From Gammaproteobacteria bacterium (lineage in GTDB: Bacteria; Pseudomonadota; Gammaproteobacteria; UBA4575): a stretch of DNA of 64,000 bases. Both the position numbers and the translations under genes were made by a program. The notes below the pieces were generated by a model. The model had not been told where the DNA came from. It did no database searches and was given only the letters and a program-made list of their open reading frames with translations. Below, piece by piece: positions 1 through 64,000 of this stretch. How positions within the stretch are numbered: the first letter of the stretch is position 1; each line of letters starts with the position of its first letter. The stretch covers positions 736,001-800,000 of the forward strand of contig CBDCUI010000009.1 in the NCBI GenBank assembly GCA_965222615.1, written 5' to 3'.

Positions 1-506
1 AGCTCTGCTATCCCCGCAATCTCTCTTCCGAAGCGTACGCAACGTGTACAGTGTATACAACGTGTCATGTCCGTTGAAACTAACGGGCCCAACTCTTTAT
101 CAGGTACCACACGTTTTCTTTCCGTATATCGCGAAACATCTTCTCCATATCCCATCGCGACATCTTGCAGTTCACATTCACCACCTTGATCACAGACCGG
201 ACAATCAAGTGGGTGGTTAATCAACAAAAACTCCATCGTGCCGCGTTGTGCATCCAGGGCTAAAGACGACTTGGTATAGACCTTCATCCCTTCTGCAACA
301 GGTGTCGCACAGGCAGGTAATGGTTTTGGTGCTTTTTCTACTTCCACCATACACATGCGACAATTCGCAGCAACGGATAACTTTTTATGGTAACAAAAAC
401 GTGGAATATCGATGTCATACTGATCGGCAACCTCTATGACCATTGCACCTTTTGGTGCCGTGACTTCTTTATCGTTAATAAATAATTGAACAGTATCTTC
501 AGACAT
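1..506 (-). CDS. nuoG: NADH-quinone oxidoreductase subunit G (5' part, runs off the window)
   Basis: Manual translation from ATG at 506: MSEDTVQL...IPRFCYHKKLSVAANCRMC...HPLDCPVCDQGGECELQD...RCIHCTRCVRF; follows nuoF. Confidence 0.96.
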   Translation of the reverse strand, partial: MSEDTVQLFINDKEVTAPKGAMVIEVADQYDIDIPRFCYHKKLSVAANCRMCMVEVEKAPKPLPACATPVAEGMKVYTKSSLALDAQRGTMEFLLINHPLDCPVCDQGGECELQDVAMGYGEDVSRYTERKRVVPDKELGPLVSTDMTRCIHCTRCVRFGREIAGIAE

Positions 507-518
507 AATATTTATTGG

Positions 519-1820
519 TTACGCTGCAACACTTTCATTGTTTGGCTTATCTAAAATACTACAGCCATGTTTAATATAGTGAATAAATTCATGGCGATAA
601 TGTTTAATAAAACTATGTACTGGCATCGCAGCAGCATCACCCAATGCACAAATGGTTCTGCCTTCAATTTTACTTGCTACGTCATCTAGCTTTTCGATGT
701 CTTGCTGCTTGCCATTTCCTTCAATAATGCGAGTAATCATTCGATATAACCAACCGGTTCCCTCTCTACAGGGTGTGCATTGCCCACACGACTCAGAAAA
801 ATAAAAACGGGATATACGTTGTAAGACTTTTACCATATCCGTTGAATCATCCATTACCACTACCGCACCAGAGCCTAATAAAGAACCTGCTTGTGAAATG
901 GATTCATAATCCATATTGGCATTTAGCATTATGTCGCCAGGTACCACAGGTACTGAAGAACCTCCGGGAATAACTGCTTTAAGTGCAGCACCGTTACGGA
1001 CACCTCCAGCAAGCTCTAATAACTTTGCAAATGGCGTCCCTAGTGGTACTTCAAAATTTCCCGGGTTATTGATATGCCCTGAAACTGAGAAACATTTTGT
1101 GCCGCCACTTTTTTCTACACCTAAAGAGGCAAACCATTCTGCCCCTTCTCGCATAATGCTTGGCACGGATGCAAAAGTTTCCGTATTGTTTATCGTGGTC
1201 GGCATGCCGTATAAACCTACATTGGCAGGAAATGGTGGTTTAAAACGTGGCTGACCTTTTTTACCTTCTAACGACTCGAGCAATGCAGTTTCTTCGCCAC
1301 ATATATAGGCACCAGCGCCAAGTGTGTCATATAAATAAAAAGTAAAGTCAGTTCCAAGAATATTGTCGCCTAAATATCCTGCAGCGTAGGCCTCATCTAA
1401 GGCATCTTTAAATCTTAGATAAGGTTCATCTAAAAATTCACCGCGCAAATAATTGTAGCCTACCGATGCTCGCATGGCGTAAGCAGCAATTGCCATGCCC
1501 TCAATCACAGCATGAGGATTAAATCTTAATATGTCACGGTCTTTGCACGTGCCTGGTTCGGACTCATCAGAATTACATACTACATAACTTTGAATAGCTA
1601 GATCTCTTGGCATAAAACTCCATTTCAATCCGGTGGGAAATCCTGCACCTCCACGACCGCGCAAACCCGATGCCTTCACCTGTTCGATCACATCATCGGG
1701 TGAAATATTTTCTTGCAGAATTTTTTCCCAGGCAGAATAACCACCAACACTTAAATAATTTTCCAGCGTCCATGGCTGGTCAAATTTTAAGGTTTGATAG
1801 CAAACATTATTTAATTCCAT
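519..1820 (-). CDS. nuoF: NADH-quinone oxidoreductase subunit F
   Basis: [28 protein letters not shown] motifs. Confidence 0.98.
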
Positions 1821-1836
1821 AATAGACCTAATCTAA

Positions 1837-1872
1837 TTTTTTAACGCCATATCAGAATAAATCAGAGTTTCC
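1837..1872. repeat. Isolated end of the intergenic inverted-repeat element, overlapping the nuoE stop codon
   Basis: ...CATATCAGAATAAATCAGAGTTTCC matches the right end of the copy at 6715-6843. Confidence 0.8.
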
Positions 1873-2365
1873 GTAACTCTTCTAAAATTTTATCGACTTT
1901 TTCAATAGTCAAATTCTCTTTATAAACATGATCCACCTGCATCATGGGTGCGCCACAACAGGCAGCTAAACATTCTTCTTCTTGTTTTAAATAAAACTTT
2001 CCATCTTTGGTGGTTTCACCTAATTCGATACCCAATTTTTTCTTCAAATGTTCTACAATTTCATCAGCACCACACAACATGCAAGACAGGTTTGTACATA
2101 CCGAGATTGTATGTTTCCCCACAGGCTTAAGCTCAAACATGGAATAAAACGACGCAACTTCATAAACAGCAATTGCTGGCATATCTAAATACTCTGCAAT
2201 GGCATCCATTTTCTCTACGGGTAAATAACCTTCTTCATGTTGCAACGCGCGTAAAGCGCCTAGTACAGCAGATTGCTTTTGATCAACGGGATAACGTGCT
2301 AACCATGCTTCGATTTCACCACGCAGGTGTTCCGATAATTTTTCAGATGTAGATGTTTCTGTCAT
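1862..2365 (-). CDS. nuoE: NADH-quinone oxidoreductase subunit E
   Basis: [26 protein letters not shown] 2Fe-2S motifs; operon order. Confidence 0.97.
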
Positions 2366-3615
2366 CGATCAATTTCTCCAAACACAATGTCTTGTGTACC
2401 TATAATTGCAACCACATCGGCTAACATATGTCCACGTGACATCTCATCTAAAGAGGCTAAGTGTGCAAAACCTGGTGCACGAATTTTTAAACGGTAGGGT
2501 TTATTCGCTCCATCCGACACTAAGTAGATGCCAAATTCACCTTTAGGATGTTCAATTGCGGCATACACTTCACCAGGGGGCAAACAATATCCTTCCGTAA
2601 ATAACTTAAAGTGATGAATGAGTTCTTCCATCCCCATTTTCATATCTCCACGTTTGGGTGGAGAAACTTTATGATTATCAACCATCACTGGGCCTGGATT
2701 GTTTCTTAACCAATCAACACATTGTTTAATAATCAAATTAGATTGACGCATTTCCTCTATGCGCACTAAATAACGATCGTAACAGTCACCATTCACACCA
2801 ACGGGAATTTGAAACTCAAGCTGATCATAAACTTCATACGGCTGCTTGCGACGCAAATCCCACTCTATACCTGAACCACGCAACATGGGTCCAGTGAAGC
2901 CTAATTGCAATGCACGCTCTGGACTCACGATTCCAATGTCGACAGTACGCTGTTTCCAAATTCTATTTTCCGTTAACAGTGTTTCATACTCATCAACACA
3001 AGCTGGAAATCTATTAGTAAAATCTTCAATAAAGTCTAACAAGGAACCACTGCGTGCCTTGTTTAATTTATTAACAGTCTTTTCATCGCTCCATCTCGAT
3101 TCAACATATTTCGGCATTTCATCTGGTAAATCACGATACACTCCCCCTGGACGATAATAGGTTGCGTGCATACGCGCACCCGAGACCGCTTCGTAACAAT
3201 CCATCAAATCTTCGCGTTCGCGAAAAGCATAAAGAAAGACGGTCATTGCACCGATATCTAATGCATGTGCACCTAGCCATAACAAGTGATTAAGAATTCG
3301 TGTGATTTCATCAAACATCACCCGTATGTATTGCGCTCGCTCTGGAGGAGTTATGCCAACTAACTTTTCTATCGCCATAACATATGCGTGTTCATTACAC
3401 ATCATCGAGACATAATCCAAGCGGTCCATGTACCCTATGCTTTGGTTGTAGGGCTTACTCTCTGCAAGTTTTTCCGTTGCACGATGTAGAAGACCAATAT
3501 GAGGGTCTGCGCGTTGCACAACTTCGCCTTCCATTTCCAGTACTAAACGAAGCACGCCATGGGCAGCCGGATGCTGTGGACCAAAATTCATGGTGTAGTT
3601 TCTAAGCTCAGACAT
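2362..3615 (-). CDS. nuoD: NADH-quinone oxidoreductase subunit D
   Basis: [15 protein letters not shown] ... DIVFGEIDR; likely start MSELRNY at 3615. Confidence 0.97.
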
Positions 3616-4333
3616 CGGCTTCACCTGCATCAACATCGCTAGCTTCAAAACGATGATCGTCACGAATAACCTTAGGTACACCGATGCGTGGTTCGATAGA
3701 GACCGGTTGATAAATTACGCGTTTTTGTTCGGGGTCATAACGAACTTCTACATGTCCTATCAGTGGGAAATCTTTGCGAAATGGATGACCAGTAAACCCA
3801 TAATCGGTAAGAATGCGGCGCAAGTCCGGATGCCCTTCAAAAATAATCCCGTACAAGTCAAATGCCTCACGCTCGTACCAATTTGCCGAAGACCAGATAT
3901 CGACAACAGAAGGTAGTATGGGAAAATCATCATCCTCACAAAAGACTTTTACACGCAATCTTTGATTATGTGAAACCGAAAGTAAATGATAAACAACCGC
4001 ATACCGAGGTCCGTCCAATTCGCGCTTTTGAGGACCATCATCAAAAGTAAAACGCCCAAAAGAAGTTTTTTCCACGCCTCTACTGAAACCAGATGACGTA
4101 GCGGTCTCAGTATTCCATTCATCCACACCAAATTCTAAATAATCAACCGCGGAAAGATCCATCAGCTGTTCAAATTTAAATTCAGGCGAGATGCATAATT
4201 GTGACAATACATGGATGAGATGTTCACTATTCACAATGATAGTTACCTCATCATGCTGGATTTTTACCGACTGTAAATCAGATGCAAAAACATCATGCAA
4301 TTTGGAACTTAGGGTAGTTAATTGTTCTTCCAT
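3608..4333 (-). CDS. nuoC: NADH-quinone oxidoreductase subunit C
   Basis: [39 protein letters not shown]. Confidence 0.97.
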
Positions 4334-4344
4334 GAGATATTTGC

Positions 4345-4821
4345 TTAACGTGCAATAGTATTTGTACGACGAATTTTATTTTGTAATTGTATAATTCCGT
4401 AAAGCAATGCTTCAGCAGTTGGAGGACAACCTGGGACGTAGACATCAACCGGAATGACACGGTCACAACCTCTTACTACTGAATAGGAATAATGGTAATA
4501 CCCGCCACCATTTGCACAGGACCCCATCGAAATCACCCACTTTGGATCTGCCATTTGGTCATATACTTTGCGCAATGCAGGTGCCATTTTATTAACCAAT
4601 GTGCCTGCTACAATCATCACATCTGATTGACGTGGGCTCGGTCTGAACATCACACCAAAACGATCTAAATCATAACGTGATGCTCCGGCATGCATCATTT
4701 CAACTGCACAACAAGCCAGACCAAAAGTCATGGGCCACATTGAACCGGTGCGCGCCCAATTAATGAGCACATCTAAATTCGTGGTTACAAAACCTTCGGA
4801 TAACTTACCTTCAATGCCCAT
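4345..4821 (-). CDS. nuoB: NADH-quinone oxidoreductase subunit B
   Basis: [18 protein letters not shown]. Confidence 0.98.
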
Positions 4822-4842
4822 TAGATTCCTCAGTTAAAAATT

Positions 4843-5199
4843 TTAATCCCAGTCCAGTGCGCCTTTTTTCCATTCGTATATAAAGCCCACAGTTAGAACA
4901 ATAAGAAATAACGCCATAGCCAGAAATCCTATCAGCCCAACTTCTCTGATAGCTACTGCCCAAGGAAATAAAAATGCAATCTCTAAATCAAAAATAATGA
5001 ATAATATGGCAACTAAATAATAACGCACATCAAATTGCATTCGTGCATCTTCAAATGCCTCAAATCCGCATTCATAAGGCGAATCTTTTGCATCATCTTT
5101 ATTCCGTGGACCAAGACCAAGACCAAGCAACATGGGGATAAGCCCCATAATTGCAGAAATTATGATAAAGATGAGTATTGGAAGATAATTTTCAATCAT
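4843..5199 (-). CDS. nuoA: NADH-quinone oxidoreductase subunit A
   Basis: [27 protein letters not shown]. Confidence 0.97.
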
Positions 5200-5297
5200 G
5201 ATTATAATACTTTAAAGCTTGAACCTATTTATTACTGTAATAAACAAAGTTTTATTAAATATAGCTTAAAGAATAATTCGCTTAAGTTATTCAATGT

Positions 5298-5735
5298 CTG
5301 GCTTCGCCAGTCTTCATTTGCATGGAGTGCCAGGTCTCATCCATGTACTTACAATAACCCCTCTCTCTCACGAGACCTATCATCCATAGTGTATAAGTGC
5401 TAAAACTACTCTAAGTTACTCCGCACATTTTCTAAAGAATCGCTGCGCGATATCACTATTTGCACATAATACCCAGGTCACATCCAGGTCCTGTCCACAG
5501 CAGCTACAACGACTTCAAAGTTACACAGGATCTAATATCCCTAGCTTATAGACACTAATAACTACTCTAAGTCACTCCACACATTTTCTAAAGAATCGCT
5601 TCGCGATGCTTTAATTTGCGTGTAATACCCAGGTCACATCCATAGTTCCCACAACAGCTCTACTGCAACATGTGACCTATCATCCTTAGTTTATCAGTGC
5701 TAGAACAATGCTTTATTACTCCGCACAATACTAAG
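5298..5735 (-). repeat. Three degenerate tandem units (~140-156 bp) with conserved hairpins and many GGA motifs; candidate structured RNA or leader
   Basis: Units start near 5298, 5439 and 5595; shared blocks CCAGGTCNCATCC, GACCTATCATCC, (T/C)ACTCC(G/A)CACA. Confidence 0.8.
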
Positions 5736-5745
5736 TACAAGCTCT

Positions 5746-5832
5746 TGGTGCCGATGGCCGGACTCGAACCGGCACGAGGTTGCCCTCACTAGCCCCTCAA
5801 GCTAGCGCGTCTACCAATTCCGCCACATCGGC
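5746..5832 (-). tRNA. tRNA-Leu (anticodon GAG)
   Basis: Reverse complement GCCGATGTGGCGGAATTGGTAGACGCGCTAGCTTGAGGGGCTAG...GGTTCGAGTCCGGCCATCGGCACCA; long variable arm, encoded CCA, typical position after secG. Confidence 0.97.
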
Positions 5833-6061
5833 TTTGCATCCAGGACTATTCTAACTGAAGGCTATCGGGCTTGGATCATTTTTCACTGATAGTGATATAA
5901 GACGGGATAATTCTATATATTACTTTAGATAACAGGAGGTTAAGAAATTGGGCGATTTGAAGTGTGCGTATATAGACAACCTTTTAAGTTCATGGGATCA
6001 TGCTAAAAAAACAATAATTATCACAAGCTTAGCTATTATTATTTACTAGGAGAAAAAACAA

Positions 6062-6160
6062 ATGCCTGAAGAAAATGACTATAGGTCCTATGACACGATT
6101 GCCTTAATCGTAGGCGTAGTGATCGTCCTCGTTGCGTTAGTGATGGCATTCTTTTTTTAA
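6062..6160 (+). CDS. Putative 32-aa single-pass membrane protein
   Basis: AGGAG upstream; MPEENDYRSYDTIALIVGVVIVLVALVMAFFF*. Confidence 0.5.
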   Translation: MPEENDYRSYDTIALIVGVVIVLVALVMAFFF

Positions 6161-6214
6161 ACAGTTGAAAAACTGAACCCTCAATAATCTAAATAGATTA
6201 TTTTTTATACAGCA

Positions 6215-6682
6215 TTATTCTGGCACATCATCTGGAATAGTCGCAGAGTTTTCTTGTATAGATTCGATGCCATCTTCTTCTTTTATGGTGGCATCCGTAC
6301 CTGCTTTTTCTTCAACATTTGACACATCAGGCAGATCCGTTGTTTCTATTTCAGAAGTTGTCTCATTAATCTCATCTACAGTACTCTCTACCTGAGGCGC
6401 TTCTTCGATGGCCTCTTGTGCAGCATCGATTACACTTTCTGCCTCCGGGCGATGACTGGCTAAATAGGCAAGCCCTAAACTATTAATAAAAAAAAGAGTA
6501 ACTAATATCGCTGTTGCGCGTGTTAAAAATGAAGCAGACCCGCGTGCACCAAATACGGTTCCAGATGCGCCACTTCCAAATGCAGCGCCAACATCTGCAC
6601 CTTTGCCTTGTTGAATCAATACTAAAAAGATGATGCCTAGCGCTAACAAAACATCGATTGCTACTAATATGCTGTATAACAT
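6215..6682 (-). CDS. secG: Preprotein translocase subunit SecG with long acidic tail
   Basis: LIQQGKGADVGAAFGSGASGTVFGARGSASFLTRAT. Confidence 0.96.
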   Translation of the reverse strand: MLYSILVAIDVLLALGIIFLVLIQQGKGADVGAAFGSGASGTVFGARGSASFLTRATAILVTLFFINSLGLAYLASHRPEAESVIDAAQEAIEEAPQVESTVDEINETTSEIETTDLPDVSNVEEKAGTDATIKEEDGIESIQENSATIPDDVPE

Positions 6683-6714
6683 TTTTTATATGTTCATCTA
6701 TTATTAATATTGAA

Positions 6715-6843
6715 GAAACTCTGATTTATTAATGAAATGACTGAGATTAGGCAAAATAATTTCGAAAAAACGGAGTGTATTTATATATACATGAGTATTT
6801 TGAGAAATCATTTTAACAACATATCAGAATAAATCAGAGTTTC
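6715..6843 (+). repeat. MITE/RPE-like inverted-repeat element, short form
   Basis: Perfect 16-bp terminal IR GAAACTCTGATTTATT/AATAAATCAGAGTTTC; core CGGAGTGTAT...ATACATGAG. Confidence 0.85.
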
Positions 6844-6857
6844 CTTAACCTGTAAAA

Positions 6858-7610
6858 TTAATTTGCTGCCATCGCAATAGCAATAAAATCATCCGCTTTA
6901 AGTGCAGCACCACCAATCAAGCCACCATCAATGTCATTTTGACTCAATAGCTGCTTGGCATTATCTGGCTTCATGCTACCACCATAAAGAATTCGTATAT
7001 TTGCCGCAATATTTTTGTTCAATGCATCTAGTTTACAACGAATAAAATCATGGACTTCTTGCGCTTGCTCCGGAGTTGCAGTTTGACCCGTACCAATTGC
7101 CCAAACCGGTTCATAGGCAATAACGGCATTTGCAAAACCTTCAATACTTAAGCGATCAAGAACCGCATCTACTTGTTTTGCAATGACGACTTCAGTATGA
7201 CCGTCCTCACGATCTTGCAATGTTTCCCCAACGCATAGTATTGGGGTCAGATCATTTTTTATCACCTGTTCAAATTTTATTGCAACCATTTCATTACTTT
7301 CACCATACAGGTGCCTACGCTCAGAATGACCAACAATAATATATTTACAACTGAACTCTTTTATCATTCCAGCTGCAACTTCACCAGTATATGCACCAGT
7401 TGCTTGATCCGAACAATCTTGAGCACCTAAGCTTATGTTCGTACCGTCTAATAAATTTTGCACTTGACTCAAATAAGTATAAGGGGGACAAACTGCTAGT
7501 TCAGCTACATTCACGCTGGACGATTTGCTTTTTATTTCAGAAATCAACTCAGAAATGGACTGCAGAGATCCGTTTAACTTCCAATTTCCTGCTACAAGTG
7601 GTTGTCGCAT
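6858..7610 (-). CDS. tpiA: Triosephosphate isomerase
   Basis: VAGNWK, GHSERR, AYEPVWAIGTG; start MRQPL at 7610. Confidence 0.98.
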   Translation of the reverse strand: MRQPLVAGNWKLNGSLQSISELISEIKSKSSSVNVAELAVCPPYTYLSQVQNLLDGTNISLGAQDCSDQATGAYTGEVAAGMIKEFSCKYIIVGHSERRHLYGESNEMVAIKFEQVIKNDLTPILCVGETLQDREDGHTEVVIAKQVDAVLDRLSIEGFANAVIAYEPVWAIGTGQTATPEQAQEVHDFIRCKLDALNKNIAANIRILYGGSMKPDNAKQLLSQNDIDGGLIGGAALKADDFIAIAMAAN

Positions 7611-7729
7611 AAGTAAAACAATACCAATTAAGAATATAAAGGCGCGCAGCTTACCGATGACGCGCTCGTTAAGCAAATACTATTAAATCAAGAAAACACC
7701 TGCATAATAATAGTTCTAATAATAATTTA

Positions 7730-7944
7730 AGGAGTCTCTGATTTATTAATGAAATGGCTGAGATTAGGCAAAAAATGTCGAGACAAATCTGCCGAGAGCA
7801 GATTTGGGAAGCTCTGCTAGCCACAGGCCGAGCACCAGGAAGGTGCGAGTCAAAGCGGAGTGTATAGGCTAATACATGAGCATTTTGAGACATTTTCCTT
7901 TATCAAATTTCTTAGGGACATCTCAGAATAAATCAGTGGCTCCT
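7730..7944 (+). repeat. MITE/RPE-like element, long form with ~70-bp internal insert
   Basis: Terminal IR AGGAGTCTCTGATTTATT/AATAAATCAGTGGCTCCT; same core as 6715 copy. Confidence 0.85.
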
Positions 7945-7953
7945 AAAGATTGT

Positions 7954-9300
7954 TTAGCAGGAAGCAGAAACACTATCCTCAATCTGCCTTGCAATCTGTT
8001 GAGCTAACTGCTCAACCTTAGGGGCATCAACACCTTCCACCATCACTCTGATCAATGGCTCGGTACCAGAAGGTCGTAACAAAACTCTACCATTTTCGGC
8101 TAGATCTGCTTCTGCATCTTTGACAGCCTGCTGAATTTGAGGTGCATCATCAATATTAATTTCTGTTTGAACAGGGACATTAATAAGAGTCTGTGGATAC
8201 TTTGCCATGCCCGATTTAGCTTCATGCAAACTCTTTTGTCTACTGACAAGAATTTGTAATACTTGAAGTGCAGCGATAATGGCATCTCCTGTAGTAGTTT
8301 GATCAAGACAAATAATGTGCCCAGAGGATTCACCACCTAGTAACCATGACTGATCTTGCATCATCTCCAAGACATATCGATCACCAACAGCAGCACGTTT
8401 AAAATCAATACCACTATCACGCAAGGCATGCTCTAAGCCTAGATTACTCATCAAGGTGCCCACTACACCACCTTCAAGCATGTTTTTAGATTTTCTAGCC
8501 TGAGCAATTATGTATAGAAGCTCATCACCATCAACGATATCACCTTTATTATCCACCATAATAATACGATCGCCATCGCCATCAATCGCAATTCCTAAAT
8601 CAGCTTTATGTTCAAGCACAGCTTTGCATAATTGTGATGGATTGGTAGCACCACATGCATCATTGATATTTAATCCATTAGGTTTAGATGCAATACTTAT
8701 AACTTCAGCACCTAATTCTGAAAAAACATTAGGTGCAATGTGATACGTGGCACCATGTGCACAATCTACTACTATCTTTAAACCATTTAATTTAATGCGC
8801 GTTGGTATAGTGCTTTTACAAAATTCAATATAGCGGCCCGCTGCGTCACCTACTCTTTCTACTTTTCCTATTTTGTCTGAATTAACAACACTGAGGGGTT
8901 GATCTAATTGTTTCTCAATCTCTAACTCAACATCATCTGGTAGTTTTCTGCCATTTGCAGCAAAGAATTTTACGCCATTATCAAAATAAGGATTGTGCGA
9001 TGCACTAATTACAATCCCAGCAGCAGCACGTAGTGTACGTGTTAAATAAGCTACGGCAGGAGTAGGCATCGGGCCTAGTAAACGAGTATTGACTCCAGCA
9101 GCAGATAAGCCTGCTTCTAGTACAGATTCAAACATATAGCCAGAGATTCGAGTATCTTTCCCAATTAAAACTAAGTTTCTATCTTCACTACACAGTACTC
9201 GACCTACTGCCCAGCCCAACTTCAACACAAACTCTGGATTCATTACGCCATCACCGACACGACCGCGTATTCCATCTGTACCAAAATATTTGCGTCCCAT
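7954..9300 (-). CDS. glmM: Phosphoglucosamine mutase
   Basis: [29 protein letters not shown]. Confidence 0.98.
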
Positions 9301-9479
9301 TAGAATTTTAATATTTAGCGATTACTTGAACGAAGTGTATTAATAAATCTAAGCAAGCCAGTTAGTTTAGGCGCGGCATTTCGACGAAACTATATAATAA
9401 TAAGACTGACTGGAATTAGATGCTGCGTTAGTCACATCTATACGAACTTGTTTCTATTTAAAGTAATAATAACAGCGGC

Positions 9480-11405
9480 CTAGTGCTCACTCGCTGGCCC
9501 ACCAATTGTATCCGTATCTTTGCGATCGTCTGCTTTAGGTTGCTTAGCTTCAGAACCAGAACTTGGTTCATCATCTATCCAATCTTCTGGCGGTCGTGGC
9601 TCTTTACCTTCCATGATGTCATCAATCTGTTCTTTATCGATGGTCTCATATTTCATCAAGGCCTTTGCCATGATATGCAGCTTGTCCATATTTTCTTTAA
9701 TGAGTTCTACTGCACGGTCGTAATTAAAGTCAATAATCCTTCTAATTTCCTGGTCAATCGAGTTAGCTGTATCATCGGACACACTCTTATGTTGTGTCAC
9801 AGAATGACCGAGGAACACCTCACCGTCTTCATCTCCATACGAGAGTGGCCCCATTGTCTCAGATAGGCCCCACTTGGTAACCATGGCACGCGCTATTTCA
9901 GTTGCGCGTTCAATATCATTCGATGCACCGGTAGTAACCGCCTCACCACCAAAGATTAGTTCTTCGGCAACGCGCCCGCCAAACAAGCTTGAAATTTGGC
10001 TCTCTAAACGTTGTTTACTATGACTGTAACGGTCCTCTTCAGGCAGAAACATGGTGACGCCTAAAGCTCGACCACGTGGAATGATTGTCACCTTATATAC
10101 AGGATCGTGTTCTGGAACGAGTCGACCGACAATCGCATGACCGGATTCATGATAAGCAGTGAGCTTTTTTTCTTCATCGCTCATGACCATGGATTTACGT
10201 TCTGCGCCCATAAGAATCTTATCTTTAGCGCGCTCAAACTCTTCCATATCCACAGTACGTTTATTTGCACGTGCAGCAAATAATGCGGCTTCATTTACCA
10301 AGTTAGCTAAATCCGCTCCTGAAAAACCTGGAGTACCGCGAGCAATAAAATCCGCGCGCACATCTTTTCCAATAGGTACTTTACGCATATGTACTTTTAA
10401 AATCTGCTCACGACCACGGATATCTGGTAACGGTACAGTTACTTGTCGATCAAAACGACCAGGACGCAATAAAGCTGGGTCTAGTACATCAGGTCGGTTT
10501 GTTGCGGCAATCACGATGACACCTTCATTACCATCGAAACCATCCATTTCAACGAGTAATTGATTTAAGGTCTGTTCGCGTTCGTCATGACCGCCACCTA
10601 GTCCTGCGCCACGATGACGTCCGACGGCATCAATCTCATCGATGAAGATAATACATGGTGAATGTTTTTTGGCCTGACTAAACATATCACGCACACGTGA
10701 TGCACCAACACCAACAAACATTTCAACAAAATCAGAACCAGAGATTGTAAAAAATGGAACCTTAGCCTCACCGGCAATAGCTTTTGCTAAAAGTGTTTTA
10801 CCGGTACCTGGCGGGCCAACCATCAATACACCGCGTGGAATCTTGCCGCCCAGCTTTTGAAACTTACCGGGATCGCGTAAAAATTCTACCAGTTCAGAAA
10901 CTTCTTCTTTAGCTTCCTCTACACCAGCAACATCATTAAAGGTTACCTTAATTTGATCTTCGCCCATTAAGCGAGCTTTACTTTTGCCAAATGACATGGC
11001 GCCACGCCCCGAGCCACCCCCTTGCATTTGTCGCATGAAGAAAATCCATACGCCTATCAAAAGCAACATGGGGAACCAACTGATCAATATTTCAAATAGC
11101 AATGAACGTGGTTTGGCTTCCCCGGCTTCAATAACAACATTGTTATCGAGTAAATCTTTAACTAAACCCGAGTCTCCTGGACTAAATGTTTTAAAAGTTT
11201 CTCCACTGTGATACGTGCCTTCAATCTGACGATTATCAGGGCTGATTAAAACTGACTTGACGTTACCTGATTGCACTTCTTCAATAAATTTAGAATAGGT
11301 GGGCATGTCAGGTCGCTCTGGACGCGGTGCAAAATTATTAAAAACTGTCATCAAAACTACTGCGATCACAGCCCAAAGCATTAAGTTTTTAACCATATCG
11401 TTCAA
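9480..11405 (-). CDS. ftsH: ATP-dependent zinc metalloprotease FtsH
   Basis: Two TM segments, [13 protein letters not shown] zinc motif. Confidence 0.99.
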
Positions 11406-11450
11406 ATGGACGTACCTCTTACTTTCAAATACTTATATAAGTTGACCATA

Positions 11451-12059
11451 CTATATCTTTATTTTAGTCGCTAGGGCATATACCTCTCGACTACGTGATC
11501 TTGAAGCGCCTGGCTTACGAATCAATACCTTACAAAACTTATTTCGCAACATTTTTACATAACCCTCAAAACCAACCCCATGAAACAGTTTTACCAGCAG
11601 ACTACCGTTTGAATTCAACACCTCAATACTAAAATCAGCGGCTAATTCTGCAAGATATATGGCTTTTGGCTGATCAACACTATCTATACCACTTATATTG
11701 GGGGCCATATCGCATAAAACAAGGTCTACTGATTTTTGACCAATTAATTTTCGTAACGATGCATAGGTTTCATCTTGGGTAAAATCGCCCTGTATAAATG
11801 AGACATTGGGAATGGCTTGCATGTCCAGTACGTCCATCGCGATTACTTTGCCTTGATTACCAATACGTTTCGCAGCATATTGACTCCAACTCCCTGGGGC
11901 TGCACCAAGGTCGACAATCGTCATTCCCTTTTGGATGAGATTATATTTTTCATCTAACTCTTGTAGTTTAAAAACCGCGCGCGATCGCCATCCTTCTTGA
12001 TGCGCACGTTGCACATAAGGATCCTTAGCGTGCTCTTTATTCCAAGTTTTACTGCGCAT
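11451..12059 (-). CDS. rlmE: 23S rRNA Um2552 methyltransferase
   Basis: RSRAVFKL, DLGAAPGSWSQ, SRSREVY; start MRSKTW at 12059. Confidence 0.96.
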   Translation of the reverse strand: MRSKTWNKEHAKDPYVQRAHQEGWRSRAVFKLQELDEKYNLIQKGMTIVDLGAAPGSWSQYAAKRIGNQGKVIAMDVLDMQAIPNVSFIQGDFTQDETYASLRKLIGQKSVDLVLCDMAPNISGIDSVDQPKAIYLAELAADFSIEVLNSNGSLLVKLFHGVGFEGYVKMLRNKFCKVLIRKPGASRSRSREVYALATKIKI

Positions 12060-12098
12060 GAAACATGCTTTAAAAATTTTAACCGGCAAAAAGCTTAA

Positions 12099-12218
12099 GG
12101 GTTTTTGATTTGCGCTGAGACGAGGCAAAAAATATCGAAATGAGTGAAGTGTATTTAACTATACATGAGCGAAATTGAGATTATTTTTTAACAAAGTATC
12201 AGAGCAAATCAGAAAGCC
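12099..12218 (+). repeat. MITE/RPE-like element, diverged short form
   Basis: IR ...TTTGATTTGC/GCAAATCAGAAAGCC; core GAAGTGTAT...ATACATGAG. Confidence 0.75.
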
Positions 12219-12221
12219 AAT

Positions 12222-12704
12222 CTATTCGGTTCCGTAACGAACTTCAACAACTTCGTAATCTTTCTGTCCAGCCGGCGCATCGACCGTTACAATATCGCCT
12301 TCTTCTTTACCAATCATGGCACGTGCAATAGGGGAACTTACTGAGATCATACCTTCTTTAATATCGGCTTCATCTTCACCAACTATAGTATAAGTAGATT
12401 CTTCACCACTTTGTTCGTCTGCTAACACGACAGTGGTCCCAAAAACAACGCGACCATTGGGATTAAGCTTAGTGACATCTATTATTTCTGCATTAGAAAG
12501 TTTGCTTTCAATTTCTTTTATACGCCCTTCAGTAAATGATTGTTGTTCTCTTGCAGCGTGATATTCCGCATTCTCTTTTAGATCACCATGCGCACGAGCC
12601 GTTGCAATGGCCTCAATTATTTGAGGACGCCTTACGCTTTTAAGTTCTTCTAACTCTTCGCGCAATTTGTCTGCACCGCGCACGGTAAGTGGAACTCTAT
12701 TCAT
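12222..12704 (-). CDS. greA: Transcription elongation factor GreA
   Basis: [21 protein letters not shown]. Confidence 0.97.
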
Positions 12705-12739
12705 AATTTTTTAATTTCACTGTTATTTTGAGGCCAAGA

Positions 12740-15700
12740 CTAGTGTAGATTTTCAGCATGTAAATCTTGTAGACGATAGACCTTATACTGGTCACGAATC
12801 TGCATAGCCTCTTTTAATGCCCATGCCCCCGCTATCGTTGTGGTATAACACACCTTGTGCTGCAACGCCTCACGTCTAATTGTAAACGAATCTGCAATCG
12901 CTTGTTTGCCTTCTGTTGTATTTACAATTAAGTCAATTTTACCATCGATAATCATATCGACGATATGTGGCCTGCCTTCTCTGACCTTATTCACTGCTCG
13001 ACAGTTCAGTCCCTTATCATTTAAGGCTTTAGCTGTGCCTTTGGTAGCCACTAAATCGAAACCTAATTGTTGTAACTCACGAGCTATTTCAAATGTTTGC
13101 TTTTTATCTGCATCACGCACACTCAACAATGCTCTGCCTGATTCTGGCAAAAGTGTGCCTGCGGCAAATTGTGCTTTACCAAAGGCCTCGCCAAAGGTCT
13201 CGCCTATTCCCATCACTTCTCCAGTTGATTTCATCTCGGGACCTAATATTGGGTCAACACCACTAAATTTAATAAATGGAAATACTGCCTCTTTAACAGA
13301 AAAATATTTTGGAATATTTACAACTAAAGCGTTTTGCTCACGCAAAGAAGTTCCTACCATGCAACGTGCAGCAATTTTAGCTAGTGGAAAACCTATTGCC
13401 TTTGAAACGAATGGAACTGTACGTGAAGCACGTGGATTCACTTCAATTAAATATACTTTTTCATTTTTAATTGCAAATTGAATATTCATTAAACCTACAA
13501 CTTTCAACGCTAAAGCGAGTTTACAAGCTTGATCCCGCATTTCCTTCTGCACTTTTTCACTCATATTATAGGGTGGTAATGAACATGCACTATCACCGGA
13601 ATGAATCCCCGCTTGTTCAATATGTTGCATAATCCCGCCTATCAGCACATCTTTACCATCACAAATTGCATCCAAGTCCACTTCTACGGCATCTGCCAAA
13701 AAGTGATCGATCAATACCGGTGCATCGTTAGAGACTTTAACTGCTTCACGCATATAACGTTCTAGGTCAGCTTGGTTATAAACAATTTCCATGGCACGCC
13801 CACCTAACACATAGGACGGTCGTACTACGACCGGATAACCAATTTCGTTTGCTGCAGTAATCGCTTCTTGAGTACTACTTGCTGTCGCATTGGGGGGTTG
13901 CAATAAATCTAATTCGTTCACGAGTTTCAAGAAACGTTCGCGATCTTCGGCAAGGTCGATCGAATCAGGTGAAGTACCTATGATCGGAACACCAGCTGCC
14001 TCTAGATCACGGGCAAGCTTTAATGGTGTCTGCCCACCGAATTGCACAATGACACCATGTGGTTTTTCAATACGTACAATCTCTAATACGTCTTCTAACG
14101 TTAAAGGTTCAAAATACAATCGGTCTGAAGTGTCATAGTCTGTTGATACGGTTTCAGGATTACAATTCACCATGATCGTTTCGTAACCATCATCTCGTAA
14201 TGCAAACGCAGCGTGCACGCAACAATAGTCAAATTCGATACCCTGACCAATACGATTGGGCCCTCCACCAAGCACAATTATTTTTTTATTCTCAGTGGGC
14301 CGCGCTTCACATTCTTCATCGTAACTCGAATACATGTATGCAGTGCTAGTGGCAAACTCTGCTGCACATGTATCTACACGTTTAAAGATTGGATGCACAT
14401 TTAGTGTATGCCTGGCCTGACGTACTTCTTGTTCATTACATTGCAACAACTTTGCTAATCTGCGATCAGAAAAGCCTCTACGTTTCAAATCACGTAAAGA
14501 AGATGCATCCAAATCATTTAATTGTTTGCCAGAAAGTTCTTTTTCTACACTAATAAGCATCTCGATCTGCGCAAGAAACCACGGATCAATTGCTGACAAG
14601 TTAAATAATTCATCTAATTCGTAACCCATTCGAAACGCATCCGCCACAAACCAAATTCGATGCGGACCAGGGTCCTGCAATTCTGATTCTAACAATGCGC
14701 GATGTTCATCATCGTAATTTGCAACTATAGGATCTAAACCATCCACTCCAATCTCAAGACCTCGCAAAGCCTTTTGTAAGGATTCTTGAAAAGTTCGCCC
14801 AATTGCCATCACTTCGCCAACCGATTTCATTTGTGTGCTGAGTTTGGCTTTAGCTTGAGGAAATTTTTCAAAGGTAAAACGTGGAATTTTAGTTACCACA
14901 TAGTCGATGCTTGGTTCAAAAGATGCTGGCGTTGCGCCACCAGTTATTTCATTTTTCAATTCGTCCAAGGTATACCCCACAGCAAGCTTGGCAGCGACTT
15001 TCGCAATGGGAAAACCAGTGGCCTTAGAAGCAAGCGCTGAAGATCTTGAAACCCTGGGATTCATTTCAATGATAACCAATCTGCCATCTTTTGGATTTAC
15101 CGCAAATTGGACATTGGATCCACCAGTATCCACGCCGATTTTACGTAACACTTCAATCGAAGCATTACGCATAATTTGATACTCCTTATCTGTTAGCGTT
15201 TGCGCAGGTGCGACAGTAATCGAATCCCCAGTGTGCACACCCATTGGATCAAGGTTTTCGATTGAACAAATAATAATACAATTGTCATTTCGATCACGTA
15301 CTACTTCCATTTCAAATTCTTTCCAACCTAATAACGATTCCTCTAATAACACTTCTGTTGTCGGAGATAAATCTAAACCATGTTCAACAATGGTTTTAAA
15401 TTCTTCCATGTTATAAGCAATGCCTCCGCCACTGCCTCCTAAGGTAAACGACGGACGAATGATGGTTGGAAAACCAAGTCTAGGTTGTTGCTGTATGGCT
15501 TCTTCTAAACTATGTGCAAGTGCAGAACGTGCCGATTGCAGACCGATTTCATCCATGGCGTGGCGAAATTGCTCACGATCTTCTGCCATATCGATGGCTT
15601 TCTTGTTAGCCCCTATCATCTCAACTGAATATTTTTCTAATATGCCTTCACGATCTAAATCCAGCGCACAATTCAAGGCCGTTTGCCCACCCATAGTTGG

Positions 15701-15961
15701 TAATAAGACATCGGGTTTTTCTTTTTCAATTATTTCTGCAACGGTTTGCCAAATAATCGGTTCCACATAAATTGCATCGGCAACTTCAGGATCCGTCATG
15801 ATCGTAGCAGGATTAGAATTCACTAAAATTACGCGATAACCTTCTTCCTTTAGCGCTTTGCATGCTTGCACTCCGGAATAATCAAATTCACACGCCTGAC
15901 CGATAATGATGGGTCCTGCTCCAATGATTAAAATACTTTCTATGTCGGTTCGTTTTGGCAT
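12740..15961 (-). CDS. carB: Carbamoyl-phosphate synthase large subunit
   Basis: MPKRTDI...[10 protein letters not shown]; 1073 aa, duplicated ATP-grasp and MGS domain. Confidence 0.99.
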
Positions 15962-15971
15962 TTGCGTGTTG

Positions 15972-17105
15972 CTAAGGCTTATATTCTTCCATCATTTGAA
16001 TAAATTCTTGAAACAGTGGTCGTACATCTTGTGGTCCAGGGCTTGCTTCGGGATGGCCTTGAAAACTATAGGCGGGTTTTTGCGTATGACGTATTCCCTG
16101 CAAGGAACCATCAAACAAAGATCGATGCGTTGCCTGCAAGCTAGCTGGTAAAGTTTTTTCATACACGGCGAAACCATGATTTTGACTGCTGATCATTACC
16201 GTCCCGGTAGCTAAGTCTTGAACAGGATGATTTGCACCATGATGACCAAATTTCATTTTGATAGTTTGTGCACCACAGGCAAGTCCAAGCAATTGATGAC
16301 CAAGGCATATACCAAAGGTAGGTACACCCGCTTCAATAATTTCTTGTATGGCATTAATCGCATAGTCGCATGGTTCGGGATCGCCTGGCCCATTGGAGAG
16401 AAAAACACCATGAGGCTTTTTTGCTAGAACTTGTTTAGCAGGAGTTGTAGCCGGAATTACTTCAAGATTACAACCATAGTCGTGCAAGATGCGTAAAATA
16501 TTGCGCTTTACGCCAAAGTCATAGGCCAGAACCGAGAAACGTTTTTGCTGAGTATTGGTTTGATACCCATCGCTTAAGGACCAACAGCCTTCATTCCAAT
16601 TATAGGCCTGATCCGTAGTGACTTCTTTGGCGAGATCCATGCCCTTGAGACCAGGAAATGCCTTAGCTGCTGCCAGGGCCTTTTGCTCATCGATGTCGCC
16701 ACACATGAGCGCACCGTTTTGTGCACCCTTTTCTCGCAATATGCAAGTCAATTTTCGAGTATCGATATCGGCAATGGCTACAACTTTGTGTTGTTGTAAA
16801 TACTCTGATAATTCAAATTGATGTCGCCAATTGCTCAATTGAACTGGTAAGTCACGAATCACTAAACCCGTCGCAAAGATCTGATCAGATTCCTCATCTT
16901 CTGCGTTAGTGCCCACATTGCCAATGTGTGGGTAAGTCAGGGTAATGATTTGTTGTGCATAAGAAGGGTCGGTGAGGATTTCCTGATACCCTGTCATGGA
17001 AGTATTAAAAACGACTTCCCCTACCGACAATCCCGATATCCCAATAGACTTCCCCCAAAAAAGACTCCCGTCCTCTAAAGCCAGTAAGGCGGGTTTATCG
17101 CTCAA
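15972..17105 (-). CDS. carA: Carbamoyl-phosphate synthase small subunit
   Basis: [25 protein letters not shown]. Confidence 0.98.
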
Positions 17106-17126
17106 TCAATTTCCTCCGTGTACACG

Positions 17127-17164
17127 TAAAAACGGGACGTCCAGATAGGCCGTCCCGTTAAAAA
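17127..17164 (-). terminator. Terminator/attenuator-like hairpin just upstream of carA
   Basis: Minus strand AACGGGACG-loop-CGTCCCGTTTTT. Confidence 0.65.
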
Positions 17165-17292
17165 GTCTGTGTTATAGGTTGACCAAAAGGATTGTACTCA
17201 ACTCAAGCGAATTACGAAACCAAGAATTAGAGATATTTTGCACATCTTGTGATCAATACAGCGGGAATTCCAATCGTCATGGCAATGTTATC

Positions 17293-17692
17293 CTAGTTAC
17301 GCGTGAGGGTTCCTGTATTGACACTATTATGACCTGTTAATTTAAACATCCCTTTGGCCCTTGTGACGTTTTCTTCTTTATTAACTAAACCCTATCGCAA
17401 AGAAATTTTCTCATAATAATATTTAAGATAGCCCGAAGTATTTGGACACGGATAGGAGGTTTTACTGAAAACTTTACCACGTACTTTCTTGCCATTAACT
17501 TTCTCAAAATTCAATGTAGTAGGAGCCGTTTCATATTCATCACTCAGTATGCATGCCCAGGTTTTATTAAGAAAATATTCCTTAACAACTACATCATCAG
17601 AAAATCTACTGCTTGATCAGCTATCACAACACTAGGAAATAAAAAACAAAACATACAGCCAAAACTATGGTGCCAAAAGAAAGCAATCCCAT
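17293..17692 (-). pseudogene. Frameshifted remnant of a secreted protein gene
   Basis: Signal-peptide-like start MGLLSFGTIVLAVC, then open segments SDDVVVKEYFLNKTWACILSDEYETAPTTLNFEKVNGKKVRG and SYPCPN in shifted frames. Confidence 0.4.
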
Positions 17693-17815
17693 AACATCCC
17701 CACATCGAATCTATAACGGCGCAAATATTACACACGCTTATCTTTTTACTTTTAAAAATTAGTTGTGTAAATTTTATCTATTCTATAAGTTAACTAACTA
17801 TTACTCTTCTATCAT

Positions 17816-18175
17816 TCATTTTTGAAAAAACAAATAAGCCGCCAAGCCAACAAGAAGTAATGCAAAGATCTTTTTGAAATTGGCAGTAGATACATGCTCA
17901 AGCAAATGAGGCCCGATCTGCGCGCCAATCAAGCCCCCTATGCCGAGTGCAATTGCAATTTTATAGTCAATATTACTTAATTTTGCATGTGCGGTTATTG
18001 CTGACACTGAAATAATGAGTATGGCTAAAAAAGATGTGCCTACCGCGCGTTGTGCTGTGTAGCCCATGGCAACAAGTAAAGGTACCATCAAAAACCCGCC
18101 ACCAAGTCCTGTAAACGAGGCCGCTATGCCAATAAAAAAACCGGAAACAATATATATTGCATAGTTGAGGATCAT
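17816..18175 (-). CDS. TauE/SafE (TSUP) family membrane protein, half-size
   Basis: GLGGGFLMVPLL, AVGTS, GAQIG motifs; four TM segments. Confidence 0.85.
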   Translation of the reverse strand: MILNYAIYIVSGFFIGIAASFTGLGGGFLMVPLLVAMGYTAQRAVGTSFLAILIISVSAITAHAKLSNIDYKIAIALGIGGLIGAQIGPHLLEHVSTANFKKIFALLLVGLAAYLFFQK

Positions 18176-18385
18176 TTTTTTATTACCTCTTAGATTAATT
18201 TATAAAGAATCTCTGAATGCATCAGATGTTCTATTATCAAACATGTTATATCTGCAAAACTCTACATAGAGATTACAAAGATACAAATATATAAATAAAA
18301 CTTAAAGTAGCCACATTTCAATAAGAGTTTATTGAGCGACCATAGCAGAAATTTTTTATGTATTCTAAAGAAATGAAGTAGTTTT

Positions 18386-18907
18386 TTACGTTTGACTAAA
18401 AAATTTGTCTGACAATCTTTGATTTCTAATATCAGATAGTGACTGAATTAACTCTAAAAGATCTTTACCATGTATCATTTTTACTCTTTTTTCTACCCTA
18501 ACAGTAACATTTTCTGCAAACTCTCCTGCAGTTACAAATACTCCCAATGGTATTTGATTTTTTATGACAATTTTTGCAAATTGATTCACTTCTTCCGAAT
18601 CGACTTTAATTGCCTTAGTTTCCCAACATTTAACCACCCCGAATGGTTTAATGGCTGAATAACTTCCTTTAAAGAGCCAAATACTTATAAAATTTTTATC
18701 GTGTTGGGTGTTTATGGTAGTACGATAGCCCTTTTCTTCAAAATAACCAGCACATAGTTCTATAAATTGTTCCTGCTTAAGAGATCTAATGATGTCTAAA
18801 GACCATTTCGATCCACTCTTAGTATCACAGTCAATTGCTCGTGTAACCGAATAACCATTCGTGAAAACGAATATTTCTTGAAGCGATTTACGAAGTGATA
18901 GCGCCAT
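18386..18907 (-). CDS. Mrr-like restriction endonuclease domain protein with degenerate catalytic motif
   Basis: EQFIELCAGYFEEKGY ... GVFVTAGEF ... IHGKDLLELI resembles Mrr_cat domain. Confidence 0.65.
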   Translation of the reverse strand: MALSLRKSLQEIFVFTNGYSVTRAIDCDTKSGSKWSLDIIRSLKQEQFIELCAGYFEEKGYRTTINTQHDKNFISIWLFKGSYSAIKPFGVVKCWETKAIKVDSEEVNQFAKIVIKNQIPLGVFVTAGEFAENVTVRVEKRVKMIHGKDLLELIQSLSDIRNQRLSDKFFSQT

Positions 18908-18982
18908 AGCGCTAAAATTAGACCTAAGTTGGTCAGTACACTATCGAATAAGTACTCAGATGGGTAGAAAAACGGACTAGAA

Positions 18983-19783
<801 letters not shown>

Positions 19784-19955
19784 TTAAACTTCTTATAAAA
19801 TATTTTGCACTTTGAAATAATGGATTTTACCTCAAGACGAGATGCAATGTTTTGAAGAGCGGAGTTTACCCTTAATATAGACACAGGGTAAATGAGTAAC
19901 GGAAAAATTTTGCAACAAAGTATTGAGGTGAAAGATGCCCAAAAAAATAGACAAG

Positions 19956-21080
19956 TCAATCTGACCAAAATTTAAGGTCATCGAAAAAGCTCTTAACATT
20001 ATCTGTCCAAGAATGTGAACGCGGACTGTGACGGTTGCCACCCTTTTCAATTTCTTCAGCAAACTGTTTAATTAAATCCTTTTGTTTTTTAGTTAGATTT
20101 ATTGGAGTTTCTACAGTTGTGGTACACAACATATCACCTACAGTCCCACCTCGTACTGGCTTGACTCCTTTCCCACGCAATCTAAACAAGCGACCAGTTT
20201 GAGTTTCGGCAGGTATTTTTAATTTTACTTTGCCATTTAGCGTCGGAACTTCCAATTCTCCACCTAAGGCTGCCATATCAAAACTAACCGGTACTTCACA
20301 AAGTAAGTTGTTACCTTCTCGGCTAAATAAATCGTGTGGTCGTACACTGATTTGCACGTACAGATCCCCTGGCGGGCCATTATTGGCCCCCACTTCACCT
20401 TCACCAGCCAATCGAATTCGATCACCCGTATCTACACCAGCAGGTACCTTTACCGATATTTTTTTATTTTCACGACCGAGTCCAGTGCCATTACAATAAT
20501 CACAAGGAACCCGAATGGTTTTGCCTTTACCACGACAACTTGGACAAGTTTGTTGAATAGAAAAAAACCCTTGTTGCATGCGCACTTGACCCATCCCGCC
20601 GCATGTATTGCAGGTTTCTATACTGGAGCCAGGTGCTGCACCTGATCCATCACATTTTTTACAGACCGTTTGCTTTGGAAACTCAATGGTAGATTCAGCC
20701 CCAAAAACCGCTTCTTCGAGATCAATTTCTAAATCGTACTGAAGATCAGAACCACGATAAGCTCGCTGTGATGAACGACGACTTCCTCCAAAAATATCGC
20801 CAAAGATATCGCCGAAAATGTCACTAAAATCTGCCGTGCTTCCCGCGGCACCACCCTGGACCCCTGCATGGCCAAACTGATCGTAGGCCTGACGTTTTTG
20901 AGCATCACCTAATATTTCATAGGCTTCTTTTGCTTCTTTAAATTTTTGTTCGGCTTCTGTATCGCCTTGGTTTCGATCAGGATGATACTTCATAGCTAAA
21001 CGGCGATAGACTTTTTTTAGATCGCTGTTACTTACCGTACGATCCACACCTAAAACTTCGTAATAGTCTTTTTTTCCCAT
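19956..21080 (-). CDS. dnaJ: Chaperone DnaJ
   Basis: HPD J-domain, CxxCxGxG repeats. Confidence 0.99.
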
Positions 21081-21095
21081 ATCGCCTAAATAAAC

Positions 21096-21128
21096 AAAAG
21101 CCCGAGATTGTTTTCACAAGCTCGGACT
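21096..21128 (-). terminator. Intrinsic terminator-like hairpin between dnaK and dnaJ
   Basis: AGTCCGAG-loop-CTCGGGCTTTT on minus strand. Confidence 0.55.
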
Positions 21129-21181
21129 TAATTAATTAACCTTGTTATCTAACGTTTAATTAAGGTAATTCTAAGAAGTGC

Positions 21182-23110
21182 TTAAGATTTGTTGTCATCT
21201 ACCTCTTCAAATTCCGCATCCACAACATCATCATCTGCAGCTGCACTCCCCGCATCACCTGCTGTTGTTCCTTCTGCTGCTTCAGCAGATCCAGTTTGTG
21301 CATACATGCGCTCAGCTAATTTACCGGATGCTTGTGCAAGTGCTTGCGTTTTCGTTTCGATAATATCCTTGTCATCTTTATCTAACACTTCTTTCAAATC
21401 TTTAATTGCATTTTCGATTTGCATACGCTCTTCTTGCTCAACTTTTTCGCCCATTTCCTCTAGTGACTTCTCAGTTGCATGAATCATTTGATCGGCTTGA
21501 TTGCGTACAGTAACGAGCTCAGCAAATTTCTTATCTTCTTCTGCATGCGCTTCTGCATCCTTAACCATATTCTCGATTTCATCATCAGATAAACCACTTG
21601 AAGCTTTGATTACAATCGACTGCTCTTTACCGGTTGCCTTGTCTTTTGCAGACACATTGAGTATTCCATTTGCATCGATATCGAAGGTAACTTCAATTTG
21701 TGGCACACCGCGTGGAGCTGGTGGAATATCTGACAAATCAAATCGACCTAAGGACTTATTCGCAGAGGCTTGGTCACGTTCACCTTGTAGTACATGTACA
21801 GTAACTGCGGTTTGATTGTTCTCTGCAGTTGAAAACACTTGCTGTGCGTTGGTCGGAATCGTGGTGTTCTTTTCTATGAGTTTGGTCATCACTCCACCCA
21901 AAGTTTCGATTCCAAGTGATAATGGAGTTACATCCAACAACAACACATCTTTAACGTCACCACCCAAGACACCAGCTTGAATTGCCGCTCCGACTGCAAC
22001 GGCTTCGTCTGGATTAACATCTTTGCGTGGCTCTTTACCGAAAAAGTCTTGTACAACCTCTTGCACTTTAGGCATACGCGTTTGCCCACCCACAAGAATG
22101 ACATCATTAATATCGGAAGCCGACAAACCTGCATCTTGTAAAGCTTGCTTACATGGTGGAATGGTACGTTGTATCAACTCATCCACTAACGATTCTAATT
22201 TGGCGCGCGTAAGCTTAATGTTTAAATGCTTTGGTCCTGATTGATCGGCAGTAATATACGGAAGATTCACTTCGGTCTGTTGACCTGAAGATAGTTCTAT
22301 CTTGGCTTTTTCTGCAGCTTCTTTGAGTCGCTGTAATGCGAGTGGATCATTGTGCAAATCAAAGCCTTGATCCTTTTTAAATTCATCCGCCAAATAATCA
22401 ATTAGGCGCATATCGAAATCTTCACCACCCAAAAAGGTATCGCCATTCGTAGATAGCACCTCAAACTGATGTTCGCCATCTACTTCTGCAATTTCGATGA
22501 TGGAGATATCAAAAGTACCACCACCTAAGTCATATACGGCGATTTTGCTATCACCGCGTTTTTTATCCATACCATAAGCTAAGGCAGCCGCAGTCGGTTC
22601 GTTGATGATACGCTTGACTTCTAATCCGGCAATTTTTCCGGCGTCCTTAGTGGCTTGTCGCTGTGAGTCATTAAAATAAGCAGGTACAGTAATTACCGCC
22701 TCGGTAACTTCTTCGCCAAGGTATTCCTCTGCGGTCTTCTTCATTTTCATTAATACACGAGCAGAAACTTCTGGTGGTGCCATTTTTTTGCCACTGGCTT
22801 CCACCCATGCATCACCATTTTCAGCCTTGATGATCTTATAAGGAACAAGTTTGATATCTTTTTGCACCGCTTCTTCATCAAAGCGACGACCAATTAATCG
22901 CTTGATCGCATATAAAGTGTTATTGGGATTGGTAACAGATTGGCGTTTTGCTGCTTGGCCAACCAATACTTCACCATCATCAGTAAATGCAACAATGGAA
23001 GGAGTAGTACGATCGCCCTCACTATTTTCGATCACTTTAGGCGTAGTGCCTTCCATAACCGCCACACATGAATTTGTGGTCCCTAAATCTATGCCAATTA
23101 TTTTACTCAT
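21182..23110 (-). CDS. dnaK: Chaperone DnaK
   Basis: [32 protein letters not shown]. Confidence 0.99.
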
Positions 23111-23137
23111 TGCTTATCTCCAAAAAAACTCTCAAAT

Positions 23138-23272
23138 AAGGAAAGCTCTGATTTATTCTGATACTTTGTTAAGAAATGTCTCTAAATACTCATGTACGAT
23201 TGTGTACACTCCGCTTTTTCGACATTTCTTGCCTCGCCTCAGTCGCTATCGCTAACAAATCAGAGCTCCCTT
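23138..23272 (-). repeat. MITE/RPE-like element (reverse orientation) in the dnaK upstream region
   Basis: IR AGCTCTGATTT/AAATCAGAGCT; core CTCATGTAC...GTACACTCCG. Confidence 0.8.
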
Positions 23273-23304
23273 AAGCTGTTAAATTTGTATGTTTATTGTG
23301 CTAA

Positions 23305-23332
23305 ATATTGGGCCTTTTCGCCGCAATTCAAG
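23305..23332 (-). promoter_or_regulatory. Sigma-32-type promoter of dnaK
   Basis: Minus strand CTTGAA-N14-CCCAATAT. Confidence 0.7.
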
Positions 23333-23374
23333 GTTTTTAGAATAAAAAAGTACTTTTCATTACCCATTTAACCC

Positions 23375-24013
23375 TCATTCATCAGCCACTTTTTCTGAGG
23401 CCTTAGCCACAATCACCATGGCTGGACGTAATAGCCTATCATGTATGGTATAGCCCTTTTGCATCACATTAATTACTGTATTGGGTTGATGCTCCGTGCT
23501 TTCTTGTGTCGTCATTGCCTGATGAAGATTGGGATCAAATACCTCTCCAATTGGATCAATTTCGTCTATGGCAAATTTTTGCAATACACTTGTCAGCATC
23601 TTCAACGTTAACTCGGTGCCTTCTTGTAATTTAGCGGCATCCACATCTCCCGCATTAAGCCCAAGCTCTAAACTATCTTTCACCTGCAATAATTCACTAG
23701 CAAATTTTTCTATGGCGTATTTGTGCGCATTGGATAAATCACGCTCGGAGCGCTTACGCAGATTTTCCATTTCGGCCTGCATGCGTAGCATCTTGTCATG
23801 GTATTCCGTTACTTGCTGCTGTGCTTGCCCCAGCTCGGATCCCTCATCTAAATTTTGCCTTCCTGCATGATCAACTGGTGGCTCAACAGCTTCATTTACT
23901 GAATTAATGTTGTTGTTCTCGTTGTTATTCTCGTTAACGTCTTGGTCTTGGTCTTGGTCTTGATCTTTATTTTGGCCCATGTCTTGATCCATGTTGTGGG
24001 TAGGTTCAGTCAT
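23375..24013 (-). CDS. grpE: Nucleotide exchange factor GrpE
   Basis: LRMQAEMENLRKR, FDPNLHQAM, QKGY...RLLRPAMVIV. Confidence 0.97.
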   Translation of the reverse strand: MTEPTHNMDQDMGQNKDQDQDQDQDVNENNNENNNINSVNEAVEPPVDHAGRQNLDEGSELGQAQQQVTEYHDKMLRMQAEMENLRKRSERDLSNAHKYAIEKFASELLQVKDSLELGLNAGDVDAAKLQEGTELTLKMLTSVLQKFAIDEIDPIGEVFDPNLHQAMTTQESTEHQPNTVINVMQKGYTIHDRLLRPAMVIVAKASEKVADE

Positions 24014-24065
24014 ATCATTACATGCTCACTAAATAGCATAATATTTGTTCATAAAAATATATGGA

Positions 24066-25124
24066 TTAATTTTGATTATTCAAGGCTTCGCCTAGTAATT
24101 TAGCGGTTAAATCCACTATAGGGATTACCCGATCATATGACATGCGAGTAGGACCCACTACTGCAAGCACCCCCATAATCTCATCTTCCACTGCATAGGG
24201 AGAGGTTACTACACTACAATCATCCAAAACTTTATATCCTGCTTCTTGACCAATAAAAATTTGTATGCCATCTGCACAAATACATCGATCCAACAAATTT
24301 AAAAATTCTCGTTTCTGTCCAAACGCTTCAAATAGGTTTCTTAATTTTTCTATATCAGAAAGTTCGTCATATTCCATCAAATTGGTTTGACCCACTACAA
24401 CAAAATCTGCTTTCTCACTATCCGAGTCCGAGAATACTTTTTCTCCCATCTCCACAGCTGAGCGCATTAAGTCATTCATGTGTTCACGTACTTTATTCAA
24501 CTCATCCAAAATTTTCTGTCTGGCTGCAACTAAGTCCTGACCTTCACATAACTCATTTAGGTAATTAGCAGCTTGTTGCAATTCCGACTCTGTATATTCG
24601 CGTTCAGTATGTAGTATTCGATTTTGCACTTCTTTTTGATTAGTCACCAAAATTGCCAAAACCCGTTGATCTGATAGTGGTAAAAATTCAATTTGACGAA
24701 ATTCTGCACGCTCGTGTTTTGGCAATGTAACCACACCGGCCATACTGGTTAATCCTGACAATAAACCTGAAGCGCTTTCCACTAAGCTATTCACCGTCTG
24801 GTTCGGATTTAAGTTTTCAACTAGTTGCGAAATAACTTTAGAATTTACTGGTTGCACTTTAAGCATAGTGTCTACAAATAACCGGTAACCTTTAGTAGTC
24901 GGTACACGACCTGCAGAGGTATGCGGAGACTCAACATAGCCTAACTCTTCTAAGTCTGCCATTACATTGCGTACGGTAGCAGGGCTGATATCAAGCTCTG
25001 AAAGCTTAGCCAAAGTACGTGAACCCAGTGGATGACCATCTGAAATGTAGCTCTCAACCAACACCTTAAGCAGGCGTTGAGTACGCTCATTTAGAGAATT
25101 TGTTGAATCTTCAATCGAAACCAT
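24066..25124 (-). CDS. hrcA: Heat-inducible transcription repressor HrcA
   Basis: SPATVRNVMADLE, PHTSAGRVPT, GPTRMSY. Confidence 0.97.
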   Translation of the reverse strand: MVSIEDSTNSLNERTQRLLKVLVESYISDGHPLGSRTLAKLSELDISPATVRNVMADLEELGYVESPHTSAGRVPTTKGYRLFVDTMLKVQPVNSKVISQLVENLNPNQTVNSLVESASGLLSGLTSMAGVVTLPKHERAEFRQIEFLPLSDQRVLAILVTNQKEVQNRILHTEREYTESELQQAANYLNELCEGQDLVAARQKILDELNKVREHMNDLMRSAVEMGEKVFSDSDSEKADFVVVGQTNLMEYDELSDIEKLRNLFEAFGQKREFLNLLDRCICADGIQIFIGQEAGYKVLDDCSVVTSPYAVEDEIMGVLAVVGPTRMSYDRVIPIVDLTAKLLGEALNNQN

Positions 25125-25149
25125 GAATACGTGGCATCCTAGCTATGTT

Positions 25150-25176
25150 TTAGCACTCCCCTGAGAAGAGTGCCAA
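25150..25176. promoter_or_regulatory. CIRCE operator
   Basis: TTAGCACTC-N9-GAGTGCCAA directly upstream of hrcA. Confidence 0.93.
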
Positions 25177-25277
25177 AAACATAATTGCAAATACTGCGTA
25201 GACCTGTCAAGGAGTGTTCTGACTAGTGCAAACATTAGATCCGTGATAGCTTTCTAGAAAACTAGAAAAACCTTGTC

Positions 25278-26168
25278 GTGAGCCAATTTTCCAAAATCGG
25301 AATCGTTTCCAAGCCTAACGATCCGCATATTGCCGGTACCGTAGCTTCGCTGCATCGCTATTTATTGGCCAGAGCAGCCGACATTTATATGGATGCCGTT
25401 TCCGTGACGCTACTCAATCAAAAATCGGTAAAGCCAAGCAATATTGAAGAAATTGCCGAAATCTGTGATTTGGTTATTGTGGTGGGCGGCGATGGCACCA
25501 TTCTACATGCTGCCCATACCATTATAGAAAAAGACTTACCTATAGTAGGCATTAATATGGGGCACCTCGGATTTCTTGCTGAAATTACGCCGCTGGAAAT
25601 CGAAAAGCAGTTAGACGAAATATTTATAGGGAATTTTATCGAGGAACAACGCTTTGTATTGCAAACGAGTTTAATACGAGACGAAAAAACGATTAGCACG
25701 TCATATGCCGTAAACGATGTAGTTGTGCACGCCATGCAAATGGTTCGTATGATTGAAATGGAAACACGCGTGAACAGCCAGTATCTTAATACACTACGTG
25801 CCGATGGGTATATTGTTGCTACTCCAACAGGCTCTACTGCGTATGCCTTATCGGGAGGAGGTCCGATTTTACATCCAAACTTAGGTGCAATCGTATTGGT
25901 TCCAATATGTCCACATACATTAAGTAATCGCCCTATTGTCGTAGATGCAAATAGCCAAGTTGAAATCATGCTAGCCACAAAAAACCGTTATACCGCATTA
26001 GCTTCTATTGACGGACAAATCAATATGGATTTTAAGCCTGGAGATAGATTAACCATTCAAAAAGGCAAACACACATTGCGCTTGATTCAACCCATGCATT
26101 ATGATTATTTTGATGTGTTGCGCGAAAAATTACGCTGGAGCACGCCCCCTAATAGCAAAAATTCTTAG
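25278..26168 (+). CDS. nadK: NAD kinase
   Basis: GGDGT, GHLGFL, TPTGSTAYALSGGGP. Confidence 0.96.
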   Translation: MSQFSKIGIVSKPNDPHIAGTVASLHRYLLARAADIYMDAVSVTLLNQKSVKPSNIEEIAEICDLVIVVGGDGTILHAAHTIIEKDLPIVGINMGHLGFLAEITPLEIEKQLDEIFIGNFIEEQRFVLQTSLIRDEKTISTSYAVNDVVVHAMQMVRMIEMETRVNSQYLNTLRADGYIVATPTGSTAYALSGGGPILHPNLGAIVLVPICPHTLSNRPIVVDANSQVEIMLATKNRYTALASIDGQINMDFKPGDRLTIQKGKHTLRLIQPMHYDYFDVLREKLRWSTPPNSKNS

Positions 26169-26195
26169 GCCTCTCATTATTTACTATGCAGATTA

Positions 26196-27872
26196 ATGCT
26201 TAAATCAATCTACATTAGTAATTTTGCAATCATTGAACAGCTAGAACTAGATTTCTTCACTGGTATGAGCGTGTTAACAGGTGAAACAGGTGCTGGCAAA
26301 TCAATAATTATCGATGCGCTTAACTTAGCGCTGGGTGATCGTGCGGATCGTTCTGCTGCTCGTAATGCTGGAAAGAAAGTTGAGATAGTTGCCACGATTG
26401 AAATAAGTAACTTAAATGAAGTGACAGCTTGGTTGCAAGAACGCGATCTACAAGCTGGGGATGACTGTGTATTAAGACGTGTGGTATCACCAGATAGTAA
26501 ATCTAAGGCATATATCAACAATACTCCATGTTCATTAACGGTGTTGCGCAATCTTGGCGACTTACTAGTTGATGTCTACGGCCAACATGAACATCAGTCA
26601 CTTATGCGCAAAGATAAACAACGTATATTATTAGATAATTATGCTAGTAATGATACAAAAACCGAAAAACTAGCAACCGTTTATCGTCTTTGGCAAAGTT
26701 TAAACAACCAACTACAAAAAATTTTAAACAACCACGAAAATACTCTTTCACAATTAGAGTTGTTGCGCTATCAAAACGCCGAACTTGAGCAGCTCGGTTT
26801 AGGCAATAATGAGTATGAGAAAATAAATGAGCAGTATCTACGCTTAAATAGTGCCAAAGAATTAATAGAAGGCTGTAACCGAATGTCACAACAACTTGCA
26901 GGGGATAACGAAAATACAACCTATGACCACTTAAGTAGCACTGTAAGTGAATTAGAAAAATTAAGCCGATCTGATTCTATGCTTGAAGAACCTTTGGAGG
27001 AATTACAATCTATTCATATTCGTATAAAAGACATCGCAAATACTCTACGTGATTATTCTGAGCGTATATCCACAAATCCTCAAGAATTACAGCAACTCGA
27101 AGAACGCATCAGTGCAGTTGAAGAAATAGCGCGCAAACATAAAGTAAAACCCACAGAACTTGTGTCTCTACACTCATCTATTCAAGCTGAACTAAATAGT
27201 CTTGAAAACGAGCACGAAAATCCGAATAAGATAAAAAATGCTATGCAAGAAGCAGAACTTCATTATCAAATGCTGGCAAAACAAATAAGTTCCTCAAGAA
27301 AGCTAGCTGCTAAAAAATTAAACAAAAAAATAACGGATTTGATGCAATCCCTTGGCATGCAAGGAGGACAATTTCAAATCAACATTCAACCCAAGAAAAC
27401 TCAGGAGCTATCTCTCAATGGGTTAGACGATATTCAATTTATGGTGAGTATGAATCCAGGGCAATCATTACTCCCTATACAAAAAGTTGCATCGGGTGGT
27501 GAACTTTCTCGTTTGAGTTTAGCCATACAAATGGCAACAGCAAATAATCTTGGTATACCAACTCTTATTTTTGATGAAGTAGATGCCGGAGTAGGTGGTG
27601 CGACTGCAGAAGTTGTAGGTAGACATTTACGTAAACTCGGTAATGATGCTCAGGTGCTGTGCGTAACACACTTAGCCCAAGTTGCTGCACAAGCACACCA
27701 TCATTATAAGGTAAATAAATTTGAACAAGATGACTCAGTTAGCACTGAAATTAGCCACCTCACTGAAAACGCGCGTATCGACGAATTGGCGCGCATGTTA
27801 GGTGGTATAGAAATGACACAAAACACTCATGAATACGCCAAAGAAATGTTAAGTCAAACAAAAAATAATTAA
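26196..27872 (+). CDS. recN: DNA repair protein RecN
   Basis: TGETGAGKS, ASGGELSR, IFDEVD. Confidence 0.97.
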   Translation: MLKSIYISNFAIIEQLELDFFTGMSVLTGETGAGKSIIIDALNLALGDRADRSAARNAGKKVEIVATIEISNLNEVTAWLQERDLQAGDDCVLRRVVSPDSKSKAYINNTPCSLTVLRNLGDLLVDVYGQHEHQSLMRKDKQRILLDNYASNDTKTEKLATVYRLWQSLNNQLQKILNNHENTLSQLELLRYQNAELEQLGLGNNEYEKINEQYLRLNSAKELIEGCNRMSQQLAGDNENTTYDHLSSTVSELEKLSRSDSMLEEPLEELQSIHIRIKDIANTLRDYSERISTNPQELQQLEERISAVEEIARKHKVKPTELVSLHSSIQAELNSLENEHENPNKIKNAMQEAELHYQMLAKQISSSRKLAAKKLNKKITDLMQSLGMQGGQFQINIQPKKTQELSLNGLDDIQFMVSMNPGQSLLPIQKVASGGELSRLSLAIQMATANNLGIPTLIFDEVDAGVGGATAEVVGRHLRKLGNDAQVLCVTHLAQVAAQAHHHYKVNKFEQDDSVSTEISHLTENARIDELARMLGGIEMTQNTHEYAKEMLSQTKNN

Positions 27873-28364
27873 ATGAGATATCTATTCGCTATCATATTTA
27901 CAATCTACTGTTCATTAAGCTTGAGTAGTTGCCAAAGCAAATTGTTAACTGTTTATAAAATTGATGTGCAACAAGGTAATGCATTAGAAACAAAAACGGT
28001 TAATAAAGTTAGTCTTGGCATGAACAAAGAACAAGTTCGCTTTCTTTTGGGCAGCCCACTAATTGTCGATAGTTTTCATCCAGACCGTTGGGATTATGTG
28101 TATCTTTTTAAACCGGGATACGGGAAAGAAGAAAGACGACAATTAACTGTGATTTTTGATCGAAATGAAGTCATCGATATTATTAAGCAAGATATTGATA
28201 CAGACGATACAACGATTATTGAACAAGAAATACAAGATGAAAAAGATGAACAAGAATCAGATACAGAGATTACAGAGAAAGAAAAAGAAGAGCAGGAAGA
28301 ATTAGAACATCAAGCGGAAGAATTAAAAGATATATTGGAAACTAATAAAGACCCAATCAATTAA
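27873..28364 (+). CDS. bamE: Outer membrane assembly lipoprotein BamE with acidic C-terminal extension
   Basis: Lipobox LSSC; YKIDVQQGN, GMNKEQVRFLLGSP, DRWDY. Confidence 0.92.
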   Translation: MRYLFAIIFTIYCSLSLSSCQSKLLTVYKIDVQQGNALETKTVNKVSLGMNKEQVRFLLGSPLIVDSFHPDRWDYVYLFKPGYGKEERRQLTVIFDRNEVIDIIKQDIDTDDTTIIEQEIQDEKDEQESDTEITEKEKEEQEELEHQAEELKDILETNKDPIN

Positions 28365-28479
28365 TATCCGGTTCAAAATACATTTAGGTGTAAAAGTTTA
28401 AGTTTATCAACCAGGCACTCTAAGACATGAGCCTAAACAGGCCAAGATTCAAAGGTATTGTTCTTCAATAGCACCTCTT

Positions 28480-28790
28480 CTATGCGCATTACATCACGCT
28501 GAGAAGCGCAAGATATTTTCAGAGTAAGGCGAGCGGTGTTTAAGCGTAGCGAGTTTGCGATGCCGCTGGGATCATCAACGCAAGAGTAAGTGATGTTCTG
28601 CGCAATGGTTTTGGCAAGAATCGGCTATTTTATTGGGTCGCAACTTCCATGATGCGAACTCTCTCTCGTACTTCCTTGTACTCGCTATTGCCGTAACAAA
28701 AGTACCTTGCTCTCGAGTGAACCTGTTGAGGAAGAGAACTGTAGTGGTGAGAGAGCGAAAACCGTATATCGCTATCTCTTACGAGCACGG
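28480..28790. repeat. Degenerate GC-richer hairpin-rich intergenic repeat-like segment
   Basis: Blocks GCGAGCGGTGTTTAAGCGTAGCGAGTT and TTGCCGTAACAAAAGTACC, with two GGA-loop hairpins on the minus strand at ~28639-28686. Confidence 0.45.
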
Positions 28791-28888
28791 AATGGCTTTA
28801 CTTGATTGGCAATGACTAGTTTCGATTTATTCTGTCTCTGTCTGTTAGTTTAAATTCATGCTAATACAATTTAGCATACTTCAGCTAA

Positions 28889-29323
28889 TTAATTACAAGC
28901 ACCGATATACTTGCCTTCCCACTTAGTAGACATTGTGATTTGTTGCCCATCATAGCTTGCAGAAATATCCATTCCGCCTGAGATGTTAGTGCCCTCCGAT
29001 TTGGCATGCCCTTCGCCTATCATTTCTACTTGTTGATTTTGACAGCGAATTGTCCATGTCATAGATTTTTCGTCTACTTTAGAATCCTGAATCTCACAAT
29101 CCGTCGCATCATCTGTCATCAACTTTTCTGGTGTAATGCTAGATGTCTCTATACAGTCTTTTGCAGTTCTTTCTTGTGTTCCGCCACCAGGCATCGTGAT
29201 ATAACTTTGAATTTCCCATAAACCAGATTTAATCTGCATGCCTCCAGCATAGACAATGCTGACAAAACTGATCACTAAATATATGCTGAATACATGTAAC
29301 AATTGCTTTTGGATGAAACGCAT
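28889..29323 (-). CDS. Secreted DUF3617-like protein
   Basis: Signal peptide; SGLWEI, spaced Cys, GKYIGAC C-terminus. Confidence 0.75.
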   Translation of the reverse strand: MRFIQKQLLHVFSIYLVISFVSIVYAGGMQIKSGLWEIQSYITMPGGGTQERTAKDCIETSSITPEKLMTDDATDCEIQDSKVDEKSMTWTIRCQNQQVEMIGEGHAKSEGTNISGGMDISASYDGQQITMSTKWEGKYIGACN

Positions 29324-29361
29324 GAAATTCCTTTAGTTAGTTAAGTATTATTATAGCGACC

Positions 29362-29652
29362 TTAGCTACTTAATTCAGCTCGCATTCGCCGTGCTTCCAT
29401 AGGGTTTTTGTGTAAAGGTCGATATATCTCGACTCTGTCATTATCAGATAAGACATGTTCCAGGCTTACTATGTTCCCATGGATACCAACGTTATTATTA
29501 TTCAAATTAATCTCAGGATATTTATCCAAAATTTTAGAATGCTGAATGGCCTGTAACACACTCGCATGCTTGGGCATGGATAGAGAGATTATCTCTTGGT
29601 AATGAGGCAATGCATAACAAACCTTCACAGAAATTGAAGCTTTATTTCCCAT
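29362..29652 (-). CDS. rnfH: RnfH/RatB ubiquitin-like protein
   Basis: DRVEIYRPL..NPMEARR; next to ratA. Confidence 0.9.
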   Translation of the reverse strand: MGNKASISVKVCYALPHYQEIISLSMPKHASVLQAIQHSKILDKYPEINLNNNNVGIHGNIVSLEHVLSDNDRVEIYRPLHKNPMEARRMRAELSS

Positions 29653-30076
29653 ATAGATCTTCAGCTCTTTGCGCAAAAGCCGAAACCAGTTTGTTCGTTA
29701 CTTGGTTGAAAATTGGCCCAAGTGTAGCCTCATACAAACGATTTGCAAATGAAAATTCCATATCGAGCTCAACACGACATGCCTTAGTATCTATCTCGTG
29801 AAACTGCCACGTACCGATTAAATGATTAAATGGGCCTTCAACTAAGTGCATAGTAATCTTTTCATTTTTTACCAACTCATTCTTAGTCGTCACTGATGCC
29901 GTAATACCTCGATTTGCAAAGTGCATGGTGGCTTGTTTTTCATATTCAGTTTCATTGTGCACCTCACATTTTACACACCATGGGATAAATTCAGGATAAA
30001 CATCAACATCATTAACTAACAAATACATTTGTGTTGCTGAGTATGGTAACAATGCACTGCGTTGAACATGTGTCAT
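29642..30076 (-). CDS. ratA: RatA/PasT (Coq10-like START domain) protein
   Basis: SALLPYSA..MY.LVNDV..YPEFIPWC, GPF..L.G.W, AFAQRA. Confidence 0.93.
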   Translation of the reverse strand: MTHVQRSALLPYSATQMYLLVNDVDVYPEFIPWCVKCEVHNETEYEKQATMHFANRGITASVTTKNELVKNEKITMHLVEGPFNHLIGTWQFHEIDTKACRVELDMEFSFANRLYEATLGPIFNQVTNKLVSAFAQRAEDLYGK

Positions 30077-30093
30077 AGGAGTACTTTAAGTAA

Positions 30094-30223
30094 CCTCTGA
30101 TTTATTCTGTCCTAATTAATTTTCTTAGGTCGTTAAAAATGATCTCAAAATGCTCATGTATTGTCATATACCTTCCGCTTTTTTGACCATCTCAGTTATT
30201 TCATTAATAAATCAGAGCCTCCT
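30094..30223 (-). repeat. MITE/RPE-like element (reverse orientation) abutting the transporter stop codon
   Basis: IR CTCTGATTTATT/AATAAATCAGAG; core CTCATGTAT...ATACCTTCCG. Confidence 0.8.
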
Positions 30224-31619
30224 ATGCAATACTTAATTTTTCTAGAACACCAATCACATGTAAAAAGATAAGTATCACTCCTATGGGGGTTATATATCTT
30301 GCTAGGAAGCGCCAAAGTTGATAAGCACCTTCGTGTTTGATTTTCAGTTCATCGCGTTGTGAAGATTCATGCATTAACCATGCAGCAAAAATGCAAATTA
30401 AAATGCCGCCCAATGGCAGCATGATATTTGAAGTTGCATAATCTAATAAATCAAAAAATGATTTTCCTTCAAGAAAAGTACCATTGAATAACTCGATTTT
30501 GTTCCAGTTATTAAATGAAAAAACTGTACCCAAGCCAATTGCCCAGGTCACAGCTCCACAAATTAGCGACGAAGTCAGGCGTGAAATAGAAAACTTTTCA
30601 ATCATCCATGCTACTGCTGGCTCAATTAGCGATATTGCAGATGTCCATGCCGCAAAAACCAATAATATGAAAAACAAAGTTCCAAATATGATCCCACCTG
30701 GCATCTGTCCAAAAGCAAGTGGCAGTGTATTGAAAATTAATCCAGGCCCTTGTCCAGCTTCTAAACCATTTGCAAATACTATAGGGAAAATTGCTAAACC
30801 AGCTAACAATGCAACAAGAGTATCTGCAATCGCAACTTGAAAACTCGTAGTGGCAATCGATGCATCATCGGGAAGATAAGATCCATACATCATAATTGCA
30901 CCCATACCTAAGCTTAAACTAAAAAAAGCCTGGCCCATTGCCTTCAGTACGACTTCAGGACTTAATTTCGAAAAATCCGGTGCAAATAAAAACCTCAAAC
31001 CGGTGAGAAACTCTCCTTTAAAGATTGCATAAACGATCATCACAAGGATCAACACAAATAAAGCCGGCATTAAAAAACGAACCGCAGTTTCTAAACCTTT
31101 ATTAACCCCTCGAACCACTACCGCTATAGTAAGCACCATAAATATGGTGTGCCAAAAAATCAGACGGGTGGGATTTGATATTAAGGAATTAAAGATATCT
31201 CCAGCACCTTCACTGGAAATTTGAACGAAGGTGCCCGAACCAATTTCAACCACATAGGCTAATGCCCAACCGGCAATCACGCTGTAATAGGAAAGAATTA
31301 GAAAACCCGCTAATACACCCATTAGTCCTAATAGACTCCATGAGTTACTACGCTTTTCTTCTGCTGCTAATGTACTCATGGTATTTACTGGACTACTTCT
31401 ACCTCTGCGTCCGAGTAATACTTCAGACATCATTACAGGAATACCAAACAACACAATACAGATTAGATAAAGTAATACAAAGGCACCGCCGCCACTGTCA
31501 CCTGCCATGTAAGGAAATTTCCAAATATTGCCCAGCCCAACCGCAGACCCAGCTGCCGCCAAAACAAACGCAAATCTTGAAGACCAGTAACCGTGGATAG
31601 ATGTTCTTGAGGCAGTCAT
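30222..31619 (-). CDS. Sodium-dependent transporter (NSS/SNF family)
   Basis: WSSRFAFVLAAAGSAVGLGNIWKFPY, GQAFFSLSLG. Confidence 0.93.
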   Translation of the reverse strand: MTASRTSIHGYWSSRFAFVLAAAGSAVGLGNIWKFPYMAGDSGGGAFVLLYLICIVLFGIPVMMSEVLLGRRGRSSPVNTMSTLAAEEKRSNSWSLLGLMGVLAGFLILSYYSVIAGWALAYVVEIGSGTFVQISSEGAGDIFNSLISNPTRLIFWHTIFMVLTIAVVVRGVNKGLETAVRFLMPALFVLILVMIVYAIFKGEFLTGLRFLFAPDFSKLSPEVVLKAMGQAFFSLSLGMGAIMMYGSYLPDDASIATTSFQVAIADTLVALLAGLAIFPIVFANGLEAGQGPGLIFNTLPLAFGQMPGGIIFGTLFFILLVFAAWTSAISLIEPAVAWMIEKFSISRLTSSLICGAVTWAIGLGTVFSFNNWNKIELFNGTFLEGKSFFDLLDYATSNIMLPLGGILICIFAAWLMHESSQRDELKIKHEGAYQLWRFLARYITPIGVILIFLHVIGVLEKLSIA

Positions 31620-31719
31620 TGATTTTACATTATTGAGTAATCAATTCAGCACGCATAAATATTATTTAACATATACTACGGAGTTAACAGAAACAATCTT
31701 ACGTATATAAAATTCAATT

Positions 31720-31936
31720 GGGAAGACTCTGATTTATTAATGAAATGACTGAGATTGAGGCAAAAAATGTCGAGACAAATCTGCCGGGAGCAGATTCGGA
31801 AAACTCTGCTAGCCGCCGGCCGAGCACCTGGAAGGTACGAGTCAAAGCATAGTGTATTGGTGAATACATGAGCGTTTCGAAACATTTTACTTTAACCACA
31901 TTTCTTAGGGACATATCAGAATAAATCAGAGCCCCT
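31720..31936 (+). repeat. MITE/RPE-like element, long form, upstream of smpB
   Basis: Aligns end to end with the 7730-7944 copy. Confidence 0.85.
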
Positions 31937-31954
31937 CTAAACCATATTAGACCA

Positions 31955-32428
31955 ATGGCTAAAGCCAAAACTAAATTCGATAATAATATAGCGATCAATA
32001 AAAAGGCTCGACATGACTATTTTATTATTGAAAAAATTGAAGCTGGCATTGTACTTGAAGGCTGGGAAGTAAAAAGTTTACGTGCAAAAAACATACAATT
32101 GAAGGAAAGTTATGTTCTGGTCAAAAATATGGAAGCATGGTTATTAGGCGCACATATTAGTCCACTACCTACTGCCTCTACCCATAAAACAATCGACCCC
32201 ATTCGCACAAGAAAACTACTTTTACACAGAAGTGAATTGGCTAAATTAATTGGAGCTGTTGAAAGAAAAGGCTTTACCATCGTGCCATTGTCAATGTATT
32301 GGAAGAAGGGAATCGCCAAAATTGAAATTGGTATAGCTCGGGGCAAACAGAAACAAGATAAACGCGCAAGTATAAAAGAACGAGATTGGCAACGTGATAA
32401 ACAAAGGCTGTTAAAACACGGGAAGTAA
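31955..32428 (+). CDS. smpB: SsrA-binding protein
   Basis: [31 protein letters not shown]. Confidence 0.98.
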
Positions 32429-32513
32429 TAACAACTTTGACTTTGTTATATTTTGCGTTCGCTCAAATACTTTGTTTTTGTATAACAGCTTTTGAAAAAC
32501 TGAGAAAGCGAGT

Positions 32514-32744
32514 CTATTCGACTCTTATGCCACAGTTAAATATTCCTGATTTTGCCTGCTTTTGTGTTTCTGCTATGCACTCCTCATATGAATCAAATTC
32601 TCCAACCTCTGAAGAAGATTTAGTATTTGCATTTGCATACACTTCACCCACCCATTTACCACCGGCTGCACCACCATCATCCCCACACGCTGTTAACATT
32701 AAAGGCAAAACAATACCTACAGCTGCAAAAAGTTTTTGTCTCAT
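32514..32744 (-). CDS. Small hypothetical lipoprotein
   Basis: GGAG RBS; MRQKLFAAVGIVLPLMLTAC lipobox; two further Cys. Confidence 0.65.
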   Translation of the reverse strand: MRQKLFAAVGIVLPLMLTACGDDGGAAGGKWVGEVYANANTKSSSEVGEFDSYEECIAETQKQAKSGIFNCGIRVE

Positions 32745-32839
32745 AACGAGTTCTCCAAAAAATGGCGAGTGTTTATTAACACGAAATGTAACGAAAATCG
32801 TGTAGTACAGCAACCGCAATACATCTTATGCTGATATAA

Positions 32840-33556
32840 TTAGTTAGAATGGCCTTTGGTCCAGATACAGCCGGAATCACTCTCCTGCTGAATTTTATTT
32901 AAAATAAGCTCATGCTCCTGCAATTCTTCTTCATTTGCATAAATTATATTTAGCGTAGGTCGATCACGCATTGCTTCTAGGTCAGTTTTACTTTGATGTG
33001 CCGATTTTTCTGTATTTGCAGCTAAACTCAACGTCGCCTGGCCGCCAGTCATAGCCAAATATACATCTGCTAAAATCTTCGCATCAAGCAAAGCCCCATG
33101 TAATTCACGTTGGGAATTGTCGATTTCATATCGTGCACACAACGCATCCAAACTATTTTTTTGGCCCGGATGCAACGTTCTTGCCAGCTCAAGGGTATCT
33201 ACTACCTCACAGCAGTCATTTATATCAGTAATATGGTGTTTGGCTTGCATTAGCTCCGCATTAATAAATCCGATATCAAATGAGGCATTGTGGATAATTA
33301 CCTCAGCACCATCGATAAATTGAAGCAGGTCATCAGCAATATTTGAAAATCTTGGTTTATCTTGTAGAAATTCCTGCTTAATACCATGCACTTCTAACGC
33401 ACCATCATCGATTTCACGTTCAGGATTTAAAAAGTAATGAAACGTTCGATTGGTAATTCGTCGATGCATGATTTCGACACATCCAATCTCGATGATACGA
33501 TGACCTTGGGAAACTTCTAAACCAGTAGTTTCTGTATCTAATACTATTTGTCGCAT
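32840..33556 (-). CDS. dnaQ: DNA polymerase III epsilon subunit
   Basis: LDTETTGL, HNASFD, HGALLDA. Confidence 0.97.
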   Translation of the reverse strand: MRQIVLDTETTGLEVSQGHRIIEIGCVEIMHRRITNRTFHYFLNPEREIDDGALEVHGIKQEFLQDKPRFSNIADDLLQFIDGAEVIIHNASFDIGFINAELMQAKHHITDINDCCEVVDTLELARTLHPGQKNSLDALCARYEIDNSQRELHGALLDAKILADVYLAMTGGQATLSLAANTEKSAHQSKTDLEAMRDRPTLNIIYANEEELQEHELILNKIQQESDSGCIWTKGHSN

Positions 33557-33613
33557 TTCATAATTAGAGCTAAGACTAAGAAGTTTAATAATACAACTTT
33601 TATGCTCACACGG

Positions 33614-34054
33614 TTAGGATAACAAATCATCAATGGCTTCATTCGCTAGCTGGTCTACTCGCTCGTTTTCGACGTGCCCACTATGACCTTTGACCCATTT
33701 CCATTTCACTATATGTTGTTCAACTAATTTATCCAATTCACGCCATAAGTCATCATTTTTTACTGGCTTTTTTGAGGAAGTCTTCCAACCATTTTGTTTC
33801 CAATTTGGTAACCAGCGCTGTATTCCATCCATTAAATAACGTGAGTCAGTTGTAATACAAACTTTACATGGACGCTTTAATTTTTGTAGTGCCGATACTG
33901 CAGCTTGTAGCTCCATGCGGTTATTAGTAGTTTCCGCTTGCGCCCCACTAATTAATGTTTCTTTATTTCCATAACGCAATATGGCGGCCCATCCCCCCGG
34001 CCCGGGGTTACCGCGACAGGCACCATCAGTGTAAATATCGACTTGCTTGGGCAT
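33614..34054 (-). CDS. rnhA: Ribonuclease HI
   Basis: [31 protein letters not shown]. Confidence 0.98.
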
Positions 34055-34808
34055 GCGGAGTCTGTCTAGCGGAAGGTTCCGCCACATTTACGGGCAGAAT
34101 TGAGCGACGTGGACGCCATGGTTGAGGTCTTGGAGTGAGGGTTAATACTCTCTTTTGCGCAACAAAAATTTGGATGTCACCAACACGCCCCATACCAAAA
34201 CGCTGCATTTTGTTTAATACCTCTAAACGTTGTTGTACCCGCATATTTTGAATTGGAGGCCGAAATCCAACGCGTTGTGTTTTCAATATCGTAAAATCTA
34301 AAAGCGCCAACCAATCTTTTAATCTTCGTGCTGTATAAAAATGGCCTGTCCAAGGCACACGTTTACTACGCGTTAATAAAAGCTTAGTCAAACCCATCAT
34401 GCTCAAAGGATTAAATGCAATTAATACTAAATGACCTTCTGAAATTAACACTCGATATACTTCACGTAATACCTGATGGGGATCGTGAGAAAACTCTAGA
34501 GTGTGTGGCATCACAATTAAATCGATAGTGTCTTGCGGAAAAGGTAATGCTAAAGGAGTAGCAGAGATATTGCCTTGACTAGGCGCAATGGCCATATGGA
34601 TTTTTTTGCTTATCGTGCTACTTGCTAAAAGATCTATGTCATTACCGAGAGAACCTATCTGCAATGCAAAGTAACCAAACAGATTTGGCAATAGCATTTC
34701 CATTTTGTCTTTGAGTTCATTGCTCAAAATTTGTCCAGCTGGACTCGTATACCATTCCTGCAATTGCAACGAGAATTTTTCGGAATTTTGTAAAAGTGAT
34801 TCTTGCAT
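34026..34808 (-). CDS. SAM-dependent methyltransferase (YafS-like)
   Basis: LPF..D..D....[18 protein letters not shown]; conserved position next to rnhA. Confidence 0.88.
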
Positions 34809-34944
34809 AAATGTAATTCTACCTTAAAACAACTGGTTGTGAGAAAATCTTTCTAAAAAGAATTAAAGTTAGCCATAACTTACGCTAATTCAATCAAATA
34901 ATTATTGTTGATCTCTTTATTTTGTATCTCTATGCTTCACGCAC

Positions 34945-36369
34945 ATGGAGGATTATGTCTCGAATAAAACTTACCTACTACTTGTCTTTGTAACATTTTT
35001 CTTTTGCTTTAGTTGTAGTCATTCTCCAACACATACAAGCCATTCTTCTGTCGAAGTCCCGCTTGAAAAACAAGAAGAGGTCTTAGACATTGCTGACGAA
35101 AATCTTTTGCCAGATTTTATCGTGCCACCGATTAGTTCTCAGGCATTAAAGCTCCCAAAAGTAAATACTGTCAGCAACAACACATCCATTTGGCAACATA
35201 TTGCTAAAAACTTTGCACTCTCTGAATTTTTTAATCACCCTCGTGTAGTCAAACAAAAACAAAAGTATCTAAATAAACCAAATTACCTTGCTGATGTAAC
35301 ACAACGATCTGAGACATTTATTCATTTTGTCTTAAGTGAAGTTGAACGACGTAATTTACCAGCAGAATTAGTAATATTACCGATGGTAGAAAGCAACTAT
35401 TTTCCTAAAGCGCGTTCGCGTGCAAGAGCTGTCGGATTATGGCAATTTATGCCTTATACTGCCAAGGAATATGGCTTAAAAAGAACCTACAGCTATGATG
35501 GGCGTCACGATGTCTACGCATCTACTATTGCAGCACTCGACTATCTTGAACAACTTAATAAAAAATTTGATGGCAATTGGCTATTAACTTTAGCCGCATA
35601 CAATGCAGGCCCACATCGAATTAACCGAGCATTAAAAACAAGTTCGATTCCAGAAAATGAAAATGCCTATTGGAATTTAAAACTGCCTCGTGAGACATGC
35701 AACTATATCCCTAAAATATTAGCATTGAGCTCGATAGTAAATGATCTAAATTTAAGCGAAACATTGTTGCACCCCATCGAGGACAAATCATTTATTGAAC
35801 CAGTAGCAATAAAAAAACGTATTTCACCAGCAAAGTTAGTGCAAGCATCTGGTATAAGTGCCGATGAGCTACATAAACTAAATCCAGCACTACGCTTCTT
35901 AAACTATCCTCTACCTGAGGGGTATCACATGTTAGTGCCCAAGCAACAAGCACAACTTATTTCGATGACAGTTAATTCACTGCCCGAAGAGAATTTTCAA
36001 AACTTAGAGAAACATCTAATTAAAGATGGTGAGTCTTTAAGTGTCATTGCAAAGCTATATGGAACAACAATTACTGCAATACAAAATGCGAACAACTTGA
36101 CAGGAAATAAAATTGTAGCAGGGCGTACACTTTTAATACCTTTACACAACGATGATAAAAAACCAATTGCTCGAACCCAAACATCGCAAAAACAAGCAGC
36201 AACTAAACCCAAAGAAGCTAGTGGCCCATATTTTTATGTTGTAGCCATGGGTGATAGCTTTTGGAAAATAGCCTCTCGCAACAACACTACGGTCAACCGC
36301 CTAGCGATAATCAATGACAGAAACCCCAATCAGCCCCTCCAACCAGGCGAATCTATCCTGATCGATTAG
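34945..36369 (+). CDS. mltD: Lytic murein transglycosylase with LysM domains (MltD-like)
   Basis: LPMVES, GLWQFMP, LAAYNAG, C-terminal LysM repeats; start uncertain. Confidence 0.88.
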   Translation: MEDYVSNKTYLLLVFVTFFFCFSCSHSPTHTSHSSVEVPLEKQEEVLDIADENLLPDFIVPPISSQALKLPKVNTVSNNTSIWQHIAKNFALSEFFNHPRVVKQKQKYLNKPNYLADVTQRSETFIHFVLSEVERRNLPAELVILPMVESNYFPKARSRARAVGLWQFMPYTAKEYGLKRTYSYDGRHDVYASTIAALDYLEQLNKKFDGNWLLTLAAYNAGPHRINRALKTSSIPENENAYWNLKLPRETCNYIPKILALSSIVNDLNLSETLLHPIEDKSFIEPVAIKKRISPAKLVQASGISADELHKLNPALRFLNYPLPEGYHMLVPKQQAQLISMTVNSLPEENFQNLEKHLIKDGESLSVIAKLYGTTITAIQNANNLTGNKIVAGRTLLIPLHNDDKKPIARTQTSQKQAATKPKEASGPYFYVVAMGDSFWKIASRNNTTVNRLAIINDRNPNQPLQPGESILID

Positions 36370-36680
36370 CGGCTCAGATGCCGATTTGCTTGTCTAAACA
36401 ACTGAATTTTATACCTACATATCCCTAAAATTAGATTCTTCGTCGCGCCCTGAGGCGCCAATTATGGTGAAGGGATAGATGACTGTAGTATCCTCCAAAA
36501 GCTCGTAACTACCTTAATGATAGAGGAAATATGCGCTGTTTAAGTGGCTTTTAAGTCACTGATCAGAAATCAGTTACATGAATTCAAATCTACCGGCTAT
36601 AAGCTTTTAAACCAAGCAGTATTTAAATGGATATCTGGTCAATGAGCTAGACAGTTGCTCAATTGTGCAAAATAGTGAGT

Positions 36681-38168
36681 ATGTCAAAAGCAACTAAAAT
36701 AAGTAATAAATGGATCGGATTTGGTCTATTTGGTCTGATAGTGATTACATCAGCACAATGGAGTTTGCAACTTTCTCCTTGGGTTACAATTTTTGCAGTA
36801 CTTATTCTCATTATAAGTGCATACTTTTTTCTACGTACCGCAACTCATGAAATCGCTGACACTGATGAAAATGCTGCTGCGGATCGTTTCCTCTCACGAA
36901 ATAATGCACGAAGTGTAGGACTAAAACTTCAAGGTCTTGGTAAACTAAGCCTAGCATTTGAAAAATTTAAACAATGCTCTCACAATCACGATTCAGCCAA
37001 TCTTTTATACAATTTAGCGATTGATTTTCAAATCAAAAGTGAACCCGAAAACGCTAAACGGGTACTACAATATATCGCTACATTTGAGCCCAACTTTAAA
37101 GATGTAAAAGAACGTTTAAGTTTCTTCGAACCCGAACCAATTACAATAGTAGATGATAGTATTGCTGAGGATCTAGAAGAGGAAGAACCTACTGCAATTG
37201 AGCCTTATGTAGAGAAACGCTCTTTTATAGATACTATCCAGGAAAAATTTTTAAAAACTGCAGATAAACTAGAATCACAACCAGATACAGAAGAGCATGA
37301 AACTTCCGACATCGATGAAGAGCTTAGCGATTATCCACGTCTTTATGGCAGTCGCTACAAAGTTATTAAGCTCCTTGGCAAAGGGACTACTGGAGCAGTC
37401 TTTAAAGGTAAAGATTTAGCTGCAGATAGGCTACTTGCTATCAAAGTATTAAACCTTACTAGTGAACTAGACCCAGATCAGTTAGACGAATATAAATTTC
37501 GTTTTCATCGTGAGGCAGATACTGCGGGTAATCTCGAGCACCCAAATATAGTCAAGATTTATGATAATGGGGAAACCGAAGGTTTTGCCTATATTGTCAT
37601 GGAATACGTAGATGGTATAAATTTACGCTACTATGCGCGTGCAGATAAACTTCTACACCCTAAGAAAGTATTAAAATTGATTGCTCAGTCAGCTGACGCA
37701 CTTACCTACGCCCATAAACAAAGCCTGATTCATCGCGATATCAAGCCTGCTAATATTCTGTATAACCAAAGCGACGATTTTGTTAAGCTGACTGATTTCG
37801 GAATTGCAAAAATACCTGACTCAACACGAACTCGTGCAGGTTCAATACTAGGTACACCTTTATATATGTCTCCTGAGCAACTTGCAGGAGAAACCTTAGA
37901 TGCTCGCTCCGATTTATATTCTCTAGGCGTAACCTTATATCATCTATTAACCGGTTCACCACCCTTTCGTCCAAAAACTATGGCAGAATTACTGCGTTCT
38001 ATCACACATGAAAGGCATAAAGATATCGCCGAAATTAACCCAGGCACACCTGCTTGCATAGCTTGGACTGTCAACAAGGCATTAGAGAAAGATCCAGACA
38101 AACGCTTTCAATCTGCTGCAAGCATGGCCAACAAACTACGCGAATGCGAGATGATGCTTGATGGCTAA
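36681..38168 (+). CDS. Membrane-anchored Hanks-type Ser/Thr protein kinase
   Basis: Two N-terminal TM segments; LGKGTTG, AIK, HRDIKPANIL, DFG, GTPLYMSPEQ. Confidence 0.95.
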   Translation: MSKATKISNKWIGFGLFGLIVITSAQWSLQLSPWVTIFAVLILIISAYFFLRTATHEIADTDENAAADRFLSRNNARSVGLKLQGLGKLSLAFEKFKQCSHNHDSANLLYNLAIDFQIKSEPENAKRVLQYIATFEPNFKDVKERLSFFEPEPITIVDDSIAEDLEEEEPTAIEPYVEKRSFIDTIQEKFLKTADKLESQPDTEEHETSDIDEELSDYPRLYGSRYKVIKLLGKGTTGAVFKGKDLAADRLLAIKVLNLTSELDPDQLDEYKFRFHREADTAGNLEHPNIVKIYDNGETEGFAYIVMEYVDGINLRYYARADKLLHPKKVLKLIAQSADALTYAHKQSLIHRDIKPANILYNQSDDFVKLTDFGIAKIPDSTRTRAGSILGTPLYMSPEQLAGETLDARSDLYSLGVTLYHLLTGSPPFRPKTMAELLRSITHERHKDIAEINPGTPACIAWTVNKALEKDPDKRFQSAASMANKLRECEMMLDG

Positions 38169-38177
38169 ACAATCCCT

Positions 38178-39005
38178 ATGAACTTAAAAGGTACACTTGA
38201 TATTGCTGGACGCTCAAACACAGGACTAGTGCGTGCAAACAATGAAGACAAAATAGGCGAAGATCAAGAAATTGGTTTAGTCGTACTAGCAGATGGTATG
38301 GGTGGCTATAAGGGTGGAGAAGTTGCAAGCCGTATTGCAGTTAATACTATTTTAGAAGAATTACGTACAGAAATTCCTAATCTCATACCAGGAGAAATAG
38401 ACGAACAAACTGGGTATACAAAGGAAAGTTTAGCTGCGCGTAAATCTATTGTTAAAGCCAACGAATCAATTTTTACAGTAAGTACAAGTGAACCACAATA
38501 TCGTGGCATGGGCACAACACTTGTAATGGGAATCTTTTACGATAACCAAATCACTATTGCACATGTCGGTGACTCAAGGATGTATCGTTATCGAGATGGA
38601 AATTTTCAACAAGTAACAGTAGATCATACTCTGTTACAGGAACTCGTTGATCGTGGTTTTTATACGCAAGAAGAAGCAAACTCATCGCTCAATAAAAATT
38701 TAGTCACGCGTGCACTAGGCATTGAAGGTAGTATCGCAGTAGATATCAAAGAAGATTTGGCAATGCCTGATGACATTTACTTGCTATGCTCCGATGGTCT
38801 GACAGATATGGTCGATGATCAGGAAATTCATGCAACGGTAACGGCATTTAAGGATAATCTTGATGAATTGGCGGATAAGTTGATTGCAATTGCTAATGAG
38901 AATGGGGGCCGAGACAACGTTTCGGTATTATTAGCAAAACCAAATAAAGAGTTTCCTGGTAAGAAAACTTGGAAGAAAAAGTTTAGTAAATTTCTCCACA
39001 AGTAG
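38178..39005 (+). CDS. PP2C-family (Stp1-like) protein phosphatase
   Basis: RANNED, ADGMGG, HVGDSR, LCSDGL, GGRDN. Confidence 0.95.
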   Translation: MNLKGTLDIAGRSNTGLVRANNEDKIGEDQEIGLVVLADGMGGYKGGEVASRIAVNTILEELRTEIPNLIPGEIDEQTGYTKESLAARKSIVKANESIFTVSTSEPQYRGMGTTLVMGIFYDNQITIAHVGDSRMYRYRDGNFQQVTVDHTLLQELVDRGFYTQEEANSSLNKNLVTRALGIEGSIAVDIKEDLAMPDDIYLLCSDGLTDMVDDQEIHATVTAFKDNLDELADKLIAIANENGGRDNVSVLLAKPNKEFPGKKTWKKKFSKFLHK

Positions 39006-39014
39006 AATTGTGAC

Positions 39015-39971
39015 ATGCCTAAATTAATTTTAAGCGTCGATGATAAGATCATTGACGAATTCAATATAGATAAAGACACTGTCACCATCGGTCGACGAAC
39101 AGACAATGATATCTGTTTGGATAATCTTGCGATCAGTGGTTATCATTCTCAAATTACTACTGTGCTCAATGATTCTTTTTTGGAAGATTTGAACAGCACA
39201 AATGGGACATTTGTAAACTCTAAAATTGTCAAAAAGCATGCATTGAAAGATGGCGATATTATCGATATCGGAAACCATCGTATTAAATATATCAATCATC
39301 TTGCCACTAGTTCAGCCAATAGCGAATTTGAAAAAACAGTGGTAATAAGCCCCAACTACAATGAGAAAAAAATTGATGCTTCGATTGAAAACTTAGAAAG
39401 TGAAATTGAAGCGCTTATCGATACAAAAGAAGATGCCGACAATGACTCTCAAGATAGCAATAATAATGAACAAGCCGTTGCACTGATCGATGCAATCTAT
39501 GATGGACATGAAGATACCTCTCTAAAAATACCATCTATAGAAGATTCACCAGCTTCAGAAGAACCAGAGCTCAAAAAAGAATCATCTGCTGAAAATTTAG
39601 CTGATGAAAAATTAAGTTCTGAAGAAATGGGCCCTGTAGAAGCTACTATAGAAAAATCATCACCTAAAAAAGAAACTCCTTCCAAATCAGATGATAATGA
39701 AAACAAACTAGGCCGTATTCAAATTCTCAGTGGCAGTAATTGTGGTAAAGAATTAACTCTCGATAAGACTTTAACAACCTTAGGCAAGCCTGAGGTCGCG
39801 GTAGTTGGCATCACTAAACGCCGCAGTGGTTATTTCATCGTACATATCGATGGCAGTGAAGGTAATGCCTCTAGATTGAATGGTGAAATTATTAAAGGCA
39901 AAGCCCAGCCTCTAGAAGATCATGACATCATCGATGTCGCTGGGATTAAGTTAGAGTTTTTTGTCGAATAA
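39015..39971 (+). CDS. Double FHA-domain protein with acidic linker
   Basis: IGR, S..H, STNGTFVN; second FHA-like domain at C-terminus. Confidence 0.92.
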   Translation: MPKLILSVDDKIIDEFNIDKDTVTIGRRTDNDICLDNLAISGYHSQITTVLNDSFLEDLNSTNGTFVNSKIVKKHALKDGDIIDIGNHRIKYINHLATSSANSEFEKTVVISPNYNEKKIDASIENLESEIEALIDTKEDADNDSQDSNNNEQAVALIDAIYDGHEDTSLKIPSIEDSPASEEPELKKESSAENLADEKLSSEEMGPVEATIEKSSPKKETPSKSDDNENKLGRIQILSGSNCGKELTLDKTLTTLGKPEVAVVGITKRRSGYFIVHIDGSEGNASRLNGEIIKGKAQPLEDHDIIDVAGIKLEFFVE

Positions 39972-40006
39972 TCTCGAAGTATTTTTCATTAAGCTGTTTG
40001 AAACAA

Positions 40007-40510
40007 CTATAACTTATAAGTGACTGCTTTTGAGTCAAAGCATACTAGCTTGTGTGTTTTTACACTGTACTTAAATTTATGCTTTAAAAGCCTTAGCAAA
40101 TTAGATAATAACTCATTAACTGAATTAACCATAACATCAACAGTTAAAGCCCCTTCAAGCAGGACCCCTTCAAGCCCACCTTTTTGATTTACCACTGGCA
40201 CAGAGCTAACCCCAGCATCTCTCATATGTGCAATTGTCTCTATTATGTAGTCGTCTTCTACGGCAGTTAATATTTCATTACTAATAACATACTTCACAGC
40301 AACGTCATTCAGATTTATCTCATTGATCAACATATCAGTCACGACATCCCTATCTGCTAACGCGCCTATAGGTAAGTGTTGATTATCCTTATATTCAACT
40401 ACGACAATATCCCCAACGTGATTGTTACGCATAGTTTGAGCTGCTTTTTGTATTGAGTCGTCAGGTTGGCATATGACTACATTTTGATTTCTTAATTTGT
40501 CGATATACAT
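40007..40510 (-). CDS. CBS-domain protein, possibly degenerate
   Basis: AAQTMRNNHVGDIVVV, DRD, MRDAGV..VPVV. Confidence 0.75.
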   Translation of the reverse strand: MYIDKLRNQNVVICQPDDSIQKAAQTMRNNHVGDIVVVEYKDNQHLPIGALADRDVVTDMLINEINLNDVAVKYVISNEILTAVEDDYIIETIAHMRDAGVSSVPVVNQKGGLEGVLLEGALTVDVMVNSVNELLSNLLRLLKHKFKYSVKTHKLVCFDSKAVTYKL

Positions 40511-40582
40511 AGTTTCTTACCCTTTAACTTTTAAGAGAACGTCCTTGTTCATTAGTTGTCCGTAGTATTTTTTACCAAAATA

Positions 40583-41275
40583 TTATTTAGCTGGCACAAA
40601 GATTGCTGCACGAATCGGCGGTAAAGGATTACCCATGGGATCAAGATCATCATGATCAGTAGTTAGATCTGTTATCCATGATGTATCACCAAGCATTGTC
40701 TCCATAGGAAGATCATGTATAGCCAACGCAATATGAACATCTGCCTTGAACCCATGACCTCGTTTTAATCCAACATCACTATTCTTGCCCAGTCCTTTAT
40801 TTATGTGTATTCCCTCTGGTATTTTTCCTGCAACTGTCTTGGCATGAATATTGACCACGCCATTGCCCATTCCATCGTCGGTACTAATTGCACTGCCTGC
40901 ATAATAAACTGCTGTTTGTGTGTCTGGATTTGAAATATCACTAAGAGCACACTTTGTTAATACTTCTCCATCTGGACCTTTCACTACAGTTTCATCATCG
41001 CACTTGTTTGGTTTGTTAAATATGATAAACCAAGCGGTAACGGGTACACCTGGATTTGGCACTAATGACATAATATTCGCTTTTAATTCATTTTTTTTAC
41101 GAAATAATGTCGCGGCACCTGTATATAGTGAACTCTCACTAACACCACCTTGACTACCATCAAATGTAAGCACATCTGCTGCTTGATACGCTAATTTCAT
41201 ATCGCCAGAGGAAGCATGAGCTGGAGAGCAAATAAATATTGCGGTAATAAATGAAATTAAAAATATTTTTTTCAT
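40583..41275 (-). CDS. Secreted hypothetical protein (candidate ECF target 1)
   Basis: Signal peptide ending AHA; TAWFIIFNKP..C...C; DVHIAL..H. Confidence 0.8.
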   Translation of the reverse strand: MKKIFLISFITAIFICSPAHASSGDMKLAYQAADVLTFDGSQGGVSESSLYTGAATLFRKKNELKANIMSLVPNPGVPVTAWFIIFNKPNKCDDETVVKGPDGEVLTKCALSDISNPDTQTAVYYAGSAISTDDGMGNGVVNIHAKTVAGKIPEGIHINKGLGKNSDVGLKRGHGFKADVHIALAIHDLPMETMLGDTSWITDLTTDHDDLDPMGNPLPPIRAAIFVPAK

Positions 41276-41420
41276 AAGTTATTCCCCTTCTTTTCTAATA
41301 AAAATTTTATAAAGTTATGAAAATTAGTGAATGCTGTTTCCAGCATTCAGGTTTACTTGAGCAAAAATTTATTTGCTTAAGTTACTAGTAAAGATGGGAG
41401 ATAGATAAAATTGTCAGAAA
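41276..41420 (-). promoter_or_regulatory. Conserved promoter/leader copy 1 with TCTGACA-N14-CCATCT
   Basis: Collinear with 42147-42290 and 50927-51070; motif at 41392-41418. Confidence 0.85.
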
Positions 41421-41633
41421 AAATTTTTGAGGCTAGTGAAAAGACAGATGTTTGGTACGGTTGCTTGTGCCAATAATGGTATTCAGTGGTACACAAGTTA
41501 TCTCAGTGGGTTTCAGAGTGGCCCGTAATTGACACATTGATTCAGATTAGCCTTTATGCGGCCTACCGTACTGAACAAACCGATACTTCGCTACTCCTGA
41601 AGTTCTATACCCTGCATTCAGAAATGCCCAACC

Positions 41634-42146
41634 TTAGTCATCGTCGCTTCTGTCATTATCTTCGGAGTTTAACAAGTCCAGGCGTCGGCCCTCATAGGTA
41701 ATGAATCCGAATGGAAACTCTACGTCTGGCGTACCATTCAAATCTGGAAAATCTTCGCTATTGGCAGCGTTCACGAAATACTGTTTTATACCTATGTCAC
41801 CCTTCAGAATATCGTTGTCGAGCTTCAGCTGTAACGTCGCCAACGTTATGTGCTGTTGCACTCCGGTACTGTCGTAATGGATATTGATTAGTTTAACCAG
41901 GATATTCTTGCGACTAATTTTTTCCCAGTTTCCATATGCCACTGAATCAAATCCATCACTGAAATCTGAAGTGTCCACCGACGTCGCGGTGCCATCCTGA
42001 TGTAGTGTTAAGATACGATGAAACAGGAGGTCATCTAAAATCGAAACATTACCAGGGAATACGCCAACCAGATTCGAATCCGCATCAGCACTTAATGTGA
42101 TACACAGAAATAGAATTGTCGATAAAAAACGGACTATTATTTTCAT
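41634..42146 (-). CDS. Secreted beta-strand-rich hypothetical protein (candidate ECF target 2)
   Basis: Signal peptide ending ADA; LTLHQDGT...YGNWEK pattern. Confidence 0.8.
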   Translation of the reverse strand: MKIIVRFLSTILFLCITLSADADSNLVGVFPGNVSILDDLLFHRILTLHQDGTATSVDTSDFSDGFDSVAYGNWEKISRKNILVKLINIHYDSTGVQQHITLATLQLKLDNDILKGDIGIKQYFVNAANSEDFPDLNGTPDVEFPFGFITYEGRRLDLLNSEDNDRSDDD

Positions 42147-42290
42147 CTGAACTCCCCTTCTTTTCTAATAAAAATTTTATAAAGTTATGAAAATTGATAA
42201 ATACTGTTACCAATTTTTACGTTTGCTTGAGAAAATGTTTAATTACTCAAGTTACTGGTAAAGATGGGGGATAGATGAATTTGTCAGAAA
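42147..42290 (-). promoter_or_regulatory. Conserved promoter/leader copy 2 with TCTGACA-N14-CCATCT
   Basis: Motif at 42262-42288. Confidence 0.85.
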
Positions 42291-42364
42291 AATTTTTATT
42301 ATTTTATGATTTAAAATAACCAAGAAGGCAGAAATAATATTTTGGGCTAGCAAAATACAGATGC

Positions 42365-43030
42365 TTATTGCATAACCACTAATTTATAGCGGGCTTTCGA
42401 TGTTCTTCCTTTTAAATCTGCTATCCTTACAGTTAACAAGTGTTGACCGCTCGGAAGGCTCATTTTTTTAATATTGAGTTGATTAGATTTAATCTTTGAT
42501 GATCTCAAAATACGTTCAGTTATGTCTGCATTCAATAAGCCGTATGTCAATTGAAAACTCTTTGCATCTATTTCTGAGTTTGGTGATGCTTCAAACGAGA
42601 GCTTAAACGCAAATGGTGATGTAATATTTTTTATATCTTTAGGTTTTTCGAGTGTAATTATTGGAAATTCTGGATCAATTGACATTTCTACTGCTTCCAA
42701 GGAAAGAAGTTGCTCCTTTGTCAAAGAAGCTATGTACTGATTTTCCGCATTAACATCTTTTTGGCTAATCAGCGGAAGCTGTGTAGGAACTAATTGTGTA
42801 TACAGCAAAATAGATACTGATAAAACTATAGTGGCTGCAATAGCAAAATAGGTAGGAGTGCTTAAATGTTTATTACGATCACTGGGTTCATCTGCATTTA
42901 TCTGGTTATTTACTTTTTGCATCAACTTGGATTTGAATGACTCAATGTCTGTGTCACTCACTAACGTTTCAAAATGCTTTTGTTCACGTTCTAAAGTCGT
43001 TTTCAGTTGTTCTTCAGCAGAATCACTCAT
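42365..43030 (-). CDS. Putative single-pass anti-sigma factor with periplasmic beta domain
   Basis: Directly downstream of ECF sigma; ~60-aa helical N-terminus, TM YFAIAATIVLSVSILLY, C-terminal beta-rich domain. Confidence 0.7.
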   Translation of the reverse strand: MSDSAEEQLKTTLEREQKHFETLVSDTDIESFKSKLMQKVNNQINADEPSDRNKHLSTPTYFAIAATIVLSVSILLYTQLVPTQLPLISQKDVNAENQYIASLTKEQLLSLEAVEMSIDPEFPIITLEKPKDIKNITSPFAFKLSFEASPNSEIDAKSFQLTYGLLNADITERILRSSKIKSNQLNIKKMSLPSGQHLLTVRIADLKGRTSKARYKLVVMQ

Positions 43031-43047
43031 ATTAATCTTCTACAAAT

Positions 43048-43629
43048 TTAACTAATCGTACTAATGTTTAATAAAACATCTTCACCACAAAATTTTTTTA
43101 TTAATTCTTGTAATTTCTTTCTTGCTTGTGAAACATATTCACGTGTAGCACCATAAGTCTTATCCATAAAAACTGCCACATCTTTTAGGCTCCATCCATT
43201 CAGCACTGATAATTCAATGATCAAAGCTTCATCATAAGAGCGCTTTCGAAGTGCGCTGATGGCTTCACCCAAACAATTTTCCAATAATAAATCATTAACA
43301 GTATACGTGCTCAAAATTTCTTCTAGTTGGTCGTTTTCCAACGAGTATTCTTTAATTGTGGATTGTTCTCGTAAATATTCGTTGAATGAGTTAAAAAACA
43401 TTCTCCATAAATAAGGGCGTATTTGATTTGCTTTTGCGATGAGCTTCGGTTTATTAGCTATTTTTAAAAATACGTTTTGAATAATATCCTCCGCATCGGC
43501 ATTGGATACACCCCTTTTATATAGATGACCCAGATACTTCTGCGCTAATTCATCATATAAATACGAAATGGCTTGAATCACTTGTTTCTTTTCCCCCAAT
43601 AAGTATTTTTTTATCAAAATATCATCCAT
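43048..43629 (-). CDS. ECF RNA polymerase sigma factor
   Basis: Region 2 DAEDIIQNVFLK...YLWR...N; region 4 GWSLKDVA...GATREYVSQARKKL; 193 aa. Confidence 0.9.
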   Translation of the reverse strand: MDDILIKKYLLGEKKQVIQAISYLYDELAQKYLGHLYKRGVSNADAEDIIQNVFLKIANKPKLIAKANQIRPYLWRMFFNSFNEYLREQSTIKEYSLENDQLEEILSTYTVNDLLLENCLGEAISALRKRSYDEALIIELSVLNGWSLKDVAVFMDKTYGATREYVSQARKKLQELIKKFCGEDVLLNISTIS

Positions 43630-43686
43630 TGACCATACTCATATTAGTGTTATCAAACATCAAATTATCTACGTATATTTAATTAT

Positions 43687-43714
43687 AGTTGCCTTTATGA
43701 AGTAAAATGTCAGA
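43687..43714 (-). promoter_or_regulatory. Possible autoregulatory promoter of the ECF sigma gene
   Basis: Minus strand TCTGACA-N15-GCAACT; weaker match to the motif. Confidence 0.45.
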
Positions 43715-43834
43715 ATATATTGCTTGTCAACAAGAAATATCTAATCTTTTTTCAAATCACGAAGAATTGGTTGGAGGCTATTATGCAATTAGTTACAAAT
43801 TGGTTACAACTCAGAATCCTGATATTAGTTAGAA

Positions 43835-43861
43835 TCTGACAGTTTCATCAAGTAACCATCT
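43835..43861 (+). promoter_or_regulatory. Promoter motif upstream of ompA-caspase operon
   Basis: TCTGACA-GTTTCATCAAGTAA(14)-CCATCT. Confidence 0.8.
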
Positions 43862-43897
43862 ATGACCATCGATTCCATGTCAGTTCACTTAAAAATA

Positions 43898-44461
43898 ATG
43901 GAATTTATAAAGTTATTTGTAACATTTGCATCCTGTTTAATAGGGACAATTATATTTGCTCAGGATGTTGATGTAATCATGGATAGTGGGACCATTGTAG
44001 AAGATTTACTAAAAGAGGATGGGATGACTCGCGGCATAAACGTTCAAGCAGTCAGTACCCCTTCATCTGATAAAACAAAGTCAGTAAGCAAAAGCGACGA
44101 AAAAAGCCCAAGTGTAGTTGCATTAAATATCCAATTTCATTTTGATTCAGCAAAATTAACAGAATCGGCTATTCTTCAATTAAATGAATTAGGTAAAGCT
44201 ATCACATCAAAACAACTTAACCATTATACATTCGAACTGATGGGTCATACCGACAGCGTAGGAAACCATGAATATAATCAATGGCTTTCTGAACAACGCG
44301 CTCTATCAACTAAGCACTATCTAATCAAAAATTTTAATGTAAAAAAGAATAAGTTGATTACATATGGTTATGGCGAAGAAAAACCACTGTTATTAAATGA
44401 TCCTACAAATAGCATTAATAGAAGGGTTGAAATACGAATACTTACAAGAACAAATAATTAA
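43898..44461 (+). CDS. Periplasmic OmpA C-terminal (peptidoglycan-binding) domain protein
   Basis: Signal peptide from MEFIKL; IQFHFDSA, GHTD..G...YN..LS.QRA, GYGE, NRRVEI. Confidence 0.92.
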   Translation: MEFIKLFVTFASCLIGTIIFAQDVDVIMDSGTIVEDLLKEDGMTRGINVQAVSTPSSDKTKSVSKSDEKSPSVVALNIQFHFDSAKLTESAILQLNELGKAITSKQLNHYTFELMGHTDSVGNHEYNQWLSEQRALSTKHYLIKNFNVKKNKLITYGYGEEKPLLLNDPTNSINRRVEIRILTRTNN

Positions 44462-44490
44462 TATTCAAAAATAATAAATTGGGACCGCTT

Positions 44491-45912
44491 ATGAAATTAT
44501 ACAACAAAATAATTTTTTGTATTGCAGTCTTAAATGGGCTGTTTATTTCATGTGAAAATGTTATTGCTGCACAAAAAGCATTGTTGGTAGGTGTTGGTGA
44601 ATATCAAATACCAAACAAAGAATTACCAGGTATTGATGTTGACATACAGTTGATGAAAGAGATACTGGCAAGATTAGGTTACGCAGAAAGCGAAATAAAA
44701 ATATTACATAACAAAGATGCAACATTGCAAAATATAAAAAAAGCGATTACAAATTGGCTTGTCGACGGCGTACAAAAAAATGACCGAATTGTTATATATT
44801 TTGGTACTCATGGGAGCAGAATATACGACGTTGACGGAGATGAAGAAGATCAAGTAGATGAAGTCTTACTCGCCCATGATGCGAAGTTTTTCACAACAAA
44901 ACATGGGCGCACACTTAAAAATGTAGTTATTGATGATGATTTAGCAAATTGGCTTGCTAATATTCCAAGTGAAAATATTTTTGTTTTAGTTGATGCATGT
45001 AATAGTGGCTCGGTTACAAGGAGTGTTAAATTATCAAATTTATCCTTAGGTGTTGAGACCGCAGCAGCTAAATTCTTTTACTATGACGGCATTCCAGATG
45101 AGAGTGGCTCGACATTTACTAGGTCACTAGTCAATCGAAGTCTTGATCAAAACGTTAATTATATTGCTATTTCAGCTGCAAAAGATCATGAAATGGCCCT
45201 TTCAACTGAACAAGGAAGTTTTTTCACACTTGGTATTTTTGATGGAATAAACAAAGCATCTAACGGATCAGGCACAATTACTGTCGAGCAATTACATCGC
45301 CATGCAGATAGCTATATTGCTAAAACAATCTCAAGAGAAAAAAGATATCACCCACAACTTCATGGTAATGAATATTTAGCAAAGAAAAAATATAAACTAT
45401 TCAAGTTTATGCAAGGGCATGGCTCAAAATGGCAATCATTAGAAAAAATATCCAACCAGGTACAAGATTTAGAGTTATCTTTAAATCAAGAAGAATATGC
45501 CTTACAAGACAGTGTATATATCGCTGTAGATCTTCCTAAAGTAGGTTATCTTAATATAGTTTCAGTAAATGCATACGATCAGGGCACCATTCTTTTCCCA
45601 AATAAATTTAACTTGGATAATTATGTAAATAGTACAAACTTAACTATTCCATCAAAAAACATGCCGTTTAAGCTCGCTGCGGTTAAACCCACCGGACCAA
45701 CATTGATAGTTGGGTTCTTATCAACTGCACCGATAAATCTTTATGAACTGAGTTATGAAGGTCGTGATATCGGTGGTGCTTTAAATAAAGCTTTTGCAAC
45801 ACTATCTTACAGTGGTATTCGTGCTATAACTTTAGAATCAGAAAAAACGAAGCAAAACTATGAAGATGTTTTATACAGCAAATCTGTATACACAAATATT
45901 AAAATGAAATAA
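44491..45912 (+). CDS. Secreted metacaspase-like C14 peptidase with C-terminal DUF4384-like domain
   Basis: Signal peptide; THGS and DACNSG dyad; DVDGDEEDQVDE acidic motif; GYL...LFPN...IP...F...P.G C-terminal domain. Confidence 0.9.
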   Translation: MKLYNKIIFCIAVLNGLFISCENVIAAQKALLVGVGEYQIPNKELPGIDVDIQLMKEILARLGYAESEIKILHNKDATLQNIKKAITNWLVDGVQKNDRIVIYFGTHGSRIYDVDGDEEDQVDEVLLAHDAKFFTTKHGRTLKNVVIDDDLANWLANIPSENIFVLVDACNSGSVTRSVKLSNLSLGVETAAAKFFYYDGIPDESGSTFTRSLVNRSLDQNVNYIAISAAKDHEMALSTEQGSFFTLGIFDGINKASNGSGTITVEQLHRHADSYIAKTISREKRYHPQLHGNEYLAKKKYKLFKFMQGHGSKWQSLEKISNQVQDLELSLNQEEYALQDSVYIAVDLPKVGYLNIVSVNAYDQGTILFPNKFNLDNYVNSTNLTIPSKNMPFKLAAVKPTGPTLIVGFLSTAPINLYELSYEGRDIGGALNKAFATLSYSGIRAITLESEKTKQNYEDVLYSKSVYTNIKMK

Positions 45913-47271
45913 ATGTATACAAAAATCACCATTATTTTAGTTTTTTTATTATCAATAAATATTTCATATGCAACAAATCGCTATGCGCTCGTTATAGGCA
46001 ATTCTGATTATCCGTTTGGTCAGCTAAGGAATCCTAGTAATGATGCACAAGATGTTGCCTCAGAATTTGAGAAATACGGATTCGATGTAGATTTAAAAAC
46101 CAATGCGACCGCATTCCAACTAAAACAATCCTTGGATAGCTTACAAAGTAAGCTGCAGTCCAGTAGAGGAATTGGCATCATTTATTTCGCTGGGCATGGC
46201 GTGCAGTTTCAAGCCGAAAACTTTTTACTCCCTGTCGATGTTTCAACTACTTCTGCAACCGAACTTAAACGTACAGCCTTATCACTAAATACGGTCGTGA
46301 ACACGTTAGACCAGGCGCAGAACAAACTCAATTTAGTCATTCTCGATGCCTGTCGTAATAATCCATTCAAGAGTAGTTCACTTACGAGTGTTTCTCGAGG
46401 TCTACAAGCCGAGGCTAAAAAAGAACAAGATGGCTTAGCCCCGGTAGCGATCAGTGTGTCGTCCGGAACGGTGTTTTGGTATGCCACGCGTCCTGGGGAT
46501 GTGGCTTTAGACGGTAGTGGTCGCAATAGTCCTTTTACTTCGAGTCTGCTGCAAGTCCTTAATAATCATGCTGTACCGGCACGCTCGATTATCAGTCAAG
46601 TTGCAATACGAATGCGTAATTTAAAAATTAATCAACAGCCCTGGCAAGAAGGTATTTGGTTAGAAGACTTTCATTTTGATGAGTCAAGTAACCATAAAAA
46701 TGTCCCCGTGCAAATCGCTAAATATGATTCATTTCAGGAAGATATATATCGTGACTATATTAAGAATTGCAAAAAGTCTGGTAAAAAATGTAAACATTTA
46801 GCTAGCGTCGAAAAAATAATTGAGGAGTCGGATAAAAAAACAACTATAGCAAACACAAAACTCGAAAATGCTGCACCTAGCAAAATTGATGGATACGATG
46901 ATTGGCTTGGGCAGTGGCAATGCACGTGGGCGCATAATGATAATTCGAATAAGGGAACAAGCATTGTTAAATTTTACAAATTTGAAAAAAATATTCTATA
47001 TGGTACTTCGAGTCTTTCGACATGCCCTCAAGCTTCTAAATTTAAATTGGATACTACTGAATCACCTTTGAAATATACATTACTCCCCTGCTGTGCATCT
47101 TGGACTTGGAAAACCACGATGTGTAATGCAATGCTTAGAATAACAATCGAAAAAATTCCTAAATTAGGAGAACAACAAGCTATGAAGTCCTCATACACTA
47201 CAGATTTTTTTAACCTTCCTTCAAGCAGTCTTAGTATAGGTGGCGAACAAACTTGTATAAAAATTTACTAG
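45913..47271 (+). CDS. Secreted caspase-family (para/orthocaspase-like) C14 peptidase with Cys-rich C-terminal domain
   Basis: Signal peptide; RYALVIGN..Y, LRNP.NDA, YFAGHG, ILDACRNNPF, NSPFT. Confidence 0.92.
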   Translation: MYTKITIILVFLLSINISYATNRYALVIGNSDYPFGQLRNPSNDAQDVASEFEKYGFDVDLKTNATAFQLKQSLDSLQSKLQSSRGIGIIYFAGHGVQFQAENFLLPVDVSTTSATELKRTALSLNTVVNTLDQAQNKLNLVILDACRNNPFKSSSLTSVSRGLQAEAKKEQDGLAPVAISVSSGTVFWYATRPGDVALDGSGRNSPFTSSLLQVLNNHAVPARSIISQVAIRMRNLKINQQPWQEGIWLEDFHFDESSNHKNVPVQIAKYDSFQEDIYRDYIKNCKKSGKKCKHLASVEKIIEESDKKTTIANTKLENAAPSKIDGYDDWLGQWQCTWAHNDNSNKGTSIVKFYKFEKNILYGTSSLSTCPQASKFKLDTTESPLKYTLLPCCASWTWKTTMCNAMLRITIEKIPKLGEQQAMKSSYTTDFFNLPSSSLSIGGEQTCIKIY

Positions 47272-47356
47272 GAGCTATATTGAATAAACGCTTTTGGCCA
47301 ATAGCGTTTATTCATGTAAATACATTTTTTATATAAAACCAAGATTTTATAAGAAA

Positions 47357-47384
47357 AAAATAGGCGCCCGAAGGCGCCTATTTT
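47357..47384. terminator. Bidirectional intrinsic terminator
   Basis: AAAATAGGCGCC-CGAA-GGCGCCTATTTT between convergent genes. Confidence 0.9.
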
Positions 47385-47408
47385 GGGTAAAACTAGAGTC
47401 TTATTCAG

Positions 47409-48815
47409 TTAGAATAACTGAACCAAACCCACTGCGACCATTTCAAGATCACCTCCAACACCATTACCCGCTGAATTGATACCGAAATCATAATTGGCGT
47501 TTCTGTCATTAGAGACTTCAGAGTAGATTACACGTAATTCGGTGCCGGCTGGGAAGGTGTAGAACAAACCAATGTTATACGCATCACCACTTGAACTGCT
47601 GTCGGATAGACCATTATTACAGGTACTACTACCTGCACCGGAATCACAATCCAAATCATCAGCATCCATATAGGAGAAGCGGATATCAAACGGTCCTGGA
47701 AAGTTGTGTTTACCCGATATCATCCAAGCATCGCGTTCCACTTCGTTTCTATTGCCAGCTACACCGTTACCACCGAGTATACCAGCACCTGTAGCACAAT
47801 CTTTATGAACATACTTAATTTCTTCATACATGCCGGAGAACCAAGTTGAGTGGCCATTGCCCCAATCGTGAATGTAACGACCCGCGATACGCCATGAATC
47901 ATCATCAGAATCTCTACAGCCAAAATCGGCTGCAGCCCAATCATCATGTTTTTCATAAGTGAGGGCACCCCAAATGGTGGATCTACCTTTACCGACGTCG
48001 TTTTCGTAGGCAACCCCCATAGACCAAATACGTGGGTCTATTTTTTTCGTAGTACCAGAAGCCGTGGTTACCTGCACATCGCCATTACCAGAAAAGTAGT
48101 TCAAGCCAGGGTCGTTATGAGCATTGGAGGTCGCAATACGGGCTGTAAAGCCATTCCAATTAGGTGAGAACCACTGTACCACACCGTTTTGACGTCGGTT
48201 AAAACCATTGTTTTGAGGACCAAAGTTCGCACCAAAGGGACCAAAATTGGTCGGTCCACCAAAACCACCACCGTTATCAAAACCGAAGCCACCGTTAAAG
48301 AAACGGGTACCGAAGCCGACTGAGCCCATGATGGAGCTGGTAGAATCCGCACCTGCATCACCGAAAGGGTCAATCCATGGAAATACCATTTCATTATGAG
48401 GTAGCAACCAATGAGCAAACATCACTTCGCCCCAAACACCAGCCAAGCCTAGCTTACTGTTACGATTACAGAAATCATTAAAGCCAAAAATGCCTGAACC
48501 AGTAAGTCGGTTAATAAAAAGGAATTGTTCACAACGAAAGGTTGCTATGATCGGGGTTTCGCCAACAGTAAAACCGGTATCGATTTGTGCATCAAAACCT
48601 AAATGCGCAACATTAGCACTGATACGAGACATATCTCTGTCATCCCCTGGGCCATAATAGTTTTCAGACTCTACCCATTCATATGAGTAGTTCTGATATG
48701 CATAAATAGTCCAGTTTGAGTTAGCATTACCGCCACTTATCCCTCCAGCAAATGGTGCTAGTGGTAACGCTACAAGGACGAATGCAAAAGCAGCTCTTAT
48801 TAGATTAGTTTTCAT
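47409..48815 (-). CDS. Outer membrane porin (general diffusion porin-like)
   Basis: Signal peptide, NRNSKLGLAG.WGEV, VQWFSPNWNGF, amphipathic last strand ending in F. Confidence 0.85.
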   Translation of the reverse strand: MKTNLIRAAFAFVLVALPLAPFAGGISGGNANSNWTIYAYQNYSYEWVESENYYGPGDDRDMSRISANVAHLGFDAQIDTGFTVGETPIIATFRCEQFLFINRLTGSGIFGFNDFCNRNSKLGLAGVWGEVMFAHWLLPHNEMVFPWIDPFGDAGADSTSSIMGSVGFGTRFFNGGFGFDNGGGFGGPTNFGPFGANFGPQNNGFNRRQNGVVQWFSPNWNGFTARIATSNAHNDPGLNYFSGNGDVQVTTASGTTKKIDPRIWSMGVAYENDVGKGRSTIWGALTYEKHDDWAAADFGCRDSDDDSWRIAGRYIHDWGNGHSTWFSGMYEEIKYVHKDCATGAGILGGNGVAGNRNEVERDAWMISGKHNFPGPFDIRFSYMDADDLDCDSGAGSSTCNNGLSDSSSSGDAYNIGLFYTFPAGTELRVIYSEVSNDRNANYDFGINSAGNGVGGDLEMVAVGLVQLF

Positions 48816-49084
48816 GTAATTTCCCTCCCGTGCAATTTACAGGAGCTTTTCATACGCTCCTTTAAATTGTTATTGATTTTTATTTGAAAGCTTTTAATTA
48901 AAGCTTTATGCGCAAATAAGATTTAACTTATTAACATTAGATTTTACATTAAAGTGGATAATTGATGATCAATGAATATTTATTTTTTATTGACTAGTTT
49001 ATTGACTTAATGCAATTCTTAATTTTTTTTAAAGCTCATAGTTTTTTTATTGAGAAATATAAGATATTGCTAAGCAATAAATTT

Positions 49085-49393
49085 TACGAAGGAAAGATAT
49101 TATGTCTGCTTATGAGATTTAAATAAAACTTTCGCAGCACTATCTTATAGTAGTATTCGAGCTATAACTTTGGAATCAGAAAGATAAAATTAAATGTAAC
49201 ACAAAAACCTTTAAGTTATACAGTGCATCATGCATCGACGTTGTATTATAGACAATGCACAATAAAAGTATTTACTATCGACCAGATTACTACTTCTCAA
49301 GAACAACTCATTTTCAATGCCACTTATACTAATAGCCAACACAACGGTCTCCTACTTGAGCGTGGTAAACAAACTTGTATAAAAATTTTATAA
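49085..49393 (+). pseudogene. Fused remnant of the 3' ends of both caspase genes
   Basis: NKTFAALSYSSIRAITLESER matches the end of the 44491 gene; IKLNVTQKPLSYT...GKQTCIKIL* matches the end of the 45913 gene. Confidence 0.85.
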
Positions 49394-49516
49394 AACATTG
49401 TTGAACATCTGCTATGAGTGGTTACCAGACATTTCAAGTTTGTAAACCCTTGATTCCAACAAATTCGTCCCTAAATTTGCCCGCCTTCAGCCAATAGCGG
49501 CCACTAACTCTGTTAT

Positions 49517-49545
49517 AAAAAAGCCCCACTATAAAGGTGAGGCTT
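49517..49545 (-). terminator. Intrinsic terminator of the beta-helix protein gene
   Basis: AAGCCTCAC-loop-GTGGGGCTTTTTT. Confidence 0.75.
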
Positions 49546-49573
49546 CGTAATTTAGTCGGATGACTATCTTGTT

Positions 49574-50926
49574 TTAATCGTCGTTGCCAACAAGCCTGAC
49601 TTCATTGTTGATACCTAGATCAACTACCAGTAGACAGCCCGGTGTGCTGCATGATGCGCCTGGATACACATTTACAACTTCTATTGGACCTGGAGCCACA
49701 GCAGTTACAAGGTTGTTGAAACTTGGTCCGGTAATTGGCGCACCATTGCTACCATTTTTTTCGGGCCCATTCGTGTTATCAAAAAACACATCAACATCAT
49801 TGTCTTGTAATTTTGTTTTGAGGAATCTGTTATTGCCACTAAAACTTTGTTCAACGTTGACCCCAAAGTCGCAGTTGCGTACCTCATTATTTTTCCACAC
49901 GGTATCAACTTCTTCGTTATTAGCACAAAGTCCATTGAAGCAAGCATGTATATAATTATCCTTAATTCGTGCACGAGTATTTTTCTTAGCAGAATCAGCC
50001 CCTATAGCAAAAACCGAAGCTGCTACGCTCGTGGCAATAGCGCAACCTTGATTACGAAATAAACTACCAGGTATTACCTCTTTTATACCATTTAACATGG
50101 TATTGCCTTTTACCTTGGTGTCTTCAGTGCCAAGCATTTGAACAGCATAATTGCCATATCCATTAAACAAGTTATTTTTGATCACAGTATTCTTAACTTG
50201 ATCCTCTTCTTCATTTTCGGTAACTACTTCAAAAGAAAAGGTATTAAAATTGAAGCAAATAGAACCTCCACCTAATAGCCTCACACCCGCAGAATTTATC
50301 CCTGTTATATTTGTCATTTTATTGTTCTTAACTTGAAGACGGTTAACAGAGCCTGCATTCACCCCAAAGGTGACATTATCGAAATAATTATCCTTAATGA
50401 CGATATTATTAAACGAGCCCGGTATATAATTATTTTCATCACAGTTTAAACTCGGACTATTATAATTAGTAATTGACACAGCTCGGTTAAACAGCTCGAA
50501 CTTAAGATCATGTATTTTAATGTTTTCAATGGTGCCGTTCAGAGGCGTAGGGCCGATCAAAAGCCCTCTATTTCTAAATTCTGTCGTAAAAGGATCATCA
50601 GAAAGAGGGCTACCAGGAAGACAACCAGGAGTATTTTGACCACATTCGGTACCACGCAATACAGTCCAATCATTATTAGCACCTTTTATGGTTAGGTTTG
50701 AGCGTTGAATAGAAACAAACGTATCATCAAATTGGCAAATTCCTTTGAGCTCAACGACACGATTGTTTGTATTGTCAACTGCAGCTTGAATTTTCGCTCT
50801 ATCAGATGCGATGTCGTTTTCACACTGGACCACTTGCATATTGCCGTCATTGTCGTCAGCGAAAGAAAAACTTGGTACCACCAAAAGTAATGCCAAGCCT
50901 ATTTGAATAAAGTGTATGGTTTTCAT
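49574..50926 (-). CDS. Secreted right-handed beta-helix (pectin lyase-like fold) protein (candidate ECF target 3)
   Basis: Signal peptide; IQAAVD start motif; repeated IKDN/VKNN/IKNN/VKGN units. Confidence 0.8.
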   Translation of the reverse strand: MKTIHFIQIGLALLLVVPSFSFADDNDGNMQVVQCENDIASDRAKIQAAVDNTNNRVVELKGICQFDDTFVSIQRSNLTIKGANNDWTVLRGTECGQNTPGCLPGSPLSDDPFTTEFRNRGLLIGPTPLNGTIENIKIHDLKFELFNRAVSITNYNSPSLNCDENNYIPGSFNNIVIKDNYFDNVTFGVNAGSVNRLQVKNNKMTNITGINSAGVRLLGGGSICFNFNTFSFEVVTENEEEDQVKNTVIKNNLFNGYGNYAVQMLGTEDTKVKGNTMLNGIKEVIPGSLFRNQGCAIATSVAASVFAIGADSAKKNTRARIKDNYIHACFNGLCANNEEVDTVWKNNEVRNCDFGVNVEQSFSGNNRFLKTKLQDNDVDVFFDNTNGPEKNGSNGAPITGPSFNNLVTAVAPGPIEVVNVYPGASCSTPGCLLVVDLGINNEVRLVGNDD

Positions 50927-51070
50927 CTGAACCTCCCTTCTTTTCTAATGGAAATTTTATAAAGTTATGAAAGTTAACTAATATTGTTACCAGCATTTAG
51001 GCTTACTAGTGCAAACGCTTAATCGCTTAAGCTATTAGTAAAGACGGGGGATAAATTAAATTGTCAGAAA
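50927..51070 (-). promoter_or_regulatory. Conserved promoter/leader copy 3 with TCTGACA-N14-CCGTCT
   Basis: Motif at 51042-51068. Confidence 0.85.
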
Positions 51071-51476
51071 ATTTTCATTTAAAAAATTAAAAAGACAGCA
51101 TCTATAGCAGCGAATGTCTACTTTGGGCTGCCGATTCAATCGGTCAATGCAACACCTTGCTAAACTTTTAGTAATAAAGAGGTTGACTCAAACGGATGAC
51201 CATTTAGTGTTGAGTTGTTTTTGGATGAACCGGTTACATTAAATACTGCATTATTACTTGCTTCGAGCCATCTTTTATTGATCTACTCTTAAGATGTTGA
51301 TGTAATTGCATTTCTCTTAGCTTTTGCAGCCTTTTTTCACTCTATTTCAAAGTGTTGCATCGACCTATTGAGACCACAGCCGTTAGCGGACATTTTAAAA
51401 TTTTATTTGAGTTTCCCAACTTGTTCCTCATTTAAGCCCACCTAACTTTAATCAGTTCCAACATCCATGTTATATC

Positions 51477-53171
51477 TCATATTCGCATATCCCTAGGCTC
51501 ACGCTCAGGCGGTACCAGCTTGGGTACTGCCGCTAATAATTTCTTTGTATAGTCATGTTGTGGGTTGGTTAGAACCTCAACCACTTCTCCCTCTTCCACA
51601 ATCTTTCCTTGATACATTACCGCAACACGGTCTGCAAAATAGGCAACTACAGACATGTTGTGGGTGATAAACAAATAACTAATTCCATATTTGTCTTGTA
51701 AGTTATTTAACAAATCTAGAATTTGTGCTTGTACGGATACATCTAACGCACTTGTGGGTTCATCGCATATAATAATTTTAGGATCCACTGCTAAGGCCCT
51801 AGCAATACAAATGCGCTGTCGTTGGCCGCCTGAAAATTCATGTGGGTAACGCAGATGTGCATCTTTAGACAAACCTACTTGTTCCAAAAGCTCTAACACG
51901 CGTTGTTTACGTGCTACCGAATCCGGCAATACATTTAGTGCCTTCATTCCTTCTTCAATAATTTCACCTATTAACATGCGCGGATTCATCGAAGAATAAG
52001 GATCTTGAAATACAATTTGCAAATTAGTGCGCTGCTCTAGTAGTTGTTGTTTATCGATGTCATGAATCGGCAATCCTAAATAATGAACCTCGCCCGAAGT
52101 CGGCTGTACCAGTCGTAAAATGCCTTTTCCAACTGTTGTTTTACCGCTACCAGACTCTCCTACCAAGGCTACTGTTTGACCCGGTGGAATTTCCAGTGAC
52201 ACACCATCCACTGCTTTGACATAGCCAACTGTGCGTTTAAAAATTCCCTTTTGAATGGGGAAATGCACTTTTAAATCAGTAACTCGTAAAGTGTCATTTT
52301 CATCAACTTTTAAATCCTCTATCTTTTGATTAGAAATGTCATTTGCTGCCAGTAAAGGCTTACCACGTTTTTCGATAGCCGGTAATGCGGCGAACAAGTC
52401 CCAGCTATATTGATGTTGCGGGGCGGAGAAAAATATTTGATTACTGGATTGTTCAACAATTTTCCCCTGTTTCATCACCGCTATGTGATCTGAGACCTGT
52501 TTAACCACTGCCAAATCATGCGTAATGAAAAGAATTGCCATTTTAAATTTCTGCTGCAATTCATTAATTAAATCCAATACGCGCGCCTGTACCGTAACAT
52601 CCAATGCAGTAGTAGGCTCATCTGCAATTAATAATTTCGGCTCACACGCCAAAGCAATCGCAATCATCACACGTTGTTTCATACCGCCAGATAACTCATG
52701 CGCAAAAGTATCAATAGTGTGTTTAGGATTTTTAATATTAACAGCATCGAGTAAATCCAAAGCACGTTGTCGAGCCTGGGCCTTACTCATATCTTGATGT
52801 CGAATCAATACCTCAGCTATTTGTTTACCAACTTTCACCACTGGGTTTAATGAAGTCATCGGTTCTTGAAAGATCATCGAAATACCACTACCGCGTATAT
52901 CACGCATCTCACGTTCTGGTAGGGTTAAAAGATCTTTACCTTCAAAATGCACTGCACCTGTAGTTACCTGAGCAGATTCAGGCAATAAACGAATCACTGA
53001 AAGTGCAGTAACCGATTTTCCACTCCCAGATTCCCCTACCAAAGCAAAAGTCTCACCTTCATTAATTTGAAAGCTGACTTTATCTACGGCAGTAACTTTG
53101 CGTGTACCGGTTTCAAATACTGTGCTTAAATTTTCCACACGTAGTAATGGAGACTGCTTTGATTCTGACAT
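51477..53171 (-). CDS. Peptide ABC transporter ATP-binding protein (two fused ABC domains)
   Basis: Two GESGSGK Walker A, LSGGMKQR and FSGGQRQR. Confidence 0.95.
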   Translation of the reverse strand: MSESKQSPLLRVENLSTVFETGTRKVTAVDKVSFQINEGETFALVGESGSGKSVTALSVIRLLPESAQVTTGAVHFEGKDLLTLPEREMRDIRGSGISMIFQEPMTSLNPVVKVGKQIAEVLIRHQDMSKAQARQRALDLLDAVNIKNPKHTIDTFAHELSGGMKQRVMIAIALACEPKLLIADEPTTALDVTVQARVLDLINELQQKFKMAILFITHDLAVVKQVSDHIAVMKQGKIVEQSSNQIFFSAPQHQYSWDLFAALPAIEKRGKPLLAANDISNQKIEDLKVDENDTLRVTDLKVHFPIQKGIFKRTVGYVKAVDGVSLEIPPGQTVALVGESGSGKTTVGKGILRLVQPTSGEVHYLGLPIHDIDKQQLLEQRTNLQIVFQDPYSSMNPRMLIGEIIEEGMKALNVLPDSVARKQRVLELLEQVGLSKDAHLRYPHEFSGGQRQRICIARALAVDPKIIICDEPTSALDVSVQAQILDLLNNLQDKYGISYLFITHNMSVVAYFADRVAVMYQGKIVEEGEVVEVLTNPQHDYTKKLLAAVPKLVPPEREPRDMRI

Positions 53172-53188
53172 TTCTTATTACTTAGCGA

Positions 53189-54604
53189 TTACTGTTTAGC
53201 AATTCTGGGATCTAGCGCATCTCGCACTACATCGGCAAATAAATTGGCAAATAAAACTAGGGTAAACATAAAAAACAGAGATGCTGCAAGTGACCACCAC
53301 ACCACAGGTTCACGCGCCATCTCCAAACGCGCACTGTTGATCATGTTGCCCCAACTATTCATCGTCGGATCTACACCGATATTTATATAAGACAACACCG
53401 CCTCAGCTAGCACCAAACCACTGAAATCCAAAACCAATGTGATCAATACGATATGCATCAAATTAGGCAGGATGTGTTGAAAAATTGTTTGCGTGGAACT
53501 AACCCCAAAGGCCGATGCCGCTTGTACGAAATCTACTTCACGTAATTTGAGCGTTTCTGCTCGCAATAAGCGGCACAAACCTGTCCAACTGGTTAGACCT
53601 AAAATCAAACATAAAAATAATAAACGCAGATCGGCACGTTGAGTCAAACTGGCAAAATCCTCTGCATGTTTACTCATATACACATTCAACATAAGCACGG
53701 CTGCAGCAATCAACAACACACCAGGAATAGAATTTAGTGTGGTGTATAAATATTGAATCACATCATCAATCCAACCACGGAAATAACCGGCCATAATCCC
53801 TAGAGTGATTGCAAACGGTAGCATTAATAAAGTGGTTAAAGTACCAATTACTACGCCAGTGCGAATACTTTTTAAGGCTTGATATAAAACATCTTCACCA
53901 ACCTTATCCGTACCAAGCACATGATATTTTGTTGCCCACTCAGCCCCGACAAATAACACCAACAATATAATCGCCAAGGTAATTGCTGCAGTCCGCCATG
54001 GAATTTCAGATTCGCCATTCATTATGTTTTTGATCACAGTGGCAACAGCATTTTTAGTTTTTGCCGATAAAATCACACATAACAAACCCATTAAAACAAT
54101 CCATGCAATCACAGCTTTAATCAGACCGATTAAAGCTAATTTGAAGATATCCGCAGTTTTTTCCTTTTGTGGATTGTCTAAATGAATACCGCCCCAAGCT
54201 AAACGTGGGTATACACGTTGCTTACTTCCATCCGGCAATTGCACAGTCTCTTTAGCAAATAAATAGGCTGCAAAAGGTGCTGAATAAGTTTTTTCAGTGC
54301 TATTTCGTAATTCTGAAACAAGCAAGTCAAATACACTTTGCACTTCACCACTGTATTGCAGTTCCCCAGAAGAATTATTTGAATTATCTAACCTGGGATG
54401 AAAATGAATAGAATCCAGTAGCGCTATACCGATGTACAACAAAAGAATCATCATCGATATCACGCCAGCTTTACTACGTACAACTTGTCTCCAGGGTTTT
54501 CTCAAATGTGGCTTGCGCATTGCATATAAAAAAAAGCTGACGATACAAAGCACTACTCCAAAAATGAGTATGTCCGTGATTAAAAAGACAGGTTTACCAA
54601 ACAT
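53189..54604 (-). CDS. Peptide ABC transporter permease
   Basis: LGTDKVG, HILPN, LAEAVLSY. Confidence 0.92.
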   Translation of the reverse strand: MFGKPVFLITDILIFGVVLCIVSFFLYAMRKPHLRKPWRQVVRSKAGVISMMILLLYIGIALLDSIHFHPRLDNSNNSSGELQYSGEVQSVFDLLVSELRNSTEKTYSAPFAAYLFAKETVQLPDGSKQRVYPRLAWGGIHLDNPQKEKTADIFKLALIGLIKAVIAWIVLMGLLCVILSAKTKNAVATVIKNIMNGESEIPWRTAAITLAIILLVLFVGAEWATKYHVLGTDKVGEDVLYQALKSIRTGVVIGTLTTLLMLPFAITLGIMAGYFRGWIDDVIQYLYTTLNSIPGVLLIAAAVLMLNVYMSKHAEDFASLTQRADLRLLFLCLILGLTSWTGLCRLLRAETLKLREVDFVQAASAFGVSSTQTIFQHILPNLMHIVLITLVLDFSGLVLAEAVLSYINIGVDPTMNSWGNMINSARLEMAREPVVWWSLAASLFFMFTLVLFANLFADVVRDALDPRIAKQ

Positions 54605-54641
54605 GATCTAATTTAATCTCACAACTAATTCAATCTAACAA

Positions 54642-55619
54642 CTAGTTTAATCTCACTCTGGGATCAACAATGGTGTATGAAATATCGGTCAACAATAAAC
54701 CGATGATATATAAAACGGCACCTAGGAATACCATCGAACGCACTATAGAAAAATCTTGTCGGTTGATGGCATCGATAGTGTAGCTTCCGAGTCCAGGTAT
54801 ACCAAAAAAGGACTCCGTGATTAAACTGCCCATAAATAACAACGGCAAAATCACCACTACGCCGGTAAGAATAGGTATTAACGCATTGCGTAAAACATGT
54901 TTAAACAACACCATTTGTTCAGATATGCCTTTGGCACGCGCAGTACGCACATAGTCTTTATTAATTTCTTCAAGAAAAATAGTTCGATACCAACGTGTAC
55001 TTGAACCAATACCGCCAATAATGCCGATTAATACTGGTAGCACTAAAAATTTGACCCCAAACACTCCAGATTCAAACCCAGAAATCGGCACTACCCGCAA
55101 TATTTTCCCCATAACGAACTGCCCACCAATAATATAAAACAGGCTAGAAATAGACATGAGTGCCACGCAAATCACTACCGCCCAATAATCGATATAGGTG
55201 CCACGGAAAAAGGCGATTAATAAAGCAAGCGAAATGGTAACCAGTAACCCCACAATTAATTGTGGTACTGCAATCGCTAAGCTGGGCCACATTCGTTGAC
55301 TAATATCAAAACTGATATCTCGACCACTATCGGAACGACCAAAATCAAATACAAACAAACGTATCGATTTCGTATAAAAAATTGTCTTAGTAAACTTTTC
55401 TACGCCTTTTGCTTCGCTATTACAAAAAAGCGGATAGTGATAACCACGCTCGGTTTTCCAGTCTTCGATCTGCTCTTCCGTTACATGTTTTTGCCCTAAA
55501 AACATACGCGCCATGTCATCAGGCGAGTTCACCACAAAAAAGAGCAAAAATGTAAGTATGTTTACACCGATAATTATAGGAATGGCATATAAAATACGGC
55601 GGATAATGTAGGCAATCAT
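54642..55619 (-). CDS. Peptide ABC transporter permease
   Basis: DYVRTARAKG, HVLRNAL, DPRVR. Confidence 0.94.
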   Translation of the reverse strand: MIAYIIRRILYAIPIIIGVNILTFLLFFVVNSPDDMARMFLGQKHVTEEQIEDWKTERGYHYPLFCNSEAKGVEKFTKTIFYTKSIRLFVFDFGRSDSGRDISFDISQRMWPSLAIAVPQLIVGLLVTISLALLIAFFRGTYIDYWAVVICVALMSISSLFYIIGGQFVMGKILRVVPISGFESGVFGVKFLVLPVLIGIIGGIGSSTRWYRTIFLEEINKDYVRTARAKGISEQMVLFKHVLRNALIPILTGVVVILPLLFMGSLITESFFGIPGLGSYTIDAINRQDFSIVRSMVFLGAVLYIIGLLLTDISYTIVDPRVRLN

Positions 55620-57769
55620 TTCAATGTGCTCCGCTCGCGTTTACGGAAAGCTACAATCGCTGGAATTAGCGAAACAAGCAAAAATAAAAACAAAATTATC
55701 AATGGCCAATAATTAGGTTGATTCCATTGTGCACGTTTCTGTTTACGAAGATCACCATCTACACGTTTATATTTTAAAAGATTATTCGCCATTAAGTTCG
55801 GTTTTACGTTTTTATACCAATCATGAAATAGTGAAAAAGCCTTTGGATGAAAGCCCCATAGCCACGGCGCATCATGTTGCAATATCTTTGTCATTTGTTT
55901 AATGATCTCTAAACGCTCAGGCCCGTTTTTAATATTTTTCATTTGCTCGAACAAACGATCGAATTCTGGATTCGTATAATTCGCCGCATTTTCACCATGG
56001 TGCTCTACTTTTGCATTAGGCCCATACAAGAGAAAAAAGAAATTTTCAGGATCAGGATAGTCTGCATTCCAGCCCCATTGGAAAATTTGACTGGTGCCGT
56101 TGCGCATTTTTTCTTGAAAGCGGTTGTAATCCGTCGCGCGTATGACCAATTGAATGCCCAGCTTTTGATATTGTTTGCGCATCCAATTCAGTTGCGCTTT
56201 GGCATCAGGTCCTGCCGCAGGGGTGTCGAAATTTAATACCAGAGGTCGATTTGTTTTGGGATCAATACCCTCCTCATAGCCTGCCTCAGTCATTAATCTT
56301 TTGGCAATTGCAATGTCTTTTCTTTTGGGTTCACCATGTTTCCAATCGTATATATAGGAATTGACACCCGCCTCACCCTCAACATGGCCAAAAATTCCTG
56401 GTGGAATCGGGCCTTGTGATGCCACTCCACGGCCATTGGCAAAAATTGAAATGTATTCCTCATAATCTACAGCAATAGAAATCGCACGACGTAATAAACG
56501 TGCACGCTCAGAGTCTCCACCTACAACAGGATCTAACATATTGAAACCCATATAGAAAATTGATGTAGTTACAGCAGTTTCTAGCTGGATCCCTTTGTTT
56601 TGCATCAGCTCCGTTAACTGCACATCCCCTGCAGAACTAAACTGGATCGCCTGATCAAAACTATCGGATGACACACCAGAGGCATCATAATAGCCTTGTA
56701 AAAATTTATTCCAGTATGGAATATTTTCTTTCTCCAAACTGTAAACGGCCTTTTGCACTAAAGGCAGTGGTTTCCCAGCATCCACCAATAAACCATTTTC
56801 TTCGTCTTCTGGTTCACCTTTAGTTGGATAACGTTCACCGTGAAAGTTTGGGTTTTTCTCCATCACCATGCGTAAGTTTGGATTGTTTTCCGTTAACATA
56901 AATGGGCCCGTACCTACTGGATACCAATTCAACGAGATATTGCGTTCTTCCATACCAGGTTGACTGTAAAATTTTTCTGCTTCCCATGGCATCGGTGAAA
57001 AAAAAGGCATCGCCAACCAAAAAACAAGCTGTGGATATTTACCTTTGATTCGAATTCGATAGGTATAACGATCAATAATCGTCACCCCTTCAAAATTAAT
57101 ATCGCGTAGATCATGCCATCCTTCATTTGGATTCGGATAAACTTTACCTATCTGTTTACGAAACTCATCAAACCCAACAATGTATTCACGCATGACACCC
57201 GCAATAGGAGAATGCAAAAAAGGGCTCGCAATGCGCTTTATTTGATATACATAATCCGCAGCAGTAAGTTCACGTGAACCTGTTGCATCAAAGTCACTCA
57301 AGGTATGCACATTTTCAAGATCATCTTCTGTTAAATTCAAATACAATGGATCACCTTGTTCGCCGATCGCAAATGCTGGATGTGGTTGATAACGAGTGTC
57401 TGGTCGAATGGAAATGGTATATTCAGAAAATGCAATCTCAGAAGTTTGCTCTTCAGAAACTTCGTCCTCACTTGCGTTTAAATAACGTACTTGTGGTAAT
57501 TTTTCTGCAGTAAGTGGAATTAGTGTGTAAGGACGCAATAAATAATGATATTGCAGCGGTGGTTCATAAATCTGTGCAATAAACTGGTATTCATTTGCAC
57601 TATACGAGCTTACTGGATCCAAACGTTTCGGCCGTTCAGCAAAAGAAGAATAAACAACATCAGAGGTATCAGCTTCACTTGGATAAGGATTATTCCAGAC
57701 ACTATCAGCACATGCACTGAGCATGAAAATTGTACTGATGAAAAAGTAAATTGCGGAACGGCTGTTCAC
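55616..57769 (-). CDS. Peptide ABC transporter substrate-binding lipoprotein (family 5)
   Basis: Lipobox LSAC after probable GTG at 57769; PVGTGPF, GWNADYPDPENF; C-terminal TM. Confidence 0.9.
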   Translation of the reverse strand: MNSRSAIYFFISTIFMLSACADSVWNNPYPSEADTSDVVYSSFAERPKRLDPVSSYSANEYQFIAQIYEPPLQYHYLLRPYTLIPLTAEKLPQVRYLNASEDEVSEEQTSEIAFSEYTISIRPDTRYQPHPAFAIGEQGDPLYLNLTEDDLENVHTLSDFDATGSRELTAADYVYQIKRIASPFLHSPIAGVMREYIVGFDEFRKQIGKVYPNPNEGWHDLRDINFEGVTIIDRYTYRIRIKGKYPQLVFWLAMPFFSPMPWEAEKFYSQPGMEERNISLNWYPVGTGPFMLTENNPNLRMVMEKNPNFHGERYPTKGEPEDEENGLLVDAGKPLPLVQKAVYSLEKENIPYWNKFLQGYYDASGVSSDSFDQAIQFSSAGDVQLTELMQNKGIQLETAVTTSIFYMGFNMLDPVVGGDSERARLLRRAISIAVDYEEYISIFANGRGVASQGPIPPGIFGHVEGEAGVNSYIYDWKHGEPKRKDIAIAKRLMTEAGYEEGIDPKTNRPLVLNFDTPAAGPDAKAQLNWMRKQYQKLGIQLVIRATDYNRFQEKMRNGTSQIFQWGWNADYPDPENFFFLLYGPNAKVEHHGENAANYTNPEFDRLFEQMKNIKNGPERLEIIKQMTKILQHDAPWLWGFHPKAFSLFHDWYKNVKPNLMANNLLKYKRVDGDLRKQKRAQWNQPNYWPLIILFLFLLVSLIPAIVAFRKRERSTLK

Positions 57770-57909
57770 GTGATGATATGATAGTCTAACAATGATGAAA
57801 TTTCTTCCTTGAAGCACAATTATAGACTGTTTACCCAAGAAAATAATTCCGTATACATTATGTATAACAATTAACCTTAAAATGAAACCAAAGAAGTGAG
57901 AAAAGGCCA

Positions 57910-58695
57910 ATGGGATTTTTAGCTGGAAAACGTGCCTTAATTGTAGGCATTGCAAGCAACCGCTCCATTGCCTGGGGCATTGCCGAAGCCATGAAGCGCG
58001 AGGGTGCTGAACTCGCCTTCACTTATCAAAATGATAAGCTCAAGACACGCGTGGAAAAATTTGCGTCTGAATGTGGAGCTGAAATTACCCTACCCTGCGA
58101 TTTAGGTGTTGATGCGGATATCACCAATTTGTTTGCTGAGCTTGGGAAATCCTGGGACAACCTCGATATCCTGGTACACTCTGCCGCTTTTGCCCCCAAA
58201 GAAGAATTAGCCGGTGATTTCGTCGACATGACCAGTCGTGAAGGCTCTAAAATCGCTCATGATATCAGTAGCTATAGCCTCACCGCATTGGCCAAGGCAG
58301 CTAGACCCATGATGAAGGGACGCAATGCAGCTATTGTTTCACTTACCTATATGGGCTCGGTTCGTGCGATGCCGAATTACAACGTCATGGGCCTTGCCAA
58401 AGCCAGCCTGGAAGCCAATATTCGCTATATGGCCTATGCATTAGGCCCTGATGGAATTCGTGTAAATGGGGTCTCCGCAGGCCCTATCCGCACGCTAGCG
58501 GCCGCAGGTATTGGGGATTTCAGAAAAATGCTTGATCACGTCGAACAAAACGCTCCACTACGTAAAAACGTGACCATCGAAGAGGTAGGTAACACCGCTG
58601 CATTTTTATGCTCCGATTTAGCCAGTGGTATCACTGGTGAAATAACCTATGTCGACGCAGGATTCAATATTGTGGGAATGTCTGGTTACAATTGA
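57910..58695 (+). CDS. fabI: Enoyl-ACP reductase
   Basis: [32 protein letters not shown]. Confidence 0.98.
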
Positions 58696-58757
58696 TTTTG
58701 GTCGTTTAGATATAGCTAACCTTAATTACTTATTCTCATTTCAACCATGAATATCCC

Positions 58758-59717
58758 CTATAAATTTGCAATGCTAGATTTATATGCACTATTTACTGTT
58801 GAAATAGCAAATAAGTCAGTCTGCATATTACTTTCTATTGCATCGATATCTACAGGATTACCTGAAACCTCATAAAGCTCATAACCCATATTTTGAAGAT
58901 ACTCCAATATTTCACGCGAGTTTATATCCCTCTGCTTGTAAAAGTCAGGACTATATTCAAACAAAATAAGCTCAATACTATTGTTCTTAAGGAGCGATTC
59001 AGCACCTTGAAGCACTTCTAGTTCGAATCCCTCTACATCAATTTTAAGTATGGAAATATTCTCAATATTGTTTTCCATACAAAATTGGTCAATTGTGACA
59101 GTAGGCACCTCAACAGTGCCAACTGTTTTATCTGGTCTTATATTCGCAAGCGAATGTAAACCAATATATGGCTTTAAGTATAATGTCGCACGTCCTATCT
59201 TGTTTGATACAGCACAATTCACTATCTCTACGTTATCTAAGTTGCGTATTTTTTTTATTTGATTGATCTTAGCAACATTATCTTCATTTGGTTCAAACGA
59301 GTAGACAAATTTTGCACGCTCTGCGAACCAAGCTGTTGTTAGCCCAGAATTCACGCCCACATCAAATACAATATTTGGCTCAAACTTTAGTTTATCTAGC
59401 GCACGTATCCAACTATCAGAGTCAGTAGCAACATTACCAGGTAAAAACAATTCTTCTTTTAATGTGAGAAAAAGACGTGTTATGTCAGATTTCCATTCCA
59501 ATACGTTTAATTCAGGGTGGTATACATATAAATCTAATGGTGTATCTAGAGTCAATTCATTCATAGAAGATAATACAGATTTTCTAAATCTTGTATTATC
59601 TGATAAAAGTTTTTTGATCGTCCGCTTATCGATAAATCGGACTGCAATTGGCTGTATAAGAGATCTTATGGAACGACCAAAGAAACTTCTAATGTTTTGA
59701 ACTTTTGACAAAGACAT
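58758..59717 (-). CDS. FkbM family methyltransferase
   Basis: FDVGVNSG, SFEPN, ILKIDVEGFELEVLQG. Confidence 0.9.
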   Translation of the reverse strand: MSLSKVQNIRSFFGRSIRSLIQPIAVRFIDKRTIKKLLSDNTRFRKSVLSSMNELTLDTPLDLYVYHPELNVLEWKSDITRLFLTLKEELFLPGNVATDSDSWIRALDKLKFEPNIVFDVGVNSGLTTAWFAERAKFVYSFEPNEDNVAKINQIKKIRNLDNVEIVNCAVSNKIGRATLYLKPYIGLHSLANIRPDKTVGTVEVPTVTIDQFCMENNIENISILKIDVEGFELEVLQGAESLLKNNSIELILFEYSPDFYKQRDINSREILEYLQNMGYELYEVSGNPVDIDAIESNMQTDLFAISTVNSAYKSSIANL

Positions 59718-59900
59718 TCGATCACCTCAATTGATATCATGGCATTACATATTATTAGTTCAGATTTTTTTATTTAAGCTTGCTAGTTGTTTCACGCAGA
59801 TAACTATTCTTTTTTTAATTTAAATACGCATAGATTAAATTAAGTATTGCGCCAAAAATTAAACCAAAGCAAGAATAACTACTATAGCAACTAAACTTAT

Positions 59901-60098
59901 TGATGGGTTTCGCGAATCGGGCATATTACCTACCTCATTCGGTCCTTAACAACTGCCAATATTGGCAATTTCAGGAAAATGCTTCATTGCGTAGAAACCT
60001 TACCATCAAAGAAGTAAGGAATTAATTAGCCTTTTAATGTCTTAATTAACTGGTGAAATTACCTATGCCGATGCAGGATTCAATATCGTCGGGATGTA
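59901..60098 (+). pseudogene. Decayed duplicate of the fabI 3' end
   Basis: ACTGGTGAAATTACCTATGCCGATGCAGGATTCAATATCGTCGGGATG vs fabI ACTGGTGAAATAACCTATGTCGACGCAGGATTCAATATTGTGGGAATG, plus upstream matching blocks. Confidence 0.85.
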
Positions 60099-60297
60099 GT
60101 TAAAGTTATGTTTGTGTACTTTGTACAACTTAGATTAATTCAAGTCCAATTACTTAAAGTCTGATTTTAATATAATTTGATAACGCGCTTTATTTGCTTC
60201 TAAAATGTTCAAATGCATCATTTACATCACTCATTACAAATTCTTCCGTAATAGGCAACGTCGAATGACGTGCACAAAACTTTAAGATTTTTTATAT

Positions 60298-60498
60298 CTA
60301 ATCTTTAGGAGATCCTTCATCACATTTTTTACATTCCAGTTGATACCCAAGCATTTCTTCTCGCCCCTTCTCGGTTGTTACCCATGGACGACTAACCATA
60401 GGAGGGTCATGTCGAACATGTTGATAATGGCCGCAGACAAGTTCTGCAACCCAATGACCTTCATCATCTTTATGATACCCAACAATACTCTGCTTCAT
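60298..60498 (-). CDS. DUF3565-like small protein
   Basis: HWVAEL.CGH.QHVRH.PP...RPWV, CKKC. Confidence 0.8.
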   Translation of the reverse strand: MKQSIVGYHKDDEGHWVAELVCGHYQHVRHDPPMVSRPWVTTEKGREEMLGYQLECKKCDEGSPKD

Positions 60499-60519
60499 GC
60501 ATTTAGTAATGCTAGGCAA

Positions 60520-60885
60520 TCAACGTTCGAGCCAATTTTCGGCTTCTGTTTCTTCATCGAGATCAAATGCTTTAATCTCCAGACCCGGAATTAAGGCACC
60601 TTCGATCTCACTTGCTTTCTTAAGCCATTTCTCATTAACTAATACTGCTGCTCGATCGAATTTTCTGATAAACCTAAACGCCTCAGGAAGGCGTGAAAGC
60701 TCTACACCAATTGCACCAAGAGTTGGAAGATCAAAATCCTTAACGCGATATAGCATTCGTCCATGCTTAATATCCGTTCCACTACTAAATAGCTCATCAA
60801 GCGCAGCTTTCATCTCATTACTATCAAGCTTTCCACCAAAATCGATATCTATTCTGTTAGCACCATTTTTTACTACTTTAAACAC
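60520..60885 (-). CDS. SpoIIAA-like (STAS/SEC14) protein
   Basis: AGGAG + GTG start; FDRAAVL...W...LIPGLEIKAF...AENWL. Confidence 0.8.
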   Translation of the reverse strand: MFKVVKNGANRIDIDFGGKLDSNEMKAALDELFSSGTDIKHGRMLYRVKDFDLPTLGAIGVELSRLPEAFRFIRKFDRAAVLVNEKWLKKASEIEGALIPGLEIKAFDLDEETEAENWLER

Positions 60886-61123
60886 GGGGATACTCCTTAA
60901 ACAATGCACAATACTATGTCAAATGAAAATACAACTTTTACACATAAGCTGTCGTTGATATAAATCAACGCTCATTGATAAAAACAACAGACTAGTTATT
61001 GCTCAGCATACAGCAAGAAAGATCCAATTCATTTCAGCAGGGAATCAGTTTTACACTAAACCAACAGCTAAAGCTGATTCACTTTTTAGAGAATTAATTA
61101 AGCCTAATCTAGTATTTACCTTA

Positions 61124-61561
61124 TCAGTACGGTAAATAACCATACCTTAGTGCTTCGATATCACGCAAAACTCCATTTTCAAATCGTAGGCGCCGCATTA
61201 GTCGACGTGGACCAAAATTATATACCCACTCTTCTACAACTATTTCTATTTGTTTACCACGCTCGATTCTGACTGAGCCATCTTCAATTAGGTGCGTATC
61301 ATCCTTATATTTTATTAATCGAACATGCCCTGGAAATGAAATACGTTTTTCTCGATAGATTGTATACGTATCAATTGCCAATGGGTCACCACACTTGTAT
61401 CGAACTTCTTCAATATAATCACCTTCGGAAACAAGCCTATGACCACAGCGAAGCGCAAAGGCAGATTCAGTAATACCCAATAATAAAAACAAAGCGATTA
61501 ATATACGAGTCATCATGAATACCTCACCATGTGAGACAATACCATACGACATAAGGTTCAA
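61124..61561 (-). CDS. DUF2845-like secreted protein
   Basis: ALRCGHRLVSEGD...KCGDP...EEWVYNFGP; true start probably the downstream MMTR. Confidence 0.8.
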   Translation of the reverse strand: MNLMSYGIVSHGEVFMMTRILIALFLLLGITESAFALRCGHRLVSEGDYIEEVRYKCGDPLAIDTYTIYREKRISFPGHVRLIKYKDDTHLIEDGSVRIERGKQIEIVVEEWVYNFGPRRLMRRLRFENGVLRDIEALRYGYLPY

Positions 61562-61626
61562 TGCGCAAAAAATGTGGCAATTGTGAAAATTCGAAAAACT
61601 ACAGCATTATCTATGTTTTGATTTAG

Positions 61627-62067
61627 CTATTGGGTTGCTTGATAAGCGCATGACTCAACTTTAGCACTCACTCTATCGGTAAATTGTAAAAAATCTGGTT
61701 GCTTAATCGTAGTAAAAAGATGTGTGTGACACTTGCAATCGCTACAACCAAATCCTTTTATTGAAAAGGTATTAGCCATGTTTGAAAACAGCTGTGCCCA
61801 TTCATGTTCTAAATGTATCGAACCATAGTTGCACCATGCGTAAACTGGATTGGTGAACTCACGCAAATAATCGATATGCCAGTGCTTTGCTTTTGCCTGA
61901 CGAAAATGTCGTAACACTCGAGCTCGTACACCTCCTGGACCAAATGCACTACCTACATAAATATAGTAACTAGGTTCAATTACAAGCTTGCCCCATTGAC
62001 CAATTTGCACGGTTGCTTTCGAATTACTTTGCAGAATTAATGCATACGTTCCAGATTTTGGTTTCAT
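61627..62067 (-). CDS. GIY-YIG (DUF123/Uri-like) nuclease family protein
   Basis: GTYAL, YIYVGSA.GPGG..AR..RH, HWHIDYL, GFGCSDC.C..HL. Confidence 0.88.
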   Translation of the reverse strand: MKPKSGTYALILQSNSKATVQIGQWGKLVIEPSYYIYVGSAFGPGGVRARVLRHFRQAKAKHWHIDYLREFTNPVYAWCNYGSIHLEHEWAQLFSNMANTFSIKGFGCSDCKCHTHLFTTIKQPDFLQFTDRVSAKVESCAYQATQ

Positions 62068-62124
62068 AAACTTAATCTACTGTTTAATATGAAACTAATT
62101 AAAATTCAGCTCCAGTTGTCAAAG

Positions 62125-62373
62125 TTAAGAAGCTTGTTTGCAGCCTTCAGGTTTATATACTCGTTCAGTAGATGCAGGAAACTCTTTAAGTTTATATGCT
62201 GGACGACGTGGCCTAGGCACTAATTCGCCACCACAATTTGGACATTTGCCATTAAGTATAGAATCTACACATGACACGCAAAACGTACACTCGAAAGAAC
62301 AAATTCTTGCCTCTGTAGACTCAGGCGGTAGATCTTTATTACAACATTCGCAGTTTGGTTTTAGTAAAAGCAT
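62125..62373 (-). CDS. DUF1272 family protein
   Basis: KPNCECC..DL, ICSFECTFC, CPNCGGEL..RP.R. Confidence 0.88.
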   Translation of the reverse strand: MLLLKPNCECCNKDLPPESTEARICSFECTFCVSCVDSILNGKCPNCGGELVPRPRRPAYKLKEFPASTERVYKPEGCKQAS

Positions 62374-62522
62374 TTTTTACTCCTTGCAAAATTGAAGTTT
62401 AGGCGAAAATCTCATTTCGACCAAATACTACGCTATGTCAAACAAAATACTCCACTAAGTAAAACGTGATAATACACATAATATAAGACTCATTTATTCT
62501 TTTTATAAAATCGAACTTTTTG

Positions 62523-63233
62523 TTATTTAATAATCTTCCTCAAGAAGCTCATAATTACTTGAGAAGTTTGCTTAGGTTTCGTTTGCAAAAGCATATGCGG
62601 AGCGTCAAATTTTTCGACGGTTACTTTTTTACCATATTTTTGAACTAGCTTCATTGAACTTGCGTGAACCAACCGGTCTTTTCTTGCACGCAAATACAAA
62701 ACAGGTAACTTACATTTTTCTAATATACCGGTAACATCCACATCTGCTATTTCTCTTAGCCGATAAAAATAAACTTCGCGTGTCAATTCACGAGTTGCTG
62801 CTTGTATATTGCGAATTAACTTATCATCCGTCACACCATTCATTAACATCGTTTTGATATGCCAAGCAGGTGTTACTTTTTGAATATGTTTAGGCTTTAA
62901 AAAAGGTCGAATTAATTTGGAAAATAAAACCTGAGGATTTCGAACAAAGCTAACGCAAAGAATTATCCCTTTTAGATTTTCATCAGCATGTCGTGAAAGC
63001 ATCAATGCCAAAGGACCACCAAAAGATTCTCCAAGAATTACATACGGAGTATTTGGCAACTCATCTTTGAGATAGTGACACAGTTCATAATAAGTCATCA
63101 CCTTATCGTTAGGGTAAGAAAGAATTAATGTATTTACGCTACCGGATAATTGTTTACGTAGTGGAGAAAACAATCTACCAGTTCCATCAAACCCTGGTAA
63201 CAAAACTAATATAGGAGTTATACATTTACCCAC
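62523..63233 (-). CDS. Alpha/beta hydrolase
   Basis: LPGFDGTG, GESFGG nucleophile elbow, D and APH. Confidence 0.88.
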   Translation of the reverse strand: MGKCITPILVLLPGFDGTGRLFSPLRKQLSGSVNTLILSYPNDKVMTYYELCHYLKDELPNTPYVILGESFGGPLALMLSRHADENLKGIILCVSFVRNPQVLFSKLIRPFLKPKHIQKVTPAWHIKTMLMNGVTDDKLIRNIQAATRELTREVYFYRLREIADVDVTGILEKCKLPVLYLRARKDRLVHASSMKLVQKYGKKVTVEKFDAPHMLLQTKPKQTSQVIMSFLRKIIK

Positions 63234-63247
63234 TTTAGATCGTTGTA

Positions 63248-63838
63248 TTAAGATATGGGATTATTGAGAAAGTGTGTTGTTAGTTCAGTCTCTAAGTTTT
63301 GCAGCCCTCGAATGGCATCATTGTACTTTCGTGGCTTACCTTCATACATTTCAACTTTTTCACGTAAGTATAAGTGTATATCATTCCGATATTTTCTTAA
63401 CGAATGCATTTGATCTTTAAGATTATCAGAAATAATTCCATTGCAATGCAAAGCATTTATGGTCTTCTTAAAGGTTATATTCCCATTTGATAATTGATAC
63501 TGACACACGTACTCGTACATTAGTGTTTCAATAACAGCAATTACTGGAAGGCTGCAATGCCACTCCCACATAGTTCCTGCAGTCAACCCTATTTCCCATA
63601 AATTTAAGTGCCATCTATTAACGTCACAGAGTTGGATTGTACAAGCTACAGTTCTTTTTCTATCATCTGATAAATATGGCCATCTGTGGTAATGACTATC
63701 TAGAGACCGAATAATTCTTCGAGGAAATTTTACTTTTAGACATTCTTTTTCATTTTCAATATGCTGAGATAACAAATCTGCTATTTGCTGAGATATTTCT
63801 TCAAATTTAATAATTGCTTCTCTAAGATTTTCTTCCAT
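63248..63838 (-). CDS. Hypothetical helical protein with C-terminal RKYRNDIH (HEPN-like) motif
   Basis: 196-aa ORF; motif read directly, family assignment tentative. Confidence 0.6.
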   Translation of the reverse strand: MEENLREAIIKFEEISQQIADLLSQHIENEKECLKVKFPRRIIRSLDSHYHRWPYLSDDRKRTVACTIQLCDVNRWHLNLWEIGLTAGTMWEWHCSLPVIAVIETLMYEYVCQYQLSNGNITFKKTINALHCNGIISDNLKDQMHSLRKYRNDIHLYLREKVEMYEGKPRKYNDAIRGLQNLETELTTHFLNNPIS

Positions 63839-64000
63839 AATTCATCCAACCTAGTCATAGTAAACTTTTAATCTTAATAATCCCATTATTTGCTTGACGA
63901 GCAAGCAGATAAGACTGCCAACAAATGGACACGGATGTTCATTTGAGGCGCGTGACACCTGGATGGTGTCTCGTGCCGACGGCATAGTTGTTCTGTGAAG

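What the first reader, a model, noticed from the sequence alone, without database searches (positions are those of the whole stretch)
40583..51070. Candidate new envelope-signalling system: ECF sigma/anti-sigma + OmpA domain + two secreted caspases + a small regulon of exported proteins
Seen: an ECF sigma (43048-43629) and a single-pass membrane protein (42365-43030) are divergent from a tight operon of an OmpA-domain protein and two signal-peptide-bearing C14 peptidases, both with intact His-Gly/Asp-Ala-Cys dyads; caspase 1 stop and caspase 2 start are adjacent. The same bipartite motif precedes this operon and three unrelated secreted-protein genes. Known: ECF sigmas are usually released by regulated proteolysis of a co-encoded anti-sigma and often transcribe neighbouring genes; the bacterial caspase-like systems I know best are cytoplasmic (gasdermin or CRISPR-linked). 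Inference: a periplasmic caspase cascade tethered to peptidoglycan signals to, and is induced by, this sigma, giving a feedback loop with exported outputs. I cannot confirm novelty without a search.
Basis: partly seen in the sequence, partly recalled or inferred. Interest (0 to 1): 0.9.

Follow-up and report, generated by a model that had tools for sequence, protein, structure and literature searches.

The report
Sigma switch wired to periplasmic caspases
An 11.5-kb gene island carries a stress-type sigma factor whose membrane inhibitor ends in a small domain that elsewhere always travels with exported caspase-like proteases, so the two caspases next door probably control the switch that turns on the island's secreted proteins.

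Summary
An ECF sigma and a single-pass membrane protein lie divergent from an OmpA-domain gene and two exported C14 peptidases with intact His/Cys dyads. The motif CTGACA-N15-C(A/G)TCT precedes that operon and three unrelated secreted-protein genes.

New here:
- The five-gene core recurs in one other genus, with the motif at four sites there too.
- The whole block (39972-51476) is missing from the sister species.
- The membrane protein's N-terminus is predicted to bind the sigma.
- Its periplasmic end is an unnamed Ig-like domain (about 1,200 clusters). In 10 of 11 other places this domain sits beside C14 or CHAT proteases, and it occurs fused to C14+DUF4384 and to OmpA.
- It is the only copy of that domain in this genome, and the two caspases are the only C14 genes.

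So coupling between the caspases and the anti-sigma is well supported. Cleavage, and the direction of signalling, are inferred.

The concept is not new. DdvA/DdvS (anti-sigma with a periplasmic TPR-CHAT) and sigma/metacaspase and OmpA/metacaspase operons are already in print. Earlier notes of this scan describe sigma/anti-sigma/caspase operons on other DNA. This locus is a new variant: protease in trans, a new sensor domain, and mobile cargo.

The parts
39972..51476 (.). 11.5-kb island, absent from the same-genus genome G001. It holds ten genes, including every motif site.
   Evidence: the flanks (window 35187-39407 and 51508-54899) match G001 at 73% identity and lie next to each other there; in G001 the FHA gene and the ABC ATPase gene converge with 15 bp between their stops. 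GC falls to 32-33% at 42-46 kb. No flanking direct or inverted repeat of 11 nt or more.
43048..43629 (-). ECF-type sigma factor, 193 aa
   Evidence: TIGR02937, 49.3 bits, above cut-off. Every NCBIfam subgroup model is far below its cut-off. 9 proteins at E<=1e-10 in the 5.8-billion-protein collection, including itself. 68-69% identical orthologue in G014.
42365..43030 (-). Anti-sigma candidate, 221 aa: two cytoplasmic helices (5-21, 27-46), TM 58-82, a low-confidence linker of about 40 residues, and a periplasmic Ig-like domain from about 120 to 221
   Evidence: No Cys, so it is not a zinc anti-sigma. Its start lies 17 nt after the sigma stop.
43898..44461 (+). Exported OmpA-like peptidoglycan-binding-domain protein. 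The ORF opens at 43862; the likely start is 43898.
   Evidence: Pfam OmpA, 69.2 bits. Best NCBIfam hits are the PA1041/YiaD anchor-lipoprotein models, below cut-off. Start inferred from the motif position.
44479..45912 (+). Caspase 1: signal-like N-terminus, Peptidase_C14 and DUF4384
   Evidence: The family has 50 members at E<=1e-40, and one of them (P0190) is an OmpA+C14+DUF4384 fusion.
45913..47271 (+). Caspase 2: signal-like N-terminus, Peptidase_C14 and a Cys-rich C-terminal region with no family (9 Cys)
43836..43861 (+). Promoter-like motif upstream of the OmpA-caspase operon: CTGACA-N15-CATCT
   Evidence: The G014 orthologue has one at the same distance from its OmpA start.
43687..43713 (-). 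Degenerate copy of the motif (CTGACA-N16-CAACT) 57 nt upstream of the sigma gene. A possible weak autoregulatory promoter.
   Evidence: G014 has a perfect copy 72 nt upstream of its sigma. The G000 copy did not pass the PWM thresholds.
41276..41417 (-). Motif (41392-41417) plus conserved leader of about 115 nt, upstream of the 230-aa gene
42147..42287 (-). Motif (42262-42287) plus conserved leader, upstream of the 170-aa gene
50927..51067 (-). Motif (51042-51067) plus conserved leader, upstream of the 450-aa gene
40583..41275 (-). Cargo 1: secreted 230-aa protein of unknown family
   Evidence: The protein atlas returns only 'hypothetical' clusters.
41634..42146 (-). Cargo 2: secreted 170-aa protein of unknown family
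49574..50926 (-). Cargo 3: secreted 450-aa protein, probably a right-handed beta-helix (a lead only)
   Evidence: No Pfam hit. Atlas features score 0.97 with 175 shared features, to Beta_helix/NosD clusters.
40007..40510 (-). CBS-domain protein. Inside the island, no motif of its own, 72 nt downstream of cargo 1.
47409..48815 (-). 468-aa protein with a signal-like N-terminus and a C-terminal Phe (outer-membrane-barrel-like by inspection). Inside the island, no motif, 66% paralogue on contig C7.

Best explanation
This is a portable five-gene envelope-signalling cassette (ECF sigma, anti-sigma, OmpA-like anchor, two exported C14 caspases). It sits on an 11.5-kb island together with the genes it controls.

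**How it probably works**
- At rest, the two N-terminal helices of the 221-aa membrane protein hold the sigma.
- The protein's periplasmic end is an Ig-like domain of an unnamed family whose normal genomic partners are exported clan-CD proteases (C14 or CHAT) and OmpA-type anchors.
- The two caspases, held at the wall by the OmpA-like protein, act on that domain or on the roughly 40-residue flexible linker below it. The most likely action is a site-1 cut.
- The genome's RseP-type site-2 protease then finishes the job and the sigma is freed.
- The sigma reads CTGACA-N15-CATCT promoters. These turn on the OmpA-caspase operon (positive feedback), probably its own operon, and island cargo.
- The cargo is three unrelated secreted proteins here and an SpvB/TcdB/RHS-type giant protein in the other genus.

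**Shown by computation:** gene content, conservation of the cassette, confinement of the motif to the locus, predicted sigma/anti-sigma binding, and the link between the domain and these proteases.

**Inferred:** that the sigma reads the motif, that the caspases cleave rather than merely bind the anti-sigma, the feedback loop, and wall anchoring.
For: **1. Conserved cassette.** Sigma 68%, TM protein 47%, OmpA 44%, caspase 1 51% and caspase 2 43% identical, in the same order, in G014 (a different genus), while the flanks differ.

**2. Co-inheritance.**
- Of the 6 family genomes checked for both, G000 and G014 have the sigma orthologue and C14 genes. G001, G007, G019 and G022 have neither.
- Homologues of sigma, TM protein and caspase 1 also share contig lengths: 17,907 (P0008, P0017, P0189) and 16,412 (P0009, P0174). 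This hints at the same contigs but does not prove it.

**3. Motif.**
- 4 sites in the window against 0.08 expected.
- 4 sites in the 19.9-kb G014 locus against 0.20 expected, with 0 of 200 shuffles reaching 4.
- 4 of 7 genome-wide matches lie at the locus in each genome. G001, which lacks the sigma, has 2.
- All 8 sites point at a downstream gene.

**4. Sigma/anti-sigma binding.**
- ipSAE 0.86 (three runs: 0.85-0.86) against 0.01 for the best of 3 controls. The mark was reached by 58 of 80 solved complexes and 2 of 110 mismatched pairs; these counts hold only roughly because my own alignments were used.
- The runs agree in at least 94% of contacts, and the partner's pLDDT is at least 78.
- Contacts fall on both sigma2 (residues 14-59) and sigma4 (112-188).
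- Sigma/anti-sigma complexes have been solved, so the pass may reflect likeness to them.

**5. Sensor domain.**
- A profile search finds 1,200 cluster representatives at E<=1e-3 and 510 at E<=1e-10. Nearly all are secreted proteins of 150-170 aa.
- Only 3 listed hits (P0015, P0017, P0016) cover the cytoplasmic part; a fourth, P0018, matches the profile only from position 50.
- Of the 5 listed hits longer than 250 aa, P0153 is C14+DUF4384+domain and P0112 is OmpA+domain; the other 3 have no Pfam hit.

**6. Neighbourhood.**
- In a phylum sample, 9 of 401 genomes carry the domain, including G000.
- Of the 11 other places (8 genomes, 5 genera), 6 have a C14 gene in the fetched stretch, including a caspase-OmpA-domain operon in G735 and a C1+DUF4384+domain fusion flanked by caspases in G669.
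- 4 more lie directly beside a TPR-CHAT protein. 1 has no protease that I could recognise.
- In the class sample, the only other genome with the domain (G297) has it between an S8 peptidase and a caspase-PEGA-FGE protein.

**7. One-to-one pairing.** G000 has a single copy of the domain, the anti-sigma. No C14 paralogue was found besides the two caspases.

**8. Site-2 protease.** A 460-aa Peptidase_M50 gene is present.

**9. Linker.** Residues 83-119 have low pLDDT. The equivalent region of DdvA is its proposed cleavage site (PMC11506125, passages).
Against: - No experiment or expression data exist, and no RNA run is listed.
- The promoter assignment rests on sequence alone. Three of the four G000 sites are copies of one 150-nt block.
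- The G000 sigma gene itself has only a degenerate motif (CAACT).
- The domain-protease link fits other roles for the Ig-like domain equally well: inhibitor, chaperone or adaptor rather than substrate.
- No conserved basic residue or other obvious cleavage motif is visible in the linker across the 4 anti-sigma sequences.
- The caspases' specificity is unknown.
- The cassette is rare: 9 sigma homologues at E<=1e-10 including itself, one other species-representative genome, and none in the JGI metagenome scan. The conservation evidence therefore comes from few, related sequences.
- 1 of 11 domain places showed no protease, and 4 of the 11 come from a single genus.
- The complex score may reflect memory of solved sigma/anti-sigma pairs.
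Confidence: 0.6

Rival explanations
1. **Inhibitor or sensor-by-binding model.** The Ig-like domain is a dedicated inhibitor, pro-domain-like chaperone or adaptor of periplasmic clan-CD proteases. In this cassette the anti-sigma reports, or restrains, caspase activity by binding rather than by being cut. Release of the sigma then needs another site-1 event or a conformational change.
For: - Most family members are free-standing secreted proteins of 150-170 aa encoded next to a protease, which is the typical layout of protease/inhibitor pairs.
- Other caspase clusters of this class carry serpins (L034).
- A dedicated inhibitor (PCi) of a prokaryotic caspase is documented (bioRxiv 10.1101/2023.06.23.546230, passages).
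- The conserved residues of the domain lie mostly at strand ends and turns (YG-L-DIT-R, P-G-H, D-GR).
Against: - Fusion of the domain to the C-terminus of the protease itself (P0153, L057) fits a substrate or an adaptor equally well.
- The fold search gives only generic Ig-like matches (best Z 9.3; Foldseek best E 1.5e-4, CopC) and no known inhibitor family stands out.
- A flexible linker of about 40 residues between the TM helix and the domain is what regulated-proteolysis substrates usually have.
Confidence: 0.25
2. **Output-only model.** The OmpA-caspase operon and the secreted proteins are simply regulon members of an ordinary ECF sigma. The anti-sigma senses an unrelated envelope cue, and the caspases process or degrade exported proteins, for example the cargo.
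For: - The motif upstream of the caspase operon shows only that the operon is a target.
- ECF sigmas commonly transcribe divergent neighbours (established knowledge).
- The cargo differs between the two genomes.
Against: It does not explain three things: why the anti-sigma's ectodomain comes from a family found beside C14 or CHAT proteases in 10 of 11 other places and fused to C14 and to OmpA; why it is the only copy of that domain in a genome whose only C14 genes are its neighbours; or why a published anti-sigma (DdvA) carries a caspase-fold protease at the same position (PMC11506125).
Confidence: 0.12
3. **Anti-phage or abortive-infection module**, of the kind in which caspase-like proteases are triggered by infection (Craspase, SAVED-CHAT/PCaspase, caspase-gasdermin).
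For: - The cassette lies on an island, with an integrase fragment beside it in G014.
- DdvA/DdvS controls a defence island (PMC11506125, abstract).
- The sigma gives a weak NCBIfam hit to the type III-E CRISPR-associated sigma model (29.2 bits, cut-off 100).
Against: - Both caspases, the OmpA protein and all three motif-preceded cargo proteins carry export signals.
- None of the 9 island proteins scanned matches a defence system in PADLOC beyond generic OmpA and caspase domain hits.
- None of the ten island ORFs gave a Cas or CBASS family in Pfam or NCBIfam.
Confidence: 0.03

Closest known systems
DdvS/DdvA of Myxococcus xanthus (PMC11506125; abstract and passages read)
   Same: An ECF sigma is held by a single-pass anti-sigma through a small N-terminal helical domain that contacts sigma2 and sigma4. 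A caspase-fold (clan CD) protease in the periplasm is proposed to make the site-1 cut in a flexible linker above the TM helix, followed by RseP. The distribution is narrow.
   Different: - In DdvA the protease (TPR-CHAT, about 900 aa) is part of the anti-sigma and would cut in trans within a dimer. Here the anti-sigma carries only an Ig-like domain of about 100 aa, and the proteases are two separate C14 proteins.
- DdvA is a zinc (CHCC) anti-sigma; this one has no Cys.
- The DdvS regulon is CBASS plus CRISPR-Cas. Here it is exported proteins and the protease operon itself.
- An OmpA-type partner is present here.
Sigma-70/metacaspase operons and OmpA-containing metacaspase operons listed by Asplund-Samuelsson et al. 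2012 (PMC3501461; passages read)
   Same: Metacaspase genes are genomically linked with sigma factors (Myxococcus, Anaeromyxobacter, Haliangium, Sorangium, Ralstonia, Fibrobacter). Separately, OmpA domains occur in 14 metacaspase operons.
   Different: That survey only lists the co-occurrences. It names no anti-sigma, promoter, sensor domain or mechanism. I did not compare those operons with this one at sequence level.
CRISPR-linked protease/anti-sigma/sigma modules: Craspase Csx29-Csx30-RpoE, CalpL-CalpT-CalpS, SAVED-CHAT/PCaspase (bioRxiv 10.1101/2022.08.17.504292 and 10.1101/2023.06.23.546230; passages read)
   Same: A caspase-fold or other protease cuts a sigma-binding protein to change transcription. 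A two-protease cascade exists (SAVED-CHAT activates PCaspase). [quoted passage not shown]
   Different: Those systems are cytoplasmic and are triggered by RNA or cyclic oligonucleotides. Here everything except the sigma and the anti-sigma N-terminus is exported, and no CRISPR or CBASS genes lie in the island.
RpoE-RseA-DegS-RseP regulated intramembrane proteolysis (established knowledge; the RIP logic as summarised in PMC11506125)
   Same: Single-pass anti-sigma, a periplasmic site-1 protease, an M50 site-2 protease (present in this genome), and an autoregulated ECF sigma.
   Different: The proposed site-1 enzyme is a C14 cysteine peptidase, not an S1 serine protease. The sensor domain and the regulon are unrelated.
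ECF sigma / anti-sigma (DUF4384-like sensor) / outer-membrane caspase operons noted earlier by this scan on other DNA (AI notes; unchecked)
   Same: The same three kinds of player and the same proposed logic.
   Different: - Those are described as co-oriented three- to seven-gene operons with DUF4384-like anti-sigma sensors.
- Here the protease operon is divergent and has two caspases plus OmpA.
- The sensor shows no profile similarity to the DUF4384-bearing caspase family (hhalign probability 5.8%, and only over the signal peptide).

Membership tests
ECF (group 4) sigma-70 family | Only sigma2 and sigma4 domains, about 200 aa | tested here: met
   193 aa. Sigma70_r2 is above its cut-off and r4_2 is 0.6 bits below. 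There is no r3 hit. TIGR02937 scores 49.3 against a cut-off of 42.9. The best solved relatives are SigH and RpoE, at E 8e-7 to 1e-5.
ECF (group 4) sigma-70 family | Assignment to a named ECF group | not testable with these tools
   ECF-group HMMs are not available. All NCBIfam subgroup models are far below their cut-offs (best is SigZ, 52 bits against 169). The main text of the reclassification paper does not mention caspase, C14, OmpA, DUF4384 or peptidase, and its supplements were closed.
Class I anti-sigma factors | N-terminal helical domain that binds sigma2 and sigma4 of the co-encoded sigma | tested here: met
   Prediction only: ipSAE 0.86 against 0.01 for the best of 3 controls, with contacts on residues 14-59 and 112-188. 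The pass may reflect likeness to solved pairs.
Zinc-binding anti-sigma (ZAS) | H-x3-C-x2-C zinc motif | tested here: not met
   The 221-aa protein contains no cysteine.
DdvA-type anti-sigma | Periplasmic TPR-CHAT domain on the anti-sigma itself | tested here: not met
   No CHAT or TPR hit. The ectodomain is an Ig-like sandwich of about 100 aa.
Peptidase C14 (orthocaspase/metacaspase) | p20 fold with a His-Cys dyad | tested here: met
   PF00656 scores 75.1 and 121 bits against a cut-off of 21.4. HG and D(A/S)C are conserved in both orthologue pairs. Activity and specificity were not tested.
OmpA_C-like peptidoglycan-binding proteins | OmpA family domain | tested here: met
   PF00691 scores 69.2 bits against a cut-off of 27.2. 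Peptidoglycan binding itself is not testable here. Lipoprotein status is uncertain: a PROSITE-type lipobox (pattern recalled) fits by eye in G000 but not in G014.
DUF4384 (as the anti-sigma sensor, as in the earlier-noted operons) | The anti-sigma ectodomain is related to PF14326 | tested here: not met
   No PF14326 hit for the protein or for 10 family members. hhalign of the domain alignment against the C14+DUF4384 family alignment gives probability 5.8%, and only over the signal peptide. A very remote relation is not excluded.
Known anti-phage defence systems (PADLOC) | Match to a system-specific model | tested here: not met
   Only generic hits: ZorB (its OmpA-like part) and a 'caspase' domain model.
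Rfam RNA families (for the shared 5' leader) | Match to a curated model | tested here: not met
   No hit in the leaders at E<=1.

The most novel reading that the evidence does not exclude
The unnamed Ig-like family (about 1,200 clusters) is the dedicated substrate or sensor of exported clan-CD proteases across bacteria. In this cassette it has been fused to an anti-sigma domain, so a two-caspase relay tethered to the wall cuts it in trans as the site-1 step.

That would make this a natural, self-amplifying transcriptional read-out of bacterial caspase activity. It would govern mobile cargo: secreted proteins here and an RHS/Tc-type giant protein in the other genus. It would also be the split, trans-acting counterpart of the autoproteolysis proposed, but unproven, for DdvA.
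Probability: 0.3. Interest if true: 0.8.

Novelty: new variant of a known kind. Interest (0 to 1): 0.6.

Why it matters
- **Function of bacterial caspases.** Orthocaspases are widespread, but almost none has a known substrate or trigger, and those that do are cytoplasmic defence enzymes.
- **A testable substrate.** This locus offers a compact system: a candidate physiological partner (the anti-sigma ectodomain), a built-in reporter (its own promoters), two proteases that can be tested singly, and a wall anchor.
- **A new domain family.** The work exposes an unannotated family of about 1,200 clusters that travels with periplasmic C14 and CHAT proteases. This gives a handle on many other uncharacterised caspase clusters.
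- **A test of the DdvA hypothesis.** It provides an independent, trans-acting case for testing whether a caspase-fold protease can act as a site-1 protease.
- **Mobile regulation.** The sigma, its sensor and its cargo move together as one island.

Tried and rejected
- **JGI metagenome scan with the sigma alignment:** no locus.
- **Species-representative genomes:** only the G014 record.
- **RNA evidence:** no RNA holder listed.
- **Laying contigs of three DNA runs:** only fragmentary cover. Contigs in X1 break at the three leader repeats. Nothing about variation could be read.
- **Rfam on 40-52 kb:** no family for the leader. The only hits are weak sRNA-like ones at 47300-47428, below gathering scores.
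- **Whole anti-sigma model:** low confidence (mean pLDDT 58), so it was not used for fold search.
- **Fold search with the domain model (pLDDT 92):** only generic Ig-like, CopC, PKD and FnIII matches (Foldseek best E 1.5e-4; VIA best Z 9.3). No functional lead. No solved relative by sequence.
- **Sigma-like protein P0011 in the G314 caspase cluster:** only TIGR02937 at 20.9 bits (cut-off 42.9). hhalign to the sigma alignment gives probability 0.1%, and there is no solved sigma match. It stays a lead, not evidence.
- **Sigma HMM on the four other gammaproteobacterial caspase clusters:** no hit. The sigma link is not general to those clusters.
- **Island boundaries:** no direct or inverted repeat of 11 nt or more. 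The only tRNA in the window is at 5746.
- **PADLOC:** no system.
- **Literature searches:** 'ECF + sigma factor + caspase + OmpA', 'anti-sigma + metacaspase' and 'orthocaspase + periplasm' returned no description of this arrangement. 'ECF sigma + CHAT domain' returned DdvA.
- **PWM scan of the genome:** circular, because the matrix was trained on the same sites. Its only use is to show that no other strong site exists (next best 19.9 against 29.6-39.9).
- **Closed supplements:** those of the ECF reclassification paper and of the DdvA paper (its table S7 lists DdvA-like anti-sigmas) could not be read and may bear on novelty.

Full report
**1. What is there**

On the minus strand:
- A 193-aa ECF-type sigma at 43048-43629. 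It matches Sigma70_r2 and r4_2, and TIGR02937 scores 49.3 bits, above its cut-off.
- 17 nt later, a 221-aa protein at 42365-43030. It has one TM segment at residues 58-82 and no Pfam or NCBIfam family.

Divergent, on the plus strand:
- An OmpA-domain protein.
- A C14+DUF4384 peptidase.
- Abutting it (45912/45913), a second C14 peptidase.

Both peptidases keep the His and Cys of the dyad, as do their orthologues. All three operon proteins begin with hydrophobic, signal-like segments (judged by inspection and hydropathy only).

**2. The motif, and more than a motif**

TCTGACA-N15-C(A/G)TCT occurs four times in the window against 0.08 expected.

Three of those sites head a shared block of about 150 nt. 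The block holds the promoter plus the entire 5' leader of about 115 nt down to the start codon. Its copies are 79-85% identical, and it exists in only three copies in the 3.1-Mb genome.

The three downstream proteins (230, 170 and 450 aa) are unrelated to one another and have no paralogues.

The leader can fold into two hairpins closed by a long-range stem that ends next to the ribosome-binding site. Three of the 29 predicted pairs show compensatory changes, but with three sequences this is only a hint. Rfam has no family for it.

The fourth site, upstream of the OmpA operon, shares only the bipartite motif. It ends at 43861, so the OmpA protein most likely starts at 43898.

**3. Conservation**

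- In 40 relatives, only G014 (a different genus of the same family) has a close sigma orthologue, at 69% identity. The 11 other genomes with matches have ECF sigmas of 21-28% identity.
- G014 carries the same five genes in the same arrangement, at 43-68% protein identity, but with different flanks. An integrase fragment sits next to its caspase 2, and a 2,033-aa SpvB/FG-GAP/TcdB_midN/RHS protein lies downstream.
- The motif occurs four times in that 19.9-kb locus against 0.20 expected. One copy precedes the OmpA operon at the same 35-nt spacing, one lies 72 nt before the sigma gene, and two lie upstream of the giant protein.
- Genome-wide, 4 of 7 matches lie at the locus in G000 and in G014. 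G001, which lacks the sigma, has 2. The backwards-read control gives 5, 0 and 3 for G000, G014 and G001.
- G000's own sigma gene has only a degenerate copy, CAACT in place of CATCT.

**4. An island**

The same-genus genome G001 matches both flanks at 73% identity, and they are adjacent there. Its FHA gene and ABC ATPase gene converge with 15 bp between their stops. In G000, 11,505 bp (39972-51476) lie between them.

The island holds the five core genes, the three motif-preceded cargo genes, a CBS-domain gene and a 468-aa outer-membrane-like protein.

GC falls to 32-33% over the core. No boundary repeats were found.

C14 genes track the sigma: G000 and G014 have both, while G001, G007, G019 and G022 have neither.

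The kinase/phosphatase/FHA genes upstream are part of the conserved backbone, not of the system.

**5. Sigma and anti-sigma**

With alignments of 9 sigma and 4 anti-sigma rows, residues 1-58 of the membrane protein are placed against the sigma.

- Score 0.86 (three runs: 0.85-0.86), against 0.01 for the best of 3 controls.
- The mark was reached by 58 of 80 solved complexes and 2 of 110 mismatched pairs. These counts hold only roughly here, because my own alignments were used.
- The runs agree in at least 94% of contacts, and the partner's pLDDT is at least 78.
- Contacts fall on both sigma2 and sigma4.

Sigma/anti-sigma complexes are solved (for example the RpoE entry), so the pass shows likeness to that class rather than proof of binding. 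The protein has no cysteine, so it is not a zinc anti-sigma.

**6. The key new evidence: the sensor domain**

*The family.*
- A profile of the membrane protein found 1,200 cluster representatives at E<=1e-3 and 510 at E<=1e-10, among 1.84 billion proteins.
- Only three listed hits cover the cytoplasmic part (a fourth matches from profile position 50). The rest are secreted proteins of about 150-170 aa, consisting of a signal peptide, a short conserved LVT-x-EE stretch and the C-terminal domain of about 100 residues.
- The family has no Pfam, NCBIfam or PDB match. Its sources call it 'hypothetical'.
- With the 36-row alignment the domain folds confidently (pLDDT 92, pTM 0.82) as a seven-stranded Ig-like sandwich. 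The fold matches are generic.

*Fusions.*
- Of the five listed members longer than 250 aa, one is C14+DUF4384+domain and one is OmpA+domain. Three have no Pfam hit.
- Caspase 1's own family includes an OmpA+C14+DUF4384 fusion (P0190).
- All three pairwise fusions of the cassette's periplasmic parts therefore exist somewhere.

*Neighbourhoods.*
- In a phylum sample, 9 of 401 genomes including G000 carry the domain.
- Of the 11 other places, 6 have a C14 gene in the fetched stretch, 4 abut a TPR-CHAT protein and 1 shows no recognisable protease. Four of the 11 places are from one genus, but all 5 genera have at least one protease-linked place.
- In the class sample, only G297 besides G000 has the domain, and there it lies between an S8 peptidase and a caspase-PEGA-FGE protein.

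*Pairing in G000.* The anti-sigma is the only copy of the domain, and the two caspases have no paralogues.

I read this as strong genomic evidence that the anti-sigma's ectodomain is the working partner of the neighbouring caspases and the OmpA-like protein.

**7. Mechanism**

The best-supported model is regulated proteolysis. The wall-tethered caspases cut the anti-sigma in or above its low-confidence linker (residues 83-119). The M50 site-2 protease present in the genome then completes release. The freed sigma induces the caspase operon, probably itself, and the island cargo.

Cleavage, the direction of signalling, any caspase-to-caspase relay, and peptidoglycan binding are all inferences.

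The main rival is that the Ig-like domain is an inhibitor or adaptor, so that the anti-sigma works by binding. An output-only reading does not explain point 6.

**8. What is known**

- Caspase-fold proteases controlling sigma factors are published for cytoplasmic CRISPR-linked systems.
- They are also published for the periplasm. DdvA of M. xanthus is an anti-sigma whose ectodomain is a TPR-CHAT protease, proposed to self-cleave before RseP acts.
- Asplund-Samuelsson et al. listed sigma-70/metacaspase operons in several genera, and OmpA in 14 metacaspase operons.
- Earlier notes of this scan describe ECF sigma / anti-sigma / caspase operons with DUF4384-like sensors on other DNA (AI notes, not checked here).
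- The sensor here shows no profile similarity to the DUF4384-bearing family.

This locus is therefore a new variant of a known kind. It has a trans-acting two-caspase design, an OmpA anchor, a previously unannotated partner domain as the sensor, and mobile, sigma-dependent cargo.

**9. Limits**

- There are no expression data.
- The cassette is rare.
- The ECF group could not be assigned. The ECF reclassification paper's main text does not mention caspase, C14, OmpA, DUF4384 or peptidase, and its supplements, like those of the DdvA paper, were closed.

Noticed in passing
window 36663-39971: A Ser/Thr kinase, a PP2C phosphatase and an FHA-domain protein form a tight row just upstream of the island. 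They are syntenic in the sister genome G001, so they belong to the backbone and not to the sigma/caspase system.
   Followed up: partly
window 41276-41391, 42147-42261, 50927-51041 (minus strand): A conserved 5' leader of about 115 nt is shared by three unrelated genes. It contains an invariant stretch of about 40 nt just before the ribosome-binding site, and may fold into two hairpins with a closing stem next to the SD. It could be a post-transcriptional control element or simply a copied promoter cassette. Public-run contigs break at these repeats.
   Followed up: partly
L015 11139-11164, 11447-11472 and 11527-17628 (G014): In the orthologous locus the sigma-type motif occurs twice, 308 nt apart, upstream of a 2,033-aa SpvB/FG-GAP/TcdB_midN/RHS protein. 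The cassette's cargo therefore differs between genomes and can be a polymorphic-toxin-like protein.
   Followed up: partly
L049 12491-13321; L050 8764-9537; L051 8838-9611; L053 7600-8364; L054 8626-9798; L055 10411-11175; L058 8853-9755: A membrane protein with an N-terminal zinc ribbon and about four TM segments (254-300 aa) is found next to the Ig-like domain gene in 7 of 11 places, together with CHAT or C14 proteases. It may be a third conserved partner of that module. It is absent from the G000 island.
   Followed up: partly
L034 10378-11586 and 13330-14700 (G406): Two serpin genes sit inside a cluster of three exported caspases and two OmpA-domain genes. This looks like a periplasmic protease/inhibitor set.
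   Followed up: no
L032 5179-7099 (G314): Between an OmpA gene and four caspase genes lie two unknowns. One is a 302-aa protein with a weak ECF-sigma hit (TIGR02937, 20.9 bits, below cut-off). The other is a 306-aa single-pass membrane protein. Together they could be an independent, very divergent sigma/anti-sigma pair, but other tests did not support this.
   Followed up: partly
L031 6509-7123 and 353-4631 (G297): Near the caspase/S8/Ig-like cluster there is a secreted protein with a neurotransmitter-gated ion-channel ligand-binding domain (PF02931, E 5.8e-10). Several large unannotated ORFs lie upstream.
   Followed up: no
window 47300-47428: Weak sRNA-like Rfam hits (sraA at 38.2 bits against a gathering score of 56; STnc250 at 30.9 against 42) fall in the 137-nt gap between the convergent caspase 2 and 468-aa genes. 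This is probably a bidirectional terminator structure.
   Followed up: no
window 47409-48815: The 468-aa Gly/Asn/Phe-rich protein has a signal-like N-terminus and a C-terminal Phe. It has a 66% identical paralogue on contig C7 and partial DNA matches in G001. It is an island passenger with no motif.
   Followed up: no

Follow-up and report, generated by a model that had tools for sequence, protein, structure and literature searches.

Does a two-box motif that recurs around an ECF-type sigma factor gene mark the promoters read by that sigma? The window analysed here is a 64-kb stretch of DNA (64,000 nucleotides), for which the original prediction held that TCTGACA-N14-CC(A/G)TCT defines the putative regulon of the local ECF sigma. 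Our analysis supports that reading, and we consider it probable from the sequence that the motif is the cognate promoter of this ECF sigma, autoregulated and controlling a small local regulon. The four exact sites lie at the predicted coordinates and on the predicted strands, each facing its downstream gene, and the weaker copy upstream of the sigma gene is likewise present (Table 1). The five sites span 9.7 kb, and each is followed after 36-116 nt by the start codon at which it points (57 nt for the sigma-gene copy). The W4 copy is immediately followed by the listed ATG of the OmpA-like ORF, and 36 nt separate it from the ATG that aligns with the start of the ORF's ortholog in a related genome (G014); by comparison of the N-terminus with that ortholog, this second ATG, at 43898, is likely the true start.

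Table 1 Features of the locus, with positions counted from the first letter of the window
Feature	Position	Strand	Remarks
W1, motif copy, candidate promoter of 230-aa gene	41392..41418	-	exact match; 116 nt to ATG
W2, motif copy, candidate promoter of 170-aa gene	42262..42288	-	exact match; 115 nt to ATG
W3, motif copy, candidate promoter of 450-aa gene	51042..51068	-	exact match, -10 box CCGTCT; 115 nt to ATG
W4, motif copy, candidate promoter of OmpA-caspase-caspase operon	43835..43861	+	exact match
Sigma-gene motif copy, candidate autoregulatory promoter	43687..43714	-	TCTGACA-N15-GCAACT (= TCTGACA-N16-CAACT), then ATAATTAAAT
ECF-type sigma factor, 193 aa	43048..43629	-	Sigma70_r2 and TIGR02937 matches
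Single-pass membrane protein, 221 aa, putative anti-sigma	42365..43030	-	starts 17 nt after sigma gene
W1 leader, conserved, 116 nt	41276..41391	-	z-score -5.5; includes terminator-like hairpin 41328-41349
W2 leader, conserved, 115 nt	42147..42261	-	cassette alignment
W3 leader, conserved, 115 nt	50927..51041	-	cassette alignment
230-aa ORF, signal-peptide-like N-terminus, no family	40583..41275	-	downstream of W1
170-aa ORF, N-terminal signal-peptide-like segment, no family	41634..42146	-	signal peptide judged by eye
450-aa ORF, signal-peptide-like N-terminus, no family	49574..50926	-	downstream of W3
OmpA-family peptidoglycan-binding protein	43862..44461	+	PF00691, E 4e-19
Exported caspase-family protease, Peptidase_C14 + DUF4384	44479..45912	+	family matches; 51% identical ortholog in G014
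Second exported caspase-family protease, Peptidase_C14	45913..47271	+	family match; 43% identical ortholog in G014
12-bp GC-rich hairpin with T runs	47357..47384	.	between convergent caspase and 468-aa genes

The strict motif is restricted to the locus. TCTGACA-N14-CCRTCT matched four times in the window and not once in 100 dinucleotide-preserving shuffles, and these four copies were the only ones in the whole genome (3,097,016 bases, nine contigs), where the back-to-front control pattern gave none. When the pattern was relaxed to [TC]CTGACA-N14-16-C[AG][TA]CT, five of the eight genome-wide matches fell at the locus (two matches for the reversed control), and the sole addition that the relaxed scans made there was the sigma-gene copy. 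A weight matrix, which was built from the same sites that it scores and covers spacers of 13-15 nt, gave 23.3-32.1 for the four locus sites within its spacer range. Its single comparable match elsewhere (24.0) lay antisense inside a 199-aa ORF and the remainder scored at most 17.6. Neither the looser patterns nor the matrix returned a credible site outside the locus over the whole genome.

The motif is also conserved at the orthologous locus. The two sequence checks proposed with the original prediction, a genome-wide scan and a look upstream of orthologous sigmas, thus both support it. An orthologous sigma, 68% identical, was found in one of the 55 other genomes of the order (G014), whose locus proteins are 42-68% identical to those of the window (47% for the anti-sigma ortholog). 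The motif stands upstream of this sigma gene too: five of the eight G014 matches to CTGACA-N14-16-CRTCT (control, one) lie at 928042-936224, an 8.2-kb stretch around the sigma gene. Three of them precede the sigma gene, the OmpA-caspase operon and a SpvB/TcdB/RHS gene of 2033 aa, and two others lie in the same stretch. The OmpA-like gene of G014 is preceded by an exact TCTGACA-N14-CCATCT 35 nt from the aligned start (36 nt in the window), and the sigma-gene copy there, with CATCT, has the same 16-nt spacer, including the extra base, and the same downstream ATAATTAAAT. G014 thus has the same core module and motif with different cargo, a Tc/RHS-type protein. The other 54 genomes of the order hold only scattered matches (68 in total, 0-5 each, the closest pair 35 kb apart), and the motif is therefore not equally frequent elsewhere; among the 56 genomes, clusters occur only in the two that bear the sigma.

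Across ten sites in the two genomes the consensus is (T/C)CTGACA, 15 nt (range 14-16) and C(A/G)TCT, the invariance of the boxes being partly by construction because the sites were gathered with the pattern itself. These ten sites represent about five to seven independent lineages, since W1-W3 are mutual paralogues, two of the G014 copies (G3 and G5) are likewise, and the OmpA and sigma sites form orthologous pairs. With a 7-nt -35 box, a C(G/A)TC -10 box and a spacer of a length reported for ECF promoters, the architecture is consistent with such a promoter. Weighing against it, the -35 box contains GAC in all ten sites, and the -10 box reads CGT in two, CAT in seven and CAA in one. The claim that a CGTC/CATC core is typical of ECF promoters stands for CGTC, as described in PMC3426412; most of the sites have CATC, and the AAC usual at -35 is missing (PMC8103513). 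AAC at -35 with CGT at -10 is described there as an early ECF hallmark that is no longer defining, and it is a hallmark that the sites at the locus do not display.

The 193-aa protein exceeded the cut-offs of Sigma70_r2 (24.8 bits, cut-off 24) and TIGR02937 sigma70-ECF (49.3 bits, cut-off 42.9) and fell just below that of Sigma70_r4_2 (25.1 bits, cut-off 25.7), while Pfam and NCBIfam scans matched neither region 1 nor region 3. Solved ECF sigmas gave weak matches. By these sequence features the protein is assigned to the ECF (group IV) sigma-70 family. SigZ (TIGR02959), the best NCBIfam equivalog match, was rejected at 52.2 bits against a cut-off of 168.65. The clade is rare, with one cluster at E up to 1e-30 in a profile search of 1.84 billion representatives, and caspase-family proteases (C14/CHAT/CHASE2 genes) adjoin distant relatives of the sigma. 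The 221-aa membrane protein encoded next to it had no Pfam match even at E up to 10; the two genes are adjacent and conserved together in G014. A modelled complex of the sigma with residues 1-58 of this protein, which contact both sigma domains, scored 0.84 compared with 0.23 for the best control; among solved complexes 58 of 80 attain such a mark, among mismatched pairs 2 of 110. Between runs at least 85% of contacts agreed, with a partner pLDDT of at least 78, although the score may perhaps reflect likeness to many solved sigma/anti-sigma complexes. The model points to the 221-aa protein as the putative cognate anti-sigma; a co-transcribed cognate anti-sigma is described as another early ECF hallmark that is no longer required (PMC8103513).

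Part of the repetition of the motif stems from local duplication. W1-W3 lie in a common stretch of ~140 nt (79-85% identity) that begins 3-12 nt before the -35 box, extends to ~10 nt from the ATG and occurs three times genome-wide. The original prediction that the OmpA copy, having the two boxes but not the leader in common with the others, is not simply a duplication product was borne out by alignment; W1-W3 are one duplicated promoter-plus-leader cassette. As the cassette accounts for three of the four exact copies, these amount to two independent sequence lineages in addition to the sigma-gene copy, as the original prediction stated in part. One could read the copies as functionless relics of duplication, the more so as G3 and G5, two of the five G014 copies, sit within another repeat of 90% identity. 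We regard this as extremely improbable: the OmpA and sigma copies have nothing but the boxes in common with the cassettes, similarity among the cassettes does not extend far beyond the promoter on one side or past the start codon on the other, and the boxes are kept at orthologous positions despite the divergence of the proteins. The 3' part of the conserved leader could pair with the ribosome-binding site and start codon. A hairpin followed by a T run lies at about 49515-49541, 3' of the 450-aa ORF.

It is from adjacency and co-occurrence that we infer the local sigma to be the factor that reads the boxes. An alternative explanation is that the motif is a real promoter with another reader, either a different ECF-sized sigma or the housekeeping sigma with an activator. 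The genome has ten sigma-70-family matches, about six of them ECF-sized, CTGACA is one letter from the sigma-70 -35 hexamer, and a perfect TATAAT follows the sigma-gene copy in both genomes, so that the housekeeping sigma may also, or instead, read that promoter. This TATAAT is, however, 20 nt from CTGACA, too long against the 16-18 nt spacer of the scan, and the invariant CRTCT does not lie where a sigma-70 -10 hexamer falls. A TTGACA/TATAAT scan, which found 31 sites in the 12-kb region where 44.6 were expected, did not call any of the five motif copies in its own orientation, and we counted it in favour of an ECF promoter that the five sites do not resemble sigma-70-type promoters. As the clusters in the two sigma-bearing genomes are moreover centred on the sigma gene, with a copy directly upstream of it, we consider another reader unlikely. 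Conservation and clustering alone cannot separate a promoter from an operator, and the motif might instead be the binding site of a regulator (repressing or activating) or some other island-borne cis element; scans of the locus proteins found no regulator besides the sigma. We judge this alternative very unlikely, as the window and G014 loci have no further DNA-binding protein in common. The boxes are also dissimilar, non-palindromic and fixed in orientation toward the downstream gene, and their 14-16 nt spacing fits the -35/-10 geometry described in PMC6061681.

If the motif is the cognate promoter of the local sigma, RNA polymerase carrying this sigma would recognise it, and the neighbouring membrane protein would keep the sigma inactive via its cytoplasmic N-terminus. 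Once released, the sigma would act on five local promoters. Its own operon would be driven through the weaker copy, with a spacer 1 nt longer, in positive autoregulation, and the divergent operon would supply the OmpA-like protein and the two exported caspase-family proteases. The three further targets would be exported proteins without a family, each behind the duplicated promoter and 115-nt leader cassette, and the regulon would be local and move along with the sigma gene. ECF promoters that are autoregulated and serve a local regulon are, as a basic phenomenon, textbook knowledge. In the divergent operon, the His and Cys motifs of the catalytic dyad are visible in the translation of the Peptidase_C14 + DUF4384 protein, and the hairpin beyond the second caspase gene is likely the terminator. 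Weak, sub-threshold Rfam sRNA matches at 47300-47392 coincide with this hairpin.

Among studied systems, DdvS/DdvA of Myxococcus xanthus is the closest analogue. Both combine an ECF sigma, an anti-sigma (putative here) that spans the membrane once (PMC6061681, PMC11506125) and a caspase-fold protease module in the periplasm, and both have few promoters, all beside the sigma gene and including its own (four for DdvS, PMC6061681; here judged by sequence). In DdvA, as described in these sources, a TPR-CHAT protease is part of the anti-sigma and is proposed, still as a hypothesis, to be the first protease freeing the sigma (PMC11506125), whereas here the divergent operon encodes two exported Peptidase_C14 proteins as separate polypeptides and the ~140-aa periplasmic part of the anti-sigma has no recognised family. 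A CHCC zinc site of the DdvA type is impossible here, because residues 1-58 lack cysteine in both the anti-sigma and its G014 ortholog, as alignment shows. DdvS promoters are described in these sources with AAc and cGT as opposed to GAC and mostly CAT, and DdvS cargo as CBASS and CRISPR-Cas as opposed to predicted exported proteins without a family; the NCBIfam scan detected no sequence relationship to DdvS beyond the ECF superfamily.

The promoters themselves recall those of ECF41 (TGTCACA-n16-CGTC, spacer 16 +/- 1 bp, regulon restricted to neighbouring genes; PMC3426412), in that the 7-nt -35 box is group-specific and ends in ACA, the -10 box is of the CGTC type, the spacer is ~16 nt long, the targets are local and the -35 box deviates from the usual AAC. 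The -35 word is nevertheless a different one, and ECF41 is described with a large C-terminal regulatory extension and no anti-sigma, unlike the 193-aa sigma here, which does not extend past region 4 and is accompanied by a membrane partner encoded separately. Similar to the type III-E CRISPR module (Csx29 TPR-CHAT, Csx30, Csx31, RpoE; bioRxiv 10.1101/2022.08.17.504292), the locus ties a caspase-like protease to an ECF-type sigma, and DUF4384, described there as the C-terminal domain of some Csx30, is fused to one caspase here and was not found in the anti-sigma. In contrast to the locus, the III-E system is described as cytoplasmic and RNA-guided. No CRISPR genes were found among the scanned ORFs of the locus, and assignment of the sigma to the III-E type was rejected (29 bits, cut-off 100 for the III-E sigma model). 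With RpoE/RseA the locus has in common an operon of sigma and membrane anti-sigma, positive autoregulation (a candidate feature here; PMC8103513) and an anti-sigma N-terminus that was modelled between the two sigma domains; the boxes differ, the regulon is local rather than genome-wide, and the NCBIfam scan found no RseA or RseB family among the locus proteins.

The caspase-family proteases are not mere neighbours of the ECF sigma but also carry its putative promoter, and protease-gated sigma release can therefore be tested directly with separate, soluble proteases. The five genes conserved as a core (for the ECF sigma, the putative anti-sigma, the OmpA-like protein and the two exported C14 caspases, of which one has DUF4384) might form a protease-gated switch like that proposed for DdvA, but split and located in the periplasm, in which free caspases would cut the periplasmic part of the anti-sigma first, a reading that we hold to be possible but doubtful. 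If it is true, the switch would be self-amplifying, because the caspase operon carries the sigma's promoter, and its cargo would be interchangeable, each gene sitting behind a portable cassette of promoter and leader; in G014 this cargo is a Tc/RHS-type protein, in the window three predicted exported proteins. The distant sigma relatives beside C14/CHAT/CHASE2 genes would then point to an ECF lineage that is wider, unstudied and linked to caspase-fold proteases. The duplicated cassette shows a route by which unrelated cargo genes may enter such a regulon. Taken as predicted, the regulon is completely defined, with five promoters that are all local, and the locus provides a nearly orthogonal and testable candidate sigma/promoter pair from an unstudied, very rare ECF clade.

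The four exact copies of TCTGACA-N14-CCRTCT that the original prediction had placed around the ECF-type sigma gene were all recovered at the same coordinates and strands, with four matches in the window compared to none in 100 dinucleotide-preserving shuffles. We also confirmed the weaker copy claimed upstream of the sigma gene, whose sequence reads as described (see table). Within the source genome (3,097,016 bases, nine contigs), the exact pattern matched these same four sites, and a back-to-front control pattern gave no match. Every copy is oriented toward a gene of the locus and lies 36 to 116 nt from its start codon. Overall, the two-box motif is confined to the sigma locus and directed at five transcription units. 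The promoter-covering contigs of three sequencing runs were 100% identical to the window, so they held no variation for analysis.

Coordinates of motif copies, genes and other features (window positions unless a locus stretch is named)
Feature	Position	Strand	Remarks
Exact motif copy	41392-41418	(-)	pattern match
Exact motif copy	42262-42288	(-)	pattern match
Exact motif copy	43835-43861	(+)	pattern match
Exact motif copy	51042-51068	(-)	pattern match
Weaker motif copy	43687-43714	(-)	TCTGACA-N15-GCAACT, upstream of sigma gene
Leaders, 115-116 nt	41276-41391, 42147-42261, 50927-51041	(-)	conservation highest in last ~50 nt
PP2C-type phosphatase and FHA-domain genes	38178-39971	(+)	left of the locus
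CBS-pair gene	40007-40510	(-)	same strand as 230-aa gene, 72 nt past its end
230-aa ORF	40583-41275	(-)	signal-peptide-like N-terminus, no family
170-aa ORF	41634-42146	(-)	signal-peptide-like N-terminus, no family
Single-pass membrane protein, 221 aa (putative anti-sigma)	42365-43030	(-)	no family; start 17 nt past sigma gene
ECF-type sigma, 193 aa	43048-43629	(-)	TIGR02937, 49.3 bits (cut-off 42.9)
OmpA-family protein	43862-44461	(+)	divergent from sigma gene
Peptidase_C14 plus DUF4384 protein	44479-45912	(+)	
Second Peptidase_C14 protein	45913-47271	(+)	gene ends at strong hairpin 47357-47384
Stretch between 450-aa and 468-aa genes, 758 nt	48816-49573		no ORF of at least 60 aa
Leader look-alike	49330-49520	(-)	patchy; 16-nt exact word, no promoter boxes
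Hairpin and T run of 450-aa gene	~49515-49541		
450-aa ORF	49574-50926	(-)	exported-looking, no family
Integrase fragment, 139 aa, phage-type	L007 6203-6622	(+)	adjoins the G014 module
Further G014 motif copies	L007 11638-11770, 18200-18335	(+)	direct repeats either side of 2033-aa gene
Distant sigma relative and neighbours, G384	L083 8035-17235		26% identity, profile E 2.5e-21
Distant sigma relative and neighbours, G467	L089 2414-13251		profile E 4.9e-20

Relaxed patterns were scanned over the whole genome, as had been proposed with the original prediction. CTGACA-N14-CCRTC matched six times, four of them at the locus, and all four matches of TGACA-N14-CCRTCT fell there; CTGACA-N14-16-CRTCT gave nine matches, four at the locus (control, 5), and [TC]CTGACA-N14-16-C[AG][TA]CT eight, of which five were at the locus, including the sigma-gene copy (control, 2). 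A weight matrix was built from ten sites of this genome and G014, the other genome of the order with an orthologous sigma, and scanned with 13-15-nt spacers, so that the two 16-nt sigma-gene sites were left out. The three cassette sites (see below) scored 30.3-32.1 and the OmpA site 23.3, values that are circular for the matrix's own sites; its weight lies in the lack of other good sites. The sole comparable match outside the locus (C8:809674(-), score 24.0) was read as chance because its spacer is 13 nt long and a 199-aa ORF of the opposite strand encloses it, and all remaining matches scored 17.6 or less, leaving no credible site elsewhere in the genome.

The pattern CTGACA-N14-16-CRTCTWW was then counted in all 56 genomes of the order (tallied by hand from the match table). 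The source genome had six matches, four within 9.7 kb, and all five of those in G014 fell within 8.2 kb. In the remaining 54 genomes, 68 scattered matches were counted in total (0-5 each, none in 14 genomes), the nearest same-contig pair being 35 kb apart. The motif thus clusters in the two sigma-bearing genomes only, in both around the sigma gene. This does not bear out the possibility, raised with the original prediction, that it is equally frequent elsewhere: no cluster was found in the 54 genomes without the sigma.

G014 belongs to another genus of the same family, and its core module is the same as that of the window, with identities of 68% for the sigma, 47% for the anti-sigma, 42% for the OmpA-like protein, 51% for the caspase with DUF4384 and 43% for the second caspase. 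It has no counterpart of the window's 170-, 230-, 450- or 468-aa proteins, and the flanks differ (the integrase fragment and an EamA transporter in G014; PP2C, FHA and CBS genes in the window). The motif search at an orthologous sigma suggested earlier gave five copies clustered around the G014 sigma, as five of the eight genome matches of CTGACA-N14-16-CRTCT fall within 928042-936224 (control, 1). The copy directly before the sigma gene reads TCTGACA-N16-CATCT followed by ATAATTAAAT, its spacer and next bases being the same as in the window, and that before the OmpA-like gene is an exact TCTGACA-N14-CCATCT located 35 nt from the start (36 nt in the window). A third (CCTGACA-N15-CATCT) lies 72 nt before the ATG of a gene for a 2033-aa protein with SpvB, FG-GAP, TcdB_toxin_midN and RHS domains. 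Motif position and spacing are therefore kept at an anciently diverged orthologous locus, whose intergenic DNA was alignable with that of the window around the boxes only. In the two further copies, the motif stands at the head of a ~100-nt sequence, 90% identical between the two, with a stable three-way hairpin fold (z-scores, -3.9 and -3.8) and a longest ORF of at most 13 codons; these repeats may be sigma-dependent small RNAs or remnants of leaders. Transcription from the second would run toward, and antisense to, a 330-aa gene.

The three minus-strand exact copies proved to be one repeated cassette, present three times in the whole genome. Similarity of 79-85% extends from 3-12 nt upstream of the -35 box to ~10 nt or less from the ATG, beyond which the upstream flanks and coding sequences are unrelated among the three. 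The OmpA copy was confirmed to have the boxes without the cassette leader, and both it and the sigma-gene copy share nothing with the cassettes except the boxes, so the window holds three independent lineages of the motif rather than five. In the minimum-energy folds of all three leaders (z-scores, -5.5, -2.3 and -0.6), TTTCATAACTTT is paired with AAGGGG, the ribosome-binding stretch, and with ATGAAA at the start codon, a predicted pairing that would mask translation initiation and whose base pairs are invariant and thus show no covariation. In the first leader, the hairpin in the middle (41328-41349) has a terminator-like score, and the leader may add translational or attenuation control to the promoter. 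Rfam gave no match at the leaders; its sub-threshold sRNA matches were all on the terminator hairpin at ~47300-47392. The look-alike at 49330-49520(-) may tentatively be taken as a decayed fourth cassette, a weak reading because it is based on one short exact word and patchy similarity.

The layout of the motif agrees with published ECF promoters, such as the TGTCACA-n16-CGTC of ECF41 (spacer, 16 ± 1 bp; PMC3426412) and those of DdvS of Myxococcus xanthus, the nearest studied analogue, for which PMC6061681 describes four validated promoters that include the one of DdvS itself and are all located at the DdvS locus, and spacers of 14-17 bp that are said to add to selectivity. It departs from what PMC8103513 gives as an early ECF hallmark, namely a -35 box with AAC and a -10 box with CGT. 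The -35 box contained GAC in 10/10 sites and the -10 box CGT in 2/10, CAT in 7/10 and CAA in 1/10, a box invariance that is partly by construction since the sites were collected by pattern. It is quite probable that these boxes are read by the sigma once its membrane partner releases it, and that the sigma would transcribe its own operon, via the weaker promoter with the longer spacer, together with the OmpA-caspase-caspase operon and the three exported-protein genes. An alternative explanation is that another sigma reads the same boxes, which we regard as unlikely; a sigma-70 scan (TTGACA, 16-18 nt, TATAAT) did not call any of the five in its own orientation. That the boxes are an operator or another cis element appears decidedly improbable, and they are non-palindromic and fixed in orientation. 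We give very little credence to the copies being functionless duplication relics, a reading that touches the three cassettes; the OmpA and sigma-gene copies are separate from these.

Binding of the sigma by residues 1-58 of the 221-aa membrane protein is supported by a predicted complex (alignments of ten sequences for the sigma and two for the partner). The model scored 0.84 compared to 0.23 for the best control, against a mark reached by 58/80 solved complexes and 2/110 mismatched pairs, although this pass may reflect likeness to the many solved sigma/anti-sigma complexes. Model runs agreed in at least 85% of contacts, partner pLDDT was at least 78, and the modelled contacts involve both sigma domains. 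Residues 1-58 contain no cysteine, and so do not form a zinc-type anti-sigma domain. The periplasmic part of the anti-sigma was also considered as DUF4384-like, for which no support was found.

Both caspases retain the His and Cys motifs and have signal-peptide-like N-termini, as judged by eye from the translations. Pfam, NCBIfam and PADLOC assigned no family to the 170-, 230-, 450- and 468-aa proteins, a sequence search of solved structures gave no significant match for the 450- and 468-aa proteins, and an Atlas search with the 230-aa protein returned unnamed clusters only. The 450-aa protein was also modelled from its single sequence, and the model was set aside (mean pLDDT, 32.5). The start of the 468-aa protein is signal-peptide-like, and its C-terminal residue is Phe, as in outer-membrane barrels.

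The sigma is very rare, being present in 1/40 sampled relatives and 1/55 other genomes of the order. Among 399 other genomes of a class sample (one genome unscored), the sole match at E up to 1e-20 was the distant relative in G384, and in the phylum sample 1/400 genomes, G467, matched at E up to 1e-17. Eight metagenomic relatives with 64-87% identity, three of them encoded on contigs of 16-45 kb, were found among 5.8 billion proteins; 1.84 billion representatives contained one cluster at E up to 1e-30 and 138 at E up to 1e-10. Named genome contigs yielded distant sigmas only (at most 43% identity over short segments, mostly Firmicutes), none of which was used. A JGI metagenome protein scan for more orthologous loci had no match, and the four stretches from a DNA-pattern scan of the JGI collection, none encoding a relative of any locus protein, were taken as chance matches. 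The integrase fragment, the low G+C of the window's core genes (0.33-0.35 at 42365-45912, compared to 0.39 for the whole window), the occurrence in 2/56 genomes of the order and the differing flanks point to a horizontally moved island carrying its own regulatory circuit.

Both distant relatives adjoin caspase-fold proteases. In each, a putative anti-sigma and a CHASE2 protein are among the neighbours, joined in G384 by a 1383-aa WD40-plus-C14 protein and a C14-plus-DUF4384 protein and in G467 by proteins of 701 aa (C14) and 1033 aa (TPR-CHAT). Such neighbours are thus found in 3/3 relatives, suggesting a wider ECF lineage with a link to caspase-fold proteases. No TCTGACA-type motif was found in the G384 and G467 locus stretches. 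DdvA, the anti-sigma of DdvS, is described as having a periplasmic TPR-CHAT domain, with self-cleavage proposed before RseP action (PMC11506125), and in type III-E CRISPR the TPR-CHAT protease Csx29 is reported to cut Csx30, a binder of an ECF-type sigma, some Csx30 C-terminal domains being DUF4384 (bioRxiv 10.1101/2022.08.17.504292). Unlike in these systems, the proteases here are free, exported C14 proteins whose operon bears the sigma's own (predicted) promoter, and by analogy the module could be a split, self-amplifying version of the same protease-sigma logic.

Our literature search found no description of an ECF/C14/OmpA/DUF4384 module, returning the DdvS/DdvA and type III-E work only. 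In the ECF re-classification (PMC7826278), the words caspase, OmpA and CHAT are absent from the main text, and the supplementary group descriptions, in which genomic contexts are given together with predicted promoter motifs, may cover the clade. ECF promoters that are autoregulated and serve a small local regulon are already known; what is new here is a sigma clade that is very rare and has boxes of its own, and it is taken beyond the routine by the link to caspases, the variability of the cargo and the portable cassette of promoter and leader.
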